Part shown: positions 1 through 64,000 of the stretch, one piece after another
How the letters are laid out: each line of letters opens with the position of its first letter
How positions within the stretch are numbered: the stretch's first letter is position 1
NCBI GenBank assembly: GCA_036172245.1
Contig: JAYWIR010000002.1
Coordinates: 1,178,001-1,242,000, forward strand
Reading direction: 5' to 3'
Length of the DNA: 64,000 bases
From: Raillietiella orientalis
Taxonomy: Eukaryota
Translations under genes and position numbers: made by a program
Notes under the pieces: model-generated
Database searches by the model: none
Seen by the model: the letters and a program-made list of their open reading frames with translations, nothing else
Told to the model about the DNA's origin: nothing

Positions 1-420
1 TTGCATATAGTAATTTAACAGGTTTTGATAAAATCTGGAAGGTTTTTTCAGCCCATTCATAAAGCGGTTCACCTCTATGACCATTGGCATATAATGTCAT
101 AACTACTTCACCAGCTTCAACTTTTCCACCATTTTTTCTATTTGGATAAATTCCTATCATCTGACCAATTGCCTCCCTCTTCTTTTGTATTTCTGTTAGC
201 AAATAAACGAACTGCTAACAATCCAAATTCATTAGTTCATTAGTATTTAATAGTTGTATTTAGACATTACGTGTTGTTTTAGCTTGAAGTTTTCAGTTCT
301 CTTTTTGGTATTCAACATGAAATCAAGATTATCCATAGGATCTATCAAAGATAAATCTCCATCCTGTTCTTTGAGAAAGTGCATTAAATATTCTAGTGCT
401 CTATATATTTCTAATGCTGT
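1..420 (-). pseudogene. Decayed C-terminal fragment of a bacterial-type pyrimidine-nucleoside/thymidine phosphorylase (pdp/deoA-like)
   Basis: Manual translation across frameshifts gives ALEIYRALEYLMHFLKEQDGDLSLID...KLQAKTT...NTNEFGLLAVRLFANRNTKEE / AIGQMIGIYPNRKNGGKVEAGEVVMTLYANG. This follows the PYNP C-terminal pattern ALEKF..FI.AQGGD...E.GL..M.LGAGR.TKED.ID..VGI.L.KK.G.KVE.GE...TLYAN. AT-rich, frameshifted, runs to the window edge. Confidence 0.6.
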
Positions 421-2438
421 GTGGCTCTGAGGACTTCTTTAGATGTTTTCAAAATGACCTAACAAATTGTCATCAAACAAATTGATCTTCCTGGCAATCA
501 TTGTCTTATCAGGGTGCCAATTTTCTTCAATGGCTTGTGGAGCAAACGGAGAACAGTTCTTTGAGGTCAGAATTGAAAATGCATCCGTCGGCGTCCTCCT
601 CTTCCAAAAAGGTTTCTTCTTCCACGTCTTTTTGTTGTTGATCGTGATGATGTTGAAGTCGTTCCGTGTCGAGTTCGGTATTGTGATCATCTATTAATTT
701 CCTGTACATCCTCACCTGGAATCCCATATCTCTACCCAAACACACAATTCCATTTTCGACAGACTGTTCTTCAGAACTCTCTATTTCTCTGACTGAAATG
801 CAATCTGGTCAGAGTTTTTTGCAAGCAAAAAATTCCATTGCTTCTATACCATAACGATGATCCTTAAGCGACGGAGGATGCTGTAATGCTCCTTTCGAAA
901 TTCCTTAAAAGTGAGTTCTGTGTCACTGGTTATTTTCAGAGCATTTTTGAAACATGGCCTTTGTGTACAGGTTTTTCAAGTATGAAATGGCTTGCTGGTC
1001 CATGAGCTGAACGAGAGAAGTGGTATTGGCCAGCAACAACTTCATCTTGATCAAACTAGATTCATCCATTGAATGTTGTTCTAAAATTGGAGGATGAGCA
1101 GGAGCGTTGTCCCTCAGTCGAAGAACTTTTAAGAGTGGATTTCTTTCAGTGAGATGAAGCACTTTCTGCAGGAGGAAATTTTTCATGAATCCGCTCTGTG
1201 GAAAACTGTCGGTTAACTCACGCCTTCGGGTTGGCCGTCCACGTAACTTCCAAGCTGCTCTTTATTACACCTTCCTTTGAAACGTGCGTGGATTTTCAGA
1301 ATAGCGAACGAGCAAAGGCTTTATCTTGCAATCCCCACTAGCATTACCACAAAGAAATAAGGTGAACCGATCTTTCATCTAGGTTTCTGCCCCTGTGACG
1401 TCTTTTCTTCTTTTGTAATATACGTCCTCTTGGGCATTCCTTTCCAAATAAGACCTGCTTGATCACGATTCAAATCTTGTTGAGATGCAAGTCCTCCACT
1501 GTATAGAAACTGCTTAAATCCTCTTCCAAAATTGTTGGCTTTCTCTACGTGGGCACTCGCAGCTTCGCAACGCATCACAGCGCTGTTCATCGCAGTTCCT
1601 TTTTGGAATTGATCGAACCAGCCCGCACTTCCTTTAAACTCCTCATTTTCAGTACCGGTTTCAAGTGTGCGTTTCTTGAGTTCACTATGCAGATCCTTGG
1701 CTTCCTCACAACTGATTCTCTAGGTGATGATGTCACCAGCTATTCTCTTCTCATGTATCCACACCAGAAGGCGTTTCTTCATCTCTTCAATAACATGTGA
1801 TCTCCTGGAGGTCAACCGTGCCGCACCTTCATCCACATCCACTGCTCTTATTGCCTCCTTATTCTTGAGAATGTTTATCTTATCGTTGACTTTGGCATTT
1901 TCAACATCGCTAAACATTTGAAACAAACGTGTACCACTTTCTTGTTTTAAAGTGATTTCTTTTTTCACCCCAATTGCCGCTGCTGCAAACTTTCTTTGAC
2001 GTTTCTTTCTTTCCACACTTTCGGATGCCATGGTTAATGAAGAAAAAGATATCAAAAATTAAGGGAAGTGTGCATCAAACGAACGTACCGCGCAATAACC
2101 GGAGTGCGTAATGCAGGGGGTGATGAATACTGTAGTAGCAAGTGGAGAAGGTTCGGCGGACGTACATTGCATCAACTCTATGTACGTAAGCGAGGGGATG
2201 CAACCTGCGTTCACTTGACCTCACTTGAATGCAGATGCAACGCGTCTACGCCGTAATACCAGCGCTTGCCATTGCTGTGTGCATGCATGTAAGTGACATA
2301 CGTTATCTAATTTGTTTCCCTTGCCAATTTGTGTCAACCCTCAGAATCTGGACCATAGTTCGGACTCCGAATCCAATTTTAGCGCTGGAGCTCTGCAACG
2401 CTCGAAGTTGGAAGCGTTCGAAGTACGGGGCACCACTG
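421..2438 (-). mobile_element. Tigger/pogo DNA transposon, decayed transposase with one TIR
   Basis: CENP-B-type HTH (1720-2055, EMKKRLLVWIHEKRIAGD). DDE_1 motifs at 1375-1590 (NRDQAGLIWKGMPKRTYITKEEK) and 923-1186 (DNAPAHPP...ANTTSLVQLMDQQAIS). Typical C-terminus at 439-690 (HPDKTMIARKINLFDDNLLGHFENI). Many stops and frameshifts. Confidence 0.9.
2402..2438 (-). repeat. Putative 5' terminal inverted repeat of the Tigger element
   Basis: Minus strand reads CAGTGGTGCCCCGTACTTCGAACGCTTCCAACTTCGA, a pogo/Tigger-style CAGT... terminus upstream of the transposase start. The partner TIR was not found. Confidence 0.6.
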
Positions 2439-2444
2439 CACCAC

Positions 2445-2585
2445 ATTATTTTGCTAGACCATCAACAGTCAACTCGAACTGCTCCTGGCAACCAGTTATG
2501 TTAATGCACACATAAGACACCAAGTTTATACCTTGAAAGTGGACAACATTTGGCATTTCTTTACTCACTTTCCACGCTTTAAACA
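2445..2585 (+). mobile_element. 3' UTR fragment of a Utopia/NeSL-like retrotransposon
   Basis: CTGGCAACCAGTTATGTTAATGCACACAT...GTGGACAACATTTGGCATTT aligns by eye with the minus-strand 3' UTRs at ~2725-2812 and ~9865-9965. Confidence 0.55.
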
Positions 2586-2719
2586 ACACAATAGAGGAAT
2601 ATTTATTTTTTTTACCTTTGAAGCGTCGCTGCTGGTTCGGAAAGAGGAGAGACTTCCTTAGACTCCTTCTTCCGTGCCTGGAACGACGGGTTCCCTGATT
2701 GGATTCACGGGAATGATGC

Positions 2720-3000
2720 TTCAGTAAATGAATGAAAAAATGCCAAGTGTTTGACCACCTCCAACATCTATGCGTTATCTCTGATGCGTGCATTCACATA
2801 ACTCGTTGCAGGAAAACTCTGGACTATACTTCACACTTCTGTGTCCACTTGGGGTACTCTTCGCTCTTCTTCAGGAAGCTTCCTCACTCCGTGGCTCTCG
2901 TATGGTGGGAGAAGATTGTCTGGATTCTCCGGCTGGCTGTCGGTTTTGCTCACGACGTGGGTTGCATAGATATGACTGGAGCACCGCTTACACACAGCTA
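2720..3000 (-). mobile_element. 3' end of a Utopia/NeSL-like (REL-endonuclease) non-LTR retrotransposon
   Basis: Clear nucleotide similarity to 9950-10160. Encodes MVAVCKRCSSHIYATHVVSK, homologous to MVATCNRYSSGIYAVHVARK of that copy. Confidence 0.7.
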
Positions 3001-3002
3001 CC

Positions 3003-4040
3003 ATGAATGAGCTGAGAGACTGCAACCTAACAACGGATAGAACATGGCGTCCGTGGACGTCCCCTGCATTGGTACTTTGTAAAGAAATCCAAAGAGAAAA
3101 TACCCAAGAAGCAGCGGAGAAGGAAGAAGCGGAGAGGGAAGAAGACACGTTAGTAGCAATAGTAGGCGAGGTGCTCCTAATAAAGGAAAGAGAGGAAGGC
3201 GGATTTTTTGGCAATGTGGAAGCAATTATAGGTCCTCTGATTGAAGATCCACTGAAGGTAAACACGGAAAATGGGCAACTACAGCCTACTTACATCGACT
3301 ACAAAGAGTGGTGTGATTCCGCGTTTCCTGTGAGCCGTCATCCCCCAGACACAGTTGCTGAGGAGAGCGAAAAAGAACAACCACTGGACGCCGCGAGCAA
3401 AATCGAAGCACTACAAAGCATAGGGGAACCCAGAGGTAGAAAAAGGAGAATGGATATGGAAACGGAGCTATTCTTTCAAGTTCAGGAAAGGGTGAATCCA
3501 TCTCCAGAGGGTGCGGAATGGAGACACGCCTCGCTAGGAGGACCTGCATGCGGCATGTCAGCGTAGGAAACGAAAATTCAAAAAATACTCAAAGTAAGAA
3601 TAGGAAAATTGAGAGGAAAGAAGCCGAGGATTGATCCAAAAGACAAATCCTCAATCCAGAAATTGTATATTGTATGAACAGAAGAAGAGCAGTTCGAGCA
3701 ATTCGAGGTCAGTAGGACCAAACTTGAAAGTTGGTGGTTTTGATGGTAGAAGAGCATTTGGAAAAGGAGTTTGGAGATCAAACACACATCCCACCAAGAG
3801 CTTTCCTAGAAGATACTGTTGAGAAGAAGGCAGGCAGCATCTGCAATACACCTATCTCCAGTTACCCAATAGGACGAAGCGGCGATAATGCGAAGTGCCG
3901 AAAACCACTCCCCTGCAGAAGATGGATGCTGGAAGGAGAAGTATAGATCCAGAGGAAGAGCTGCTCACCAAAATGCTTAACATTTTGAAAGAATTTCGTC
4001 GAGTTCCAGAAGCCCGGCGAACAACAGTAAACCAACTCTG
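3003..4040 (+). mobile_element. Utopia/NeSL-like ORF fragment (pre-RT region to RT domain 1)
   Basis: RIDPKDKSSIQKLY..MNRRRAVRAIRG matches the YDP..ASRIQKLY..NR..AVR.I motif. Downstream SAENHSPAEDG...IDPEEELLTKMLNILKEFRRVPEA corresponds to RT domains 0/1. Frameshifted. Confidence 0.7.
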
Positions 4041-4149
4041 AAATCAGCTAAAATCCTACTTCTTCCTATTACTCCGCTCCGCTTTCAATCGGAAAGGTCT
4101 ACGTCCGTGTCTGCTGATGGGACTGGGGCAGGGCAGAGACAGGTCGTGA

Positions 4150-4750
4150 TGGGTGCAAGAAATGGGGATTTCGTTCCGGGCACGTCAACGCTGCCACCTT
4201 CAGCGCTCCAACTCACCCAACACTGCTGCAGTCGTCGAAGCTGCCTGACGAGTCGAACCTGTCGTTTTTACTTCTTGGAAGACACATAGAAGGCTGCAAA
4301 CACCTTTGCAAACGATGTGGCTTTTCAAGCTTCGATGGAAATATTTGAAATTTGGCAATTGGGAAGGTCACATTTGCAGTCAGCAACTACAGTTTCTTGT
4401 TCATCCGGTCAAGATCCAGCGGATGGACAGAGAGCAGTAACAGGCACGCGTTTTGTTCCGTAGAAATACCATTTTTTTTTTTGCTCAAGGAAGGATTCAA
4501 CGTTCGCAAATACCGATAGCTGAAATGATCATAATTTTGTTTTGAAGATACAGGCAATCTCAAAAGAATTTATCACAAGGCATGTCGAAGCGCACCCTCG
4601 TACCAGTCTGATGCTTTCCAATAATACATCCTGGAAGCTGTTTCCAAAAGATGAGTTTGTAGTTTGAGCGAAAGCGAATGACGGTTTCCGCGGTGTGAGG
4701 CACTTGTACGCACTAGCACACGAAACTAATTGGTTCATCCTCACCTGTGA
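4150..4750 (-). mobile_element. Possible hAT transposase C-terminal remnant
   Basis: Weak motifs only (IFKTKL; K.KR.RL after a CE.GFS-like segment); very decayed. Confidence 0.25.
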
Positions 4751-4759
4751 ATCATGTAC

Positions 4760-5365
4760 ACTGCGATTATATATTAACATATGTCCACATGTATATCTTT
4801 ATCTATAAGTTTGTCCATATATACATCTATATGTATATCTATATCTGTATCCATATCTATATGTATCTACATCTATTTGTATACGTATCTCTACATCTAT
4901 GTATGGAAGTATTTGTATATCCATATGTATATGTATTTCTATGTGTACATGAATATGTTTATCTATATCGACATCTTCGTCTACATCCATATTATATCTA
5001 CATCTATATTTCCATCTATCTGTAGACATCTATATCCTGTTATCTACACGTATCCGAATATGTGTGTATGTTTAGATAGATAGATAACTGTTATATAGAT
5101 ATAGGTAGATACGTATAGATGGATAGGTATGAATAGATACATACATAGACAAACACGTATACAGGAACATACGTATCGAGAGACATAGATAGAAAGATAA
5201 AGATTGATGTAGATATACAGATATAGAAATTGGTAGATAGATGTAGACTGTTGGATGGATAGATCGATAGATAGATAATATGGATTAATAGATAGAAGAA
5301 TATATATATATTGTGGGCCTCAAAAAAAATGAAAACGCACGCTTCTGATCTATGGATATGCATAC
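4760..5365. repeat. Degenerate AT-rich simple repeat (ATCT/ATAC/ATAT) with an internal strand switch
   Basis: TATCTACATCTAT-type units up to ~5050, then the reverse-complement ATAGATGTAGATA-type units from ~5070. Confidence 0.9.
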
Positions 5366-5449
5366 ATTTCTGTGTAGATTCGTATGGGAATTTATTTTAA
5401 CATGCATATTCATTAATGCACATTTGATGTGTGTTGATATCTTTTATTA

Positions 5450-7800
5450 ATATATGGACTCACGACAGCATTCGTTATGCGTAGAATCAACATACATTAA
5501 ATAAGTACGGGAACGTCCAATTGGAAAAAGGAAAAAGAATGTATGCAATGGAACACGGTGGGAAAAAACAAGAAAGCGAGCCAATTTGATAGACAATATA
5601 GGAATGTGTCATTTGCAGCAGTCCATGAATGACGCTGATCAAGGGAGGCGAACGGGATGGTAATTCGGCTACCTGACGTCGTCCGGTTCTCAGCGAAGTG
5701 TACACGTACGCAGCTGACCCTGCATGCAACACCACGGGCAGCGGTGTTCGGAAGCGCTCTTCTGTTCGAGTGCAGCCCCGCCAGCAAGGCCAAAGCCCAC
5801 TCGTAGGAACGGGCCCGAACGAATGGCGTCTTGCAGCTCCAACTACAAAGTGTAGAAATCTTCAGAGGAAGCTAGCTTTGCAGGCTACTGGTCCACAGAA
5901 AGGGAAAGTCGGTTTCCTTGCTCCCTGACCTCCTTTCGAGGTTTTCATGGTTTCCCTGAGAATAAAAAAAAAATTCCCTGTCCTGGAGGCTACGTGGTCT
6001 CGTTTGCTTGTGGATAGACTCAGTGACAACATGCAGGAATGAACGTTTGATGCGAAGTCTGCACTTTCCATGGTGCCAGGGACATCTTGCCAGGAGTGGC
6101 GCTTGTTTCTTGCGGGACGACGCCAGAGGCGGCTAATTCGCTCGCCGGCGGGTTCCCGAGCGAGCGGAGCGTTTGGGAAAACCAGGCGCGGTTCGAATGG
6201 CGACTTTCGGATCCCTTCCATATGTTCTCCACTTCGAAGTGTTCTTCGAGCAGTGGCGACGAGAGACCCAGCTCGCCAGCAGTGAAAGAGGTAAGTCCGA
6301 ATGCGAAGACGGATTGGTGGACACAATTTGAAATGGGGATGGCGTCGTCGTATGAAGGGCGGCGGCGGGTAGACCTGGAGCCGCTTCCAAATGAGTGGCG
6401 GCCGCAGAGAGTGGCAATCTCTCTGGGTGCTTCGGAGCCGCAGGGGGCGGCAACTCCTCAGGAGAATTGTCGGCCACAGGAGATGGTGGCGAATCCGGAA
6501 GCGTGACGGCCTCAAGAACTGGGGCCGCTTTCGGTTGCGTGGAGGCAGCACGAAGTAGCGGCAGACCTGCATCCGTGGACTGCGCGTTCTATTGCAGAGG
6601 AAGCCGGTCGACCGTTCCTGACTCCCTGTTGCCGTCACTGTGGCCACCTGTGTCTCGAGCCAATGTTGGTATGCACACGGCAGACGGAAGGTGTCCACGC
6701 ACCAAACTGGTGCCTGATGAGAAGCAATGGTCGCCCTGAGAATGTTATGCTGACTGTGGGACACCGCTTCAATGAGATTTGCCGCCCTCGCAAAGAAAGA
6801 TGTACGGCAGCGGTGGCGGAGACTGCAGCACTTCGGCTGCAGCGAGGAGAGGCTGCGGGACGGCGGCTCGCAACTTCAACTCATTAGCCAGCTTCGACGA
6901 CTGCAGCAGCGAGAGTGGCGGCTCTTTTCTTCGATAGTATGCCCTGCCATCCCGCATGACTGCCACCAAGAGGAGCATGGCAGGTTCCTGCGGCGGCTAC
7001 TTCTGTGCCGAGCTCCTCAGCTTCCCCGACGGGGAGCTGCGAAAGAATGAAGTAACGGCTCCTCGGATTCCCAGTTGAAGCGTGGGCTGGAAAGTGGGGC
7101 GCGCGTGTCCACGAGAGGCTTCGCGCGTTCCCACAAACTCGGATGCGCGAATCCTCGCGTAGAGACGGCAAAGGCTGATGCCTGCTGATTGGAGAGATGG
7201 TGCACGCATTACCGTTTGCAGTTTTGCGGAATGCACTGCAAAGGTGATTTCAGGACTTTGCTGTCCCGAATCAGTATCATGTTCCGAGAGGAGTGTCCTG
7301 CTCCTTCGCGACGCTGATCCGAGTGCTTTCTCTGGAAGTACACATTGCGAAAGTCGTGAAGTGAGAGCACACTTCGGAAAAGTTCCCCCCTGCCGCGGTT
7401 CGAATCGGAGAAACCATGGCTTTGCAAGAACCGCGGATGGGCTGATTTGTTTTTTACGAGGCACTCCGTTTCAGGTGGCACATGCCACGCTGCGCCGTTT
7501 CCCTCAGGAAAGCGGGTGCTCTTCAGGTTTTTTCGTCCACCACCGCTTCCGCGATCCGAGCGCACGTCGCAAAGATGCGTTCCGCCGCGTTCCGAATTCC
7601 TCTTCCACACGCGTCAGCCAGCAGCCACCTTCCACACACAAAGTTGCATTCCGACTCCTCGAGAGAAGATGCGCTGACCTCACTCCCATTTCAGTCCGAG
7701 TTCAACTGATGCAAGAGGCTTCTTACAATGTCCACCCTAGAAAGATTGAAATTGCGAGGCCATTTAAACTAGTGATCGCAAGCACCGATGTTATTTCTAA
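5450..7800 (-). mobile_element. Internally deleted Utopia-like non-LTR retrotransposon (5' region + N-terminal Zn-finger-like motifs + REL C-terminus, no RT)
   Basis: C-terminus LHFVVGAA...AYVYTSLRTGRRQ (5670-5860) matches the PFVVGALG...RDIY.EHITGHRQ ending. N-terminal remnants are TSLVR(G)HL and HLEAAPGL...IVSTNPSSH (6250-6800). GC-rich 5' region to ~7800; T-rich 3' UTR and AATAAA near 5445. Confidence 0.55.
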
Positions 7801-8212
7801 TTAGCAACACTTGTGTCATGTTCCAAGTTTTTTACAAGTCATAGGATATGATTCCTTTGCTAGGCGATACCTTTCCCTTTTTCTTTCTATTTTTCTGTAT
7901 TATTTACTGAATGCATACATGAGATGAATATTGCTTGCAGGCATAATGTTTATTCGCACTACATCATTGGTATTAAGATTACTAATTCTCTAAATGGCTC
8001 AGTTCCATCTATACGAAAGAGAGAGAAAATCTACCAAGTAAGAACACCATCGGAAGACACTGATATGAAAACATATCAAAAGACATGAGATGCAACCTAT
8101 GTAAGCATTTCGGCTTTTCGTTTAAAAGTTTTTCCTTCTCTTTAATCTGTTAGGTCCATTTGCTTACAGTTCCCCATCTTCAGCTTAGTATGTCTACTTG
8201 TCGTGCTTAGCT

Positions 8213-8246
8213 CACTTTGATCTTAGCCAAAAGGCCGAGAAGCGAT
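8213..8246 (-). ncRNA. U2: U2 snRNA 5' fragment (nt 1-34), truncated or interrupted
   Basis: Minus strand ATCGCTTCTCGGCCTTTTGGCTAAGATCAAAGTG is identical to the arthropod-type U2 5' end. It diverges within the branch-point recognition motif GTAGTA; no Sm site or 3' half was seen in the window. Confidence 0.9.
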
Positions 8247-9864
8247 TAGTACAAACAAGTATTTTCCGTGAAAACGGCAAGATAAACGGCATCTCCAATT
8301 CTTAGGTTAGGAGTTCAAAACATATCTACATAAGTTGAGCTGCTCGAATATTATCAACGTCGTTTGGTCCAGATTCCCGTTTCTTTGAGGTTTCAGGCAA
8401 GACTGAAAACGAAAATGTAGAGTGACTAAAAAATTCATACTAGGTGATCAGCTGATTAATGAATGCTAATCTACGTGAACGTGCCATTTACCATGAAGAA
8501 TGTTTCATAGCAGAATTGCTTTAAATAGTTGCTTGAAATGATTGTACTTGGGAATCTGCTAGCTTATGAAAACGTCCTCAATTTGTGCTGAGATGCAAAC
8601 CAAGTAATAGTACTCCCCCCTTTCACTTATTTTTCACAAATTTATTTATACTACCACATCTTCGAACAAGGATCCACAAAGAATTAGCAATGCTATTAGC
8701 TAAAGTGCAAAGTATGACATGAACATGCTTCCGTTTGTAAGCATATGTTGGATGAAAGAGTCCTGCAGCAAACCCAAAAAGTCCTTTTTGTATTCATTGC
8801 ATACATTTTGCATGCATAGCAGACAGTGAATTTTTGAGAGTTCCTTATCCATTTTGATTCAGTCAACTTTGAAAATTGACGGTAGGAAAAAGGGAAAATT
8901 AATGGCACCAAATACGTCAGCGTTATAGCAGATAAATACATCATAAGTCTTTAAACATACAGTGTACATTATTATTCGAAATTTAAGCTGATTTTTCAAT
9001 GTTTAATTAAATTTCAATGGGATCAAAATTCAGACATGCTTTATTAAAAATCCACTAGTTATGTTTTGGCTTTTTGAAATTTTCATATGTTTAAGGATAT
9101 TACACCGTTTTAAATTGATTAAATCAATTCGCTATTTTTATTCGTTGAAATTCCTTAAAAGAATTTAATTCAGATATTGAAACCGTCTTCAATTGCTTAA
9201 ACGGCAAAGAAACCAATAGTGGGTAAAAAGATACAATCAGAATCGACAATCTTCCGAGTTGTATAGTTCTCATTTAATAGGAATTATTCAATCAGTGCAA
9301 AAACATGGGATCCTTAAAAAAATATGGGATTAAGAATGGTGAAATGTTTCATGAATATAGATCTTAGGGTAGTCATCTGAAAGGAAAGCTTTTTCTGCCA
9401 CTCTATTCTTTCTTCTCTGTCATATTCCTCTGTTGAAAAGAAAGAATAAGCGTATTTCATAAAGTAGAAGTTGAATTGTGAATTCTAAGCTTCATGATTC
9501 TACTTTCAATTAACATATTTCAAATTATATTATCTAATTAAGGTATTTCAAATCTGGAAACAAAAACTGCAACTGATGCTTTCCGATGCTTTCTGGAATA
9601 CACTTAAAATCACTACTTTCATTTGCTGGAAATTATTTATGTATTTATAAGATGAATACAGAAATGGTAATTTTAAGTAATGTCTTAGACAAAGGACTGT
9701 CACAGCTCTGAAATGAAATCAAATGTCTGAGAATGAAAAGCATTGGTATATATCTCAGTTTTCAAGTAATCAATCATGCCGAAACTGGTTTAAAATAAGC
9801 AATGTACTCATCAAAAGAAAGACTGAGATGATTGAATCCATATTTCTTCTTTGATGTATGCTTC

Positions 9865-11330
9865 AGCTAAAATACCCAAGATTCCCTGGGGTTTACACAT
9901 CAACATGCTTTACAGTACCTGAAACTTCATTGTGGTTAATGTGTGAAATTACATAACTGGCTGCAGGGGGACATTCTTCCTGTACATTCTTTCGCTGTTG
10001 CTGTTCTGTTCCTTCGGGGCGCTCCTCGCTCCCTCTTTATGGTGCTTCCTCCGCTTGCTCCCTTTAGTACGGTGGGAGAGGATCGTGTGGATTCTCCAGA
10101 TGGCTATCGGCTTTCCTTGCGACATGGACTGCATATATACCACTTGAGTACCGGTTACACGTAGCCACCATCTGTTGCCTCAGTTGCACTAGCTTCTTTT
10201 TTGGTATTCCTATAGCTTGTAATACTTCTTTACCAGGATGCCCTGCTCCCAGAGAGCCAACGATGAACGCATGTACTTTGTTTTGTTTTCCACCTTTTCC
10301 CAGTTGCATCGCTAAGTCCTTGTATTTTCCTTCCTTGATCTTCTTGGCTGTGCTGAACGCCTCTTTTCCATTTTCGTATGGGCATCAGACGTCTAGCACA
10401 TATCCGGTTTCCTTTTTGCATGACCAGATCCGGTTTTAGGCTGGAAGTTCTTCCTAGCACTCTCTGGCTTCCTCACACACGACTCCACTTTGCTTCATTC
10501 ACTGCGGCCTTCCTGATTATTTCTTGAATCGCGTTGTGGAGTGCCATGATTAGAGGAACGTGTTTCTTGCATCTATTGAGACATCACGTGAGACAACGTT
10601 TCGTCTTCTGTCCCACAACGACGACATATGCGTTCTTCTGTTTTTTTTGTCGGCCTATCGTTGATAGACAATAGGTTGAATCTTGCTGTGTGAATGTACT
10701 TGCAATCCTAGAATCTTAGGTGGTATCCATTAGTGTGGAAAAAGCTTGAAGCATGATGCATGTCCACACACTGCATGGCATTACCTTGACTAATGTGATT
10801 TTGGATTAAGGATTGCCATTCGTGTTCCCTTTGCAGTGTTCTCACGCCAGAAGTAAGGTATCTTCTCGTGCTGCTGGTGAAGATGACGCCGTCGACCGTA
10901 ATACTCGGTTCTCCATCTTTGAAGTTCCAGCGGGCTTTCGCTCGTTTAAAGGCCTTCCTTCCTTTTGACCAAAGGCTTTCTGTATCGTTGCCGGATTGTG
11001 TGATTCTCCTGTATGAAATCTCGGTCATGAATTCCCCGGGATTTCCATTTGTCAGGGCTTCGCGGATTCTTTTTTGGACCACTTCACCTAGAGTTTCATG
11101 CGCCAACCTTTTTACCACATTGTCCCTCGAGGTAAGTAACTTGAAGCAGCTATCCATGGTAAACATGTCAGACTCGTTAGCTAGCTTCATCAGTTCTAGG
11201 CAGATTACGAAAGCTTCTCTCCTCGTAAAGGTATTCGTTGGCTGTCCAGGATGGGAGGTGCAAAGCCTTCTTGATGGGGAAGAAGAAGGTTTTGATTGCA
11301 TCCATCTTCTGCCATCCCGATAGTTCACTA
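9865..11330 (-). mobile_element. Utopia/NeSL-like retrotransposon, 5'-truncated (post-RT, CCHC, REL endonuclease, 3' UTR)
   Basis: ORF 10708-11328 contains DSCFKLLTSRD...SLWSKGRKA...QGNAMQCV...SSFFHTNGYHLRF. Downstream are IHTARFNL, LHNAIQ, LKPDLV and AFIVGSLGA...MVATCNRYSSGIY, all hallmark R2-group REL motifs. Confidence 0.85.
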
Positions 11331-11334
11331 TCTA

Positions 11335-12075
11335 GGATGGCACTCGTCTTCTGGCAAATGTCCTCTTTGGACTAGCCACCAACGGAGTCATCCACGAGGT
11401 GCGAGTCCTCGAGTACAAGCGCTCCATGCAAGGGTGGATAACCCACAGGGCTCGCGAGCTCTGGCAAGCCCAGGGAGCGCAGTGGTCCAGGGTCAGCGTC
11501 CTAGCCGACAGTGTGCAGATGCCGGTCGCAGTCACCTCAGAGGAAGCGCTGAGCAGGACGTGGGCAGGTTACGTTCAGGATTGCCTCCTGCTGTTTTATC
11601 ACGGGAGCATCCTGTGCGGGACGAGACTCCGACGCTGGACCGACGACGACCAGTGCCTGGCTTGAGGATCGACAGAAGACGACCTCCATCGATACACCTG
11701 CCGCATCCTTGTCCGCATCCTTGGAAAGGTGCTGTGAACCATCGGATTGGACAACACCTCGAATCTGGAAATCTTGCAAGGGCTGTTAGAGAGCGAAGAC
11801 GGATTGCCCCGCTATAACCCTACTGTACGGGTGATCATCTCCTTCTTCCTGAGGAGCATCCTCATCAGAAGGACGGGCTGCACGTGCAACGCCCGGGACG
11901 ATCTGCAAGGAAGAAAGAGATCGGCATTCGTGCGTGAGGGAAGGTACCATCTTGGACTCTCCAGCACTGCCTGAGGATACTGTAGTGCCGACTAGGACGA
12001 GTGAACCGCACTGACACTAGAGACGACCGACGAGTCGCCAAAGTGACAGTACTTGTTTGTTTGTTTAATAAATTC
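11335..12075 (+). mobile_element. L1/Tx1-like non-LTR 3' fragment
   Basis: zf-RVT-like HGSILCGTRLRRW..DQCLA*GSTEDDLHRYTC; ends with (TTTG)n followed by AATAAA at ~12066. GC-rich compared with its flanks. Confidence 0.55.
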
Positions 12076-12832
12076 ACCCCATCGCTTGTCGGACTGGGGA
12101 AAAAATGGAAATTTTGAATGTGAATTTGATATAGAAGCAGTAACAAAGTATGCAATGATATTGCAGTAAAAATAAACATTCTATCATAGGAAATCATTCA
12201 GCAGAAGTTATAATTGCACTTTGTTTTTCATGCAATTAAGAATTACTAAAACAATCATATTCTACACGCATAGTATCATGTTACGTATAATGAAAGATAG
12301 CGATAATCCTAAAAAATGCATGAAATTCAAAGATATTTCTGAACTTTTAGGTTTTTTGAACAAATTTCGATTTTGGGGCTATAATTTCTTGAAAAACACA
12401 TTAGTGCTCACACTCATATTGTTTTCTTAAGAAATGAAAGATATGTTTATTGAAAAGTTTGAAAGATTGACTTGACTCTGGCATGCACTCACTATTATGA
12501 TAGTATTTTCCACCATAGCTCATGTTTGAAAACTCATTTTAATAGTTCCACGAACAATAGAGATAAGGGATTTCTGATGAAGCTTGAAGTATTCATTAAG
12601 TGGTTATAGGATCGTATAATTGGATTCAGAAATACAAACAATGAAATACAAGTGCACTGTGCTTTTCTTTCAAGTTCCTTTTAATTTAACATCAGCAATA
12701 CCAGCTCAGCCCCATAAAAAGTTTGCCGAGTTCCCATATGTGCTCATCGTATTGTTTTGCGAATTGATTATAGGGAATCTGGTAAACCTGACATTTCCAA
12801 TGTTTTTACGGTTGATGACAACGTGCGTGCAG

Positions 12833-15800
12833 ATGGGAGTTGCAGAGGAAGTTTCTCAAATGGATAGCGTCCACAGGAATGTAAGTGCTCACTTCAAAAA
12901 CAAAAGCTTTTTCATTGTTTGTGGTAGCATTTTCTTAGGTTGTTCGATTGTAGTTTTTCAATATTTTTTTGCAAGAAGTCTCGAAATTGTTAGCTTCAGT
13001 TAGAATGATTGCTTATTGATGTTAGTAAGCTTTTGACAAAAACATCGTTAGGCTAGTAGAGGTTTCAGAATAGTCAGTGAACTGTAAACAGGTATCTTGG
13101 ATGATTTTTAAGTATCTGTAACTTAATTGAGTTGATTGGATTGTTTTTGCCTTTCGGGATTAATGTATCCCGCGTGCATGTATAAAACTTCTACCGTTTT
13201 TAATTACTGGAATTTCGGAAGCAAAGTACTGCTTTTACTAAAGGAGCATCCGGTTTTGACTCTTATATGTAGGTGTAACTTGCACAATTGTACTGAGAAA
13301 CCAGTACGATTCAAATCTTTGATTTAAAATGCACTAACAACGAGAGGATGCAGCCAGTAGAACTGTGGCTGGCTTTGGTTACCTAATTTCCCAAAATTGT
13401 CCACAAATGTATATGTGTGAAGGATGCATGAAGTTGATTTTCATGTACCTTCTGCATACGCAACTTAATGCAGATTTTCGCTGGGAGCTATGATGAGAAA
13501 AGTGACGATTGTTCATTCATTATGCACAGTTCTTTGCATTCATCATGAAAAATTCAGCCACAAGACAGAGTTTTTCACAATTCAGTAGCCATTGTTGGAA
13601 TTTTTTTCATAATCAGCGTACTTTGTATGTCAGTTGAGAGTGAAAACACTAGAAAATTTATTTTCAATTAATTTGCATCTAAAATAGACCATAACTCTTT
13701 AGGAAACAGAGCTCATGGTTGTAATACAGTGTTAATTCAATAAGGGATTCATCATAACTGTGTTTTAGTATGAAATGAAAAGTTTCTTTACAGAAAACTA
13801 CTATTTCATCCCTGCACCCATTCCTTATCGTAGTTTTATTTTCCAAATCTTCATTTAATTGCAAAATTGCAAGTAAACTGAATGAATGAATTTCATGAGA
13901 ACAACCAAATTTATTGGTAATTAATGTAGCAGTATTTTCTGAGTTCATTATTATGAAAGTGGATTGCAATGATAGTGTAATTTATTATTGTTTACTTAAT
14001 TGCTGCAGTTGGATAACTATGCATTTAACATTACTTATTGATTTAATAATGAATTATCTAATTATTTGTGAAAATGTTGAAATCGCTGTTTAGTATTTTA
14101 TTATATTTCATATAATAAATTATTTGTCAAGCATTTGCCTATTGTACAAAATATTTGTTTTTTCTTTCGTTACTACTTTGCTATATGGTTTGATGGTAGC
14201 ATGTAGTGCCATATTTGCTTATGTGCAGTTGCTCAATACAAATTGTACATGTTTCATATTGGTTTTTGTAGAAAATTACTGAAGTGGAATTTCATCAATT
14301 TTTGCTATTGCTTATCATCAGTGCTTTATCTTATCCATCTTGTAAGTAACTGACAGGTTCTTTTATTTTTAGGTGGAGAGTTCAGTGAAGGCAATCTTTC
14401 AATTGCAGCAAACTTTGAAACCATCAAAAGTTCAATTATTTGATGCAAATAAACAAGCAATACGCCTGCAAATAACATGTATAAAATTGATTCCAAAAAT
14501 CAAAAGATTAATGAAAATGTAAGTAACAGTGACATTGCATTTTCCCAAAATAAAAAAAAAATTAAGCATGATCTAAATTTCAAGGAATGTAACTTTCAGC
14601 TGGTGTGGGAAAATCTATTTACCATGTGCGGAATATGTGCTATATTTCTAATTACCTTGGCAGTGAAATAAAGAAAAAAATGCAAATGAGTGAGTGGAGG
14701 GTGAAAAATGAGATGGGCATATTTTGGAGACGAAAAAATGTTGGAGGAGCAAGATATGATGAACACTTACGAATGTTGCAGAGAATATTTTAGTAATGAC
14801 TTGGTTGGCCCAGAATAATGTTTGCCCTCTAGATAGAATATAAGCTAGGAATGTGGTTATTGCTAAAAAGCAAGAAGTAATAGTCCAAGTGTTCAATTTG
14901 AGATGCCTATCTAAGACAAATAAAAGTTGCATGAAAGATAAAATAATTTAGAACTCCTATGTCCAATCATCCCTTTGCTAACCTTCTTAAAGCATGTCTT
15001 CTATAATTGCAAAATCTGTATGGGTTCAAAAAAAAGTGACCCATACAACCTCATGTCACTTTACTTTTTAGGTTGCAGACCATCTCACAGCTCTAGCTGA
15101 AGGTTCCCTGAAGTTCTTGTATGTCTGTCATCATTTTTTTATCCATTCTGTTCTGAAGTTCTTGGTTCCATCTTTTTCACTAGCCTGCCCATTAATGTTT
15201 TCCTTACTTGCCTGAAAACTTACCTTGTTTACATAGAAGGGATTTTCATACCTCCTTTATTTTCAAGGAAATATCCATGGTTAATCTGAGACTTATTGTG
15301 CTACTCTCCTTACTTACTGTGCTACTTTAAACTTCCATATCAACAACTTATTGTTTTACCTTCAAAATCTTCTTTCTGTTGTATATTTTTTAATCTCAAT
15401 TCCATGTATCTTTTCAGATAGTAATACCAACTGTATTACACACACTATCCTTTCTCAGTTCACCCTTCAATCCTTCCATTAAAGACAAGTCTCACACAAA
15501 ACTAACCATCCATTCCCTCACATCTTCCATTATTTCCTACTACTGCTTATACCTTTCCTGTTCTAAGCTTTTGATTGGATTCCTCTTAATTTATCCAATC
15601 TCCATTTGTTATGATATCCCAGAGAGGTTTTTTTGTTTTATCAGATGAATGCCCAACACCAACAGCTAATTCTGCATATTCACACAAATTTTACCTTACT
15701 GCCTTAGCTATCTCATCTTTGCCCCCATTTTTCACATTCTTCACCCATCAGTCTCTGTCCCAGCCTTCTAATGGTATGCTTTCAAAAGGAAAGTTTCAGG

Positions 15801-17672
15801 AGTCTTATATTTTTTTATACCCTTTGTTATTTTCAATTCTCATTTGACTAAGACATCTTCATCCAGCTGCACATTAGACAAAAAAGATATGGGGCTTCAC
15901 ACGATTCTACTGCCATAAATTTTAGTCCTAGTTCAAAGCTAAGGATTAAAGCAAATCTGTGGTTTGGAATTTCTGATTGTGCAATTATGAATACTTGTTT
16001 TGCAAATTTTAACCTATCTTTTTAATGACAATATCAACAATCAACGATTTGTTGAAAATGTTTTTCATTGTCATTTGTTTATGCATTTTAAATTATTGAC
16101 TTTTTATAGGAATGTGATTCCATTTTGATGAGTAAATCTTTTGTAAATAATTATTTATTTTGCTACATTAGTGTCCAAGAAAGACAATGAGTGCAGGATA
16201 AAGATTGTTGTGGTTATTTCATTATTTGCCATCGTTTTATAGTATTTATTGCCTTTAATTAGATTGTTTTAGCTGGACAATCACGTTCTTTTTCGTTATA
16301 TATTCGTCATTTAGGTGAGAAACAGGATATAATCAGGTTTAGGTGTATTGCATAGATGAACTATATGATCAAGTCTGTATGCCAAAGAAAAGATTGTAGT
16401 AAATTGTTTATATTTTGCTGTTTAGGGATGTCTTTGCCCAAAAGCCTTCGAATATTCGGAAATGGATATTATTTAACTGCACATTTTTTGTTTTCAAGTA
16501 GCATAAAAATTTTAAGGATAATAAGAAAGCTGTGGCCGAGCATAAATATATCGTCAAAAATATTAATTTTTACATTTCCAAGATATAGAATTACGAGCAC
16601 ATGTTTTCTTGCTTGTGGGTTTGAATGAATTGTAAATTCATTTTTGTCTGCATAAAAGTACTGTGTTCTTTTCATGATCTTAATATTTTCTTCATATTTT
16701 TAGAAAATTACCACACTGTTTGTATGAGCATGATGCTGAAATTTGCTTGTTAGTCGCTGATGATGCAGGTATGGATCCAGAGGATAAAGTCAATCAGGTT
16801 AAAGAATATTTGGCTTCCCATAATATTACTTCAATTGATAAGGTTTCCTGTGAGTGTCATGTTATACCAGTGTTCATGCTTGTATGCTAGGTAGTGACCT
16901 TGAAACAAATCAGAACAGAATATGAGCCCTATGAATGTAGAAGACGGCTTTCCAGAATGTATGATGTATTCTTAGCAGAAAGATCTTTAATTTCACATTT
17001 GCCTAAAATCCTTGGAAATGCATTTTATTCACGACATAAGTAATTGTATACAGCATAAAACATCAATTATTGTTGTTTTAGGTTTCCTATTCCAATAAAT
17101 TTGCATTCAAATAATTTGAAAGATCAGCTTCAGCAGTGCCTCTGCACAACTTTTCTTCCTGTTCAGGGCAAGGGTTCATCAAGCATGGTTACCGTAGGTG
17201 AATTGTGCATACAAACGTTTTTTGTTTTTTAAGGTATAATCCAAATAGGGAATTCTCAACAGACAGAAACACAAGTAGTTACCAATATCAAGACTGTACT
17301 CAATAAAATTGTTGAACAGTTTCCTGGAGGTTTTGCTAATGTTCGAAGCCTCTACCTCAAAATGGATGGTGTTGCAATAGCTATTCCATTTTATGCAAGT
17401 TTAAGTACGTCTGTGATTGTTGTACTTCATCAGCCAATTTTAATTGTATTTTATCAATCATGTTAGAATCGAATAATGAAATACAGATTCCTAACATCAA
17501 GAAACCATTACCAGATAAATTTGAAGAACTAAGTACACAGGAAGGAATGTTAGTCAGAATAACAGATCAGAACCAAATTCAACTGAAAAGGGACAGAGCA
17601 TGGAAATCATATGGGCCAATGTCCTCAAAAATGATGAAGCGGTGTGTCAAGAATCCACCTGTCACAACATAA
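12833..17672 (+). CDS. RSL1D1: Ribosomal L1 domain-containing protein 1 (RSL1D1/CSIG/Cic1-like), 7 exons: 12833-12880, 14373-14518, 16704-16842, 16891-17039, 17082-17197, 17249(or 17234)-17404, 17467-17672
   Basis: All introns are GT-AG and phase-compatible. Spliced product: MGVAEEVSQMDSVHRN-VESSVKAIFQL...IKLPHCLY..DAEICLLV...VVTLKQIRTEYEPYECRRRLSRMYDVFLAE...LPKILGNAFYSRHKFPIPINL...FPGGFANVRSLYLK...IPFYASL...ELSTQEG...*. Exon 1 is less certain than the others. Confidence 0.88.
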
Positions 17673-18249
17673 ATACTATTTTGAAATACATTTATATATG
17701 TTTTTGTATTGATGTTTTATTTGCATTACAAGAATTAAATCTGAGTAGAAGGAGGCGAACACTAGTCTCTGATTCGAACTATCAGTTTGTAGAACAAGTG
17801 GATGTAAGCAGACAGTAAAAGCTGATAGTGCAAGATTGGAAAATTATCCAGACTGACCACTGGGAGTGTCGGCTACAACATCTTTTATTTTCCTCACCTG
17901 GTATGAAGATGGAAACTGTCAACAGAAAGCTGTCGCCAGAGATTTGTGTAGTAGTCTTTAGGTGCTTTTAAAGCATCTACTACATGAATTGTCTTCCTAG
18001 AAAAACAGAGGACCCTCTATAACACATTCACAGAAAAGTGAACAAGTAAGGGCAGGGCCAGATACAAAAGAACATCACGGAGGAAGCAGACGCTTTTTTA
18101 TCCTCTGCTTACAATCTTGCAGTCTCCATGTCAGTAGTCTGCCTCTGATGAGTAAGCTTGCAAGGGGCCTGGTCAGTTTTGTTTTTCAGCCCTCCAATAG
18201 CAGAACTATCTTGCTGATCGTGAAGCCAAATAGAAGCCTCCGTCAACCT

Positions 18250-18620
18250 GCTCGTGGTCACCTCGAGCAAAACGCTGATGTTTCATACGGCCAGATGGAT
18301 CATGTGTGAGAAGGCCATGAAATGATTAAAATGGTAAATGGTTAAAATGGGAAATATTGAAATGTCGGGAAATGGGTGAATGTATAGGCAGATTCTTATG
18401 CAGATTTCGCAAAGAAAATTACATGACTTGTGCACCTGATGCCCTAGCGATCTGATCTGTGAAGGTAGAATTTCGGGTGCATCCAAAGTGCCCAAACAGT
18501 AGTGTAATCATAGACAGGATATTGAGGAAAATGAATTAGTGGCTCCTAGGATCTCTCAAGAAAATCAACCTACCTTGGATAAAATTCTCTTGATTATGGG
18601 CTCAAAGTTTCCGCAATGCT
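18250..18620 (-). mobile_element. Penelope-like GIY-YIG endonuclease remnant
   Basis: C.(P)KFYL..SDR*GIRC..H then RNLHKNLPIHSPISRHFN..HGLL, matching the C.K.YIG.T.R.L..RF.EH...I....PV..HFN pattern. Confidence 0.55.
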
Positions 18621-20049
18621 TTTAAATTCTATCACAAATCACTTGCTTGTGTAAAGAAGTATGCACATCTATAACGGGTAGTAAGAACTACACTCACTCA
18701 CTCTGATGCACAATAACTGTATTTTCTCACAAATCAGACCTTGGGCAATGGGTTTCATTGAAAATTTCTTATTGCATGAATTAAAAACTACCGATTTCAT
18801 AGTTCGCGGTCAAAGAATCTCATGCACTGAGGAAATACCTGCGGCTATGCTTCGTGAATGAGAGGCACTCAGCTGTTACGTCCACATTCACGCTGAGTAG
18901 TAGTTTTAACTCACAGTTACGTCACTGACTAATATTTATCATAAATTGCATAATCAAAATAACCCCTCTCTTGGAAGTGCTTTTGAGATGGCACGAATCC
19001 TCCTGCTCCCTTCTGTGAATCCTCTCCCTAGACTTTTTCATCCCATTCGAAAATTCCCTTACGTTCATTGAATTTCCACGTGCTCTGATTTGGACCACTA
19101 CGCTCCCTTTCGCTGATGCCCTTTCCAGAGATCAATGATGGAGATCGACACCGAAATGGCAGTACCCTTATCAGAATTCTATTTCAGTGTCTGCTTCTCG
19201 CTTTGGACCCTTATTTTTGCAGAACAAGGAAATCACAGATTGTGGGAGCACATTGCATTCTTGATGATCGATCAAAGTCTACGATTCCATCCAGGTTCTT
19301 CCATTTTTTGAAAGTCGTCACAAACGAGACCGCTTCAAATGAGGAGGCAGCTTCCTCCTGTCTCTTCTGTGTGGTGAAGCACAAGGAAGCCCCAAAAACA
19401 TGAAACGCAAACCCAATTTAACTAAGGCTTCTTCTGAGTTTCGGCATTTGGCACAGCGTTGAAGGAGGTAAAAACACTCATCGGTGAACACGTGACTTTT
19501 CAATTACCAAAGTTTGCGAAAATGGGCCGACCCGGAAATGAGAGTGATTCTGTGTCTCATACTGCAATTTGGTGGGGTGCATGAGTGTGCCGTTGATGAA
19601 AAGCCTTCAACAGTGGATCCCTTTTGCTTTACGAATATCCAAGAAAACAGAAAGTTCCCATTGGAACCAGTGAAACCTCTCTTAGGTGAGTCTCAGACGG
19701 CAGTCAGGCTGATTATGTCCATAGCCAGGACACAACTTTTTCTTTCTCTTTCCCTTCGGAATCCATCCTCACTTTGCGCTTCCACTTCCGTGCTTGTGAA
19801 ATCAGGGAAATCTTTCGGAACCCAAAGTGTGTCATCCGTTTCTACGTCAGGGCTGTTACGTCCAAAATGTCGTTACCTACTGAGGTGCATCTCGAGAAGC
19901 CATGAAGGGAGTCTTTCTTTAGTGATAAGTCATCTGGATGTTCTTTGGAGTTTTCGGGAAACTGGACATCTTGTCATATCTAAAACACACGGGATCCCGT
20001 TCTTCTATTTAACATCAGGAAAGAGAGCATAATATCTTTCTTAATATTG

Positions 20050-21260
20050 CCGGTCTCAGGAAGGGTCTCAGGACTTCTAATTCGGCCTCAAATCCTTATT
20101 GATAGCATCAGAGCCGGGAAGAAGACATCATGGGTTAAAGAGTAAAGAGCGAAGTCATCGCTGATTAAAGTCGTTTCCAGAAAAATACCCACTTCCCCCT
20201 TCATAAGTCGATCTCAAATATCAAGGTGTGGTAGGTGCCGTTGCGAGCACTGTTAAACCTGCATTGCAACTGCGAACTGTTGCTATTTAATCCTCTCTGT
20301 AGCTGCTCACTGACCCTCTAGCTTTCTTTTTGCCGAACAGTTCAAGTTTGCATCTCGATTACAAACTCACAAGGAATAAAACATCGGAGCTACAGGTCTC
20401 TTACAAGCAAAAGTTTTCGAGTCTTCTGCAAATCCCAAGAAGTGCGCTGTCTTTCATTCACTTGTTTTCTGTTTCCTTACATTCTTGTATCCATGAACTC
20501 TGGACATATTTGGTTCAAATCCTGCTGGGTGAGTGCATCAGATTTCAGAATTCATTGGACGTCAGACTCTTTCTACAACTTCACAGAGGTTGCCATCGTC
20601 TCCATGAAGAACTTGTGTACTACTAATTTTTTCCCGAATGCTCCCTTGAAAGCTCACTCCTGCAGCTTTCATATGACCCTTTCAGATGCTATTCTTGTAG
20701 ATGCCTTCCAGACGAGATGTTTCTAGTAATCATGTCTTTTTATCTTCGGTCGCACGCTGTTTGTACAAGTAAATTCAATTTTTTGTTCATGTTCTGTTCG
20801 ATGCTGAATTTTAGAATTCTCGGAATCGTGATACCCCTTTGCACCCCTTGTGTGAAAGAAAAGTTTTGATCGATATCTGGAAATGTGCCATCCAGTAAAC
20901 CATCCTTGCATTCCTCTACGCTCCCATCTACATTTTCATAAATGCTGATACTACTGTTTCCGATTCCTATGAGGGGCTCCACACCCTGCACAGATTGTAA
21001 GAAACTTTGACAGACTCGGCACGAGTTTCTGAGCTGTTGCAGATTATTTTCCTTCCCCGCAGAAACACAAGACAGGTCCTTGCTTTGAAAATTCCATTCT
21101 GCTGCAGATAGTAAAGGGATCCATTTTCCCATCTGGTCTACTTAGCATGAAATACTATCCGCTGCAAAGGTCGTTCCTAACTGTGTACTACATAATAAGT
21201 CAACGAACATGAAATTCTCTTTTCACTGGCTGAGCCATAAATTAATTGCGACTGCTTCCA
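20050..21260 (-). mobile_element. Decayed hAT (Charlie/SPIN-like) transposase
   Basis: LLDGTFPDIDQNFSFTQGV..ITIPRILKF resembles LDESTD..D.AQL..F.RGV...I.EE.L. SDVLF..(V)..SR.K.LE.F resembles the L...EVRWLSRG.L.RF motif. Many lesions. Confidence 0.45.
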
Positions 21261-22429
21261 GCTATCTGTTAATTAGAAGACAGGAAGAGTTTGCCAGTGT
21301 CGGTTGTGTGATTTACACATCGTTCATCTGATTCCAATTCCATTCTAACTTTGCAGCTTTGAATAGCACAAACCGCATCGTAGTCACACACCGGGATTCC
21401 CGTTCAAAGGTCACCGGGCTGCAGTCAAGCAGTCTGACAAAGAACTCGGTGTTCTATTCCAGACTGCAACAGGGAAAAGTTAGGCCTGCGATCCCAAGTG
21501 CTCCTGAGATCCTCTTGTGATCTTCACGTGCCTATTTTTCTCCTATGTGAAACATTGTTTGGAACGGTATTTTCATTCTTCGTGGATTTCTAGATTGCAA
21601 GGCGAATTCCTTGCTTCAGGCCATTCTCATTCTTGATTCTCAGATTGATCAGGCAATCTTCCCGCTTGCACCACGGATTCTTCGCAGCACGAAAGGGGTT
21701 CGTAGTGTCGATTCGTAGCCTTGTGTAGTTTTTGGAAGAAAAACCGTTTAGAGAGCGCAATGCTGACAGATGACGAATCATCTTGAACAAAAGCCAACAG
21801 AACTACGAAACTCAGCTCTCAAGTGGCCGGGTAAGTTTTAAATTCTAAGATTAGCTTGTAGTTGTGGCGATCCTTAGTTGGGGGCATTAACGTTTCTTTC
21901 ATGAAGGAGGAACTTGATTTTTGGAGAGAAAGGATTCGGTTGTCTTCACCGATATCCACCTCACTGATCTGAAATGCAAGGCGATCCCTCAGGAGTTGAT
22001 GCGAAGAAATTTCGGTGAACCGCTACGAAAATTTCGTTTCACCTTTGCCCTCAAATGGGAACTTCGTTCCAAGTGGTGTGAACCAATGAAATGAAATTTC
22101 TTTTCTTTTTTTTTTGGCACGATTTTCAGATTTTTTTTCTTGTGAAAGATCAGCAGCGTGCGTTGCTGAAATCGCTGAAATTCATCGTGCACCTCAGAAT
22201 GCTCATGCTGTACTTCTCTTTCATCATTTGTTATCGTCACTGTACCGTTCTCGAGATCATCTTTTATGTGAAATTCTCATCAGCCAACCCCAATCTTTCC
22301 CGTTCTCGTTTGAAACTCGTTGCCAAAGTTCCTGAGCTACTTACGTTACATGTGCCTTGTTTAGATTGGACCAAGAGACTGCCCCTCCTCTGCTGCCCAC
22401 ACTCACCAGTGATGGTCGTTCTCATGATT

Positions 22430-22700
22430 GTGATCCTCCTTGCGAGCTATAATGAGATTCTTGTCAGACCACTGATCCGCTTATTATCTTCAAACAGCAT
22501 CTTGAAACCACTACTGAAACCGCTTATCATCTGAAACACGTTATAAAAGGTGTTCGTCAATGAAGCACTCCATCACACCACTGGGTTTCTACTGAACAGA
22601 GGTAAGTTGCCTTTCATCTAGGGTAAATACCGGTTTATAGCATCAGTTTCATCCATAACAGTAGAGTAATGTGGGATTCAGTGAAGCGAAAAAACCGTTG
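22430..22700 (-). mobile_element. hAT dimerisation-domain remnant
   Basis: DAINRYL...LPLFSRNPVV*W...FSSG resembles ELD.YL..LP...DPL.WW...ERLFS.GG. Confidence 0.4.
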
Positions 22701-24849
22701 CAGTGCTAACATCATTTTCGAGTAGTTTTCTTTGAACAAGTGCAGCATCTGAACCTTGCAATGAAGAGTGCAGCCATCATGAGAAGGATTGTCTTCCGGG
22801 GTTTTGAATTTACTGTGGTGGCCGGATGCGTGATGCGTTCACTGTTATGATCACTTCGCTGCAGTTCGTGTCTTGTATTCGTTGCAACAGTTGCAGTAGC
22901 TTTCCTTTTTTTTTTTTTTTTCTCTCAATCGCTTTTGTTTTGGGATTACCCCAACTGTTTGTTTTCCGCTTTGCGGGTTCCACTTGCATTCTGCAGGTTC
23001 ATCAAGAATGGCATTAACACAGATTCCTCTGGGATCCTTTCACACAGTAGCTGTTGAGGGAAAAACACAGCGTGAAGTAAAACGAGGAAGGATCTAAGAT
23101 GATCATCTAGCTGAATCTTGGTTTCTCATTCAAGATCAAAATTATTTTAGAGGTGTTGCTCGTAAACAAAGATATGCACTCGTGCCACGGCTTGCAAATG
23201 TGAAGGAGAGAAAGCGGATTATGGATCTCTTGCACATGAGATCTTCTGCTTCGATTCTTCGTCGGTGTCTGTTTTCTTACAGGATAGCTATTTTAAGAGA
23301 TTCTGAAACTTCTGGAGGGCTTTGCTGCCCTAGCTGCCCTCTCAGTTGCTGTTTTCTTACTTAGAAAAATTCAGAAGGAGGCATGCAGACTTCAGCCAAT
23401 CCTTGACTAGGGAGAAGTCTTGCAAAGAAAAAATACTCCTGTACACCAAGCATTGTTCGTGAATTCAGATGAGATGGTCTCCATAGACAAACATTTTCGA
23501 AACGAAATCTTGATGCTACTTTCGAAATACCAGTCTGCGATTCAATTTATTAATTTTCGAGTCAGCGCAGCGGGGCTGAATGCTCCGGGCAGGAAAAAAA
23601 CAGTCGGAGGATGCGCTGTCTGAATTCTGATTTCCTGCGAATGACTCACACCGTACATCAGGGAAAGAGAGATTTGTTTGCTCCGAGGTTCTCCGTTTCC
23701 TCACCCGCTGTTTGCTACATCATTCGTAATTCGTCGTGAGGATCACTGCACCCACCAGTCGTGGTCCCCGCGACATGATTCGGCTCATAGGAAGTTCACT
23801 ACGAAGACCACATGCTTATTTTGCTAGATGGAATTCCAGTTACTTTAGCAGTAATCGTGCACAAAAGTGATCTACGCCCCAGTCGCGTTCGCCATTATGT
23901 ATGAAGAAACTAAAGAAACTAAGAGCCAAGAGGATTGTGAAGGGAACAATAACGTAACGGCGATAGCAGCTGGATGGAATGTAGGATGACTCCTGGTTCT
24001 TAACATGCCTTCCTCGGGAAACAAGTTTTAAATTTCACCGCATTCAACTAGGACACACACACAAAAAATGTGTGTTTGAATTTCATGTCAGGCTTTTAGA
24101 GGTTGCGAGAAATACACTTTCGGGAGATTGTTCCTAAACAACTTAAGGAACAACCTTTAGAAAGAGAGAGGTTTCGGAACATTGCGAGCTTTGGGTGTGA
24201 GCCGGGATTCGAGTTTGCATTCCGGAGACCCTCAGTCTTTTCGAATGAATCGGCAACCTCAGCATTGGAGTGAAGCATTCCTCACAGCGCATCACTTCGG
24301 GAATGCAAAGAGGAAAAGGAATGCTGCAAAGAGGAAAAGGAATTTTTCCTTTCGGACTCCGGTCCTATGTTATCAGGTATGCGTGAGTTCCGAAGGGAGG
24401 AAATGCAGTCCACCGTTTGCCCAGACAGCGACTTCATCGAGTTCTCATAGACAGTGGGATAGATGCATAGTAATACCATAGCGCCAAAACAGCTGAAACG
24501 GTGAATATCAATGACCGGTGAGTATTCAGTATCGGCCATCTAATATCGACTCGATCCGTAGCTACGAAGCAAATCAGATTCCTATCGAGTACCAAAAGCT
24601 CAGCAGATAGTGAAGTAATTCCGATGAGCATGAGGAAACACTTTTTTTCTGCTGCCTACTACAGAACACCGGACTGTTAAAAATGCCTAATTAGATAAGA
24701 ATCGAGACAACCGAACAAATAGAGGTCACAAAGGTCTCTTTGTGTTCGGTTCTTTTTTTTTTGTTTCAACTGTAACACCATGCGTTAGCAGGGGACAACG
24801 ACTTGATCGTGAAGAACGCATCCATGCACCGAAGTGGCATTCCCTTCTC

Positions 24850-25700
24850 TCGGAGAACATCCCGAATCACTTTTTAGTTTCTAATCAAACATCGTAAATA
24901 CCACTCAAGCAACTCCTTGAATCCTTGTATGGCTTTGTCAAGAATCCCCGTGAACCGTGACTGTTCAGTAATGGAGCGCTAAACAGCCGTAGCTGTGGCT
25001 CAGATATTATCCACAATCACGGTTATCCAAGGATTTTCACAAGATTGCTGAAGTCGTCAAACTGGCTGATGATGCAGCGTATGAAGGCACTGTATAAACG
25101 CCAAGGAAACTAGGAAACCTGAAGACGGATAAGGGAGGTGACAAGCACACGGAAGCGGCTCATCTTCCAGCGTCTCTTGCGAAAGGGCTGCATTACTGGT
25201 GCACATTCCTTGATCTCGCTCACCTTGGTGTGCATAAAACACGGGGATGTCTCCCAGGCACACAAGGTCAGATTCTAAGTTTGAATCGCTATTAACATGC
25301 AGAAAGTGAAAACAGATTGTTTGTGTGTGATCCTTGTTCCTGAAATGAATGATACAGGGAAATTGCATTGCATTCACCTTCGTCCGCATTTCTACGCTGT
25401 GTTCTGTCTGAAGGAATGAATTTCAGAAAAAGGCTAAGCATGTAAAAGAAATCACATCAGTGGGTTCGATCCTAGTAACTGATAAATTCTCTCTTCGGTT
25501 TGATTGCACACGAGCATCACAAGCATCTTATTTCAACGTGTGACAACCGAAGGCGTAGGACCTTGCCCTCTTCAACGCTCGTCTGGAACAAGAATTTTGA
25601 GCATGCAGAGACAGGCAACCGATTTGACAGAGAACTGAAAGCAGGATCAGTAATATGAATCGGATGGCTGCAAGTCTATAGAGCTGCAGATAGCTGACAG
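24850..25700 (-). mobile_element. Second, highly decayed Tigger/Jerky-like transposase
   Basis: Remnants RIT, HPRV and ITVIVDNI*A, plus a D..I..FK-like segment, in DDE_1 order. Confidence 0.4.
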
Positions 25701-26249
25701 TATTATAGGAGTTGCAAACAACAGCACATTTCTACCAGTTCTTAATAGTTGCTGATGGAAATCTTTCAATCAAATTCCTGGCGGTTGTTCATGATCCTTA
25801 AAAACATGAAAGGAGATAGGACAGCATATTCATCGTTTCATACTGTACGAGTACATACTAGATCCAATTAGTAGTGATATTAAAGAACAAAAGAACCCAT
25901 GTTTTCAAAACATTTTCGGATGTTATTGAATTTTGGAGACAAAACTTCAAACTTTGTGTCGGCAGAGCACAGTCTTCCTAGGACTCCCAGTATTCCCGGT
26001 TCGAAAAGTAATGAAGCTCCCTGCAACACCTTGTGAGGCTTCCAGAAGCAAATTCACACAAGTGAATTGTACTGTAACACTTGCCGCCATCAGTCGTATT
26101 ATTTGAACTGCGGGCTATTAACTCGAGTAGCAGTTGTAAAGTAAGCAGTTGAATCTTCTTGGTCACTTCAGACTAGGCCAAGAGTGACATGCAGCGGCAA
26201 GAGAACCTCCACAGATACTTTTATGAATCATAGCCACATGGATGTAATA

Positions 26250-27000
26250 TACATTTCGTGAGCTGGCTAAACAAATAGCTTACAACAGCTGACGAAATCT
26301 TGTTCAACACCGTCATCTATCCAAACAGAATTTCCTAATGGAACAGAGAGTTGCCCCCAAAGACGAGGACTTGACTACGCATGCACCACAAGCATTGTAG
26401 AGCTGAGTGAAGACACAGATGTTTCCGACGATCTTATATCTGTATTCTGCACCTTCTGCACCAAGCAGGCAGCCTGGATTCGATTGCTGGGTGCTCCCAG
26501 ATAGGCACAATTCTTTGAATCATCCGAAAAAAGAGTCCTTTGGTTTTCGAAAAAATCAAGTAGTCTGCACGGTTAAAAGGTTATCGACAGCTTCTCCTTT
26601 GGTGGAATCACACAAGGTAAAGCAACTAAGCAGAGCACGTACTGGTCCATGAAGGATCAGACTGAGCACGGTAGATACAAGCAGTTGCTTTTGTGGAGTG
26701 CGATGCGCGCATGAAGAATCGGAAACTGACAAGATTTTTGAAAACAAATTCGCGTGTATTCCTTTCCGTCGGAGATCTGAACTGTCAGTTCCTGTACCAT
26801 TTGTCGGGAACCGTTGCCTCGTAACCCAAGAAACAACACAATGTAAGAGATTCGGTGAATACGCATTTCTGAATTAAACTCTGAAACGAAGAGGACCTAA
26901 CCACAGCGAAATAGGCATCCACACTCGCAAATGCACTTCATTCGACAAAAGAAGGACCAACATCTTCCGTTCCCTGGAGGTTTTTTTCGCACCTTCAGGA
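26250..27000 (-). mobile_element. CR1/L2-like RT remnant
   Basis: P...LGPLRF.V resembles PQGSVLGPLLF; KNCAYLGAP...LVQKVQ resembles EYC..VW.P...LE.VQ. Confidence 0.45.
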
Positions 27001-28823
27001 GGAGAATGCTGATCTCTGCTGAAAATACTCAGGGGAACGATTCTGCCTGTCGCTAGATAAAATTTCTATCGGCAGGAGTTGCGTTGCTCCCTTTGTGAAA
27101 TTCAAGATTCAAATCGGGATAAGGCAAAAATACAAGTGGGAGATGGTCAGGGTGGGTACCAGCGCGACAGTCTCCACGTTTCTAGCGGGAACGCAGTTGT
27201 CCCAATTCAGGACGTGAACGTGTTGTACGGACGAGCAGCATACATACGAGTTCGACACAAGCCTAATTTCAGTGTTTTCCGTATGGAGACTCTCTCCACG
27301 GAGACCAAATACTTAATTGCAGCGTCCGCCGAGCTGCTTGCTACTTGCATCTCCATTCGCTATTTTCCGCGATCAGATGATCGGATACACGGAACCCCCC
27401 CCCCCTCTCCCCATTTCTTGTATCTAAGAAACTCGTTCCTGAAGCGTGATTCCTGGAAGTACTCTCGTGGCACTGTTTGGCTCGACGGAACTTCAAGAGC
27501 ACTAAAGGAAACGAATAGAGACTTCTTCCGCAGGAGTAACTGACGACTGATGTTCAAGAATCTTGGGAAGCCCTCCGTCGTCTCTCGGTTCTGTTTTCCA
27601 TCAACTGTTGATCATCAATGGCCATCGCGCTGAAAAGAGCAAAAGAAAACTACCTTTCAGGGCACTGTGTACGCGAAAGAGGATTGTAGGGAGAGTGTTT
27701 GAAATCTGAGTAGAAAGTCTTTCACGGAACGGCTTTTCTACCAGCATCGATGATTGGAGAAATTTGATTCTTCTTCCAAAGAGATTTCGGTCCTCTTCAA
27801 TCGAGCAGCTGCTTTTCAAGCAAGATTCTCCAACATGAGCCCTTCCTATCCAGAGAACCCATGCCAGTGATGCACATCAGTGCTAACCCTCCGTTTAGCG
27901 GAAACGGCAGGCTTCCTCAATCTGCTGCTGCTCTACTATCTCATCTTTTTCTTTCAAGGGGCTTCCATGTTCACAGTCCCCCGGATGGGATCATCCTACT
28001 AGGCTTCTCAGAGCCTCTGAATTTCCGATCGTGGTCTGAATCACAGGAAAGAATAAGAGCGGAAACTTTCAGTTCCTGCTCATGCAGGAAGCATCCGAAG
28101 AGATGAAGAGAAGCTGCTAAACGCCTAGGGACCTTGCATGGGCAGATTCGCAGCGTTTCATTGGGAAGCGTGATTCCGGGTATCTTGTGCCCACCATTAG
28201 ATGACAGACTAGGTGGAAGTGCCCGTTTGGTGCCCACCTATCTAAACCAGATCTAGCAGATTCCAGAAGTGCCCTTTGTTCTCTACAGAACTCCTGGAAA
28301 TCCGCGCCGAGTTTATTGTTTCCTATTGACCATGGCATTCCCGAGTTTTCTCGCTGAACTGTCAGGCACTAGCAGCTTCTTCCACTTATTCGGAGACAAT
28401 TCCGATCCTCGCTTGCTCGATTCTGAGTGGTCCATCCTGCTTTTTCGTCTTGCAGCTTGATCTCCGCAGACCACTGTAGAGCGAAAGAGTTCACGCAGTG
28501 GCTTTTGCTAATGCGCTTTTTTCCGACTGCATGCCTCTGAGGAAACGGAAAGATTCCGTTGCACTCTCTTCTCGTCCCGTCGAACACATCCGATGGTCCG
28601 TTTTGAATGCAGAGGATGAACTGCCTTGATTTCGAGATCGAGGTAAATCGATTCCCAGCAGTCACGGGATTCGAAAGCTCTCGAAGAGGAAGTCGAGAAC
28701 AGTCTTTCGCGAACATCTCATCCCGTTGTGGAAGCACTTTATTAACGAATTTTTGTTTTCCAGTACCCAGGATTCTGCAGCTTGGCGAGACGGCAAGGTG
28801 TCCTGGAGGGTCGATCCGTGGTA

Positions 28824-29843
28824 ATGGGAAGTCCCAAAACATCTCCTCAAGGAGGTGGTCAAAACGCAGAGACAAAAGCCTCTTCCTTCCGGATCCCGCA
28901 TTTGGGAGCCGTGTTGGCTTTCGTGGTGGCTCTGCTGCAGTCATTTGCCTACGTATTGGTGAAACAGAACTCCTCTCTGAATCCCCATCTGTTGTTGTTC
29001 TACCAGAGCATAGGAATTACTCTTGTCACTTTCGCTGCTGAGTTGTGGTTAAAGCACGACATCTTTCCGAAGAAGTTCACCGTGAAACTTGTGCTGCGTG
29101 GAATCGTCGGGCCCACGAATGTGGTACTCCAATATTTCGCCTTTCAGCTTCTGCTTTTTGGTGACGCCTCGATCATTGTTTATAGTGCCGTAGTCTTTGT
29201 AACGATCTTTTCTCGCATACTTCTGAACGAACCCTGCTATCTCGTAACACTCACATGCATCTTCTCCACGGTGATTGGAATATCCTTGATTGTGAAACCA
29301 CAATTTTTGTTCTCCACGCTGCAACCTCATGGAAAAGACTATTTGTTGGGAGTCACCTACGCAGTTCTATCCTTGCTAACTTCATCCTTCATCTACGTCT
29401 TGCTTAGAATGATGAAAGACATTCATTACTGTGTCACCACCTTGTACTCAGGAATATTCGGCATAATCGTCAGCTTCGTCCTGATCACACTCACGAAAAG
29501 TTTCAGAGTCCCCTGCTGTGGACAGGAATTTCTTACTGTGGGATTCCTCAGCATGCAGTCTCTGCTGGGTCAGTGTCTATTGAGCAAAGCCTTGCAGATA
29601 GAAGAAGCGTCTGTCGTTTCCATGTCCATGACTTCGCAAATTGTGTTTGGATTCCTTTGGGGAATATTTTGGTTTGAGGAGTACCCGGATGTTTTCAGCA
29701 TCTTAGGTGCCATTGTAGTCACGATCTCCGTGATCGTCGTCGTAATGTACAAGAGCTTACTTCATCTGCCTGATGACTCGCGAATGAAGAAGCGCTTTCG
29801 GTTTTTGGTAAACGAACCGATTTTCGTTTTCGGTAAAAAGTGA
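28824..29843 (+). CDS. SLC35G1: Solute carrier family 35 member G1-like (two EamA/DMT domains), intronless, 339 aa from the ATG
   Basis: Uninterrupted ORF with ~10 hydrophobic segments and family motifs LVLRGIVG, GDASIIVYSAVVFVTIFSRILLNEP, LIVKPQFLF, GQCLLSKALQIEEA and SILGAIVV. First ATG at 28824 (the track starts at a TTG). Confidence 0.9.
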   Translation: MGSPKTSPQGGGQNAETKASSFRIPHLGAVLAFVVALLQSFAYVLVKQNSSLNPHLLLFYQSIGITLVTFAAELWLKHDIFPKKFTVKLVLRGIVGPTNVVLQYFAFQLLLFGDASIIVYSAVVFVTIFSRILLNEPCYLVTLTCIFSTVIGISLIVKPQFLFSTLQPHGKDYLLGVTYAVLSLLTSSFIYVLLRMMKDIHYCVTTLYSGIFGIIVSFVLITLTKSFRVPCCGQEFLTVGFLSMQSLLGQCLLSKALQIEEASVVSMSMTSQIVFGFLWGIFWFEEYPDVFSILGAIVVTISVIVVVMYKSLLHLPDDSRMKKRFRFLVNEPIFVFGKK

Positions 29844-30649
29844 AACGCCGGTCTCTGCAACTTGCAGTCCCTTTCCGACTCGATGACCACTTCTCATGAT
29901 TTCGGAGAAAGGAAAAATCAAGCTGCTTGCTGATGAGAGCGGACGGTTTCGAAAGAATCCCCACGGAATCGAATTTTCCTGCATGCGAGTTTCAGTGTTT
30001 CTCGATGCAGCTTCTCTTCTTCGCAAGCGCTTTCTTGTTGGCAAAATGCAAACGTGGAAGAGAATAAAAAATTCCTTTCTGAGCAAAATGTTTTCGGTCC
30101 TCTGCAAACATTTTCCCGTAGACCGACCCGAGTTATTATTGACCAGTTGGCCAGTTTTATCACGGATTCTATGGTCTTCGAAAGACTCTCCTACAAATAA
30201 CAGAAGCTACATTTCATGCTGCTTACGTGCATAGATCTGTGAAAGGATCCTTGGGAGACAAAAATCATCCGCAAAAACGGAATATCATCAATCTCTCAGA
30301 GAAAATCCTAGAGATATCATTCGCTCTCTACACAGTTTCCAAGGCGTGTTCTGCACCGTTTCTGGCGACACGGAGAAGCTAAAATCTCCGTTTTCTCCTG
30401 GATTTGGAAGGAACGGACATTCTTGAAATATTTAGATTCGACTGTGCCGCATAGATTAATAGAGTTCTGGGGTAGCTTCCGAGATGCGAACCAAATAGTA
30501 GAACTCGCGTTCTAAAGGCCTTTGTTAGCAACCAAAACTTGGGGGGAGGTCGAGAAAGATTCAGAAATTTTCAGTCTGTCTTCCTTTAGGAATGACAACA
30601 GCTTTCGAGATAAACCAAAGTTTGCAAATCTTCAAAAAGCAATCTCATG

Positions 30650-32050
30650 CTTGTATTCGTGAGAATGGAGGCCTCCCGAACTGTTTTCAAAGTTTCCTGG
30701 AACACTCGAGACACCGCGGGGAATTACTGATCCTCCCCTTTGTCAACGTGACCAGAACAAGCCTCATTGAACAAATAATCTGCAACAGTCATTTGGAATT
30801 CTGACCGAAAACAAAACGGTAACGAGACCATTGCCAAAGGCTAATGATCTGTCCGACAGAAATGCAGAATTTCGTCGAATGATATGCTGCCCCCGGTAAT
30901 AACGAAACCATATCATCTGTATTCCTTTCCGTGTAAGGGTTCAGCTATCCAACAGTGGAAAGTGTTGGACAAGCGACCGGCAAAGTGAGGTCCCTCATCC
31001 AAATCGGACCTCTCTTCGTCGCGACCGAACACGGAAAGCTGCTCTTCATACGGCCCTGCCTAATTTGTTCCCCCCGATCCAGTTTCTTCTTCTACGTTTT
31101 CATCTTGAGTGCTATCATGGGGTTCTTTCCATCGAAGTCGTTTTCGTCAGAAGCGTAAGAGGTGTTGCAAAGCCTGTCGTTATGGATACATTTACATCGG
31201 ATCCCTTCGGTTGTCCGATGAAGAACAGCAACTGGACGCCCTTCATTGCTTGGCTCTGGATTATAAACGACACTGTTCAATTGCGAAATTCGCACCACGA
31301 TGCGACCACCCATCGTGCCACTTAAAGTAGCTGGTATTCTCAGAGTGCATCATTGACGGAGATGCGCTACAGGGAATCAACAGGACTGGATTCCGTCTTT
31401 AAAATGACACTGAATTCCATTGAGTCCTAGACTCAAAAACGGACCCTGTTACTCAGGTTCCTTTCCGTAGGAGTGTTATGTTAATACTCGTTCCATTTCT
31501 TCCTCAAAGAGGCTACTCGAAGAACGACATAGCAATAGCCAAGGAATAGGGAAATGTACAGTATAAGAAGAATCTCGACCTATTATCTGGATCTATCAAT
31601 GGGAAGTTTCTGGAAACTGCGGGTAGTTCCCCGCATTCCATATAATCAATCCCCCAGGATTTTTGCCGCGACATTTATACCTTCAGGATGACGAGGATGC
31701 ATCAGACGCTGTATGTGAGGAGGCGACAGTTCAGTTTCATGTACGAGAAAACCCTTGACTTCGTTCATCATCGTAAGCGAGCGGTCTCCAGCTGCAAATA
31801 TGGGGACCGACAGATGCTGAAGTGAAGCTGCAAGATCTGGTAGCGAACATTGTCATGCTGGAAGAGAGTTGTCCCTTTTCATGCACCAATTAAAAACAGG
31901 AATGAACTCCATTCCTTGGTATTTTCCTCCAAACTCCAATGGAGTCTGTGAGACTGGGAGTGGACTCTGTGAGAGGTTCTCAGTACAGATTCACAGCATC
32001 GGAAGCGGAAGTAGCTACTTGGAACTCGTGGAGAAGTGGATGTGTAGAGA
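30650..32050 (+). mobile_element. Gypsy-like LTR retrotransposon pol remnant
   Basis: In order: *SSPL / PLPKANDLSDR (RT), W.L....TVQLRNSHHDA (end of RNase H), MNSIPWYFPPNSNGVCE (integrase PYHPQSNG.AE motif). Heavily deleted. Confidence 0.5.
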
Positions 32051-32719
32051 TGGTGCCTCAACGCTGCAGGCTTTCTGCGTCAATGCAACCAGATTCAGGC
32101 TCGTTTATCATAAGATACACCATTCGCAGAGCTTAGATTGCTACAAGGGAACACGAAAGAAAAATAGATCGTTCAGCTGCTGATTTTGGATTCTCTCGGG
32201 AATTTTCTCTGCCTCATTGTCACAAATGCTACAGCCACGAGCAGGGACACAACTGAGAACCCCAACAACTGCTCCATTTAAAATTCTTGGCTCTCTTCGA
32301 TACAGATAGTGGGTGCAAATGAGTCCAGCTGCCGGAAGCAGATAGCTTTTATCTGTAGGTCATCGTGATGTAAGGGGAAAAGGATGTAAACTCCTCGAAG
32401 CAATTAGTGTCATATGATGATGAATTTCCTCAGCGGGAAGATTTGTTACTTTGAGCTAATGCTTTTGACATCCCTCTCCTTCGCTCATCCCTCATGCACT
32501 GTGATAAGTGCTCCAGATGTCGCCACACAGCAAACGATCCAATGGGATTGATTGAATCTCTGCATCCGTTTTCTTCCTGAAAGAAATCCGCAATCTACTA
32601 CAGCAGCAGCAGATTGAGAATTTCGTGAACAGCACAGCAACAAGAAAAGAAGCTGGTCCATTGGAAAGCTGTTCTACTCGCCTCCCTTGTTCCTCCGAAT
32701 CAGAAAAGCTCATAGCTTT

Positions 32720-34000
32720 CGGATCCTTTTCACCAGCCTCTCCATATTAAAAGAGGCTTCTCTTCAGGAGACTCGAGAGCTCATCAAGCGACTCCAGAAG
32801 GAAGAATTCTGGGAGCAATCCTATAGAGAGCAAGATGTGCAGGGTGTGCCGTTCATGTTGAAGCGCTGGTGGAAGAAGCATTGGGTTAAATTTGGAGTTT
32901 CATGAATTCGAATTTGCATTTGAGCTCTCGAAGTCTGCAATCCCAGCAACAGCATCCTGTTGAATGCGATATCAGTCGGACGAGCTTTGTGTTCCGATGC
33001 CTGCATTCCGAATGCCACAGGTCTCCCGATGCTGTGTGGGTTCTCTTGTTGAGAATTCCGTCCATGTCGCAGAGTCCAGCACGCTCCTCTTCCAGAGCTC
33101 ATCTAAAACTGCTTGAATTATGAGAACTTGAGTTATGAGAGGAGGAACTGATGGATTCCAAATGTATGTTTTTTTTTTTGGTCCTCGCTTCTAAGCGTCT
33201 GATGGTTTCCATTTCGTCATCTGTGACTGCAACCAAAAATGGCCTTCCGAGCTCATAACTTCCAAGTGTGTGCTCACCATGTGGGAGCTGACACAGAATA
33301 ACAGTGTTCTCCAAATGGAAGGGTTGGCGATCTTCGTCAGAATCGATGATTTAACGGAAGAGAATCGTGAGAGAGAACGTATTCCCTCGCTTGCCGTCTG
33401 GTGGACTTCAATGAATACTGTTAACTCTTCCAGGACACTTTCTGGGAGGGGTGGGGGCAAGTCCAATTCTGTGACCTTTGAGGCGCACAGTGTCTGAAGA
33501 GGTATTCAGAGTGAGCGGAAGAAAGAAAAATTTGCTCCGCGTGTGTCTTTTTGCTGCGAAGACGGAAAGCCACGCTCAAAAGCTCTAGAAGCGAAGAATA
33601 TCGTGTGGGCGCAGCATCCTTAAGCTACAGTCATCTCCAGAAAATCGTAGTCATCATTTGACACAGCAGATTCACTTTTGAGTGCCTCAGTGATGGCAAG
33701 TTCGAGTTTCTCTATGGTGTGGGGCAAGGATTTGTCCGGGGCATAGATAATGATGCTTTCTTTTGTCGTTGCTTTATCGGGATTTGCAGATACCACAGAA
33801 TTCAATCCACCCGTAAGCATTCTGAGCAACATACTGACCTTTGAGTGACGTATTTGTGCTCCTGGTTTACTGAATTTTGAAAATGATCCATTCTTAGATT
33901 TCTAAGGGAAGTGACAATTAGACCAGAACGACTGCATACTGGTCGTTGAATCACAAGAACACCACTTGCTGATTCGTTTGTCCGCGAGTGGACTTCATTC
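32720..34000 (-). pseudogene. Decayed Tudor- and KH-domain (TDRKH/papi-like) retrocopy
   Basis: KH-like FLEMTVA*...QKDTRGANF...TVRLKG is preceded by IEKLELAITEAL. Tudor-like EVMSSEGHFWLQ, ADFESS and CSL.GIAP...WS follow. Frameshifts and stops; no introns evident. Confidence 0.5.
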
Positions 34001-34199
34001 ACAAAGCAGTCTGACGGGCACCAAAGCCAGTGATGGCGGGAGTCTCCAGATTATCTTCAATCAATCTGGCTTTTCACCATCCAAACACGAGGTTGCCATT
34101 TCCGAGAGCAACTTTAATTTATTTAGTGACCCAATTCATGCTCCCGCGATATGCTCCGAGGGTATTGTATGCTAGAGGACAGTAAAGTGTTGCCAGGTG

Positions 34200-34830
34200 T
34201 TGTGGCGCGTGTACGTGACGTTCGCCTTGACTTGGATACAGAACCCTCTAATATCTCGTCAATGTAACATAACCGATATTCGGCAGTGTGTGAGAAATAC
34301 GGTGCACAGAACAAGCGAAGATAAAGATTGTGGATAAAGAATTTGAAGAATTGAAAAACGTGGGTAGATCGCATCCTGGCTTCGGGCTCCCATACAATGA
34401 AACAGAGGCTGAAGATATGTTTGCTGCTTTTTGCTATTCGGAAAGTCTTGAGGAGCACTGAGATACTTTGCACTTTGTTGTGAATACTCATGGATTGTAA
34501 TTGGACACAGGAATGGGCACTCTAGGTCATCCAACCACCGTTCATGGTTCGTCGAAAGCACTATATGATAAAGCTCGTGAAAAAAGACACTGGGCGTTAG
34601 TACGTCATGTAGCTGGAATGTTGTGTAAACATGTAGCAGATCTCTCTAAAGATCTAGCTACAGATTTGTTAGTGCTTCAAAAGCAATTCACTGTGGGCAT
34701 GCCACCTGATCACGAGCAAACAGCTGTGGCATTCATGCCTCGTAACGAACTTGGACATTTAATTCAGACAGCTTATGGTGATGATAAGATATCAGCAATG
34801 CTAACTCAAGAGTTGATGTTTTTACTTGGC
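34200..34830 (+). pseudogene. PHKA: Internal fragment of phosphorylase b kinase regulatory subunit alpha, processed-pseudogene-like
   Basis: YNETEAEDM...SESLEEH*DTLHFVVNTHGL*LDTGM...LYDKA..KRHWALVRHVAGML.KHVADLSKDLATDLLVLQKQFTVGMPPDHE...LIQTAYGDDKISAMLTQEL strongly matches PHKA. In-frame stops; continuous without introns. Confidence 0.85.
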
Positions 34831-34999
34831 GATGTTGACTCGTCTAGTGAATACGAGTCTAAGATACGGAAGAGTATGCTGGCTCGCAAAGCTAGTATGG
34901 CCGTAAAAAAGACAAGTTCAAAAGAAATAAAGGAGGCAAGGGAGGAAGAGGGGGGAGGGGGGAAACGCGGAAGTGAAGAGCACTCTCTTCACTTCACTT

Positions 35000-36100
35000 T
35001 GATATCTACAAGGAGTTGAAGCAGGAGCATCTGAACACGGACATCTCATTCAAGACCATGCAAACATCTCATTCATGAACGGCTAAAGAAGGACATCACC
35101 TACCTTCGCACCACAACAAGAGAACATGACGGTCTCCAGCTGAGAAGTGAAGACGGCCGTGCTCGAAACTGAAGGAGTGCTCCGCCTCGGAAGGCACGAA
35201 AGCATTTACCAAGCACGCAGGCCCGAAGTGAACGCTGTGCAAGCGTCCTCCTTATCCAACCAAACGAACAGCTCTAGCCCGAACTGTTGCTGTAAAGGCA
35301 TTCCCCATGATCTGACGCAGCAAGTAGCGAAGAGTCCGGAGGCTCTGTGAAATTGTCGCTGCTCAGCAACGTCAGTGTGGCGGGGCTGAAGCTACCAATC
35401 CCGTTTTGGATTCCTGTCGGCTTGCATACGTCCATCTTGACGTACACATTAAAGGGACAGACAAAAAAACGCCAAAACAGCAGCACACGGCAAACACAGC
35501 CCATCGACCGTGTGGGGCTCCAGACCGACAGTGTAGTAGACGTGTGTAACAGCCACTGGCCTGCCAGCGGGAAATCTGCCGTTTCGAGTCCAAATCTGCA
35601 GCAGTGATCCAGCTATGTATGCAACCCTTCTCGAACCTAATAAAGCCCTCGTCAACCATGGGCAGCGCAAAATTCTACTACATCCGACCTGAATGTGAAT
35701 TGAGAAGAGAATGGCTCGGAAAATTGTTCATTTCGGTATCAAAGAGCCTGCGACCGAAGAGAAGGACTTGGTGGAGGTCATTCAAAGAACATCCGCGTTT
35801 AAGAAATTCGTGCGCTTCGAAAGATTCAGGACATGACCACCTTACAGAGATGGAGCAGCTCGGTGCAAGAGATACTGGCAGCGACCGAAACTCCCGTCGG
35901 AAGTGTTTCCGGAACTTAAGAGCAGGGGACAGAATTGTGGAGGATGATAGCTGGGATCGATCGATATGCCTACCCCACAACAGGCCGCTTCGGTGCTGAG
36001 GGATAAGCAAGGTGAACTTGTTGGGACCAGAGCACGGTCGAGCCCAACTGATGCAACGCGACTCAACAGCATCAAGCACTACTCCGGATAAACTTAGATA
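35000..36100 (+). mobile_element. Possible LINE ORF1-like remnant
   Basis: IEKRMARKIVHFGIKEP...KDLVEVI resembles the ORF1 E.R.R..N.VI.G..E motif; otherwise decayed. Confidence 0.3.
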
Positions 36101-36199
36101 CGTCTGCCATCAATTTAGCTCGACCATAGTAGACATCGGTTGCATCCTACAGCCATCATACCAGAGTGGCTCTTCCAGGAAAAGAAAAATGAAGAAAAG

Positions 36200-37740
36200 A
36201 AAAAAAAACTACCCAGATCGAAAGTCAGAACCAAACCAGAATGAGGAACGCACAAAAGGATTCGAATCCGAAACTGGGAGCAAAGACTCCTAGGATAAAG
36301 TTTTGAGGTACGGAATAAAATTACAGGAGGTCTTTCATCCGGTCACTGGGGATGTTCATTTTATAAGAATCAACCAGTTGGGAACACGCTGGTTCCCAGC
36401 CGAAGATAAATCAATTTCAGAAGGAGCATCCACCGACACGCAGGTCGGGATATCGGTAAGACCAGAACAGGAAAGGGGAAGGTGAACAGCAAAAAAAATG
36501 AGGAAACCGGGAGGATGGGGCAAGGATCTTTGGGATTGCTCCGTATACACCGGGATCAACATATAAGAACAGGAAAAGTTACGGATTGAAAAGGAGTAGG
36601 GAATGAGAGAAAAAAAATGAAGGGAAGCTAGGGACACGGGTGACCCCTATCACCAGTGTCTGCCGTTCCTTCATTTCAAAACCAGCGCTGGATGCCGGCG
36701 ATTTCCTCCTTTGTCTCTTCTTCCACGTGGCAGCCTCCCTCCTGTAGGTGGTTGTCGTGCGGGTTCTAGAGTCCGCTCCCGTGATGATGCAGGAAAACTC
36801 CCACCTCGCCGGTAAGCAACTGTCATTGCTTTCTCCTAGGAAGACAGCGTTTCGGCTAAAGGTGTTGCGGATGCACGAGTCCGCTTGGTCGGTTCCTCGG
36901 CGATTCCTGGCATGGACATCCTATTGGGACACCTATTGGTCCGGCACGGGATCTTGCGGCCTCGTGCTGGTCAAACGAACCCAAGTATCCACAGATTCCT
37001 GCCTCCGAGCATGAAAGTTCGAAGGAGATCCACTCGCTGCTTTCCAGTGGATAGGAAGCTTCAAGGGAAATCCCAAGTGCTCCTCCGTCAATTTCCGGTT
37101 GCGAGGAAGCAAAGTTTCTAGTCCCTCGTAATCGGTCTTTCGGTGACAATGCGGCGAGCAGGGAGGCACTGCTGCTGGTTTCATGCCCTCTTCATCAGGG
37201 TGTCTTCGGAAATAGAGCTGCAGCTCCATCCTCGGAAACATCAGCATGCCGAGTTCGGCGTCCTCCATGAAGCAGCAATGTTCTTGAGACGGATGCGGAA
37301 CCGCAAGGCGCCCCCCAAAGAGTCTTCCTCAACAGTCCATCCGCCTGTTGTTTTGCCTCAGGGGGAGGGAAACAAACAAAAGGAAGGGCAGAAAAAGAGT
37401 TTCACATTAAGATCCGCTCTCCCAGGTGGAACCTGCCTTCGGGGGATGGGTTAAGAGTTTTCTCTGCTCTTTGAAGACTGTCGGACCACTCCACGACTCA
37501 GCAGAAGTCGCCAACGGGCACGCCAAAGCGTTCGAAGTACCTGCCCGTGTGAATCCCCCAGGCGGATCCGGCATGACTACCCTTACAGTTACGCAACCAC
37601 CAAGACAACCGTGCACTTTTGCATGTGTACCCGATCTATGCCTCATCAGATCGAAGAATTTCTTTTCGAGAAGTTGGCCAGCGTTATCCCATACCCGCTC
37701 AGCACCAACTCAAAATAGATGCTCAACAAGATAGGGCTCA
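36200..37740 (-). mobile_element. Tx1/L1-like element, post-RT to 3' end with T-rich tail
   Basis: 36650-36730 is the reverse-complement homolog of 39400-39490 (GCCGGCATCCAGCGC...GAAGGAACGGC). zf-RVT-like region upstream. Confidence 0.7.
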
Positions 37741-37744
37741 GACT

Positions 37745-39770
37745 GTCTCCTTGCCATATTCCTCGGGGCACTGGCACGTCGTAAATCTGGCGACCGCTGA
37801 AACCGATGTTGATCGCGCCAAAGAGAGAGCAAGTACTGGAGCAAACTGTAGGGACAGCCTTGTTCCAGCAGGAGATCCTGGATCACTCAGTCAAAAGCCT
37901 TATAGAGATCGACTGCGACCTCCAGAGCATCTGCTCCTCCATCTGCCTGCGAGTATGCCGGCTGTGGCCACCTATACGGACCACCTGCTTCTCCCGCTGC
38001 CCATGTCCACCCCGACGGCTAGTCTCGAGGATTTCTTCGTGCTGCTTTCCGTCAGAGAGCAGGCGTGAGCGTTAACAGGAGGAAGAGCACGGTCGTTCCA
38101 GTCGGACCTTTTCAAGGTCCGCAAGAAAGCATCCCGGACGGACCCGGTATATTTTCTTCCTGCGGGCCTTCAAAAGGATGAAATGGCTCTTGACCCATTC
38201 CTCGATGGCGAGTTCTTTTCAGAGCTGACCGCAATTTGGAACGTTTTCGTTGCCCCCCTCCTTCACTCTCTATTTTTGGTTTCTTTGCCAGGCTACTCGG
38301 TCAAGATCGGAGCGCGACGACTGTTGTGAAACGTTTTGTAGCGACCTGCGACGTCGAGGATCCGCCTTAAAGACTTGGCGGCACCTCGTCAGGATGTTGG
38401 TTTAGGCATCCTGACTCCGGAAAGAATCAGGCTTCAGGTGCAGTTTCAAATGCTGACACTTTGCTCCAAGCTGTGGAATTTCCCGTGGTGTACACCAGCA
38501 CACCTCATCCTTCGGAGATGGGCCGGCAGCGGAGGAATTATATCTGCGTTGCTGTCGCACTTTCGCTCCAGAATGCAGGGACTTGGCTCCTCCCTGAGGC
38601 AACTTCTCTCCATTCTGGTTGCCCATCCGTGAATTTCCTGGCGCCCAAAGAACTACAATGGCCTGGATGCAGGAGGCGGGCTGCAAATCCAGAGGAGCTT
38701 TGCCTCCCTACGTCTCTTCATCAGCCATCCTTTGGATGAAGTGATGCCGAACTCTGCGAAGTGGTCGACTCTGGCCGCCACACTCCTTGCCGCAGTGCTG
38801 TCTTCCCTCGTAGAAAACAATGATTTGCCTAATAGAGGGGTGGGAGTTTTCCATTAAGGAAAGACAAAACCCCTTGGTGTCTGGAGGACGCGCGAGTTGG
38901 CGGACAGCGCCACCCCGTGTACCATGGCGAAGGGACTACCTTGGCGAAGCCGCTGCTAAATGCGTCCCCCAACGAACCAGTGATCCCTCCCCTGTGTCGG
39001 AGCACCTCGGTGTCTCTGTGGGAGTGGAAGCGCAAGGTGCTGCTGTTTTTTCCTCGGAGACTCCAGTGCAATCAGTGCTGGCACCGGGGGCACTCCGGGG
39101 GAGCATCCCCGAATGCTGCATCCCCGAACTGCGCCAGGTGCGAGCCCGCGTAGTCGATGCTGCACCTGCTATACGACTGTGGTGTCCTCCACGAACTGTG
39201 GCGGAAGCTGACTTGGGCTCTCCAGCGACAGGAGGACACTGCCCGTGATCTGCCGCGGAGTTCGCGTGTGGCGGACTCGCGGCTGGTGGAGCAATGTGTC
39301 GCGTCCGCGCCATCGTCACGACCCGCCCTGTACTGCCTACGCAGACGTAGCGAAGGGGAGTCACCGTCACGGTAGCCGCCTCCATGAGGACGGCTGCTAG
39401 ATGGCCTCACCTAAGGGAAGACCAGATGGAGATTGCCGGCATCCAGCGCCAGTTCTAAAAAGAAGGAACGGCCGAGACCGGTAATTCGTGTTCCCACCCT
39501 CCACTTATTTATTTACTTATTTTTTTGTCTCCTCTCACTTGTTCCGGACATTCTTCGTTTTTTTTTTTTTCTAGAAGAAACGAAACTAACCAAAGACTCG
39601 TGTCCCCACATTTTCCATTCCGTTATTCGTTTATTGTCCCTTTCCCTTTTCTTCCGTCCCCTACTTTGAAATGTCCCGACCTGCATTTAAGTGGCCCTCC
39701 TCCCCTCGAACTTCTTTTGTCTTCGGTTGGAAGCCGAGTTCCCAATTGGTGAATTCTTTATTAAATGAGC
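37745..39770 (+). mobile_element. Tx1/L1-like element, RT domain 4 to 3' end
   Basis: AVATYTDHLLL..LEDFF (RT5); SPNCARCEPA*SMLHLLYDC (zf-RVT); C-terminus RWPHL...EIAGI; T-rich 3' UTR ending near ATTAAA. Confidence 0.75.
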
Positions 39771-40950
39771 GCCCCCTTGCAGCAGAAGGTCGAAACTGTT
39801 CGGCGATTCCGCCGCGGACACGCGCCTCTTCGCGTCGTTCCTCAGACCATTGATGTTTCGCACAGCCGTGAGGATGGTGCTGCGCGAAGAAGCTGATCCT
39901 CTCACCTAGGAAGGTGCCGTTTTTTCAGCCTTCCCCGTGGCAGGGGAGGCTGTCCGCAGAGCTGGAGCAGCTGCATCGCTGTCATTCGTTCTTTCAGTAG
40001 CCTCGTTCTCCTCTTCCTGCGAAGATCCAGGAAGGTGGGATGTCCACGCTTCCTCCAGAGATGTGCCGGAGGGACTCACCTTTTCCGACATTCCCCCAAT
40101 TCCCTCCTGCGAGATCTGGAACTTGGCCCACATGCCCTGCTCGGGACGTCGACTCCTTTTCGGCGTCCGACATCTCTGTTTTAGGCTCCCGAGCACGAGA
40201 TGATTCTGAGGGAAGTTTCCCTTTCCCTTGGAGGCGCCAGCTCCGAAAGAGTTGAGAGCGCTGATGGGAGTAAAGTCTCAATCCTCCTCTCTATTTGTCT
40301 CCTGCGCGCTTTCATCTCTGACAGTCATCTCGACCGCTGGAGTTTCTCTTTCTGCCGCGAGAGGTATCAATCCCTCCGCAATATTTCTGGGGAGCTTCCG
40401 GCTTTCTTTTTGCGGTGAAGTCGCCTTTTCGGCCTCAGGGCGATGTGCCTACTGTGCGTCGTTCGACCTTAGGGATTCGTATCACTGCCTACCGTTGCTT
40501 TTTCCGGCTCGTGGGCTGCCTGCACGTGTCAATTTCTTTAGTCCCTTCTTTTTTTCCTGGAGGCATGGTTTCTGTGCTCCTTTTCCGATTGCATCAGCCG
40601 GACACGTGACTTGCACGTGTCCCAGATGATCGCAGCGGGTACGCCTGAGCTTGCGGGAACACCTCCTGCAGGTGCCCCGTGGCTTCACAGAGACCACAAA
40701 ATTCGGACTTGCCCACTTATCACATATCGACGATTCGTTGTCGACGTGCAGTTCTTGTGGGGTGGCCAACCTGCTTGTCACGGTTAAGCACACTGCGGCC
40801 ATTCTACTGCACGTTTTCAAGGAGCAACATGCCACGATTTGGCGCCATTTTGCATGCACAATGCCGGTAGCTCGATCACCACCGCTCCCTTGGACACATC
40901 GACAATGATCCCCCTCAGATGGAAGACCATCGGTTGTACTTAGGGATGAA
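39771..40950 (-). mobile_element. Tx1/L1-like ORF1 (CCHC knuckles) and start of the ORF2 APE endonuclease
   Basis: FCGLCEATGH / RTRCDHLGHVQVTCP zinc knuckles at ~40600-40700; ORF2 start RNINGLRNDAKRR...FDLLLQ at 39780-39905. Confidence 0.7.
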
Positions 40951-41065
40951 GAAAGTCTTCCCGTCCTGACATGCGAGTCTGCGAACCCTCCCAGCTGAGC
41001 TTGTTTCTCTTTTTTTTTTTTTTTCAACGAATCACAGGGGACCACGTTCCTTGTTTCATATGGTT

Positions 41066-42930
41066 TCATTTTCCATCAAAATAAACGTCCCGGTGCAACC
41101 GGGTGAAAAGTCTTTTGAAGGCAGTCCGACCACGCTTCGGTGACTCCAAATACGGCCAACGGAAAGCTAAGGTTCTTGAAATACCTGCCGATAGGGGTTT
41201 CCAGACGGATCCAGCCAGACTACTTCTCCCACGTCGCGCCGACTGGGACGACCGTGCTCTTTCTTCTGTTAATGCCCACGTCCGCTCTTCGAGCCTGAAG
41301 AAATCCTCGAGCTTAGCCGTCGGCATGGACATGGGCAGCAGAAGAAGCAGGTGGCCCGCATAGGCTGCCACGCCTGGAGTACGTGGACGGGGGCTTGGCC
41401 GTTTGGCCAACGTCAGCTTGTGCGCCTTTAGCAAGAACTCAAATAAGATACTGAAGAACAGGAGGCTTGAACTGTGGCCCTGCCCGGTGCCTCTGCTAAC
41501 GGGAACACCGTAAACGTGGCAGCCGCTGAAAGAAGTGCTGGTGACCGCCTGGGACAGCAGCAATGACATAGCAGATGTTTCAAGAGACCGAGGCGCTCCA
41601 GGAGCTCGAGAAGAAGCTCTTGGTTGATGCAGCCGAACGCCTTATAAAGATCACTGCGGCTGCCAAGGTTTCTGGCGTATTCTCCCGCTGACTATACCTA
41701 CGTACTACACCGCCTCTCTGCTGCTCGGCTTTAAAGCGCGAGCCAATCCTGCAGCGTTATTCACTCATCCACACCCATGCAAACAAGAGTTTCGCGCCAA
41801 TGGACCGCCCGGGCAAAGCACAAGTGGTCTGCTCCAGGTTTACCAATGACTTCGCAGCCCTTTCTAGCCGCAGGCCCACAGCTTCGAGAACAAGTCGACG
41901 TCCTGGTTCACCAAGGTCATAGGATGCCAGCTGTTTAGATGGAGCAAGTCTCCATCTCTCGGCAAAAAATGCATCTTCGCCAAGCGTGAGTCAGGTACAT
42001 CGCCCGTCTCCCTCATCAACCCCCAGAGCTTAAGCACTAGGGAAGCTAGAGTTCTGCTCCCAGCATTGAAAGGAATCCGCAAGTACGCCATCCTCACTTG
42101 GCACCGCCCTCCCTCTCTTGAACGCCGAGATGGCGAAAGAAACTCGTTCTTTGGTGAAGGGCTCGTCGAGACGTGCGCTTTCCTCCTCGTCCACGGCGGA
42201 AGTTTCCTGTGGCAGGAGTAGTTGGGAAAAGTTGCTTTCCGTCGGCGCCTCCGCTTACAGCAAGGAGCATTTTGGCCTGATAATGCGACATCTACACTCC
42301 TCATTTGCTGCAGGAGATGCTAGAAAACCCACGAGATCCCCCCGTGAGCATCGTTTGCACCCTTTGCTGAGATGCTACTGTCCCTAAGGGAAGCAAGGAA
42401 CAGTCGCAATCCGACAAAGTGGGAAAGTCACCTACTGCATTGCAGCAAAAAGGAGAATTCCGGACAACACGGGAGATTACGGAACTCTGCGACCCTGAGT
42501 GTCCCACCCATTAGGACTCGTACGCTGGAGCAAGCTGCTCGGAATTACTCCAGAGGATCTGAAGCGTCCACCAGAGTGCCGGAACAACGGCACCGTCCCT
42601 CTCAAGTGGTAGGAGTTGACGCTGCTGGTCATGCATCGAAGAATCCCATGCAAAGTACGCCTTCATCACTGGACCCAGGTGAGTGTGGGCGAGAAGTGTG
42701 ACAGGTGCTGGGAAAAGAAGATCCTCCCGCACCTACCTCTAGATTGTGCTGTCCTTCCATCCCTTTGTCTAGCGATTCGGTGCTTAGAACCTTGGTGAGC
42801 GACCCCAGAAACATTTTTAAACAACTCTTCGTGCATGCCGTGCTGCTCGAGTTCTGTGCTGTCTTTGCAGAGTAGTGGCGGTCTGGAAGGCGGCAAGAAG
42901 AGGCCAGAATGGAAGGGACGCCAATCAGTG
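41066..42930 (-). mobile_element. Tx1/L1-like element, end of endonuclease through RT
   Basis: FLPRDGDLLHLNSWHPMTLVNQDVDLFSKL (RT1-2); GVPVSRGTGQGHSSSLLFF (RT4); VAAYAGHLLL (RT5). Confidence 0.8.
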
Positions 42931-42934
42931 GTCA

Positions 42935-43260
42935 AGATTCTTCTTGAGGACCGCCGCGAGGTGGCTCCAGATGGGCAAGATGAGCAACGAACTTGTCAGC
43001 ATCCTGGATAGGATGCAGAGGTCGCCTAGCCGAGAGCCGTGATCCCTCCTTCCCCCCCTCCCTCTCAGAAAAGCTTTGGACCTTTTGTTCTTGTTTTCCC
43101 TTCTCTTTGTTTTTCTTTTCGTTTTTCCCCTTTCCCCTTCGTTGCAAAGGCGGACTTCTCCAGTCTGCGTACCGTCTCCTCAGCAAGTATTGTATCTCTT
43201 GGACGTGGTAAGACTGAGACTCTTACGATAACTAGTAATTCATCATTTTCATGATGAATG
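42935..43260 (+). mobile_element. Tx1/L1-like extreme 3' end
   Basis: ARWLQMGKMSNELVSILDRMQRSP* is homologous to NRWPHLSQQKELAGILQRMQKTP at 45630-45713; followed by a pyrimidine-rich UTR. Confidence 0.65.
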
Positions 43261-43299
43261 CTACGGCAAATCCCAGTGGAAAACGATGCCGAGTGCGTT

Positions 43300-45960
43300 G
43301 GCTGGAGCCGAGCATCCCGGGCCCTGGTTTCTCGCAGCTGCTGCTGCCGGAAGGTGCTCAACGATAGGGGAAGAGATGAGAGAAAGCATTCCGCGAGCCT
43401 TTCACGATCGGTGAGGTAATCACCACCATCGACAAGCCTAGGAGACGGAAAGCTCCAGGGAAGGATGATAAACCTGCAAAGTTCTTTCAATGCTCCGCGG
43501 CGGATCTGACCCCAATGGTGCAGAAGCTGACAATACCGATTCGGGAAACGGAGATATTCCCGTGTCGATCCGGTCAGCAAGGGGGCGTGTCTTACCTGAG
43601 GGAGGAGACCTGAGCAAGATCAGCAACTGGCGTCGGATTACCGTGATTATCAAGATGGACAAGTCGGATTATCAAGATGCCAAGCTGCTGGCAAAACTAC
43701 TGGCTGAGCGACTGGGACGGATGGCAGAAACCATAGCTAGCTCGGAACAGAACTTTGGCTGTTCCCGGGAGAAGTATGGACGATGCCAACCTGTTCTTCG
43801 CCGGTACATGGTTTGAGTTCCAGAACGAAAAGAACGCAATCGGTAGCCTGACCTTTGGGTCTCTCGCTGGTCAGGGGCTAAAAGGTCAGGCGGGGAAGGA
43901 GGCCCTTGAGAACGCAGTCGATTCGCACAACGCTTTCGGCTGCGTGGACGAAGTTCTTCCGGAGTGCTCCTGGAACGCATGGGCTTCCCGGACGCTTTAA
44001 TGACCTATCTGCGCTCCTTCTGGCACGGCGCGCTGATTAACGTTTCCTTTCAGCTGTACGGCGTGCCGGCGCGCTGCGGATTACGGCTGGGCGATGGTCT
44101 CAGCCCCTTGCTTTTCAGCACCTACTCTGAGATGGCGTTGAGGGCACACCTGGCTCACCTGCCGCGGGTGTGCCCTGGTACGCATGACGTGTCGGCGCAA
44201 GTCGGCGATCATCTGCTGCTGCTCTTCACCCCGGCATCATCTCTCGAGAGATTTGAGTTGTTGAGTCGGGGCACGGGTGTGAACCGGGCGAAGTCGTCCG
44301 CAAGGCGGCAGTTGAGGCGACTCGGGCTAGACGGCCGGACTGGATCCGCTCGGGGATTCCCATAGGCGGATACGTGTAGCACCTTGGCGTTCGGTTGGGG
44401 AAGTTCTGCCTAGCGGAAGCCTAGCGCGAACGTGTTCAGAAGGCAGAGTCAGAGCTCGGCTCGTTCCGAAATGGCAAGTCCCTCTTGTCGGAAAGAAAGG
44501 CCAGAGGAAACACGTTTGTGACCCCCATCCTCCGCCTCCTGCTTTGTGTTTGGCTCCGCCCGATAATGTACAAAGGCGGACCAAGGACGTTCTGCAAACA
44601 GCCTTCTGAGAAGCGTAGAGGTCCCGTGTCCGCTTAAAGGAATTGTGCGCTCCGTGTCAGGACGGTGATCTTGATTTCCTGACTCAGGAGCAGATGGGAC
44701 AGTTGCAGTTGAAAAGACTGGCACTGGAGGGAAAAATGACTTCACAACGCATTGGTGCCTGGCAGAGCGCATGCTCCTCGATGAGCCGAATCAGAAGGAA
44801 TTACATCCTTTTTTGATCTACAGCCCTCCATGACTACCTCGATGCAAGAATCACCTTCGGCAGATGGTTGCCTTGGTTCAGTAACATAATACATAGATCT
44901 CCAGTTCGCCCACGGAATGTAGTGTCTGGAAACAGGAAAGCGTTCAGACGTTGGCGAAGATGAAGGGCACGAGCTTGGAGGAAGCGCAACGTCTGCGGTA
45001 CTCCATTTAGGATCGCTGCTCCTTAAAGGAGATCATGGAAAGTCCCAGGAAAACCAAGTGGGCGCAAACAACAACACCTACGGCACTGGGTCCCTGTGTG
45101 AGAACTCAGATAGTAAAGAGATGGCATATTGGCAGAGTCCTTGCGAAGTTGCAGGAAGGAAGAAAGTTTTGGGTTGTTGGACATTGCGCCAGACAGCTGA
45201 CGCTTTCATCCTTGCTGCCCACTCCAAGAGAAACTTCTCCTCTGGGAGGATCTTCTCTGAATCCCCTTGGAAGGAGTGAATGTTCCCGCGGCTCTCGTGG
45301 GCAGCTCTATGCTTCCCCTGGAGTGACAGAATTCGCCGTTGCAACTGCTGCATCGGGCTCTCCCATGCAACGCCTCCACCACTGTATCGGGAGAAGGGTG
45401 GCTCCAGATTATGCCAGGTGCAGGTGCGGCGAAAGGGGAGCCTGGACTCACCGAGAGACTCGCGAGAAACTTGCTGAGAGGCTTTTTCACTTGCGGCGGA
45501 ATGTCGTCTGCGGCGTCGATCGCAGCTCTGTGCTGCTTACGCGGTGTCGTGGCGGTTAAATGCTGCGATGACGCTGAAGACCAGACCAACGGAGGCGCCT
45601 TTCCGTTGGTGATCTTTCTGAAAATGGCCAATAGATGGCCGCATCTCTCTCAGCAGAAGGAACTTGCCGGCATCCTGCAAAGGATGCAGAAGACACCAGG
45701 GAGTACACTGTGATCCCTTCGCTACCATCCCACCCCACCCCAACATTCCGGATTTTGGGGAGTTACATAGCTATTTATGTATTTATTTTGTCCATTTGCT
45801 TTCCCCCTCACTTTTCCCTGCGCGAATTTCTTGCTCCTGAGCAGTGACTTTCTCCAGGATTGCCGAAGCAGTGGGATCGCCGCCCTCCCACTGCGTACTA
45901 ATGGCTTTTTTTTTTTTCCTGACTGTTTTTTTGTGAACATTCTTTTGCAATGAACGTTCC
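43300..45960 (+). mobile_element. Tx1/L1-like element, RT to 3' end
   Basis: EPFTIGEV..KAPGKDD; LPEGGDLSKISNWRRIT; KLLAKLLAERL; VPGRSMDD; LERMGFP; GLRLGDGLSPLLF; VGDHLLL; C-terminus RWPHL..ELAGIL; T-rich tail. Confidence 0.85.
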
Positions 45961-46259
45961 GGCTTGACCAGGGTTCAAATACGCAGCGTCCGTTCTGATG
46001 GATGAAACAAATGATCGTTGTTGCATCGCGTCAGAGCGATCGCAAGTTCTTGAGCAAGCAGCAAGGAAAGCCAAGGTGTTCCAGGAGCGACAGAAAGAGA
46101 TCCTGGGTGATGCAGTCCAGTGCTTTGTGCAAACCGACCGCGATCTTTAGAGCATCCATCTCCTCTTCCCGTCTTCAAGTCCTGTTCCCCTTCCTTTTCA
46201 AGAGTTCTTTTTCTTACGAACCTTCTCTGCGCCTTTCTGCTGCAACCGCAGCCATGCCT

Positions 46260-48000
46260 TCTCTAGATAGACATGGGAATCCAAGTTCCTGAGCGACACA
46301 GCATACGTTTGCCTCGGGCTGATGGAGGAGCCGGCACACGTCCCAGGGCACAGCTCGAAGAACATTTTGACATCCGCATCAACCAAAGCAATGGGACGCC
46401 AATGCTCAGATAGCGAAGGTCTCCTCCTCTTGGGAGGAGACGTAGTCTAGCTGACCGGAAGGAGGCAGGCACCTCCTCTTTCTCACGGATCAGCACTGTA
46501 GGTTCCTGCAGCATGGGAGCAAATCCTTCCGTGAAACCTTGGGAAAACTCCGCTAGCATACCGTTCTTCCCTGACGCCTTTCTCATCTTGATCTTCCCGA
46601 TGGCAGTGATAGTCTTCGCCATCGAGAACGGGTCTTCGATCCGCCCACGTTCCTCCTCCCCGAAAGTGGAGGCGCAGCTCTACAGCAATCTCCGAGGTGA
46701 GGGACGTTTCTCTGGTGCCTCGGCGTAAAGGAAGGAGTAGAAGCCGCTTGTTGAGTACGGGACTCCAGAGGGGGGCCGAGCACTTCGGGCCGCGGTCGTC
46801 CAGAACGCAAGCTGTCCCTGACCACCAAATCTCGCTCTTGGCTCCGGAGTTTGGCATAACTGAGCAACTCGAACCGCGAGCAACTCGAACTCGAGCCTGG
46901 GGGGAGAAGCTCTGATGGAACCGACGTCACGTTTCCTCGTCCACCCACACGAGAGCACGCTTGTCCGTTGAGGGACGTGTGGTTGATCGCCTTCCGAATC
47001 CCAGGTTCTCCGATAAGCACGCATGGCACACACGGCTCGCTTACCCGCCCGCTCTGCGCCTGCGTGTATTTGTCAGCGGTCAACGGGAGGACAAGTCGCT
47101 TGCTGTCAGATAAGCGACGCTAAGACTCGCAGCTACTGTTCTACTACTATTCAGCTACTGTCCAACGAGGAGGTCGAAAGAATCTACGACCTGAATCGGA
47201 AGTGTAGCTTGCCACCTGGCGCGCAGATGCTGGTGGCCACTAAGACGATGGGTTGAACCACCTCTCTGGACGTTTGTCCGATGCCATCTTTTTCGTGTGA
47301 ACGCGTTATCTCGTCGGCGTCCTACAGCTACTTCACGAAGAAACCTCACGGGGACTCGTGGGGGTGCTCCGTCGCTCCCTGCAGGTTCAACTGGCCTCCC
47401 AGTAGACGCCAGGCGTCGGAGGGTGGATGCTCTCCGCTTAGGAGCGCCTCAAGCCCGACCCGGCCACGGTCCGGCAGCGTCGTTCGCGCTTTGTCTCGAC
47501 GACCAGCCCGCGTGCGCTGGTGGTCGTGGGGGAGTCGACGAAAACGCGGACTCCCCGCTCCCCTCCCCTCCCAGCCCTCTCGTGCACGATCCGATGTTTG
47601 CCGCACTCCGCAAGTATTCCCGTCCCTCCAGGCAAAGAGTAAAAACCTTTTTCCCGTGAGTGGGGAATTCTTCAAACCACCTGCCCCTGCCCGCATGAGG
47701 GAACACCAAGCAATGCACCTGCAGCGAACGATGTCACACCGAGGAACGTCAAGATCCAGAGTCCGTCCGAACACTGCGGCACAGAAGATGGATGGATTCG
47801 TCGTCTGCTGCAACCGCTCCTCGGACCGATGCTTCGTGCACAGAGAGCCTGTGGCGCGGCGATACCTGCAACCCACGCGCGGAATGCCACCTCTCGGAAT
47901 GGGTGCGATCGCGGAACCGGTCAACCAACAGCACACGCATGAGCTGAGCACGCCGCCGTCTCCATGCGTGCAGGTCCACCCAGGTGAGTCCGCGGCACTT
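46260..48000 (-). mobile_element. Tx1/L1-like element, APE endonuclease, linker and RT domain 1
   Basis: GRTLDLDV and PPSDAW (endonuclease); KASGKNGMLAEF...VPASFRSARLRLLPRGGDLRYLS (RT0-1). Confidence 0.75.
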
Positions 48001-48071
48001 CCGCACATCAACGCCATCAATATATGCCCCTGTTGCAACAACGGTTTATTCGTCTGCAAATCTACGGCTTT

Positions 48072-50271
48072 TTACTCCTCGAAAGCATCATCGTCTCCAT
48101 CACTGATATCTTTTGGATCGGCAAACAAAAATCCTTTGACTACGTATATAGTGAAGTTCTTTTCCATGTCAGATAAGATGATTTCCTTGCCATTCACAGT
48201 TTGCTTGCCTGAAACATCAACACCAATAATTGGGTTTCGTGCTTTCCCATGTACCTTTTGCATTTTCGTAGGTGATGTCCTTGCCACCCAGTGAACTGAA
48301 AGTCTGCGCTTGATTGAATTTGATTGTGCTGAATGACTTGCGTAACGCTATCAAGTTGAGGAGTGTTTCTTTGCCATAGTGTTCCTTAAACTTAGAAACA
48401 TCTGAATCGTCTCCAAGAACATCAACAATGTCGCTTTCCCGAGGGATGAAGACTGCGTAAGAGGTCTGGGCATCTACAAAGGAAACTGGCTGTTAAACGC
48501 AGAAACAGACTCACTCTTACACTAGCCGGCACCGATCACTCTATGAAGAAGAAAAGAGAAACGTTCACGAGTTCCTACTCTCATCAGCTCGTCAGAGAGC
48601 AGAGTCAGAGCGTGACCCAAGCTGACTCAAGAACGCGCGGGCTCGAGGATGAAAGGAGTGCTGCCGACGACGCTCAATTTGTTTCGGAATCCTGGATCGG
48701 ATCCTCGGATTGCTGCAAGTCGAGGGAGATTGGCAGAGATCGTCGCGCGAGGTGCACGTAACGACGAGCGCGGATTGTGGACATCAGTTGGATGCATGCC
48801 TTCTTGGGAAGAGGCTCGCGCTTTTGAACTGCGTGAAGTATTGTCTACCAGCCTCAATGCACAGGGACTGGTCATTGGGCATGCACTCCCCAGCCCAGTG
48901 GGAAAATCGCACTTCTTTAAGCAAGTTCGAATCTCATTGATGCATCGCCGGTGCCATTGCCATCCGTGCGGAATGCCTGCTGCCGCCACGGAAGCAGACG
49001 TTTCTCAGGGTTCAGAGCGTTAGCAGCAAAGCGAAAGTTCGAGACGATAACGAATGATCCACTCTGTCTGAAAAACCGAAGCATAACTGATTTCCTAGCT
49101 GGTGAGAGATAACGAATCCAAGATGGAAGTCGTAGAATTCACCTTGTGTTAGCATGCGAGGTGCCACTCTGGAGCAAGCCCGCTCCAAAGTAAGGAAGCT
49201 CGAGAACACAGATCAGGAGAAATCCACGCAGCTTCCTTAGCTATGCAACGTCGAGATCCTAGCCGCTTCTTTCACATTGCGGCATCCGATCCAGATCGGA
49301 GCAACGCGATCCACTCGCGCTTCTCGATTAAATCTATTAACCTTGCAGCTGGCGCCTGCTATGGGGTAGGCGAGCCACTTGGAACCGGCCCCACTCAACG
49401 TCTGCCTTAGCAGCGAAAACCTTGCAAGGCTCGAGGCGGACGAGTTCCATGCTCAAGAAGTGATCGTGGGTTCGAAGTCAGCCACGGAGTGCTTGATATG
49501 GGGAGATTGCCTGATCCTGCTTCCTCAGTCGTCGCGTGAGGAACGCCAACTTTACTAAAGAGGAAGGCAGCTCCTCCAAGGAAGGGGGGAAAGGACAGCC
49601 AAAGCTCGAGGACCCTGTCCAACCAATTCCGGCAGGCTTCTCGACACCCTTCCTATTCTGCAATCCAAAGTGAAAGTTCCCTTGACATTTTCGATGGCAC
49701 CTGACCACACGGGATTTCGGGAGCAACATTGGAAGAAGTGAGACAAAGGAAACAAGTCAAATACAAAAAGCTCTCGCACCCATTGCGAGAGCGTGCCATC
49801 ATCAACCGAGGGAACGATAATGCTGGGATACCCAAGGAAGGCGGCATCCACACAGCACTCGGGTCTCGTAAACGTGAAGTGCATATGAAGTGAGGACGGC
49901 ACTGCAGCGAAACTCAACATCTCTGGGACCTTCAACATCTAAAGCAGCTACCACTCATGATGAACCTCTGTGAGAGAGCCTTAAACAGCACGAAAAGGCG
50001 GTGGTGGAATCCCAAAGCATTTGAGACAGAGCACTGAACACGAATCGATATGTGAAGGAAACACACACTCACCTAATTCGGGCCATTCAAAGGCTTTGAA
50101 GTACTGAATGAGCGTCTGCTTATAATTCTGATTACTAGCTCGCTTCAAGAGAGTCAAGAGTGCACTGGGGACTTCCGCACTATTAGCAGACTTCTCATGC
50201 ACTGCTTTGCAATTGGCGAGGCCAACCACTCCACAGACGACAAGAAGAATGATTCCAGTTAGTTTGCTCAT
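48072..50271 (-). CDS. Secreted single fasciclin (FAS1)-domain protein, ~184 aa; exons 50271-50073, 48473-48255, 48208-48072
   Basis: Signal peptide MSKLTGIILLVVCGVVGLANC. Phase-1 GTGAGT donor at 50072 joins a TTTGTAG acceptor at 48474; second intron is 46 nt (48209-48254). Product ...FEWPELDAQTSYAVFIPRESD...LLNLI...TFSSLGGKDITY...TVNGKEIILSDM..FTIYVVKGFLF has the FAS1 H1/H2 motifs. AATAAA at 48045-48050. Confidence 0.8.
48700..49950 (-). mobile_element. Penelope-like remnant inside the FAS1 gene intron
   Basis: HFTFTRPE..DAAFLG...DDGTLSQWVR resembles IKFT.E.E...LPFLD...DG.L.T.VYRK; downstream GIY-YIG-like RCINEIRTC. Confidence 0.4.
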
Positions 50272-50399
50272 TGTAGCTTGAAGGAAGCTTGTAGAAGGGT
50301 CTGGAAGAGAAGGGAACAATCCGGTGAATGCCTGCACTGCGAGCGCATGCGTGACAAACATGCACGCAAGAACCACCACCAGAACGAGGAAGGCTTCGC

Positions 50400-52800
50400 T
50401 CGCATGTGGATCGCGAAACGTCTTTTTCAGGATGGGAGTTTCCCGCCTGCGTCGCGCGAAATTCAGCAGAGTCCCACGTGTCATAGAGGGTTACCTCCCA
50501 ACGTCGCGATCAGGGAAGAGAGCAAGGCAAGTGCGGAGCCGATTGAAACGGGCAAAGGTGCTCCCGGAACACCGATTCGACATCCAAAGACACACTTTCA
50601 TTCGCGATCTTCTCCGGGTTCGCCGGGATCTATGCTCATTGCTTGGCCATTTTCTCTGAACGGAGCGCACGTCGCTACACTCGGAGGGCACAGGTACGCC
50701 AAAGCCCGGAGAACGGTTGCTGTTTTCCCACGACCCACCGGCCTCGCGACTTAGCACCAGAGCGCGCCCGCCTCGACATGCGGCCGTCGAGGAAGGAGGG
50801 CGCGCGACCTTTGGGAGACCGGAGCAGCACGCTGCTCCGTTGCTAACAGATGGGCGATCGTCTCAGAGTTCGCACAAAGGCTGTTGCGCTGCATTGCTCT
50901 CCAGAGGCGAAAGTTACGCCGAAGAGCGCGTCTGTGTGCTGTGTGAAGCGAGCGAAGCGCTGAGAATGGAGACTCCTCCCTCAACTCGTGTAGTCCTCTT
51001 CGTCCTTAGAGGCAGTTCCGATCCAGGTTTTCCTGTGGAAGGCGCCGGGGGATTCGAGAACTTTGAGACGATCGCGTCCGCGGCATGGCAGGCGCGCCAA
51101 TGCCGAGGAGCCGCCGTGACATTAGCCGGAAGCGAGGGTTGCTCCAGATTTCCGTTTTCCGGGAAGAGAAGGAGTAGGAAAAGAGCCGTACGAGCTGGTG
51201 TCCAGAATCCACTCTTGCAGCCGAAGCCGTCGCGAGCAGTTGATTGCAGCCTGGTCATGGATCGAAGTGTGCCGCCTCCGTCATGTGTTTCCACGTGGGC
51301 TGCAGGCATGCTCTGGCTGAAGGCAACCCGGGTGATGGTGGGATCCAGGAGCGCAGCGTGTGGTTCCAGGGTTGCTCGATTCAGGCTGTATCCGGCTGTT
51401 CTGAATTCTCCACAGACCTCGCTGCACGGATACAATTGCTCGGGGAATCCGAGATTCCTTTCGCGTTCTTGTTGCTCCGCGTCACCCGGAAACGGCAACG
51501 GACGTTCCGCGCACATCGCGGACGCTAGGGAGCTTGGCTTGCAGCGCTCCTCTTCCTCTGGATTTTCACGCAAAGGACAAATCCCTGATTCCAAGGATCA
51601 CTTCGCACGATCTCCTGCGGCCACTCTGGCCTTCCACTGCTGGTTTCCATTACTGCTAAGGCGACCTCCCACAAAGGTCATCATCTCCGACCGAACATTT
51701 GCCTTCGCAATCTTCGGAGCAGCACAGTGGGATTTCTGTGACGTCGCAACGATGTGTCCGGATCGCGCTTCCCCGACTTTCCCTGCAGCTGAACGGATCT
51801 CCGACTATCTTTGCTTTAGAGACACGCCCTACCTGGCGCCGCCCTTTGAGAAGATCCCCCACTCCGCGGTCATCGGATTGCGAGCTGCCTCTTGCGAGGA
51901 CTCGACGCGGTAGATTTGGCGGGAGCAGTGCTTCGAGGCTCCTGCGCGTTGCGACGCTCTCCTCCGGAACGAGCGTCCAAGGAAACGCTCCAGGTGGCAT
52001 ACCGAGCGATTCACCCGCTCCGCGCATTCGGCGTCATCCCGATCGTGTTCGTTTCCTTGCCGAAGAACGGAAGGAGACTGCATTCAGGAACCTTCCCTAC
52101 ATGATGACCAGGAAGGGCGATCGTGGAAGGGTGATGGTGGTGACCACTCATCCCCGCGGATCGGAATGGCCATGGGTGGCTCATCAAAGACGGAACCATG
52201 AAACGAGGAGAAACGATACGCCTGGGGCTTTTGGAAGCATTCGTCTCCCCAAGAATCGCTCCCGGGCGAGTGATGCGACCCCGAAACGGCCTCTGGGATC
52301 CTCGCGATTTCACCCGTTCTACGCCGCAAGCGAAGCGCTTCCTTTCAGGAGGCAGCACGGAATCAGGACGTCGAGGCCGGGGGGTTCTGTCAATGGGGGA
52401 GAGTCAAGCATCATCGTGACGCCCCTCCGCATGCATCGATGGCTCCTCCCGGGGAAGCGACTGCGCGCTTTGAACCGCGGAAGGGCACAGGCGGCACCAG
52501 GAGGACTGGAGGAATTCGCCAACAGCAGGTGGCGTGCTTGCCGTCGATCAGCACGGGAATGAACCTTGCCCTCATGCATCCAGAGCCAGGAAGGAGGACA
52601 TTTCCGCCTCCGTTTTCCCGGGTGCGCCGTTGCGACGAGCAGGCAGGGGTGCTCCCCTCGCAGGACCGAGCTGCGAGGGGCTTGCGATCCGAACCGAGTG
52701 GCGACACCAACTCGCCAAGCGGAATGGTCGCAGTTTAGAAAAAAAGGGAGCAGCGGTGCGCATCGGACGGGCGTCAATTCTGCCGCCCTTCTCGCGGAAG
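50400..52800 (-). mobile_element. Decayed Utopia/NeSL-like element (RT remnant to REL domain)
   Basis: HAALLDPTITRVA, GFWTPARTA and FSALRSLHTAH...LCANSETIAHLL occur in the same order as in the 9865-11330 copy. Confidence 0.55.
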
Positions 52801-53299
52801 AGCGCACGTTCCGTCACCTCGCTGACGAAGGACTCACCTGATGAGAAAAACTCAAGGAGCTCTACCACGGCGTGATTGTCACAGAGGATTCTTCACTGAT
52901 CTTTGAGGTGCAGGAAGCGCTGGCTGCAAGAGTAGATATATGAGAAATGGGAGCACCTTCCAGCTGTTCAGGTGGTTGCTGTGTTCATGCTCTTCGAAAC
53001 AGAAAGAGTGCGTGTTGTGTGCATTTGCATAAAATTTCGATTTGTCCGTGCGCCATCGGCGGACACGTGCACACAGGTTGTAGAAGCTGACAGCAGATCA
53101 GGGAGTTGTAATTGAATTGGGATGTCTGCGACTCTGACATTGCCAGCAGATGTTCCGCTTCGGAGGACGAGCACGTTGACAAAGAGAGTATCCACGAGTC
53201 GGAGAGGACCCTACCGTGGGAAAAGTGGGATGCTTGCGGTTGCGCTGAGCTGGAGGTGCCTGCCTGCGACGTGCGCACCCGCCGTGCGGGGCAGAGGTC

Positions 53300-54550
53300 T
53301 TCTCCTCCTTTCATACCCATGCGCGCGACTAGCTGCTCCCGAGATCCCTGGACGTCACTTTCTTACGCGCACGGCTAACCCGATAGAGGGGGGGGGGCTT
53401 GTAACTATTTGCTGCGTGTGTCCGCATCTCCATATCGGTGCCTCTCGCGTGGCCGTTGCTGCCGCCACGTAGCTCCAGCTGACCGCCACTGGAGCAGTCG
53501 CCGGGCCGTTTCCATATCTCCCGCTCTTCCCGCCTGGGAGGACTTCCTCACCGGAGACCCCACCATGCGCGAGTAGCCGTGGTTCCCCATCACGCTAACG
53601 AAGCGCCTACCTAACGCGCGCAGCAGCACACTTGACCGCACTCCCGCAGTAGAAGGTGATACGCCTAGCAACCTGAGGACGCGCACCGCTGTCGGCTGGA
53701 GTGCCGATCGAAGGACGACCTCTCGGAAAGAGCCATCGTCTTCTTCACCGAGAACCTTGAGCCGACCTGGAACGTCGGGACGGTGGCGAGAAGACGCTCC
53801 CGCGCGCATTCGTTGTCTTCAGCCCGGTCAAAACTCCGGGACGTTCCTGCATGATAAGGAAGCACATGTCCACGTGTTCTGAGGGCACGAACCACGCAGG
53901 TTGGTAGCTAAGACAAGGACGGCCCTCCATACGGAGGGGATGAGCGCACGGCGCGGGATCAAAGTGGATACGCGGCATAGGCGCAAACCGTGGGCGCAAA
54001 CGCTTATCGTTCCCAGGAAATCAGGGCGGGGGGAAAGGAGGAGGGGAAGCCGTCCGGTTTGTTTGCTGTGTCTTTCTTGAATGAAACGTTCCTGCAATAC
54101 GGGAGGCGTCCTCTGTGATTTCGAGACGGAGGCAAGACCACCTGACTTCCCTCCACACCGTGGATGGGATCGGGCGACTGACCAGCAGTCCTCCGTTGCG
54201 GCCGTCGCACCGTAGCTTGGCGATTCCGGACGGCTGCACGGATGCAGCGCGGTGTCGCCAGCGGGCTGGCGGTCGGCAGTCCTTCCGGTGTGAGAAAACG
54301 CCGAAGAAGCCGCCGAGGGATGTCCTCCGAAAGCAGGAGAGCTACTCTTATTGGTTGCCATCCCTTGTTGGAGGAACTTGCAGTTCGGAAGCACCTGCAG
54401 GGAGTTCCAAAACATCCCGGGAACGCTCCTTCTCGTCTGGTGATGTCTGCGATGGTCGTAAGGGAAGAGGATCCACCTCGTGTTACCACCGGTGCCGCAG
54501 TGGTTGTAGCTGAAAGGGCTCGAACACCGCGACGGGTTTTCAAGAGTGTC
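53300..54550 (-). mobile_element. Possible N-terminal region of a Utopia/NeSL-like element
   Basis: WILFP / FPGC...KGWQPIRVALL resembles the N-terminal L.FP...C..PGC...W...SL.RH motif. GC-rich and decayed. Confidence 0.35.
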
Positions 54551-54614
54551 ACTGCTGCTTGTCCAAATGGTTAACTCTATGTCCCGAGATTTCAGCTCCG
54601 GAGAAGCCTGGTGC

Positions 54615-55500
54615 CTGCGTCGGAGGCTACATGGCCACGATCTCCGCGCGTGGCACCAGGCGTCGCGGGTTCGAATCGGTTTCGGAAAGAATCGACACCG
54701 AGAGACGAGGAGAGATGCCATGGGTTCGAGTTCCTCCCGCAAGATGACGCTGGTTACTCATCTTCGGGTGCCGCATCGATGGTGGTTAAAACCGAATGCC
54801 TCGGATGAGTGGCCGGGATTGGGAGTCGACCCTCCAGGTCTTTCCAGGAAACAGAATCAGGAATTTCGGTTCTCTTCAGGGGTCCCCTCCGTTTGCGCAT
54901 AGCAGCGGACTCCCATTTTTCTTCAATGGAGTCCTCCGCCTGGATGGATATTTATCTCTTTCCAGAGTACAAAGGAGTGTGCCGCTCCCTTCGGGGAGCG
55001 TTCTTCTGAGAAATTTCGGAAGCGTCCTTGCCAGGTTCCCTTCAGAAGGGGGAAACCAGGATCGGTTCCCTTTTGCGGGTTCCCTCCGGAGATAAAAAAT
55101 AGAACAGTCCTCTTCAGGGTCCCCTTCAAAGACAACTAGGGTGGAGGGTTCCTTTCGAGAATCCCTCCCTAGGCGTGAGAGGAACGGACTCACTTCCCCG
55201 GAGCTCTTTCTGGATCCATAGGGCAGTTCCCTTTCGGGATACAGTCTATCTTGAAGAGTCATACGCACCCTCGGGTGGAGTGGAACAGAGTGAAAGAGCT
55301 GTGTGAGCCTCCAGACGCTTGACGGTTCCTGAGGACTCAGCGACCCCCAAAAATGAAAACCTGGAAGAAAAAAAAAAAAAAAGCTGGAAGGAAAAACAAC
55401 GAAGATAGAAAAGAACCCCAGACGGATCTCCATCATCGCTCGAACGTGCTGCCATTCCTGTGGCATGAGAAGGCGCGTCTTCACCACCAGGGTTATGCCT
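54615..55500 (+). mobile_element. Composite element copy A: tRNA-derived head + hairpin array + antisense LINE-like 3' end
   Basis: Colinear homology with 57526-58610. B-box GGTTCGAATC at 54668; perfect GCTCCC-TTCG-GGGAGC hairpin at 54984-54999; A-rich tract at 55350-55415. Confidence 0.7.
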
Positions 55501-55639
55501 TTCCGTATGAGTTCCAGCGTCTCACGGTCCTCTGCTTCGATGGGAGTTTGTGGTCTTCCGCTAAGGGCTTACCTACGTAGTTCTGCACTCGGTGGTTCGA
55601 AGGGTGCCCTATTAGTCTGCGTCTGGTAACTGTCGCGCT

Positions 55640-57525
55640 CAAGTTTGAGAGGGGCACCACACTGCCAACGTATCAGACTTGTTGTTGCACTCTCTAGAAA
55701 TGCGGTTTTCTTGGCTGACAGTCAAGGCCCTACCACATTCCATGACGAGCTGTGGGGAGGAGCGCATTTGCCGGGAAGAGGCTCTTCTAAGAGGGAAGCG
55801 AAATTCAGGAACTGAGTTCCTGATATCCTTAGACGGTCTGTCTTGCACTTGGCGGTTCCTTTGATCTCGCATAGGAGATCGCTTCCATATATCTGGGCAG
55901 CTGAAAGTGCCATAATCTTCGCTCTCCGCATCCTGCATTTGGTTTGCGATGAATTAGGAATCTTACTAGCCGTCATCTTTTTTTATCCACCACGGGATAC
56001 TGGTGGCAATTGCCTGCACCAGTGCTTTTCACACGAGGAATGAGGAAGCCGGAAATTGCTGCAAGACGGAAGGTTCTCTATACCGAATTGCGGCAAGTGG
56101 ACCTTGGTCCGTAGACTTCCGTTTCACTTCTGCCCTTGTCCAAGTTACTTGCAGACATCTCCATGATCTCGATCTATTCGCTGGAGCAAACTTCATCACG
56201 TGAGCGATGCAAAGCTCACTCCGTACACGATTCATGTGTACTCGTGGTAAGTAAGGTAACCGTGGGCAGATACGAAGCGTAGAAGATAAAGTTCACAACG
56301 GAAGTTCTCTGCCTTTTTCGTGGCTTTCGTGCCTCACATCCTCGCTTTGTACTCTTCCGTTTTCATGTCTATCCTTATTTCTGATTCTATTTTATTCCGT
56401 ACCAGTAGAAAGACCACTCTGGAAACATTCGATCGTTCCGATGCCCGTCCGTGAATGCAAAAGTCTGCACCTCTTTCCGTCATCAAAACTCAGGTTTCTT
56501 GGGATTCATCTTTGGTCTTTTATCCATTCCAAGTTTGCATCCTTGCCTTTCGTGAACGGATTGAAAGGAGCGGGTTGCCATCGGCAGCGTCTCCCGACAG
56601 CTTTTTCCGAATGCATCCTGCTTGTGCCACACGAACTTTTGCAGATCCTGTTTCTGGGTAAAGCTCTCACAGCAGTGAGCGTTTGTCGCTGGACCACCGC
56701 CACATCTTGCAGGAGGAAGACTGGCGCACACACATTCGCTCCGGAGGAAAGACCATTTCGCAAAGACAGTCTTCCGCTATCGAAAGACTCAAGCGCGTCT
56801 TGCTGCATCCAGCCCCCAGTGGCCATCCAGAAACTGCTTGCGAAACTCGAAAGTTCTCATCCGGGCTCGTCACAGATTCAGCAGGAAGCAGTAGCTCTCA
56901 GAAGCCGCCATCGGAGTGAACCAGAAGTTCACGTTCCCTTTTCGAACAGGGCTGTCATAAGCACGCTTGTATCTATGGACGATTATCCACATGTCGATAC
57001 GCACGGATACCGGTCCAAACGTATCATGGTGTGTGAAATTGATCGGAAAAGTGGGCAAGGATGCCTCGGTTGGAATGATCCTTTCTGGAACTGCTCTTCA
57101 TTTTGTGACCGGGACCGGTTTGATGAGATGCTCACTTTCGCAGTCCAGTTAGTGGAGTTGAGAAGTCTGTTCTTGCTCTCCCAAGATTAATTTTGATGCC
57201 AATGGAATCGATCTCGATTGGTGTTCCTGGTTTTCCGTTGAAAATTCTAGAGAATTCGGGAGGTGCTCCGAGGCACCCCAGTCTCCGAGACAAGCGTGCG
57301 GATGTGCAACAGACTTAGCTCTCTACAGGGAATCTCCAAACCTAGGAATTTCCGCCGCTTTGATTCTGCATCGCGGCGTTCCTGCTGCTGAATGGGAAAG
57401 AAGGACCGAGCTCTGCGCCTGCTATGGAATTCTGTAAACATTTGCTCTTGAGCTCTTTATTTCCAGTACAGGGTACCAGAGCCTCCGTACAAAAACGAGA
57501 TTCCGCATTCTTGGTCAGATGAGCC
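55640..57525 (-). mobile_element. BEL/Pao LTR retrotransposon pol, 3' part (RT, RNase H, integrase), decayed
   Basis: GISFL, RSFFPIQ..ERRDA..RKFL, GLRK*AS (LRKWASN motif, 57126-57146), AASESY, CSKTRLS, QKFV and the integrase-proximal LLEEPLP...VVGP. Confidence 0.65.
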
Positions 57526-57595
57526 CTCGTCGGAGGCCTTGTGGTTAAGGCTTCCGCGCGTGGCACCATGCGTCGCGGGTTCGAATACTTCGGCA
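57526..57595 (+). promoter_or_regulatory. tRNA-derived (Glu/Asp-like) pseudo-tRNA head with Pol III A and B boxes
   Basis: AGGCCTTGTGG (57534-57544) and GGTTCGAATAC (57578-57588) at tRNA spacing. GTGGTTAAGGCTTCCGCGCGTGGCACC..CGTCGCGGGTTCGAAT resembles tRNA-Glu, but the acceptor and anticodon stems do not pair. Confidence 0.65.
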
Positions 57596-57729
57596 GAAAC
57601 TCTGACGCCACTGCGTCGTCGGGTTCCGAGTTTCTCCTGCAATGGCGCTGGTTGGCCGATGACATTCGGGCGTGGCACCGGTGGTCGTTTAAGCCGGAGG
57701 CCCCTGATGGAGGCCGGAACAATGGGAAA

Positions 57730-58310
57730 TTGACCTTCGGGTCTTCTTAGGAATAAAGGAGTGGGAGTTCTCCCTCCGGTCGTACAACGGAGAGCGAACC
57801 CCCTCACCGGGGGACCCCTCCGGTTTCAAGATGGAGCAAGGAGCCCTCACGGGCACCTCTCCAGTTTCTCAAAGGAGTGGACCCCCCTGTTGGGGGATCC
57901 CTCCGAGTCGTCGCCTCTTCACAGAGTGTGCACAAGGAAGCAAGCGAGAGCGATTCCCTGCGGGAAGCTGCAGCGCCCCTTCTGAGTTTCGGAAGCGTCC
58001 CTTCGGGGTTCTCTTCAGAGGAGTGAACAGGAGTGGTTCCCTTGCGGTCCCTCCGGAGAAGAAATTCCTACAAGCGGATCCTTTCCGGGTTCCCTTCGGA
58101 GAAGTTGAAATGAAGAGGACCACCCTCCATTACGAGGGTGTCCCTCCGGAGAGAACGAGGAAGGAGATTCTCTTCGGGGTTCCCCTTCGGAGACAACCAG
58201 GGTTGGAGGTGCGATCCCCCCGTCTGGGGGTCCCTCCCCAAGCGTGAGAGGAACAGACTCCGAGCCTTTCCTGGATTCATAGGGCGGACCCCATTCCGAG
58301 GTGCCCCCTA
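57730..58310 (+). repeat. Array of ~10-12 degenerate hairpin units, period ~40-45 bp
   Basis: Unit = GAG(C/T)GGA-stem-loop-stem-CCCT(C/T)CGGAG plus a variable purine-rich spacer, starting near 57796, 57841, 57879, 57950, 57995, 58031, 58073, 58115, 58161, 58206 and 58282. Confidence 0.8.
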
Positions 58311-59030
58311 TCCTGAAGAATATTACACTGAAGAAGTACACGCCCCCCTGTGGGTTGCCGCGGGCGGAGAGACGTGGAAACAAAACAGTGTGTTAATGTT
58401 TAAAAAGAGCCACGTGCGCCGCGAGGCACGCGACCGACTTTTGACCTTACTTAGCGAACCAAAAAAAAGAAAACTCTTAAAAAAAAAGCTGAAAGAAAAA
58501 CAGCATGCAGAAGAAAAAAGAACCCAAGGATTTCCATCGTCGACGATGCGTGCACGTGCGCAAGTCCGCCTACAGGACCAACGTGAGGTGTGTCCTTGCA
58601 ACGAGCGCGTCCGAGTCCCATCCGTTTCCTGAGGAGCGAAGTGACCAGGCTTCCATCCCGGAACAAAAGGATCCACCCTCACCACTGAGCCGTAGCAGAT
58701 ATGCAAGATCCGGACGCTTTCAGGCGTCCGGATCTCACGGGTTCCCTTTCCTTTCCAGTACAGACTTTCCTTCGGGTAGATACTTTGCATTTCTGGGCAG
58801 GGCGATTGTGGAAAGCATTCGTGCCGTCCACGCTCCCTTACGATCACGATCTCCCGCATCAGGGTGCTGCAAACTGCTTGGTCTGCAACAGATTTTCGAT
58901 GTGCTCCGGGCAAGCCGAGCATTCCAACTCTCCCTTCGCACCTAGGAATGCCCTTTCCCCTTCCCCGTGTTTGTTCAGGTCGCAGCCTGATCTCGTGTTG
59001 CACACACTGCAGGCGTGCTGCTCTCTCTCG

Positions 59031-60700
59031 GATCCGAAGTTTCTTTTTCACCCCAGTGCGTGAGGACCTCTGTCTTCCGGAGAACTGTGAATGGAAATTC
59101 TTGAGCTCTTGGACGTACTCCACGAGATTGATCTTTTTTACTAAGAAGAAGCTGAGATATCATCTTCTTGCGCTTGGCAAGCGTTAGGGAAAAAGGGCGC
59201 GCGATGGGAGAGATTTCTTGATTTGATTATCATGCAGATGGTCAGCAACCAACCCAAGGAGTAGTCGCGAGATCTTCGCGTGAAAAGCGTTACCTTGAAT
59301 CGTTCGTCTCCAGCACGCCTTGCTCTCCCATTCATGCAATCTCACATCTGCTTTCTGAATTCCCCACTCTTCCCGATCCCCAAGCGTAGTGTGGGACGGA
59401 CGCCTGGCGCACTTTCCTTAGCAATTGGCAACAGTGTCAAAATTTAATTAAGGAGCACCGTGTCGTTTGAAAATTTCCATGAATAACTCACAAGGCGGGA
59501 GTCAATGACTTCGGGCTCTCATAGCAAAGATGATTCCGATGGATTGATTTGCAAGTTTTTAATTGCACTTAATTGGAATCGTCAGGGCTGATCATCATCG
59601 TGCTGGATGTGGAACGTTCCTTTTTGTCCACAATGCAGATCTGATCTTTTTTCTCTTGCTTCCATCGGTGAGCTTACTGGTGACCTGCGCTCCGTCTTCT
59701 CTTCTGATCGGAAAAATTCCTGACCCGCCCACCACGAGTGCAAGCGCGCTCAGAAGGCGTCGAGTTCTTCGTGGCAGGAAGGCATTATCCATCTCCCCCA
59801 TTCTTCGAAACGGAAATCAATGACTGTTACATGTCGGGAAGTATCGGATGCATCCGCAAGACATCCCAATTCACTTCCGATGCACCGAAGGCGGTCATCT
59901 TTGAGGACGATCGCATTCTTCGACAAGAAATCAGCGAGTGGAATGCAGGTGAAATCATGGCTGGTCCAGAAAATGCAAGCAGTGGTTTATTTTATTTAGT
60001 CCCTTTAGAAGAGTCAAACTTTCACTACGGGGGGAATCCACGCGGTTCCTCGTTTGGTTTGTTCGCTACTGATCCATCGTTTCTTGGATAAAGTGCGCAT
60101 CTGCTTTCCTCAGGGAGCGTTCCTGGGTTCAAGGATTCCTTCCCCTTTTCAGCCGATACCAAACTACCAAAGCAAACGGGGAAGGAGGCAAACGGTCGTT
60201 CCGAGGAACCTACGAGGAGGCAAAGGGTCAGATTGGTATCTTCTGCGTTACTCAACGTATTCAGTCAGGCGCGTGCGCCCCGGTGCGTCGAATACGTGTC
60301 TGCAACATCCGTGCGAACGGGAAAAAATGGGTCCAGCAGATATGCAAGGTCACACTTTCCGACGAAATGTTCCTTCCGTATTTCCAGTGAAACGTGCAAA
60401 TTTCCCAGAAAACCTGGCGGCGAGCGGCTTTTTAGGAAAATGGAGAAGTCCAGCACAGGGTTCGAGGCTGGAGCAAGGCCTTTGCAGCAGCATCGTGGAA
60501 CACTCTGTGGCAAATGGGTGCAAAATTCCCGGTAGCGTTCAGCTTGATGTGTTACGGAAAAAGTGGAGTTCGCTCTGAGCAAGCCTTCCTCGACTGCTGG
60601 TGATGAAGGAATGCGTTGAATCACTCTACCCATCCCTTGTCTCGCACCAACGTCCCAGACGCTTTCCGTGTTTGAGGACTTTTCCGTTCCGTTACAGTGC
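59031..60700 (-). mobile_element. BEL/Pao element, 5' part (gag Zn-knuckle, protease, pre-RT), decayed
   Basis: DERFKVTLF..RDYSLG resembles DGRY.V.LP.K...LG. EYVQEL..PH.GVKKKLRI immediately precedes the insertion. Cys/His-rich remnants near 59900-60100. Confidence 0.55.
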
Positions 60701-62399
60701 TTTCTCGTGCTGCCAGCAGCTCCTCGCTCTGCTCACCTCTCCTACATCTGATTTCTCTTGTGAATTCTCGCTATGATCCACAATAGGAATTTGCCGCATC
60801 CCAAGTCTGCATCCATGAGAGTGTTGCAGGGGATTGTGAAAGGAACATGTGGTCGCGTTTGAGGTGGTGGAGAATGCCGGTTGCGTCGGCCAAATTCGGT
60901 AAATGGGAACGCCAGGGAGGCTCGTGACGCGTGCACGCTGGGTTCATCTTACAGAAGTCCGCAGCGAGAACGAATGCTTCCGGAATGATCGTGGTTGTTT
61001 CCGATGGCAGTTGCGGTTGCCGAAACGAGGTGGATTATTCGAGAGACGATTCTCCAAATCTGAATCCGAACTTGCAGCCCCACGCATGAAGGAAAAGAAC
61101 CCAGTGTGGAAATGCAGTGAGTAGCAGCAGGAATCGGCACATTCTGATACCGGAAGAGATTGACAACAGCAAAGAGGCTGCTCGTTTCCATGAAAATATT
61201 CGCATTCATGACACCTGATGCAGCTGCAGAAACAAGATGCTATGTTTCGTCTTCCTGCACCTCACGTGATCCATGAAACGGCCCTGAGGGATGCTGTTGT
61301 GAGCAGTGTTCTCGAAGCTGGATGTCCTCTTTTCCGAAGGCTCAGGAGGGCTGCAGGAGGGGAAAAGAGTATCGGAAATGGAATGCTGATGTGCTGCGAA
61401 TCGCTGCAGTTTTCGCCGCGAAAGCTCTCATCGGATGCTTTTCGGGAGTCTGAATTTTTGGTGACATCTACTGAGAATTGGCTCCCCGTAGCAGTGGATG
61501 CCGAAGAATGAACCTTCCTGGAGCACGTTCGTAAGTCAAGCAGACACGTGGTAGCAGATCGAGTGAGGGGATTGTAGAAAACATTCAGAAGTTTTCAGAT
61601 GTTTCTGAGATGGACGCATTTTTACTCAGAGATCGAGAACGCAATGAGCCGTCTCACGCGTAAAACGGATCGCTGACGTTTGGGCGAGGAATTTGCAGAT
61701 GCTGGATTCTCTTCCCTGGTTTCGAGAGCACCGATGCATCTCTTATTAAACTGATAGATAAACTGAGGTTCAACTCGGATGACATGCCATCCTTTCAAAA
61801 ACTACGAGTGTATTGAACTTGCAGTGCTTGCTTACAGGCGTCTAAACGCCCTTCACTTCGAAGCAGTTCTTGTTTTCGGCCATGATTGTTTGTTGTTTAC
61901 AAACTATCCTAATGGAAGGCATTTTCCAGCTACTCGGCAATCCGTCTGATCTCTTCGTCTCCTCCTCCTGGCGAGGCGTTGCTATGAGAATACATTTGTT
62001 GCAGCATGCCTTTTCCTATGCTCAAATACTGAAGTGCTCAGCCCTTTTACTAGGGATTTCTAGTGGCACAGTAGTTTTCCGGTGTTCATGAACGTAAGGA
62101 TCCTTGATCGTATCCATGCAGGCACTCCTTTGGTGGCGGAACTGAAACCCGATTCTTGGCATCTCCTCTCATGGTGGTCCTGTTCTCTCTTCGCTGATGA
62201 TTGACGACTTCTTGGCGCGAGCAATTGGAGTGTTAGCACTCTTCCATCAACCTGGAGCATCAGGAGCAGTCGTATTTTGGAAAATATTGCTGGAATGGGT
62301 GGATTCGAGGCTATCAGCCCCTAATTTTTCTGGACAACCTAGATCTGGGTTAGTGGTTCATCATGCTTGTACGTTATCATATTTGAGCTCCAAATGCAA

Positions 62400-64000
62400 T
62401 GGCTGAAGATGCGGTTCAGTGAAGGCCTTTCACCTTTCACCTTCTGCACCCATGATCGGCTTCATCACCAATTCTCTCATAGGTTTCCCCATTCTGCAAA
62501 AGTTAAATTACAGGTCTTTCTCATTATCATGCAAACTGAAGCCGTGCTTTGTAACATTCGAGCTGATTATTTTAAATGACAGCAGCATGGATGACTACAG
62601 TGCTGCTCTGTAGATTGAACCATCTGATGTGGTCAGTATGAAAAATTAACAGTGTTGCAGATCACACCTACTGATCCGCACATGTTTTGTGAGAAAATTC
62701 CGTGTCCCCCTCTTCTTATTTTCCTTTTCTTGCTTCTCCCTCGTATTTATTTGAACATTCCGTAACAAGCGAGCATTTTCCAGATCATTTGAATGAAATC
62801 TTTGTTCAAGGGTATCTCTTGGATGCATCGTCTGCAGCTCTGTGAGAATTGTTGTATGAGTTTCCAGACTTCTGATTGACCGACGATTCGTTCAAAATCG
62901 TCTGAAAACATGACAGAATGGCTTCCTACGTGGAACGTTAAGAATGACTTGAAGTCATTCTTAACTTAAAGTCACTCTGTCAGCTGGTCATCAGGCTGAA
63001 GCACTTCTGACAGCAGCTGCACACGCGCCTTGGCTTTTCGCCTTTAGCTGCGTGAAACACCGTATGATTGTCAGAGTGAAAGCGTACAAGGAAGAATTCC
63101 ATGATTTGACAGATTGAAACTCGGGTGAAGCTCCTTGCATATTCCATGTGTAACTTCAAGATACCACGAAAATGATTTTATTTTACACTATCGGTACTTT
63201 CTTCAGGCGTCAGAAGTGTTTACGAGGAATATGGGGCTTGCACATCCATAACGGAAAGACTACTCAAGTTTCCATTGAAATAATGGTCTACATGAAAGTT
63301 TTGCAGTCGTCTTCCTCGTCGTCTTTGCTCTCTAAACCCATCCCTTTCCGAATTTCTGTGCCTCCACTAACTGTTCATCTTGTGGTAGAGGTGATACCAC
63401 AAGATGAAGCAATGCAGCATGTTTGCTAGTTGGTGGTGCCATCCTTATTCTTCAGCTGTGCCCACAATCACCTTTGCTATGATCGAAAACCATTCTTATA
63501 TCTGAAACCATCGTGATGTTCCTCTTGGCGGCGGCATTCGTATACGTGAATTCTCTCGCTTCCAGCTCATTACCTTGTAAATTGCCAATACATCGACCAC
63601 CCAGACGACATTTTAAGTGCTGTTCCTCTCATGATCTCTACTTTCCTCTTTGCTGTATTGAAAATTCACTGTGACAAACATCATTGCGTCCTCCAGTCCT
63701 CTGCTTTTTCTGACATGCAGTGAGAATGCATTCATTCTGTTAATCATTTCAACTTCCATCACGCCAAAGAGAGCTCTCATCTCTGTATCGTCCCTTGCGG
63801 GAGAGTTGTTAGCACTGTTGTGTTTAATGAAGGAAGCAATCTCATCCTGCTTCTACTCGAAATCGAATACGTGGAATATTTTTCCTAATTTCTGTTCGTG
63901 CCAGCGTCAGAGGTATATCAGCATTGTGTCGCAGTCCATACTCAAGAACTCAGTGCAAGTGTCTAAAGATAAAGACCGAGTGAGCTGTAGGAAGTCAGAT
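62400..64000 (-). mobile_element. RTE/CR1-like LINE RT remnant
   Basis: EIASFIKHNSANNSPARDD (RT0), VTHGI (RT4) and VMFSDDF (RT5, ~62900) in the correct order. Confidence 0.4.

Follow-up and report, generated by a model that had tools for sequence, protein, structure and literature searches.

Positions 57526-58445 of a 64,000-nucleotide stretch of Raillietiella orientalis DNA (contig JAYWIR010000002.1; the whole stretch is referred to below as the window) carry a regular series of short GC-rich hairpins behind a tRNA-like head. This raises the question of whether the hairpins mark a gene for a structured RNA or are inherent in the sequence of a repeat. A preliminary description favoured the former and proposed a Pol III RNA of about 900 nt with covarying hairpins, antisense to a LINE-like 3' end. 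From comparisons within the window, the stretch is best read as one of two old and diverged copies of a non-coding repeat of about 0.9-1.1 kb. The window as a whole has a GC content of 47% and an observed/expected CpG ratio of 0.87.

Two copies of a composite repeat

Self-comparison of the window identified a related segment in the same orientation about 2.9 kb upstream of the flagged stretch. Using an nhmmer profile of both copies together with local alignments, we placed the limits of the downstream copy, which includes the flagged stretch and is called copy B here, at 57494-58567 on the plus strand; the same methods and the self-comparison placed copy A at 54585-55458, also on the plus strand. 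The edges of homology coincide in the two copies, no similarity was found between their flanks or in the intervening 2 kb, and the profile detected no third copy in the 64-kb window. Of 834 aligned columns, the copies agreed at 527 (63%); gaps took up 263 columns, and the array of copy B contained two stretches of 39 and 51 nt that are missing from copy A. Conservation was uneven, with four identity runs of at least 13 nt where 0.78 were expected (P = 0.008), and the two longest of these together form a 34-nt core that contains GGTTCGAAT.

The order of the parts is common to both copies: a head and a linker, then the array, the unique 3' part and the A-rich tract, with another 45-60 nt or so at the end. 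The tRNA-related head of copy B spans 57523-57590 on the plus strand, as do all the features that follow. It includes the 34-nt core at 57553-57586, the best-conserved piece of the element, in which 33 of 34 positions equal those of copy A in identity runs of 16 and 17 nt, with GGTTCGAAT at 57578-57586 inside it. A linker that is alignable with copy A (57591-57726) leads from the head to a degenerate array of about 12 units at 57727-58242, with a period of about 41-42 nt and a higher order of about 83 nt. The array is followed by a non-repetitive 3' part at 58243-58455 with conserved blocks, for example at 58242-58254 and 58278-58285, and by a terminal region at 58456-58567, which consists of the A-rich tract and about 45 nt of remaining homology to copy A. 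The corresponding core of copy A, again with GGTTCGAAT, is located at 54643-54676 and its array of about 9-10 units, interrupted by TTTT at 54916 and 55071, at 54817-55256. Since the homology continues for about 45-60 nt beyond the A-rich tract near the 3' end of both copies, this tract is not a terminal poly(A). Target-site duplications were found at neither copy, the only direct repeats at the ends being 6 nt long and at chance level.

The spacing of about 40-45 bp noted in the preliminary description was borne out by repeat families and by autocorrelation, with a period of about 41-42 bp; the array has about 12 units. Read over positions 57000-59000, each unit starts with a purine-rich spacer and continues with a short inverted repeat (C-run, loop, G-run) and a tail of the type CCCTYCGGAG. 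The autocorrelation of copy B peaks at lags 41-42 (0.345 versus a mean of 0.254, sd 0.026) and that of copy A at lags 83-84 and 40-41, the period of 83-84 being strongest in copy A. A 16-nt tail family occurs five times in copy B at spacings of 38, 43, 50 and 41, the members of a 31-nt family lie 83 nt apart, and the 31-nt and 14-nt families overall recur at 81-90 nt. TRF reported no array even at a minimum score of 30, because the units are too diverged. With head-to-tail units inside the 10-100 bp range of minisatellites and a unit number that differs between the copies, the arrays have the characteristics of a minisatellite. The reading as a discrete, repeated non-coding unit, in which a tRNA-related head with a B-box-like word precedes a regular array, is supported.

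At the level of single motifs, CCCTYCGGAG with at most one mismatch was found 19 times in the window versus 6.7 times expected, and 10 of the 19 sites are within the two arrays. The three cTTCGg loops that had been pointed out, at 57732-57743, 57999-58008 and 58170-58179, all read as described. Within the tail is an 8-bp palindrome without a loop, CTCCGGAG, which is perfect in a minority of the units only. Neighbouring motif copies are able to pair with each other in alternative registers, as expected of a tandem repeat of a quasi-palindromic word. A unit HMM and a covariance model recovered the nine seed units and two further hairpins that had been assigned by hand, with only chance-level matches elsewhere across the window; at E below 0.1 the covariance model returned the nine seeds plus the units at 58074 and 55062. 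Units with unequal loop lengths were not aligned in register by MAFFT.

The tRNA-like head and transcription signals

The head had been described as a pseudo-tRNA with A and B boxes. ARAGORN called 0 tRNA genes, and in Rfam searches of 151 nt around either head no tRNA appeared even at E up to 10. The A-box pattern, with up to 2 mismatches allowed, matched 230 times in the window versus 241 times expected, and hence carries no information. The B-box-like word fared better: GGTTCGAAT is present at 4 sites in the window versus about 1 expected, is exact in both copies and is situated in their best-conserved core. Its other two sites, at 6190 and 7397, were not homologous to the head, with alignment scores of 21-26 that fall within the null distribution (22 +/- 3.2, maximum 38). 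The B-box-like word is present as described; the A box was at chance level and no tRNA was called. A tRNA origin of the head is plausible, to judge from the B-box word and from a resemblance of 57538-57552 in copy B to the D arm of a class II tRNA. The 29-nt core of the head had 0 matches in public metagenome contigs and 0 in genome contigs, and a gapped pattern from the 3' part had 0 matches in public metagenome contigs.

Two further observations concern the head. In copy A only, the core segment 54652-54669 pairs with the upstream segment 54598-54615 in a long hairpin that includes a perfect 10-bp stem; it gave weak matches to miRNA models in Rfam, the best with 27.4 bits versus a gathering score of 70, and copy B is without its 5' arm. 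Just 3' of the B-box word, positions 57570-57600 resemble by eye units such as 58175-58197 (GGGTTC ... CTTCGG ... AGA). Tandem duplication of the T-arm region may therefore be how the array grew. The head was not matched by the unit HMM.

As originally noted, copy B lacks TTTT over the 913 nt from 57526 to 58438; the run at 58439 is its sole TTTT. Copy A contains TTTT at 54916/54917 and 55071, inside the array, so a terminator-free Pol III unit of about 900 nt is not a conserved property of the element. In the minus-strand direction, the A-rich tract would read as long T runs ahead of the array, which argues against Pol III transcription of that strand.

The LINE-like 3' end on the opposite strand was not recovered: none of the 17 ORFs of at least 80 aa examined at 50.6-62.3 kb scored above the Pfam cutoff. 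In all, 27 nearby ORFs were examined, and none contained a reverse transcriptase or other Pfam family above the cutoff. Self-comparison showed no similarity between the element and other parts of the window, nor a partner LINE with common sequence. Frames at 43380-44362 (plus strand) that by eye carry decayed reverse-transcriptase-like motifs were not confirmed, as Pfam yielded no reverse-transcriptase match at E up to 0.1. Searches of the whole window against Rfam identified no family at gathering scores and only chance-level matches at E up to 10.

Folding potential and covariation of the array

We counted non-overlapping perfect stems with loops of 3-8 nt in the array of copy B. There were 15 stems of at least 4 bp versus 10.7 +/- 2.3 in dinucleotide shuffles, a number reached in 18 of 300 shuffles, and 5 stems of at least 5 bp versus 4.1 in the shuffles, with similar results for copy A. 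The two stems of at least 6 bp and the single stem of at least 7 bp were also at the level of the shuffles.

Folding energies confirmed that local self-complementarity exceeds that of shuffled sequences. The mean MFE of 24-nt windows in copy B was below all 200 shuffles, with z = -3.80 on the plus strand and -4.03 on the minus strand; the values for copy A, z = -2.24 and -2.49, were below nearly all shuffles. A consensus fold of the whole array from both copies (alifold) was below 60 of 60 column shuffles, with z = -3.48 (plus) and -4.03 (minus), and the raw local folding profile showed no strand asymmetry. The only energy measure that favoured the plus strand was the single-sequence MFE of the whole array, with z = -3.86 versus -2.06. 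Hence, the excess of local self-complementarity is real and equal on both strands. This runs counter to the proposed preference for the plus strand, for which mismatches reading as G-U had been cited. Because the repeated motif contains an inverted repeat and the CTCCGGAG tail, the capacity to fold comes with every unit, whichever strand is read. The fold potential is thus a property of the repeated word rather than the mark of a selected plus-strand RNA structure, and the evidence for its maintenance is at most weak.

The stems had further been said to differ among units and still pair. We assigned 21 unit hairpins by hand, 12 in copy B and 9 in copy A, in a register chosen by the analyst that biases the pairing counts upwards. 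In this set, positions 1-3 counted from the loop pair in 21, 21 and 20 of the 21 hairpins, mostly as a core of C-run and G-run. With the same hand-picked register, position 4 is Watson-Crick paired in 13 of 21 hairpins versus 4.6 with permuted 3' arms, with all four pair types represented, and position 5 in 8 of 21 versus 4.0. Pairing at positions 6-9 was at the permuted level. Read on the plus strand, positions 1-5 contain 9 G:T versus 1 A:C mismatches, G:U having been allowed when the register was chosen.

For a test on aligned units, we used the nine units with 4-nt loops in an ungapped alignment. The fraction of paired cells was 71.4% versus 64.5% in shuffled alignments (reached in 20 of 500 shuffles), and the covariation score was 0.325 versus 0.209 (reached in 8 of 500). 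When the 3' partner was slid by -1 column, 66.7% of the cells were still paired. Double changes between copies A and B numbered 13 on the plus strand versus 10.9 +/- 2.7 in column shuffles, of which 16 of 60 reached 13; on the minus strand the shuffles averaged 9.6 and 7 of 60 reached 13. Some orthologous hairpins look compensated by eye, such as 55146-55164 versus 58213-58232 and 54983-55000 versus 57954-57966, but the total of double changes does not exceed chance. What is left of the claim is a constant 3-bp core with pairing above permutation at positions 4-5 in the hand-picked register; covariation is weak among the units and absent between the copies. Together with the lack of strand asymmetry and the TTTT runs inside the array of copy A, this speaks against a structured Pol III RNA of about 900 nt.

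Origin of the repeat

The reading that we prefer, and to which we give about an even chance, takes the flagged stretch as a non-autonomous retroposon of composite, SINE-like (VNTR-type) structure, now decayed, or as a piece of such an element. Four parts would then make up each copy: a decayed tRNA-related head in which the B-box-like word survives, the array as an internal minisatellite, the unique 3' part, and the A-rich tract. The array has a unit of about 41-42 bp, in places with a dimeric higher order of about 83 bp, and a unit number that differs between the copies. Transcription of active ancestors may have started in the head or at a promoter upstream of it, a LINE enzyme may have copied them by way of the A-rich 3' region, and the array would have been lengthened and shortened by slippage or unequal exchange. 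Consistent with this, homology between the copies is collinear over the whole unit while the flanks are unrelated, the indels include the whole-unit differences of 39 and 51 nt, both arrays are periodic, an A-rich tract is present near both 3' ends, and the best-conserved piece is the core with GGTTCGAAT. The equal folding excess on both strands, the stem counts at shuffle level, the weak or absent covariation and the lack of a match to an Rfam family all fit as well. Several observations pull the other way. The window contains only two copies, 2.9 kb apart and in the same orientation, so mobility is an assumption of the model; there are no target-site duplications, the A-rich tract is not terminal, and 870-1070 bp is long for a SINE. 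Moreover, the head is not recognised by tRNA models, the A box is not above chance, and there is no partner LINE with common sequence inside the window. The uneven conservation and the pairing above permutation at positions 4 and 5 leave room for constraint, and the single-sequence MFE of the whole array favours the plus strand.

The closeness and common orientation of the only two copies in 64 kb, along with the lack of target-site duplications and of a tRNA call, would also be accounted for by a local duplication without mobility, in which one copying event placed a duplicate of a minisatellite-bearing non-coding segment close by, followed by drift of both; the tRNA-like words would then be a coincidence or the relic of an old tRNA pseudogene. 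We regard such a duplication as possible but doubtful, as homology edges that coincide in both copies stand against it, and dissimilar flanks and an unrelated intervening 2 kb are unexpected for a tandem duplication unless there was a later insertion. It is unlikely that the two loci encode a long structured non-coding RNA, made by Pol II or, starting from the head, by Pol III, in which selection keeps an array of mini-hairpins of the C(UNCG)G type that serves as a decoy, as a precursor of small RNAs or as a multivalent scaffold for proteins. Folding that is common to both copies beyond column shuffles, local folding beyond shuffles, the whole-array z-scores of -3.86 (plus) and -2.06 (minus), the unit covariation score of 0.325 versus 0.209 (8 of 500 shuffles) and the 913 nt without TTTT in copy B can be quoted for it, as can the 13 of 21 pairs at position 4 and the 9 G:T versus 1 A:C mismatches on the plus strand, both with a register chosen by hand and G:U allowed. 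These are offset by local and consensus folding without strand preference, by A/B double changes that on neither strand exceed the shuffles, by stem counts at shuffle level and by the 66.7% of cells that stay paired when the 3' partner is slid by one column. In addition, TTTT occurs in the array of copy A, Rfam gave no match, and the unit covariance model at E below 0.1 recovered just its nine seeds and the units at 58074 and 55062. The most specific version, a family of long tRNA-headed transcripts with some twelve mini-hairpins of the C(UNCG)G type, evenly spaced every 42 nt or so, that evolve by compensatory change and act as scaffold, decoy or small-RNA precursor, is improbable; the tests, which are based on the two copies and their internal units, weaken it.

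Symmetric self-complementarity is also what a function at the DNA level would predict, with the array as a set of putative palindromic sites for a protein (CTCCGGAG / TCCGGA type), the B-box core as a candidate TFIIIC-type site and the whole as a possible enhancer or boundary. A loop-less 8-bp palindrome in the tail is more in keeping with a dimeric DNA-binding protein than with an RNA hairpin, and the B-box core is conserved well above average. Such a function nevertheless seems quite unlikely, given that the stems beside the tails vary in sequence and that most units lack a perfect palindrome. Finally, 42 nt equals 14 codons, and long frames cross both arrays, at 57708-58247 on the plus strand (179 aa) and at 54876-55568 on the minus strand (230 aa). 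Two early unit spacings are 83 and 43 nt, and by eye the first tail spacings are multiples of three. A protein-coding repeat on either strand is still hardly credible: the later spacings are 38, 43, 50 and 41, many gaps between copies A and B have lengths not divisible by three, Pfam matched none of the minus-strand ORFs that cover the arrays, and long open frames are common throughout this GC-rich part of the window. It was rejected on account of the unit lengths, which shift the frame.

Among known systems, tRNA-derived SINEs appear to be the closest in kind to the retroposon that we favour, and VNTR composite retrotransposons the closest analogue in architecture. The element is similar to tRNA-derived SINEs in its 5' head with the B-box-like GGTTCGAAT, its non-coding body, its A-rich 3' region, its presence in more than one copy and its unrelated flanks. 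It differs from them in a head that neither ARAGORN nor the Rfam tRNA model recognises and whose A box is at chance, in a length of 870-1070 bp, in the lack of target-site duplications and in homology that extends past the A-rich tract. With SVA, LAVA, PVA and FVA, it would have in common a short SINE-like 5' module, central GC-rich units of about 35-50 bp in variable number, a unique 3' module and an A-rich end (PMC4432496, PMC3287187, PMC7353768). These elements are stated to be specific to hominoid primates (PMC4432496). Their modules are Alu-like and SINE-R or L1 derived; the likeness is one of architecture, without a sequence relationship. In a search of the literature confined to articles without their supplementary files, these hominoid VNTR composites were all that was found, and no account of a hairpin array inside a tRNA-headed repeat was encountered.

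Minisatellites embedded in transposable elements are similar in their head-to-tail units, here of about 41-42 bp with a higher order of about 83 bp, and in the gain and loss of whole units, but the units of this element are too diverged for TRF and each contains a short inverted repeat that folds on both strands. In the tRNA-miRNA units of gammaherpesviruses, a Pol III tRNA-like unit is followed by hairpin RNAs. The earlier reading would work in the same manner, with a tRNA-type promoter driving the hairpins downstream. In contrast to these units, the element has constant stems of 3-5 bp, which are shorter than miRNA precursors require, as well as about 12 units within 500 nt and, in copy A, internal T runs.

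As read here, the locus is of little significance, being a further example of a composite repeat that contains a minisatellite; the lesson is that a repeated motif with a short inverted repeat can mimic an array of covarying RNA hairpins. If an alignment of the family across the genome showed strand-specific covariation, or RNA data a discrete transcript, the locus would point to a new class of long multivalent hairpin-array RNA with a tRNA-type promoter.

A few other features of the window were recorded. Two perfectly matched 12-bp arms around a 6-nt loop form an inverted repeat at 58706-58735 (plus strand), about 140 nt downstream of copy B and outside the homology between the copies; its Rfam match to nrdJ is at chance level (E = 7.4). 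In the GC-rich part, two inverted repeat pairs, 36649-36706 / 39428-39485 (81%) and 37964-38105 / 41239-41371 (79%), with about 2.8-3.3 kb between their members, may represent the ends or fragments of another repeat. An exon-like ORF at 34537-34848 (plus strand) is similar to residues 806-901 of the alpha subunit of mammalian phosphorylase b kinase (E = 2.3e-13 in a PDB search) and matches the Pfam family Glyco_hydro_15; no match to this PHKA-like exon was found among longer proteins. At 28824-29840 (plus strand) there is an uninterrupted ORF of 339 aa for an EamA / SLC35G-like transporter, with a best database match of 24% identity. The window also shows a contrast in composition, with blocks of about 33% GC at 8001-18000 versus blocks of 50-60% GC at 36001-62000, and a TATATC-type microsatellite is present at 4792-5009.
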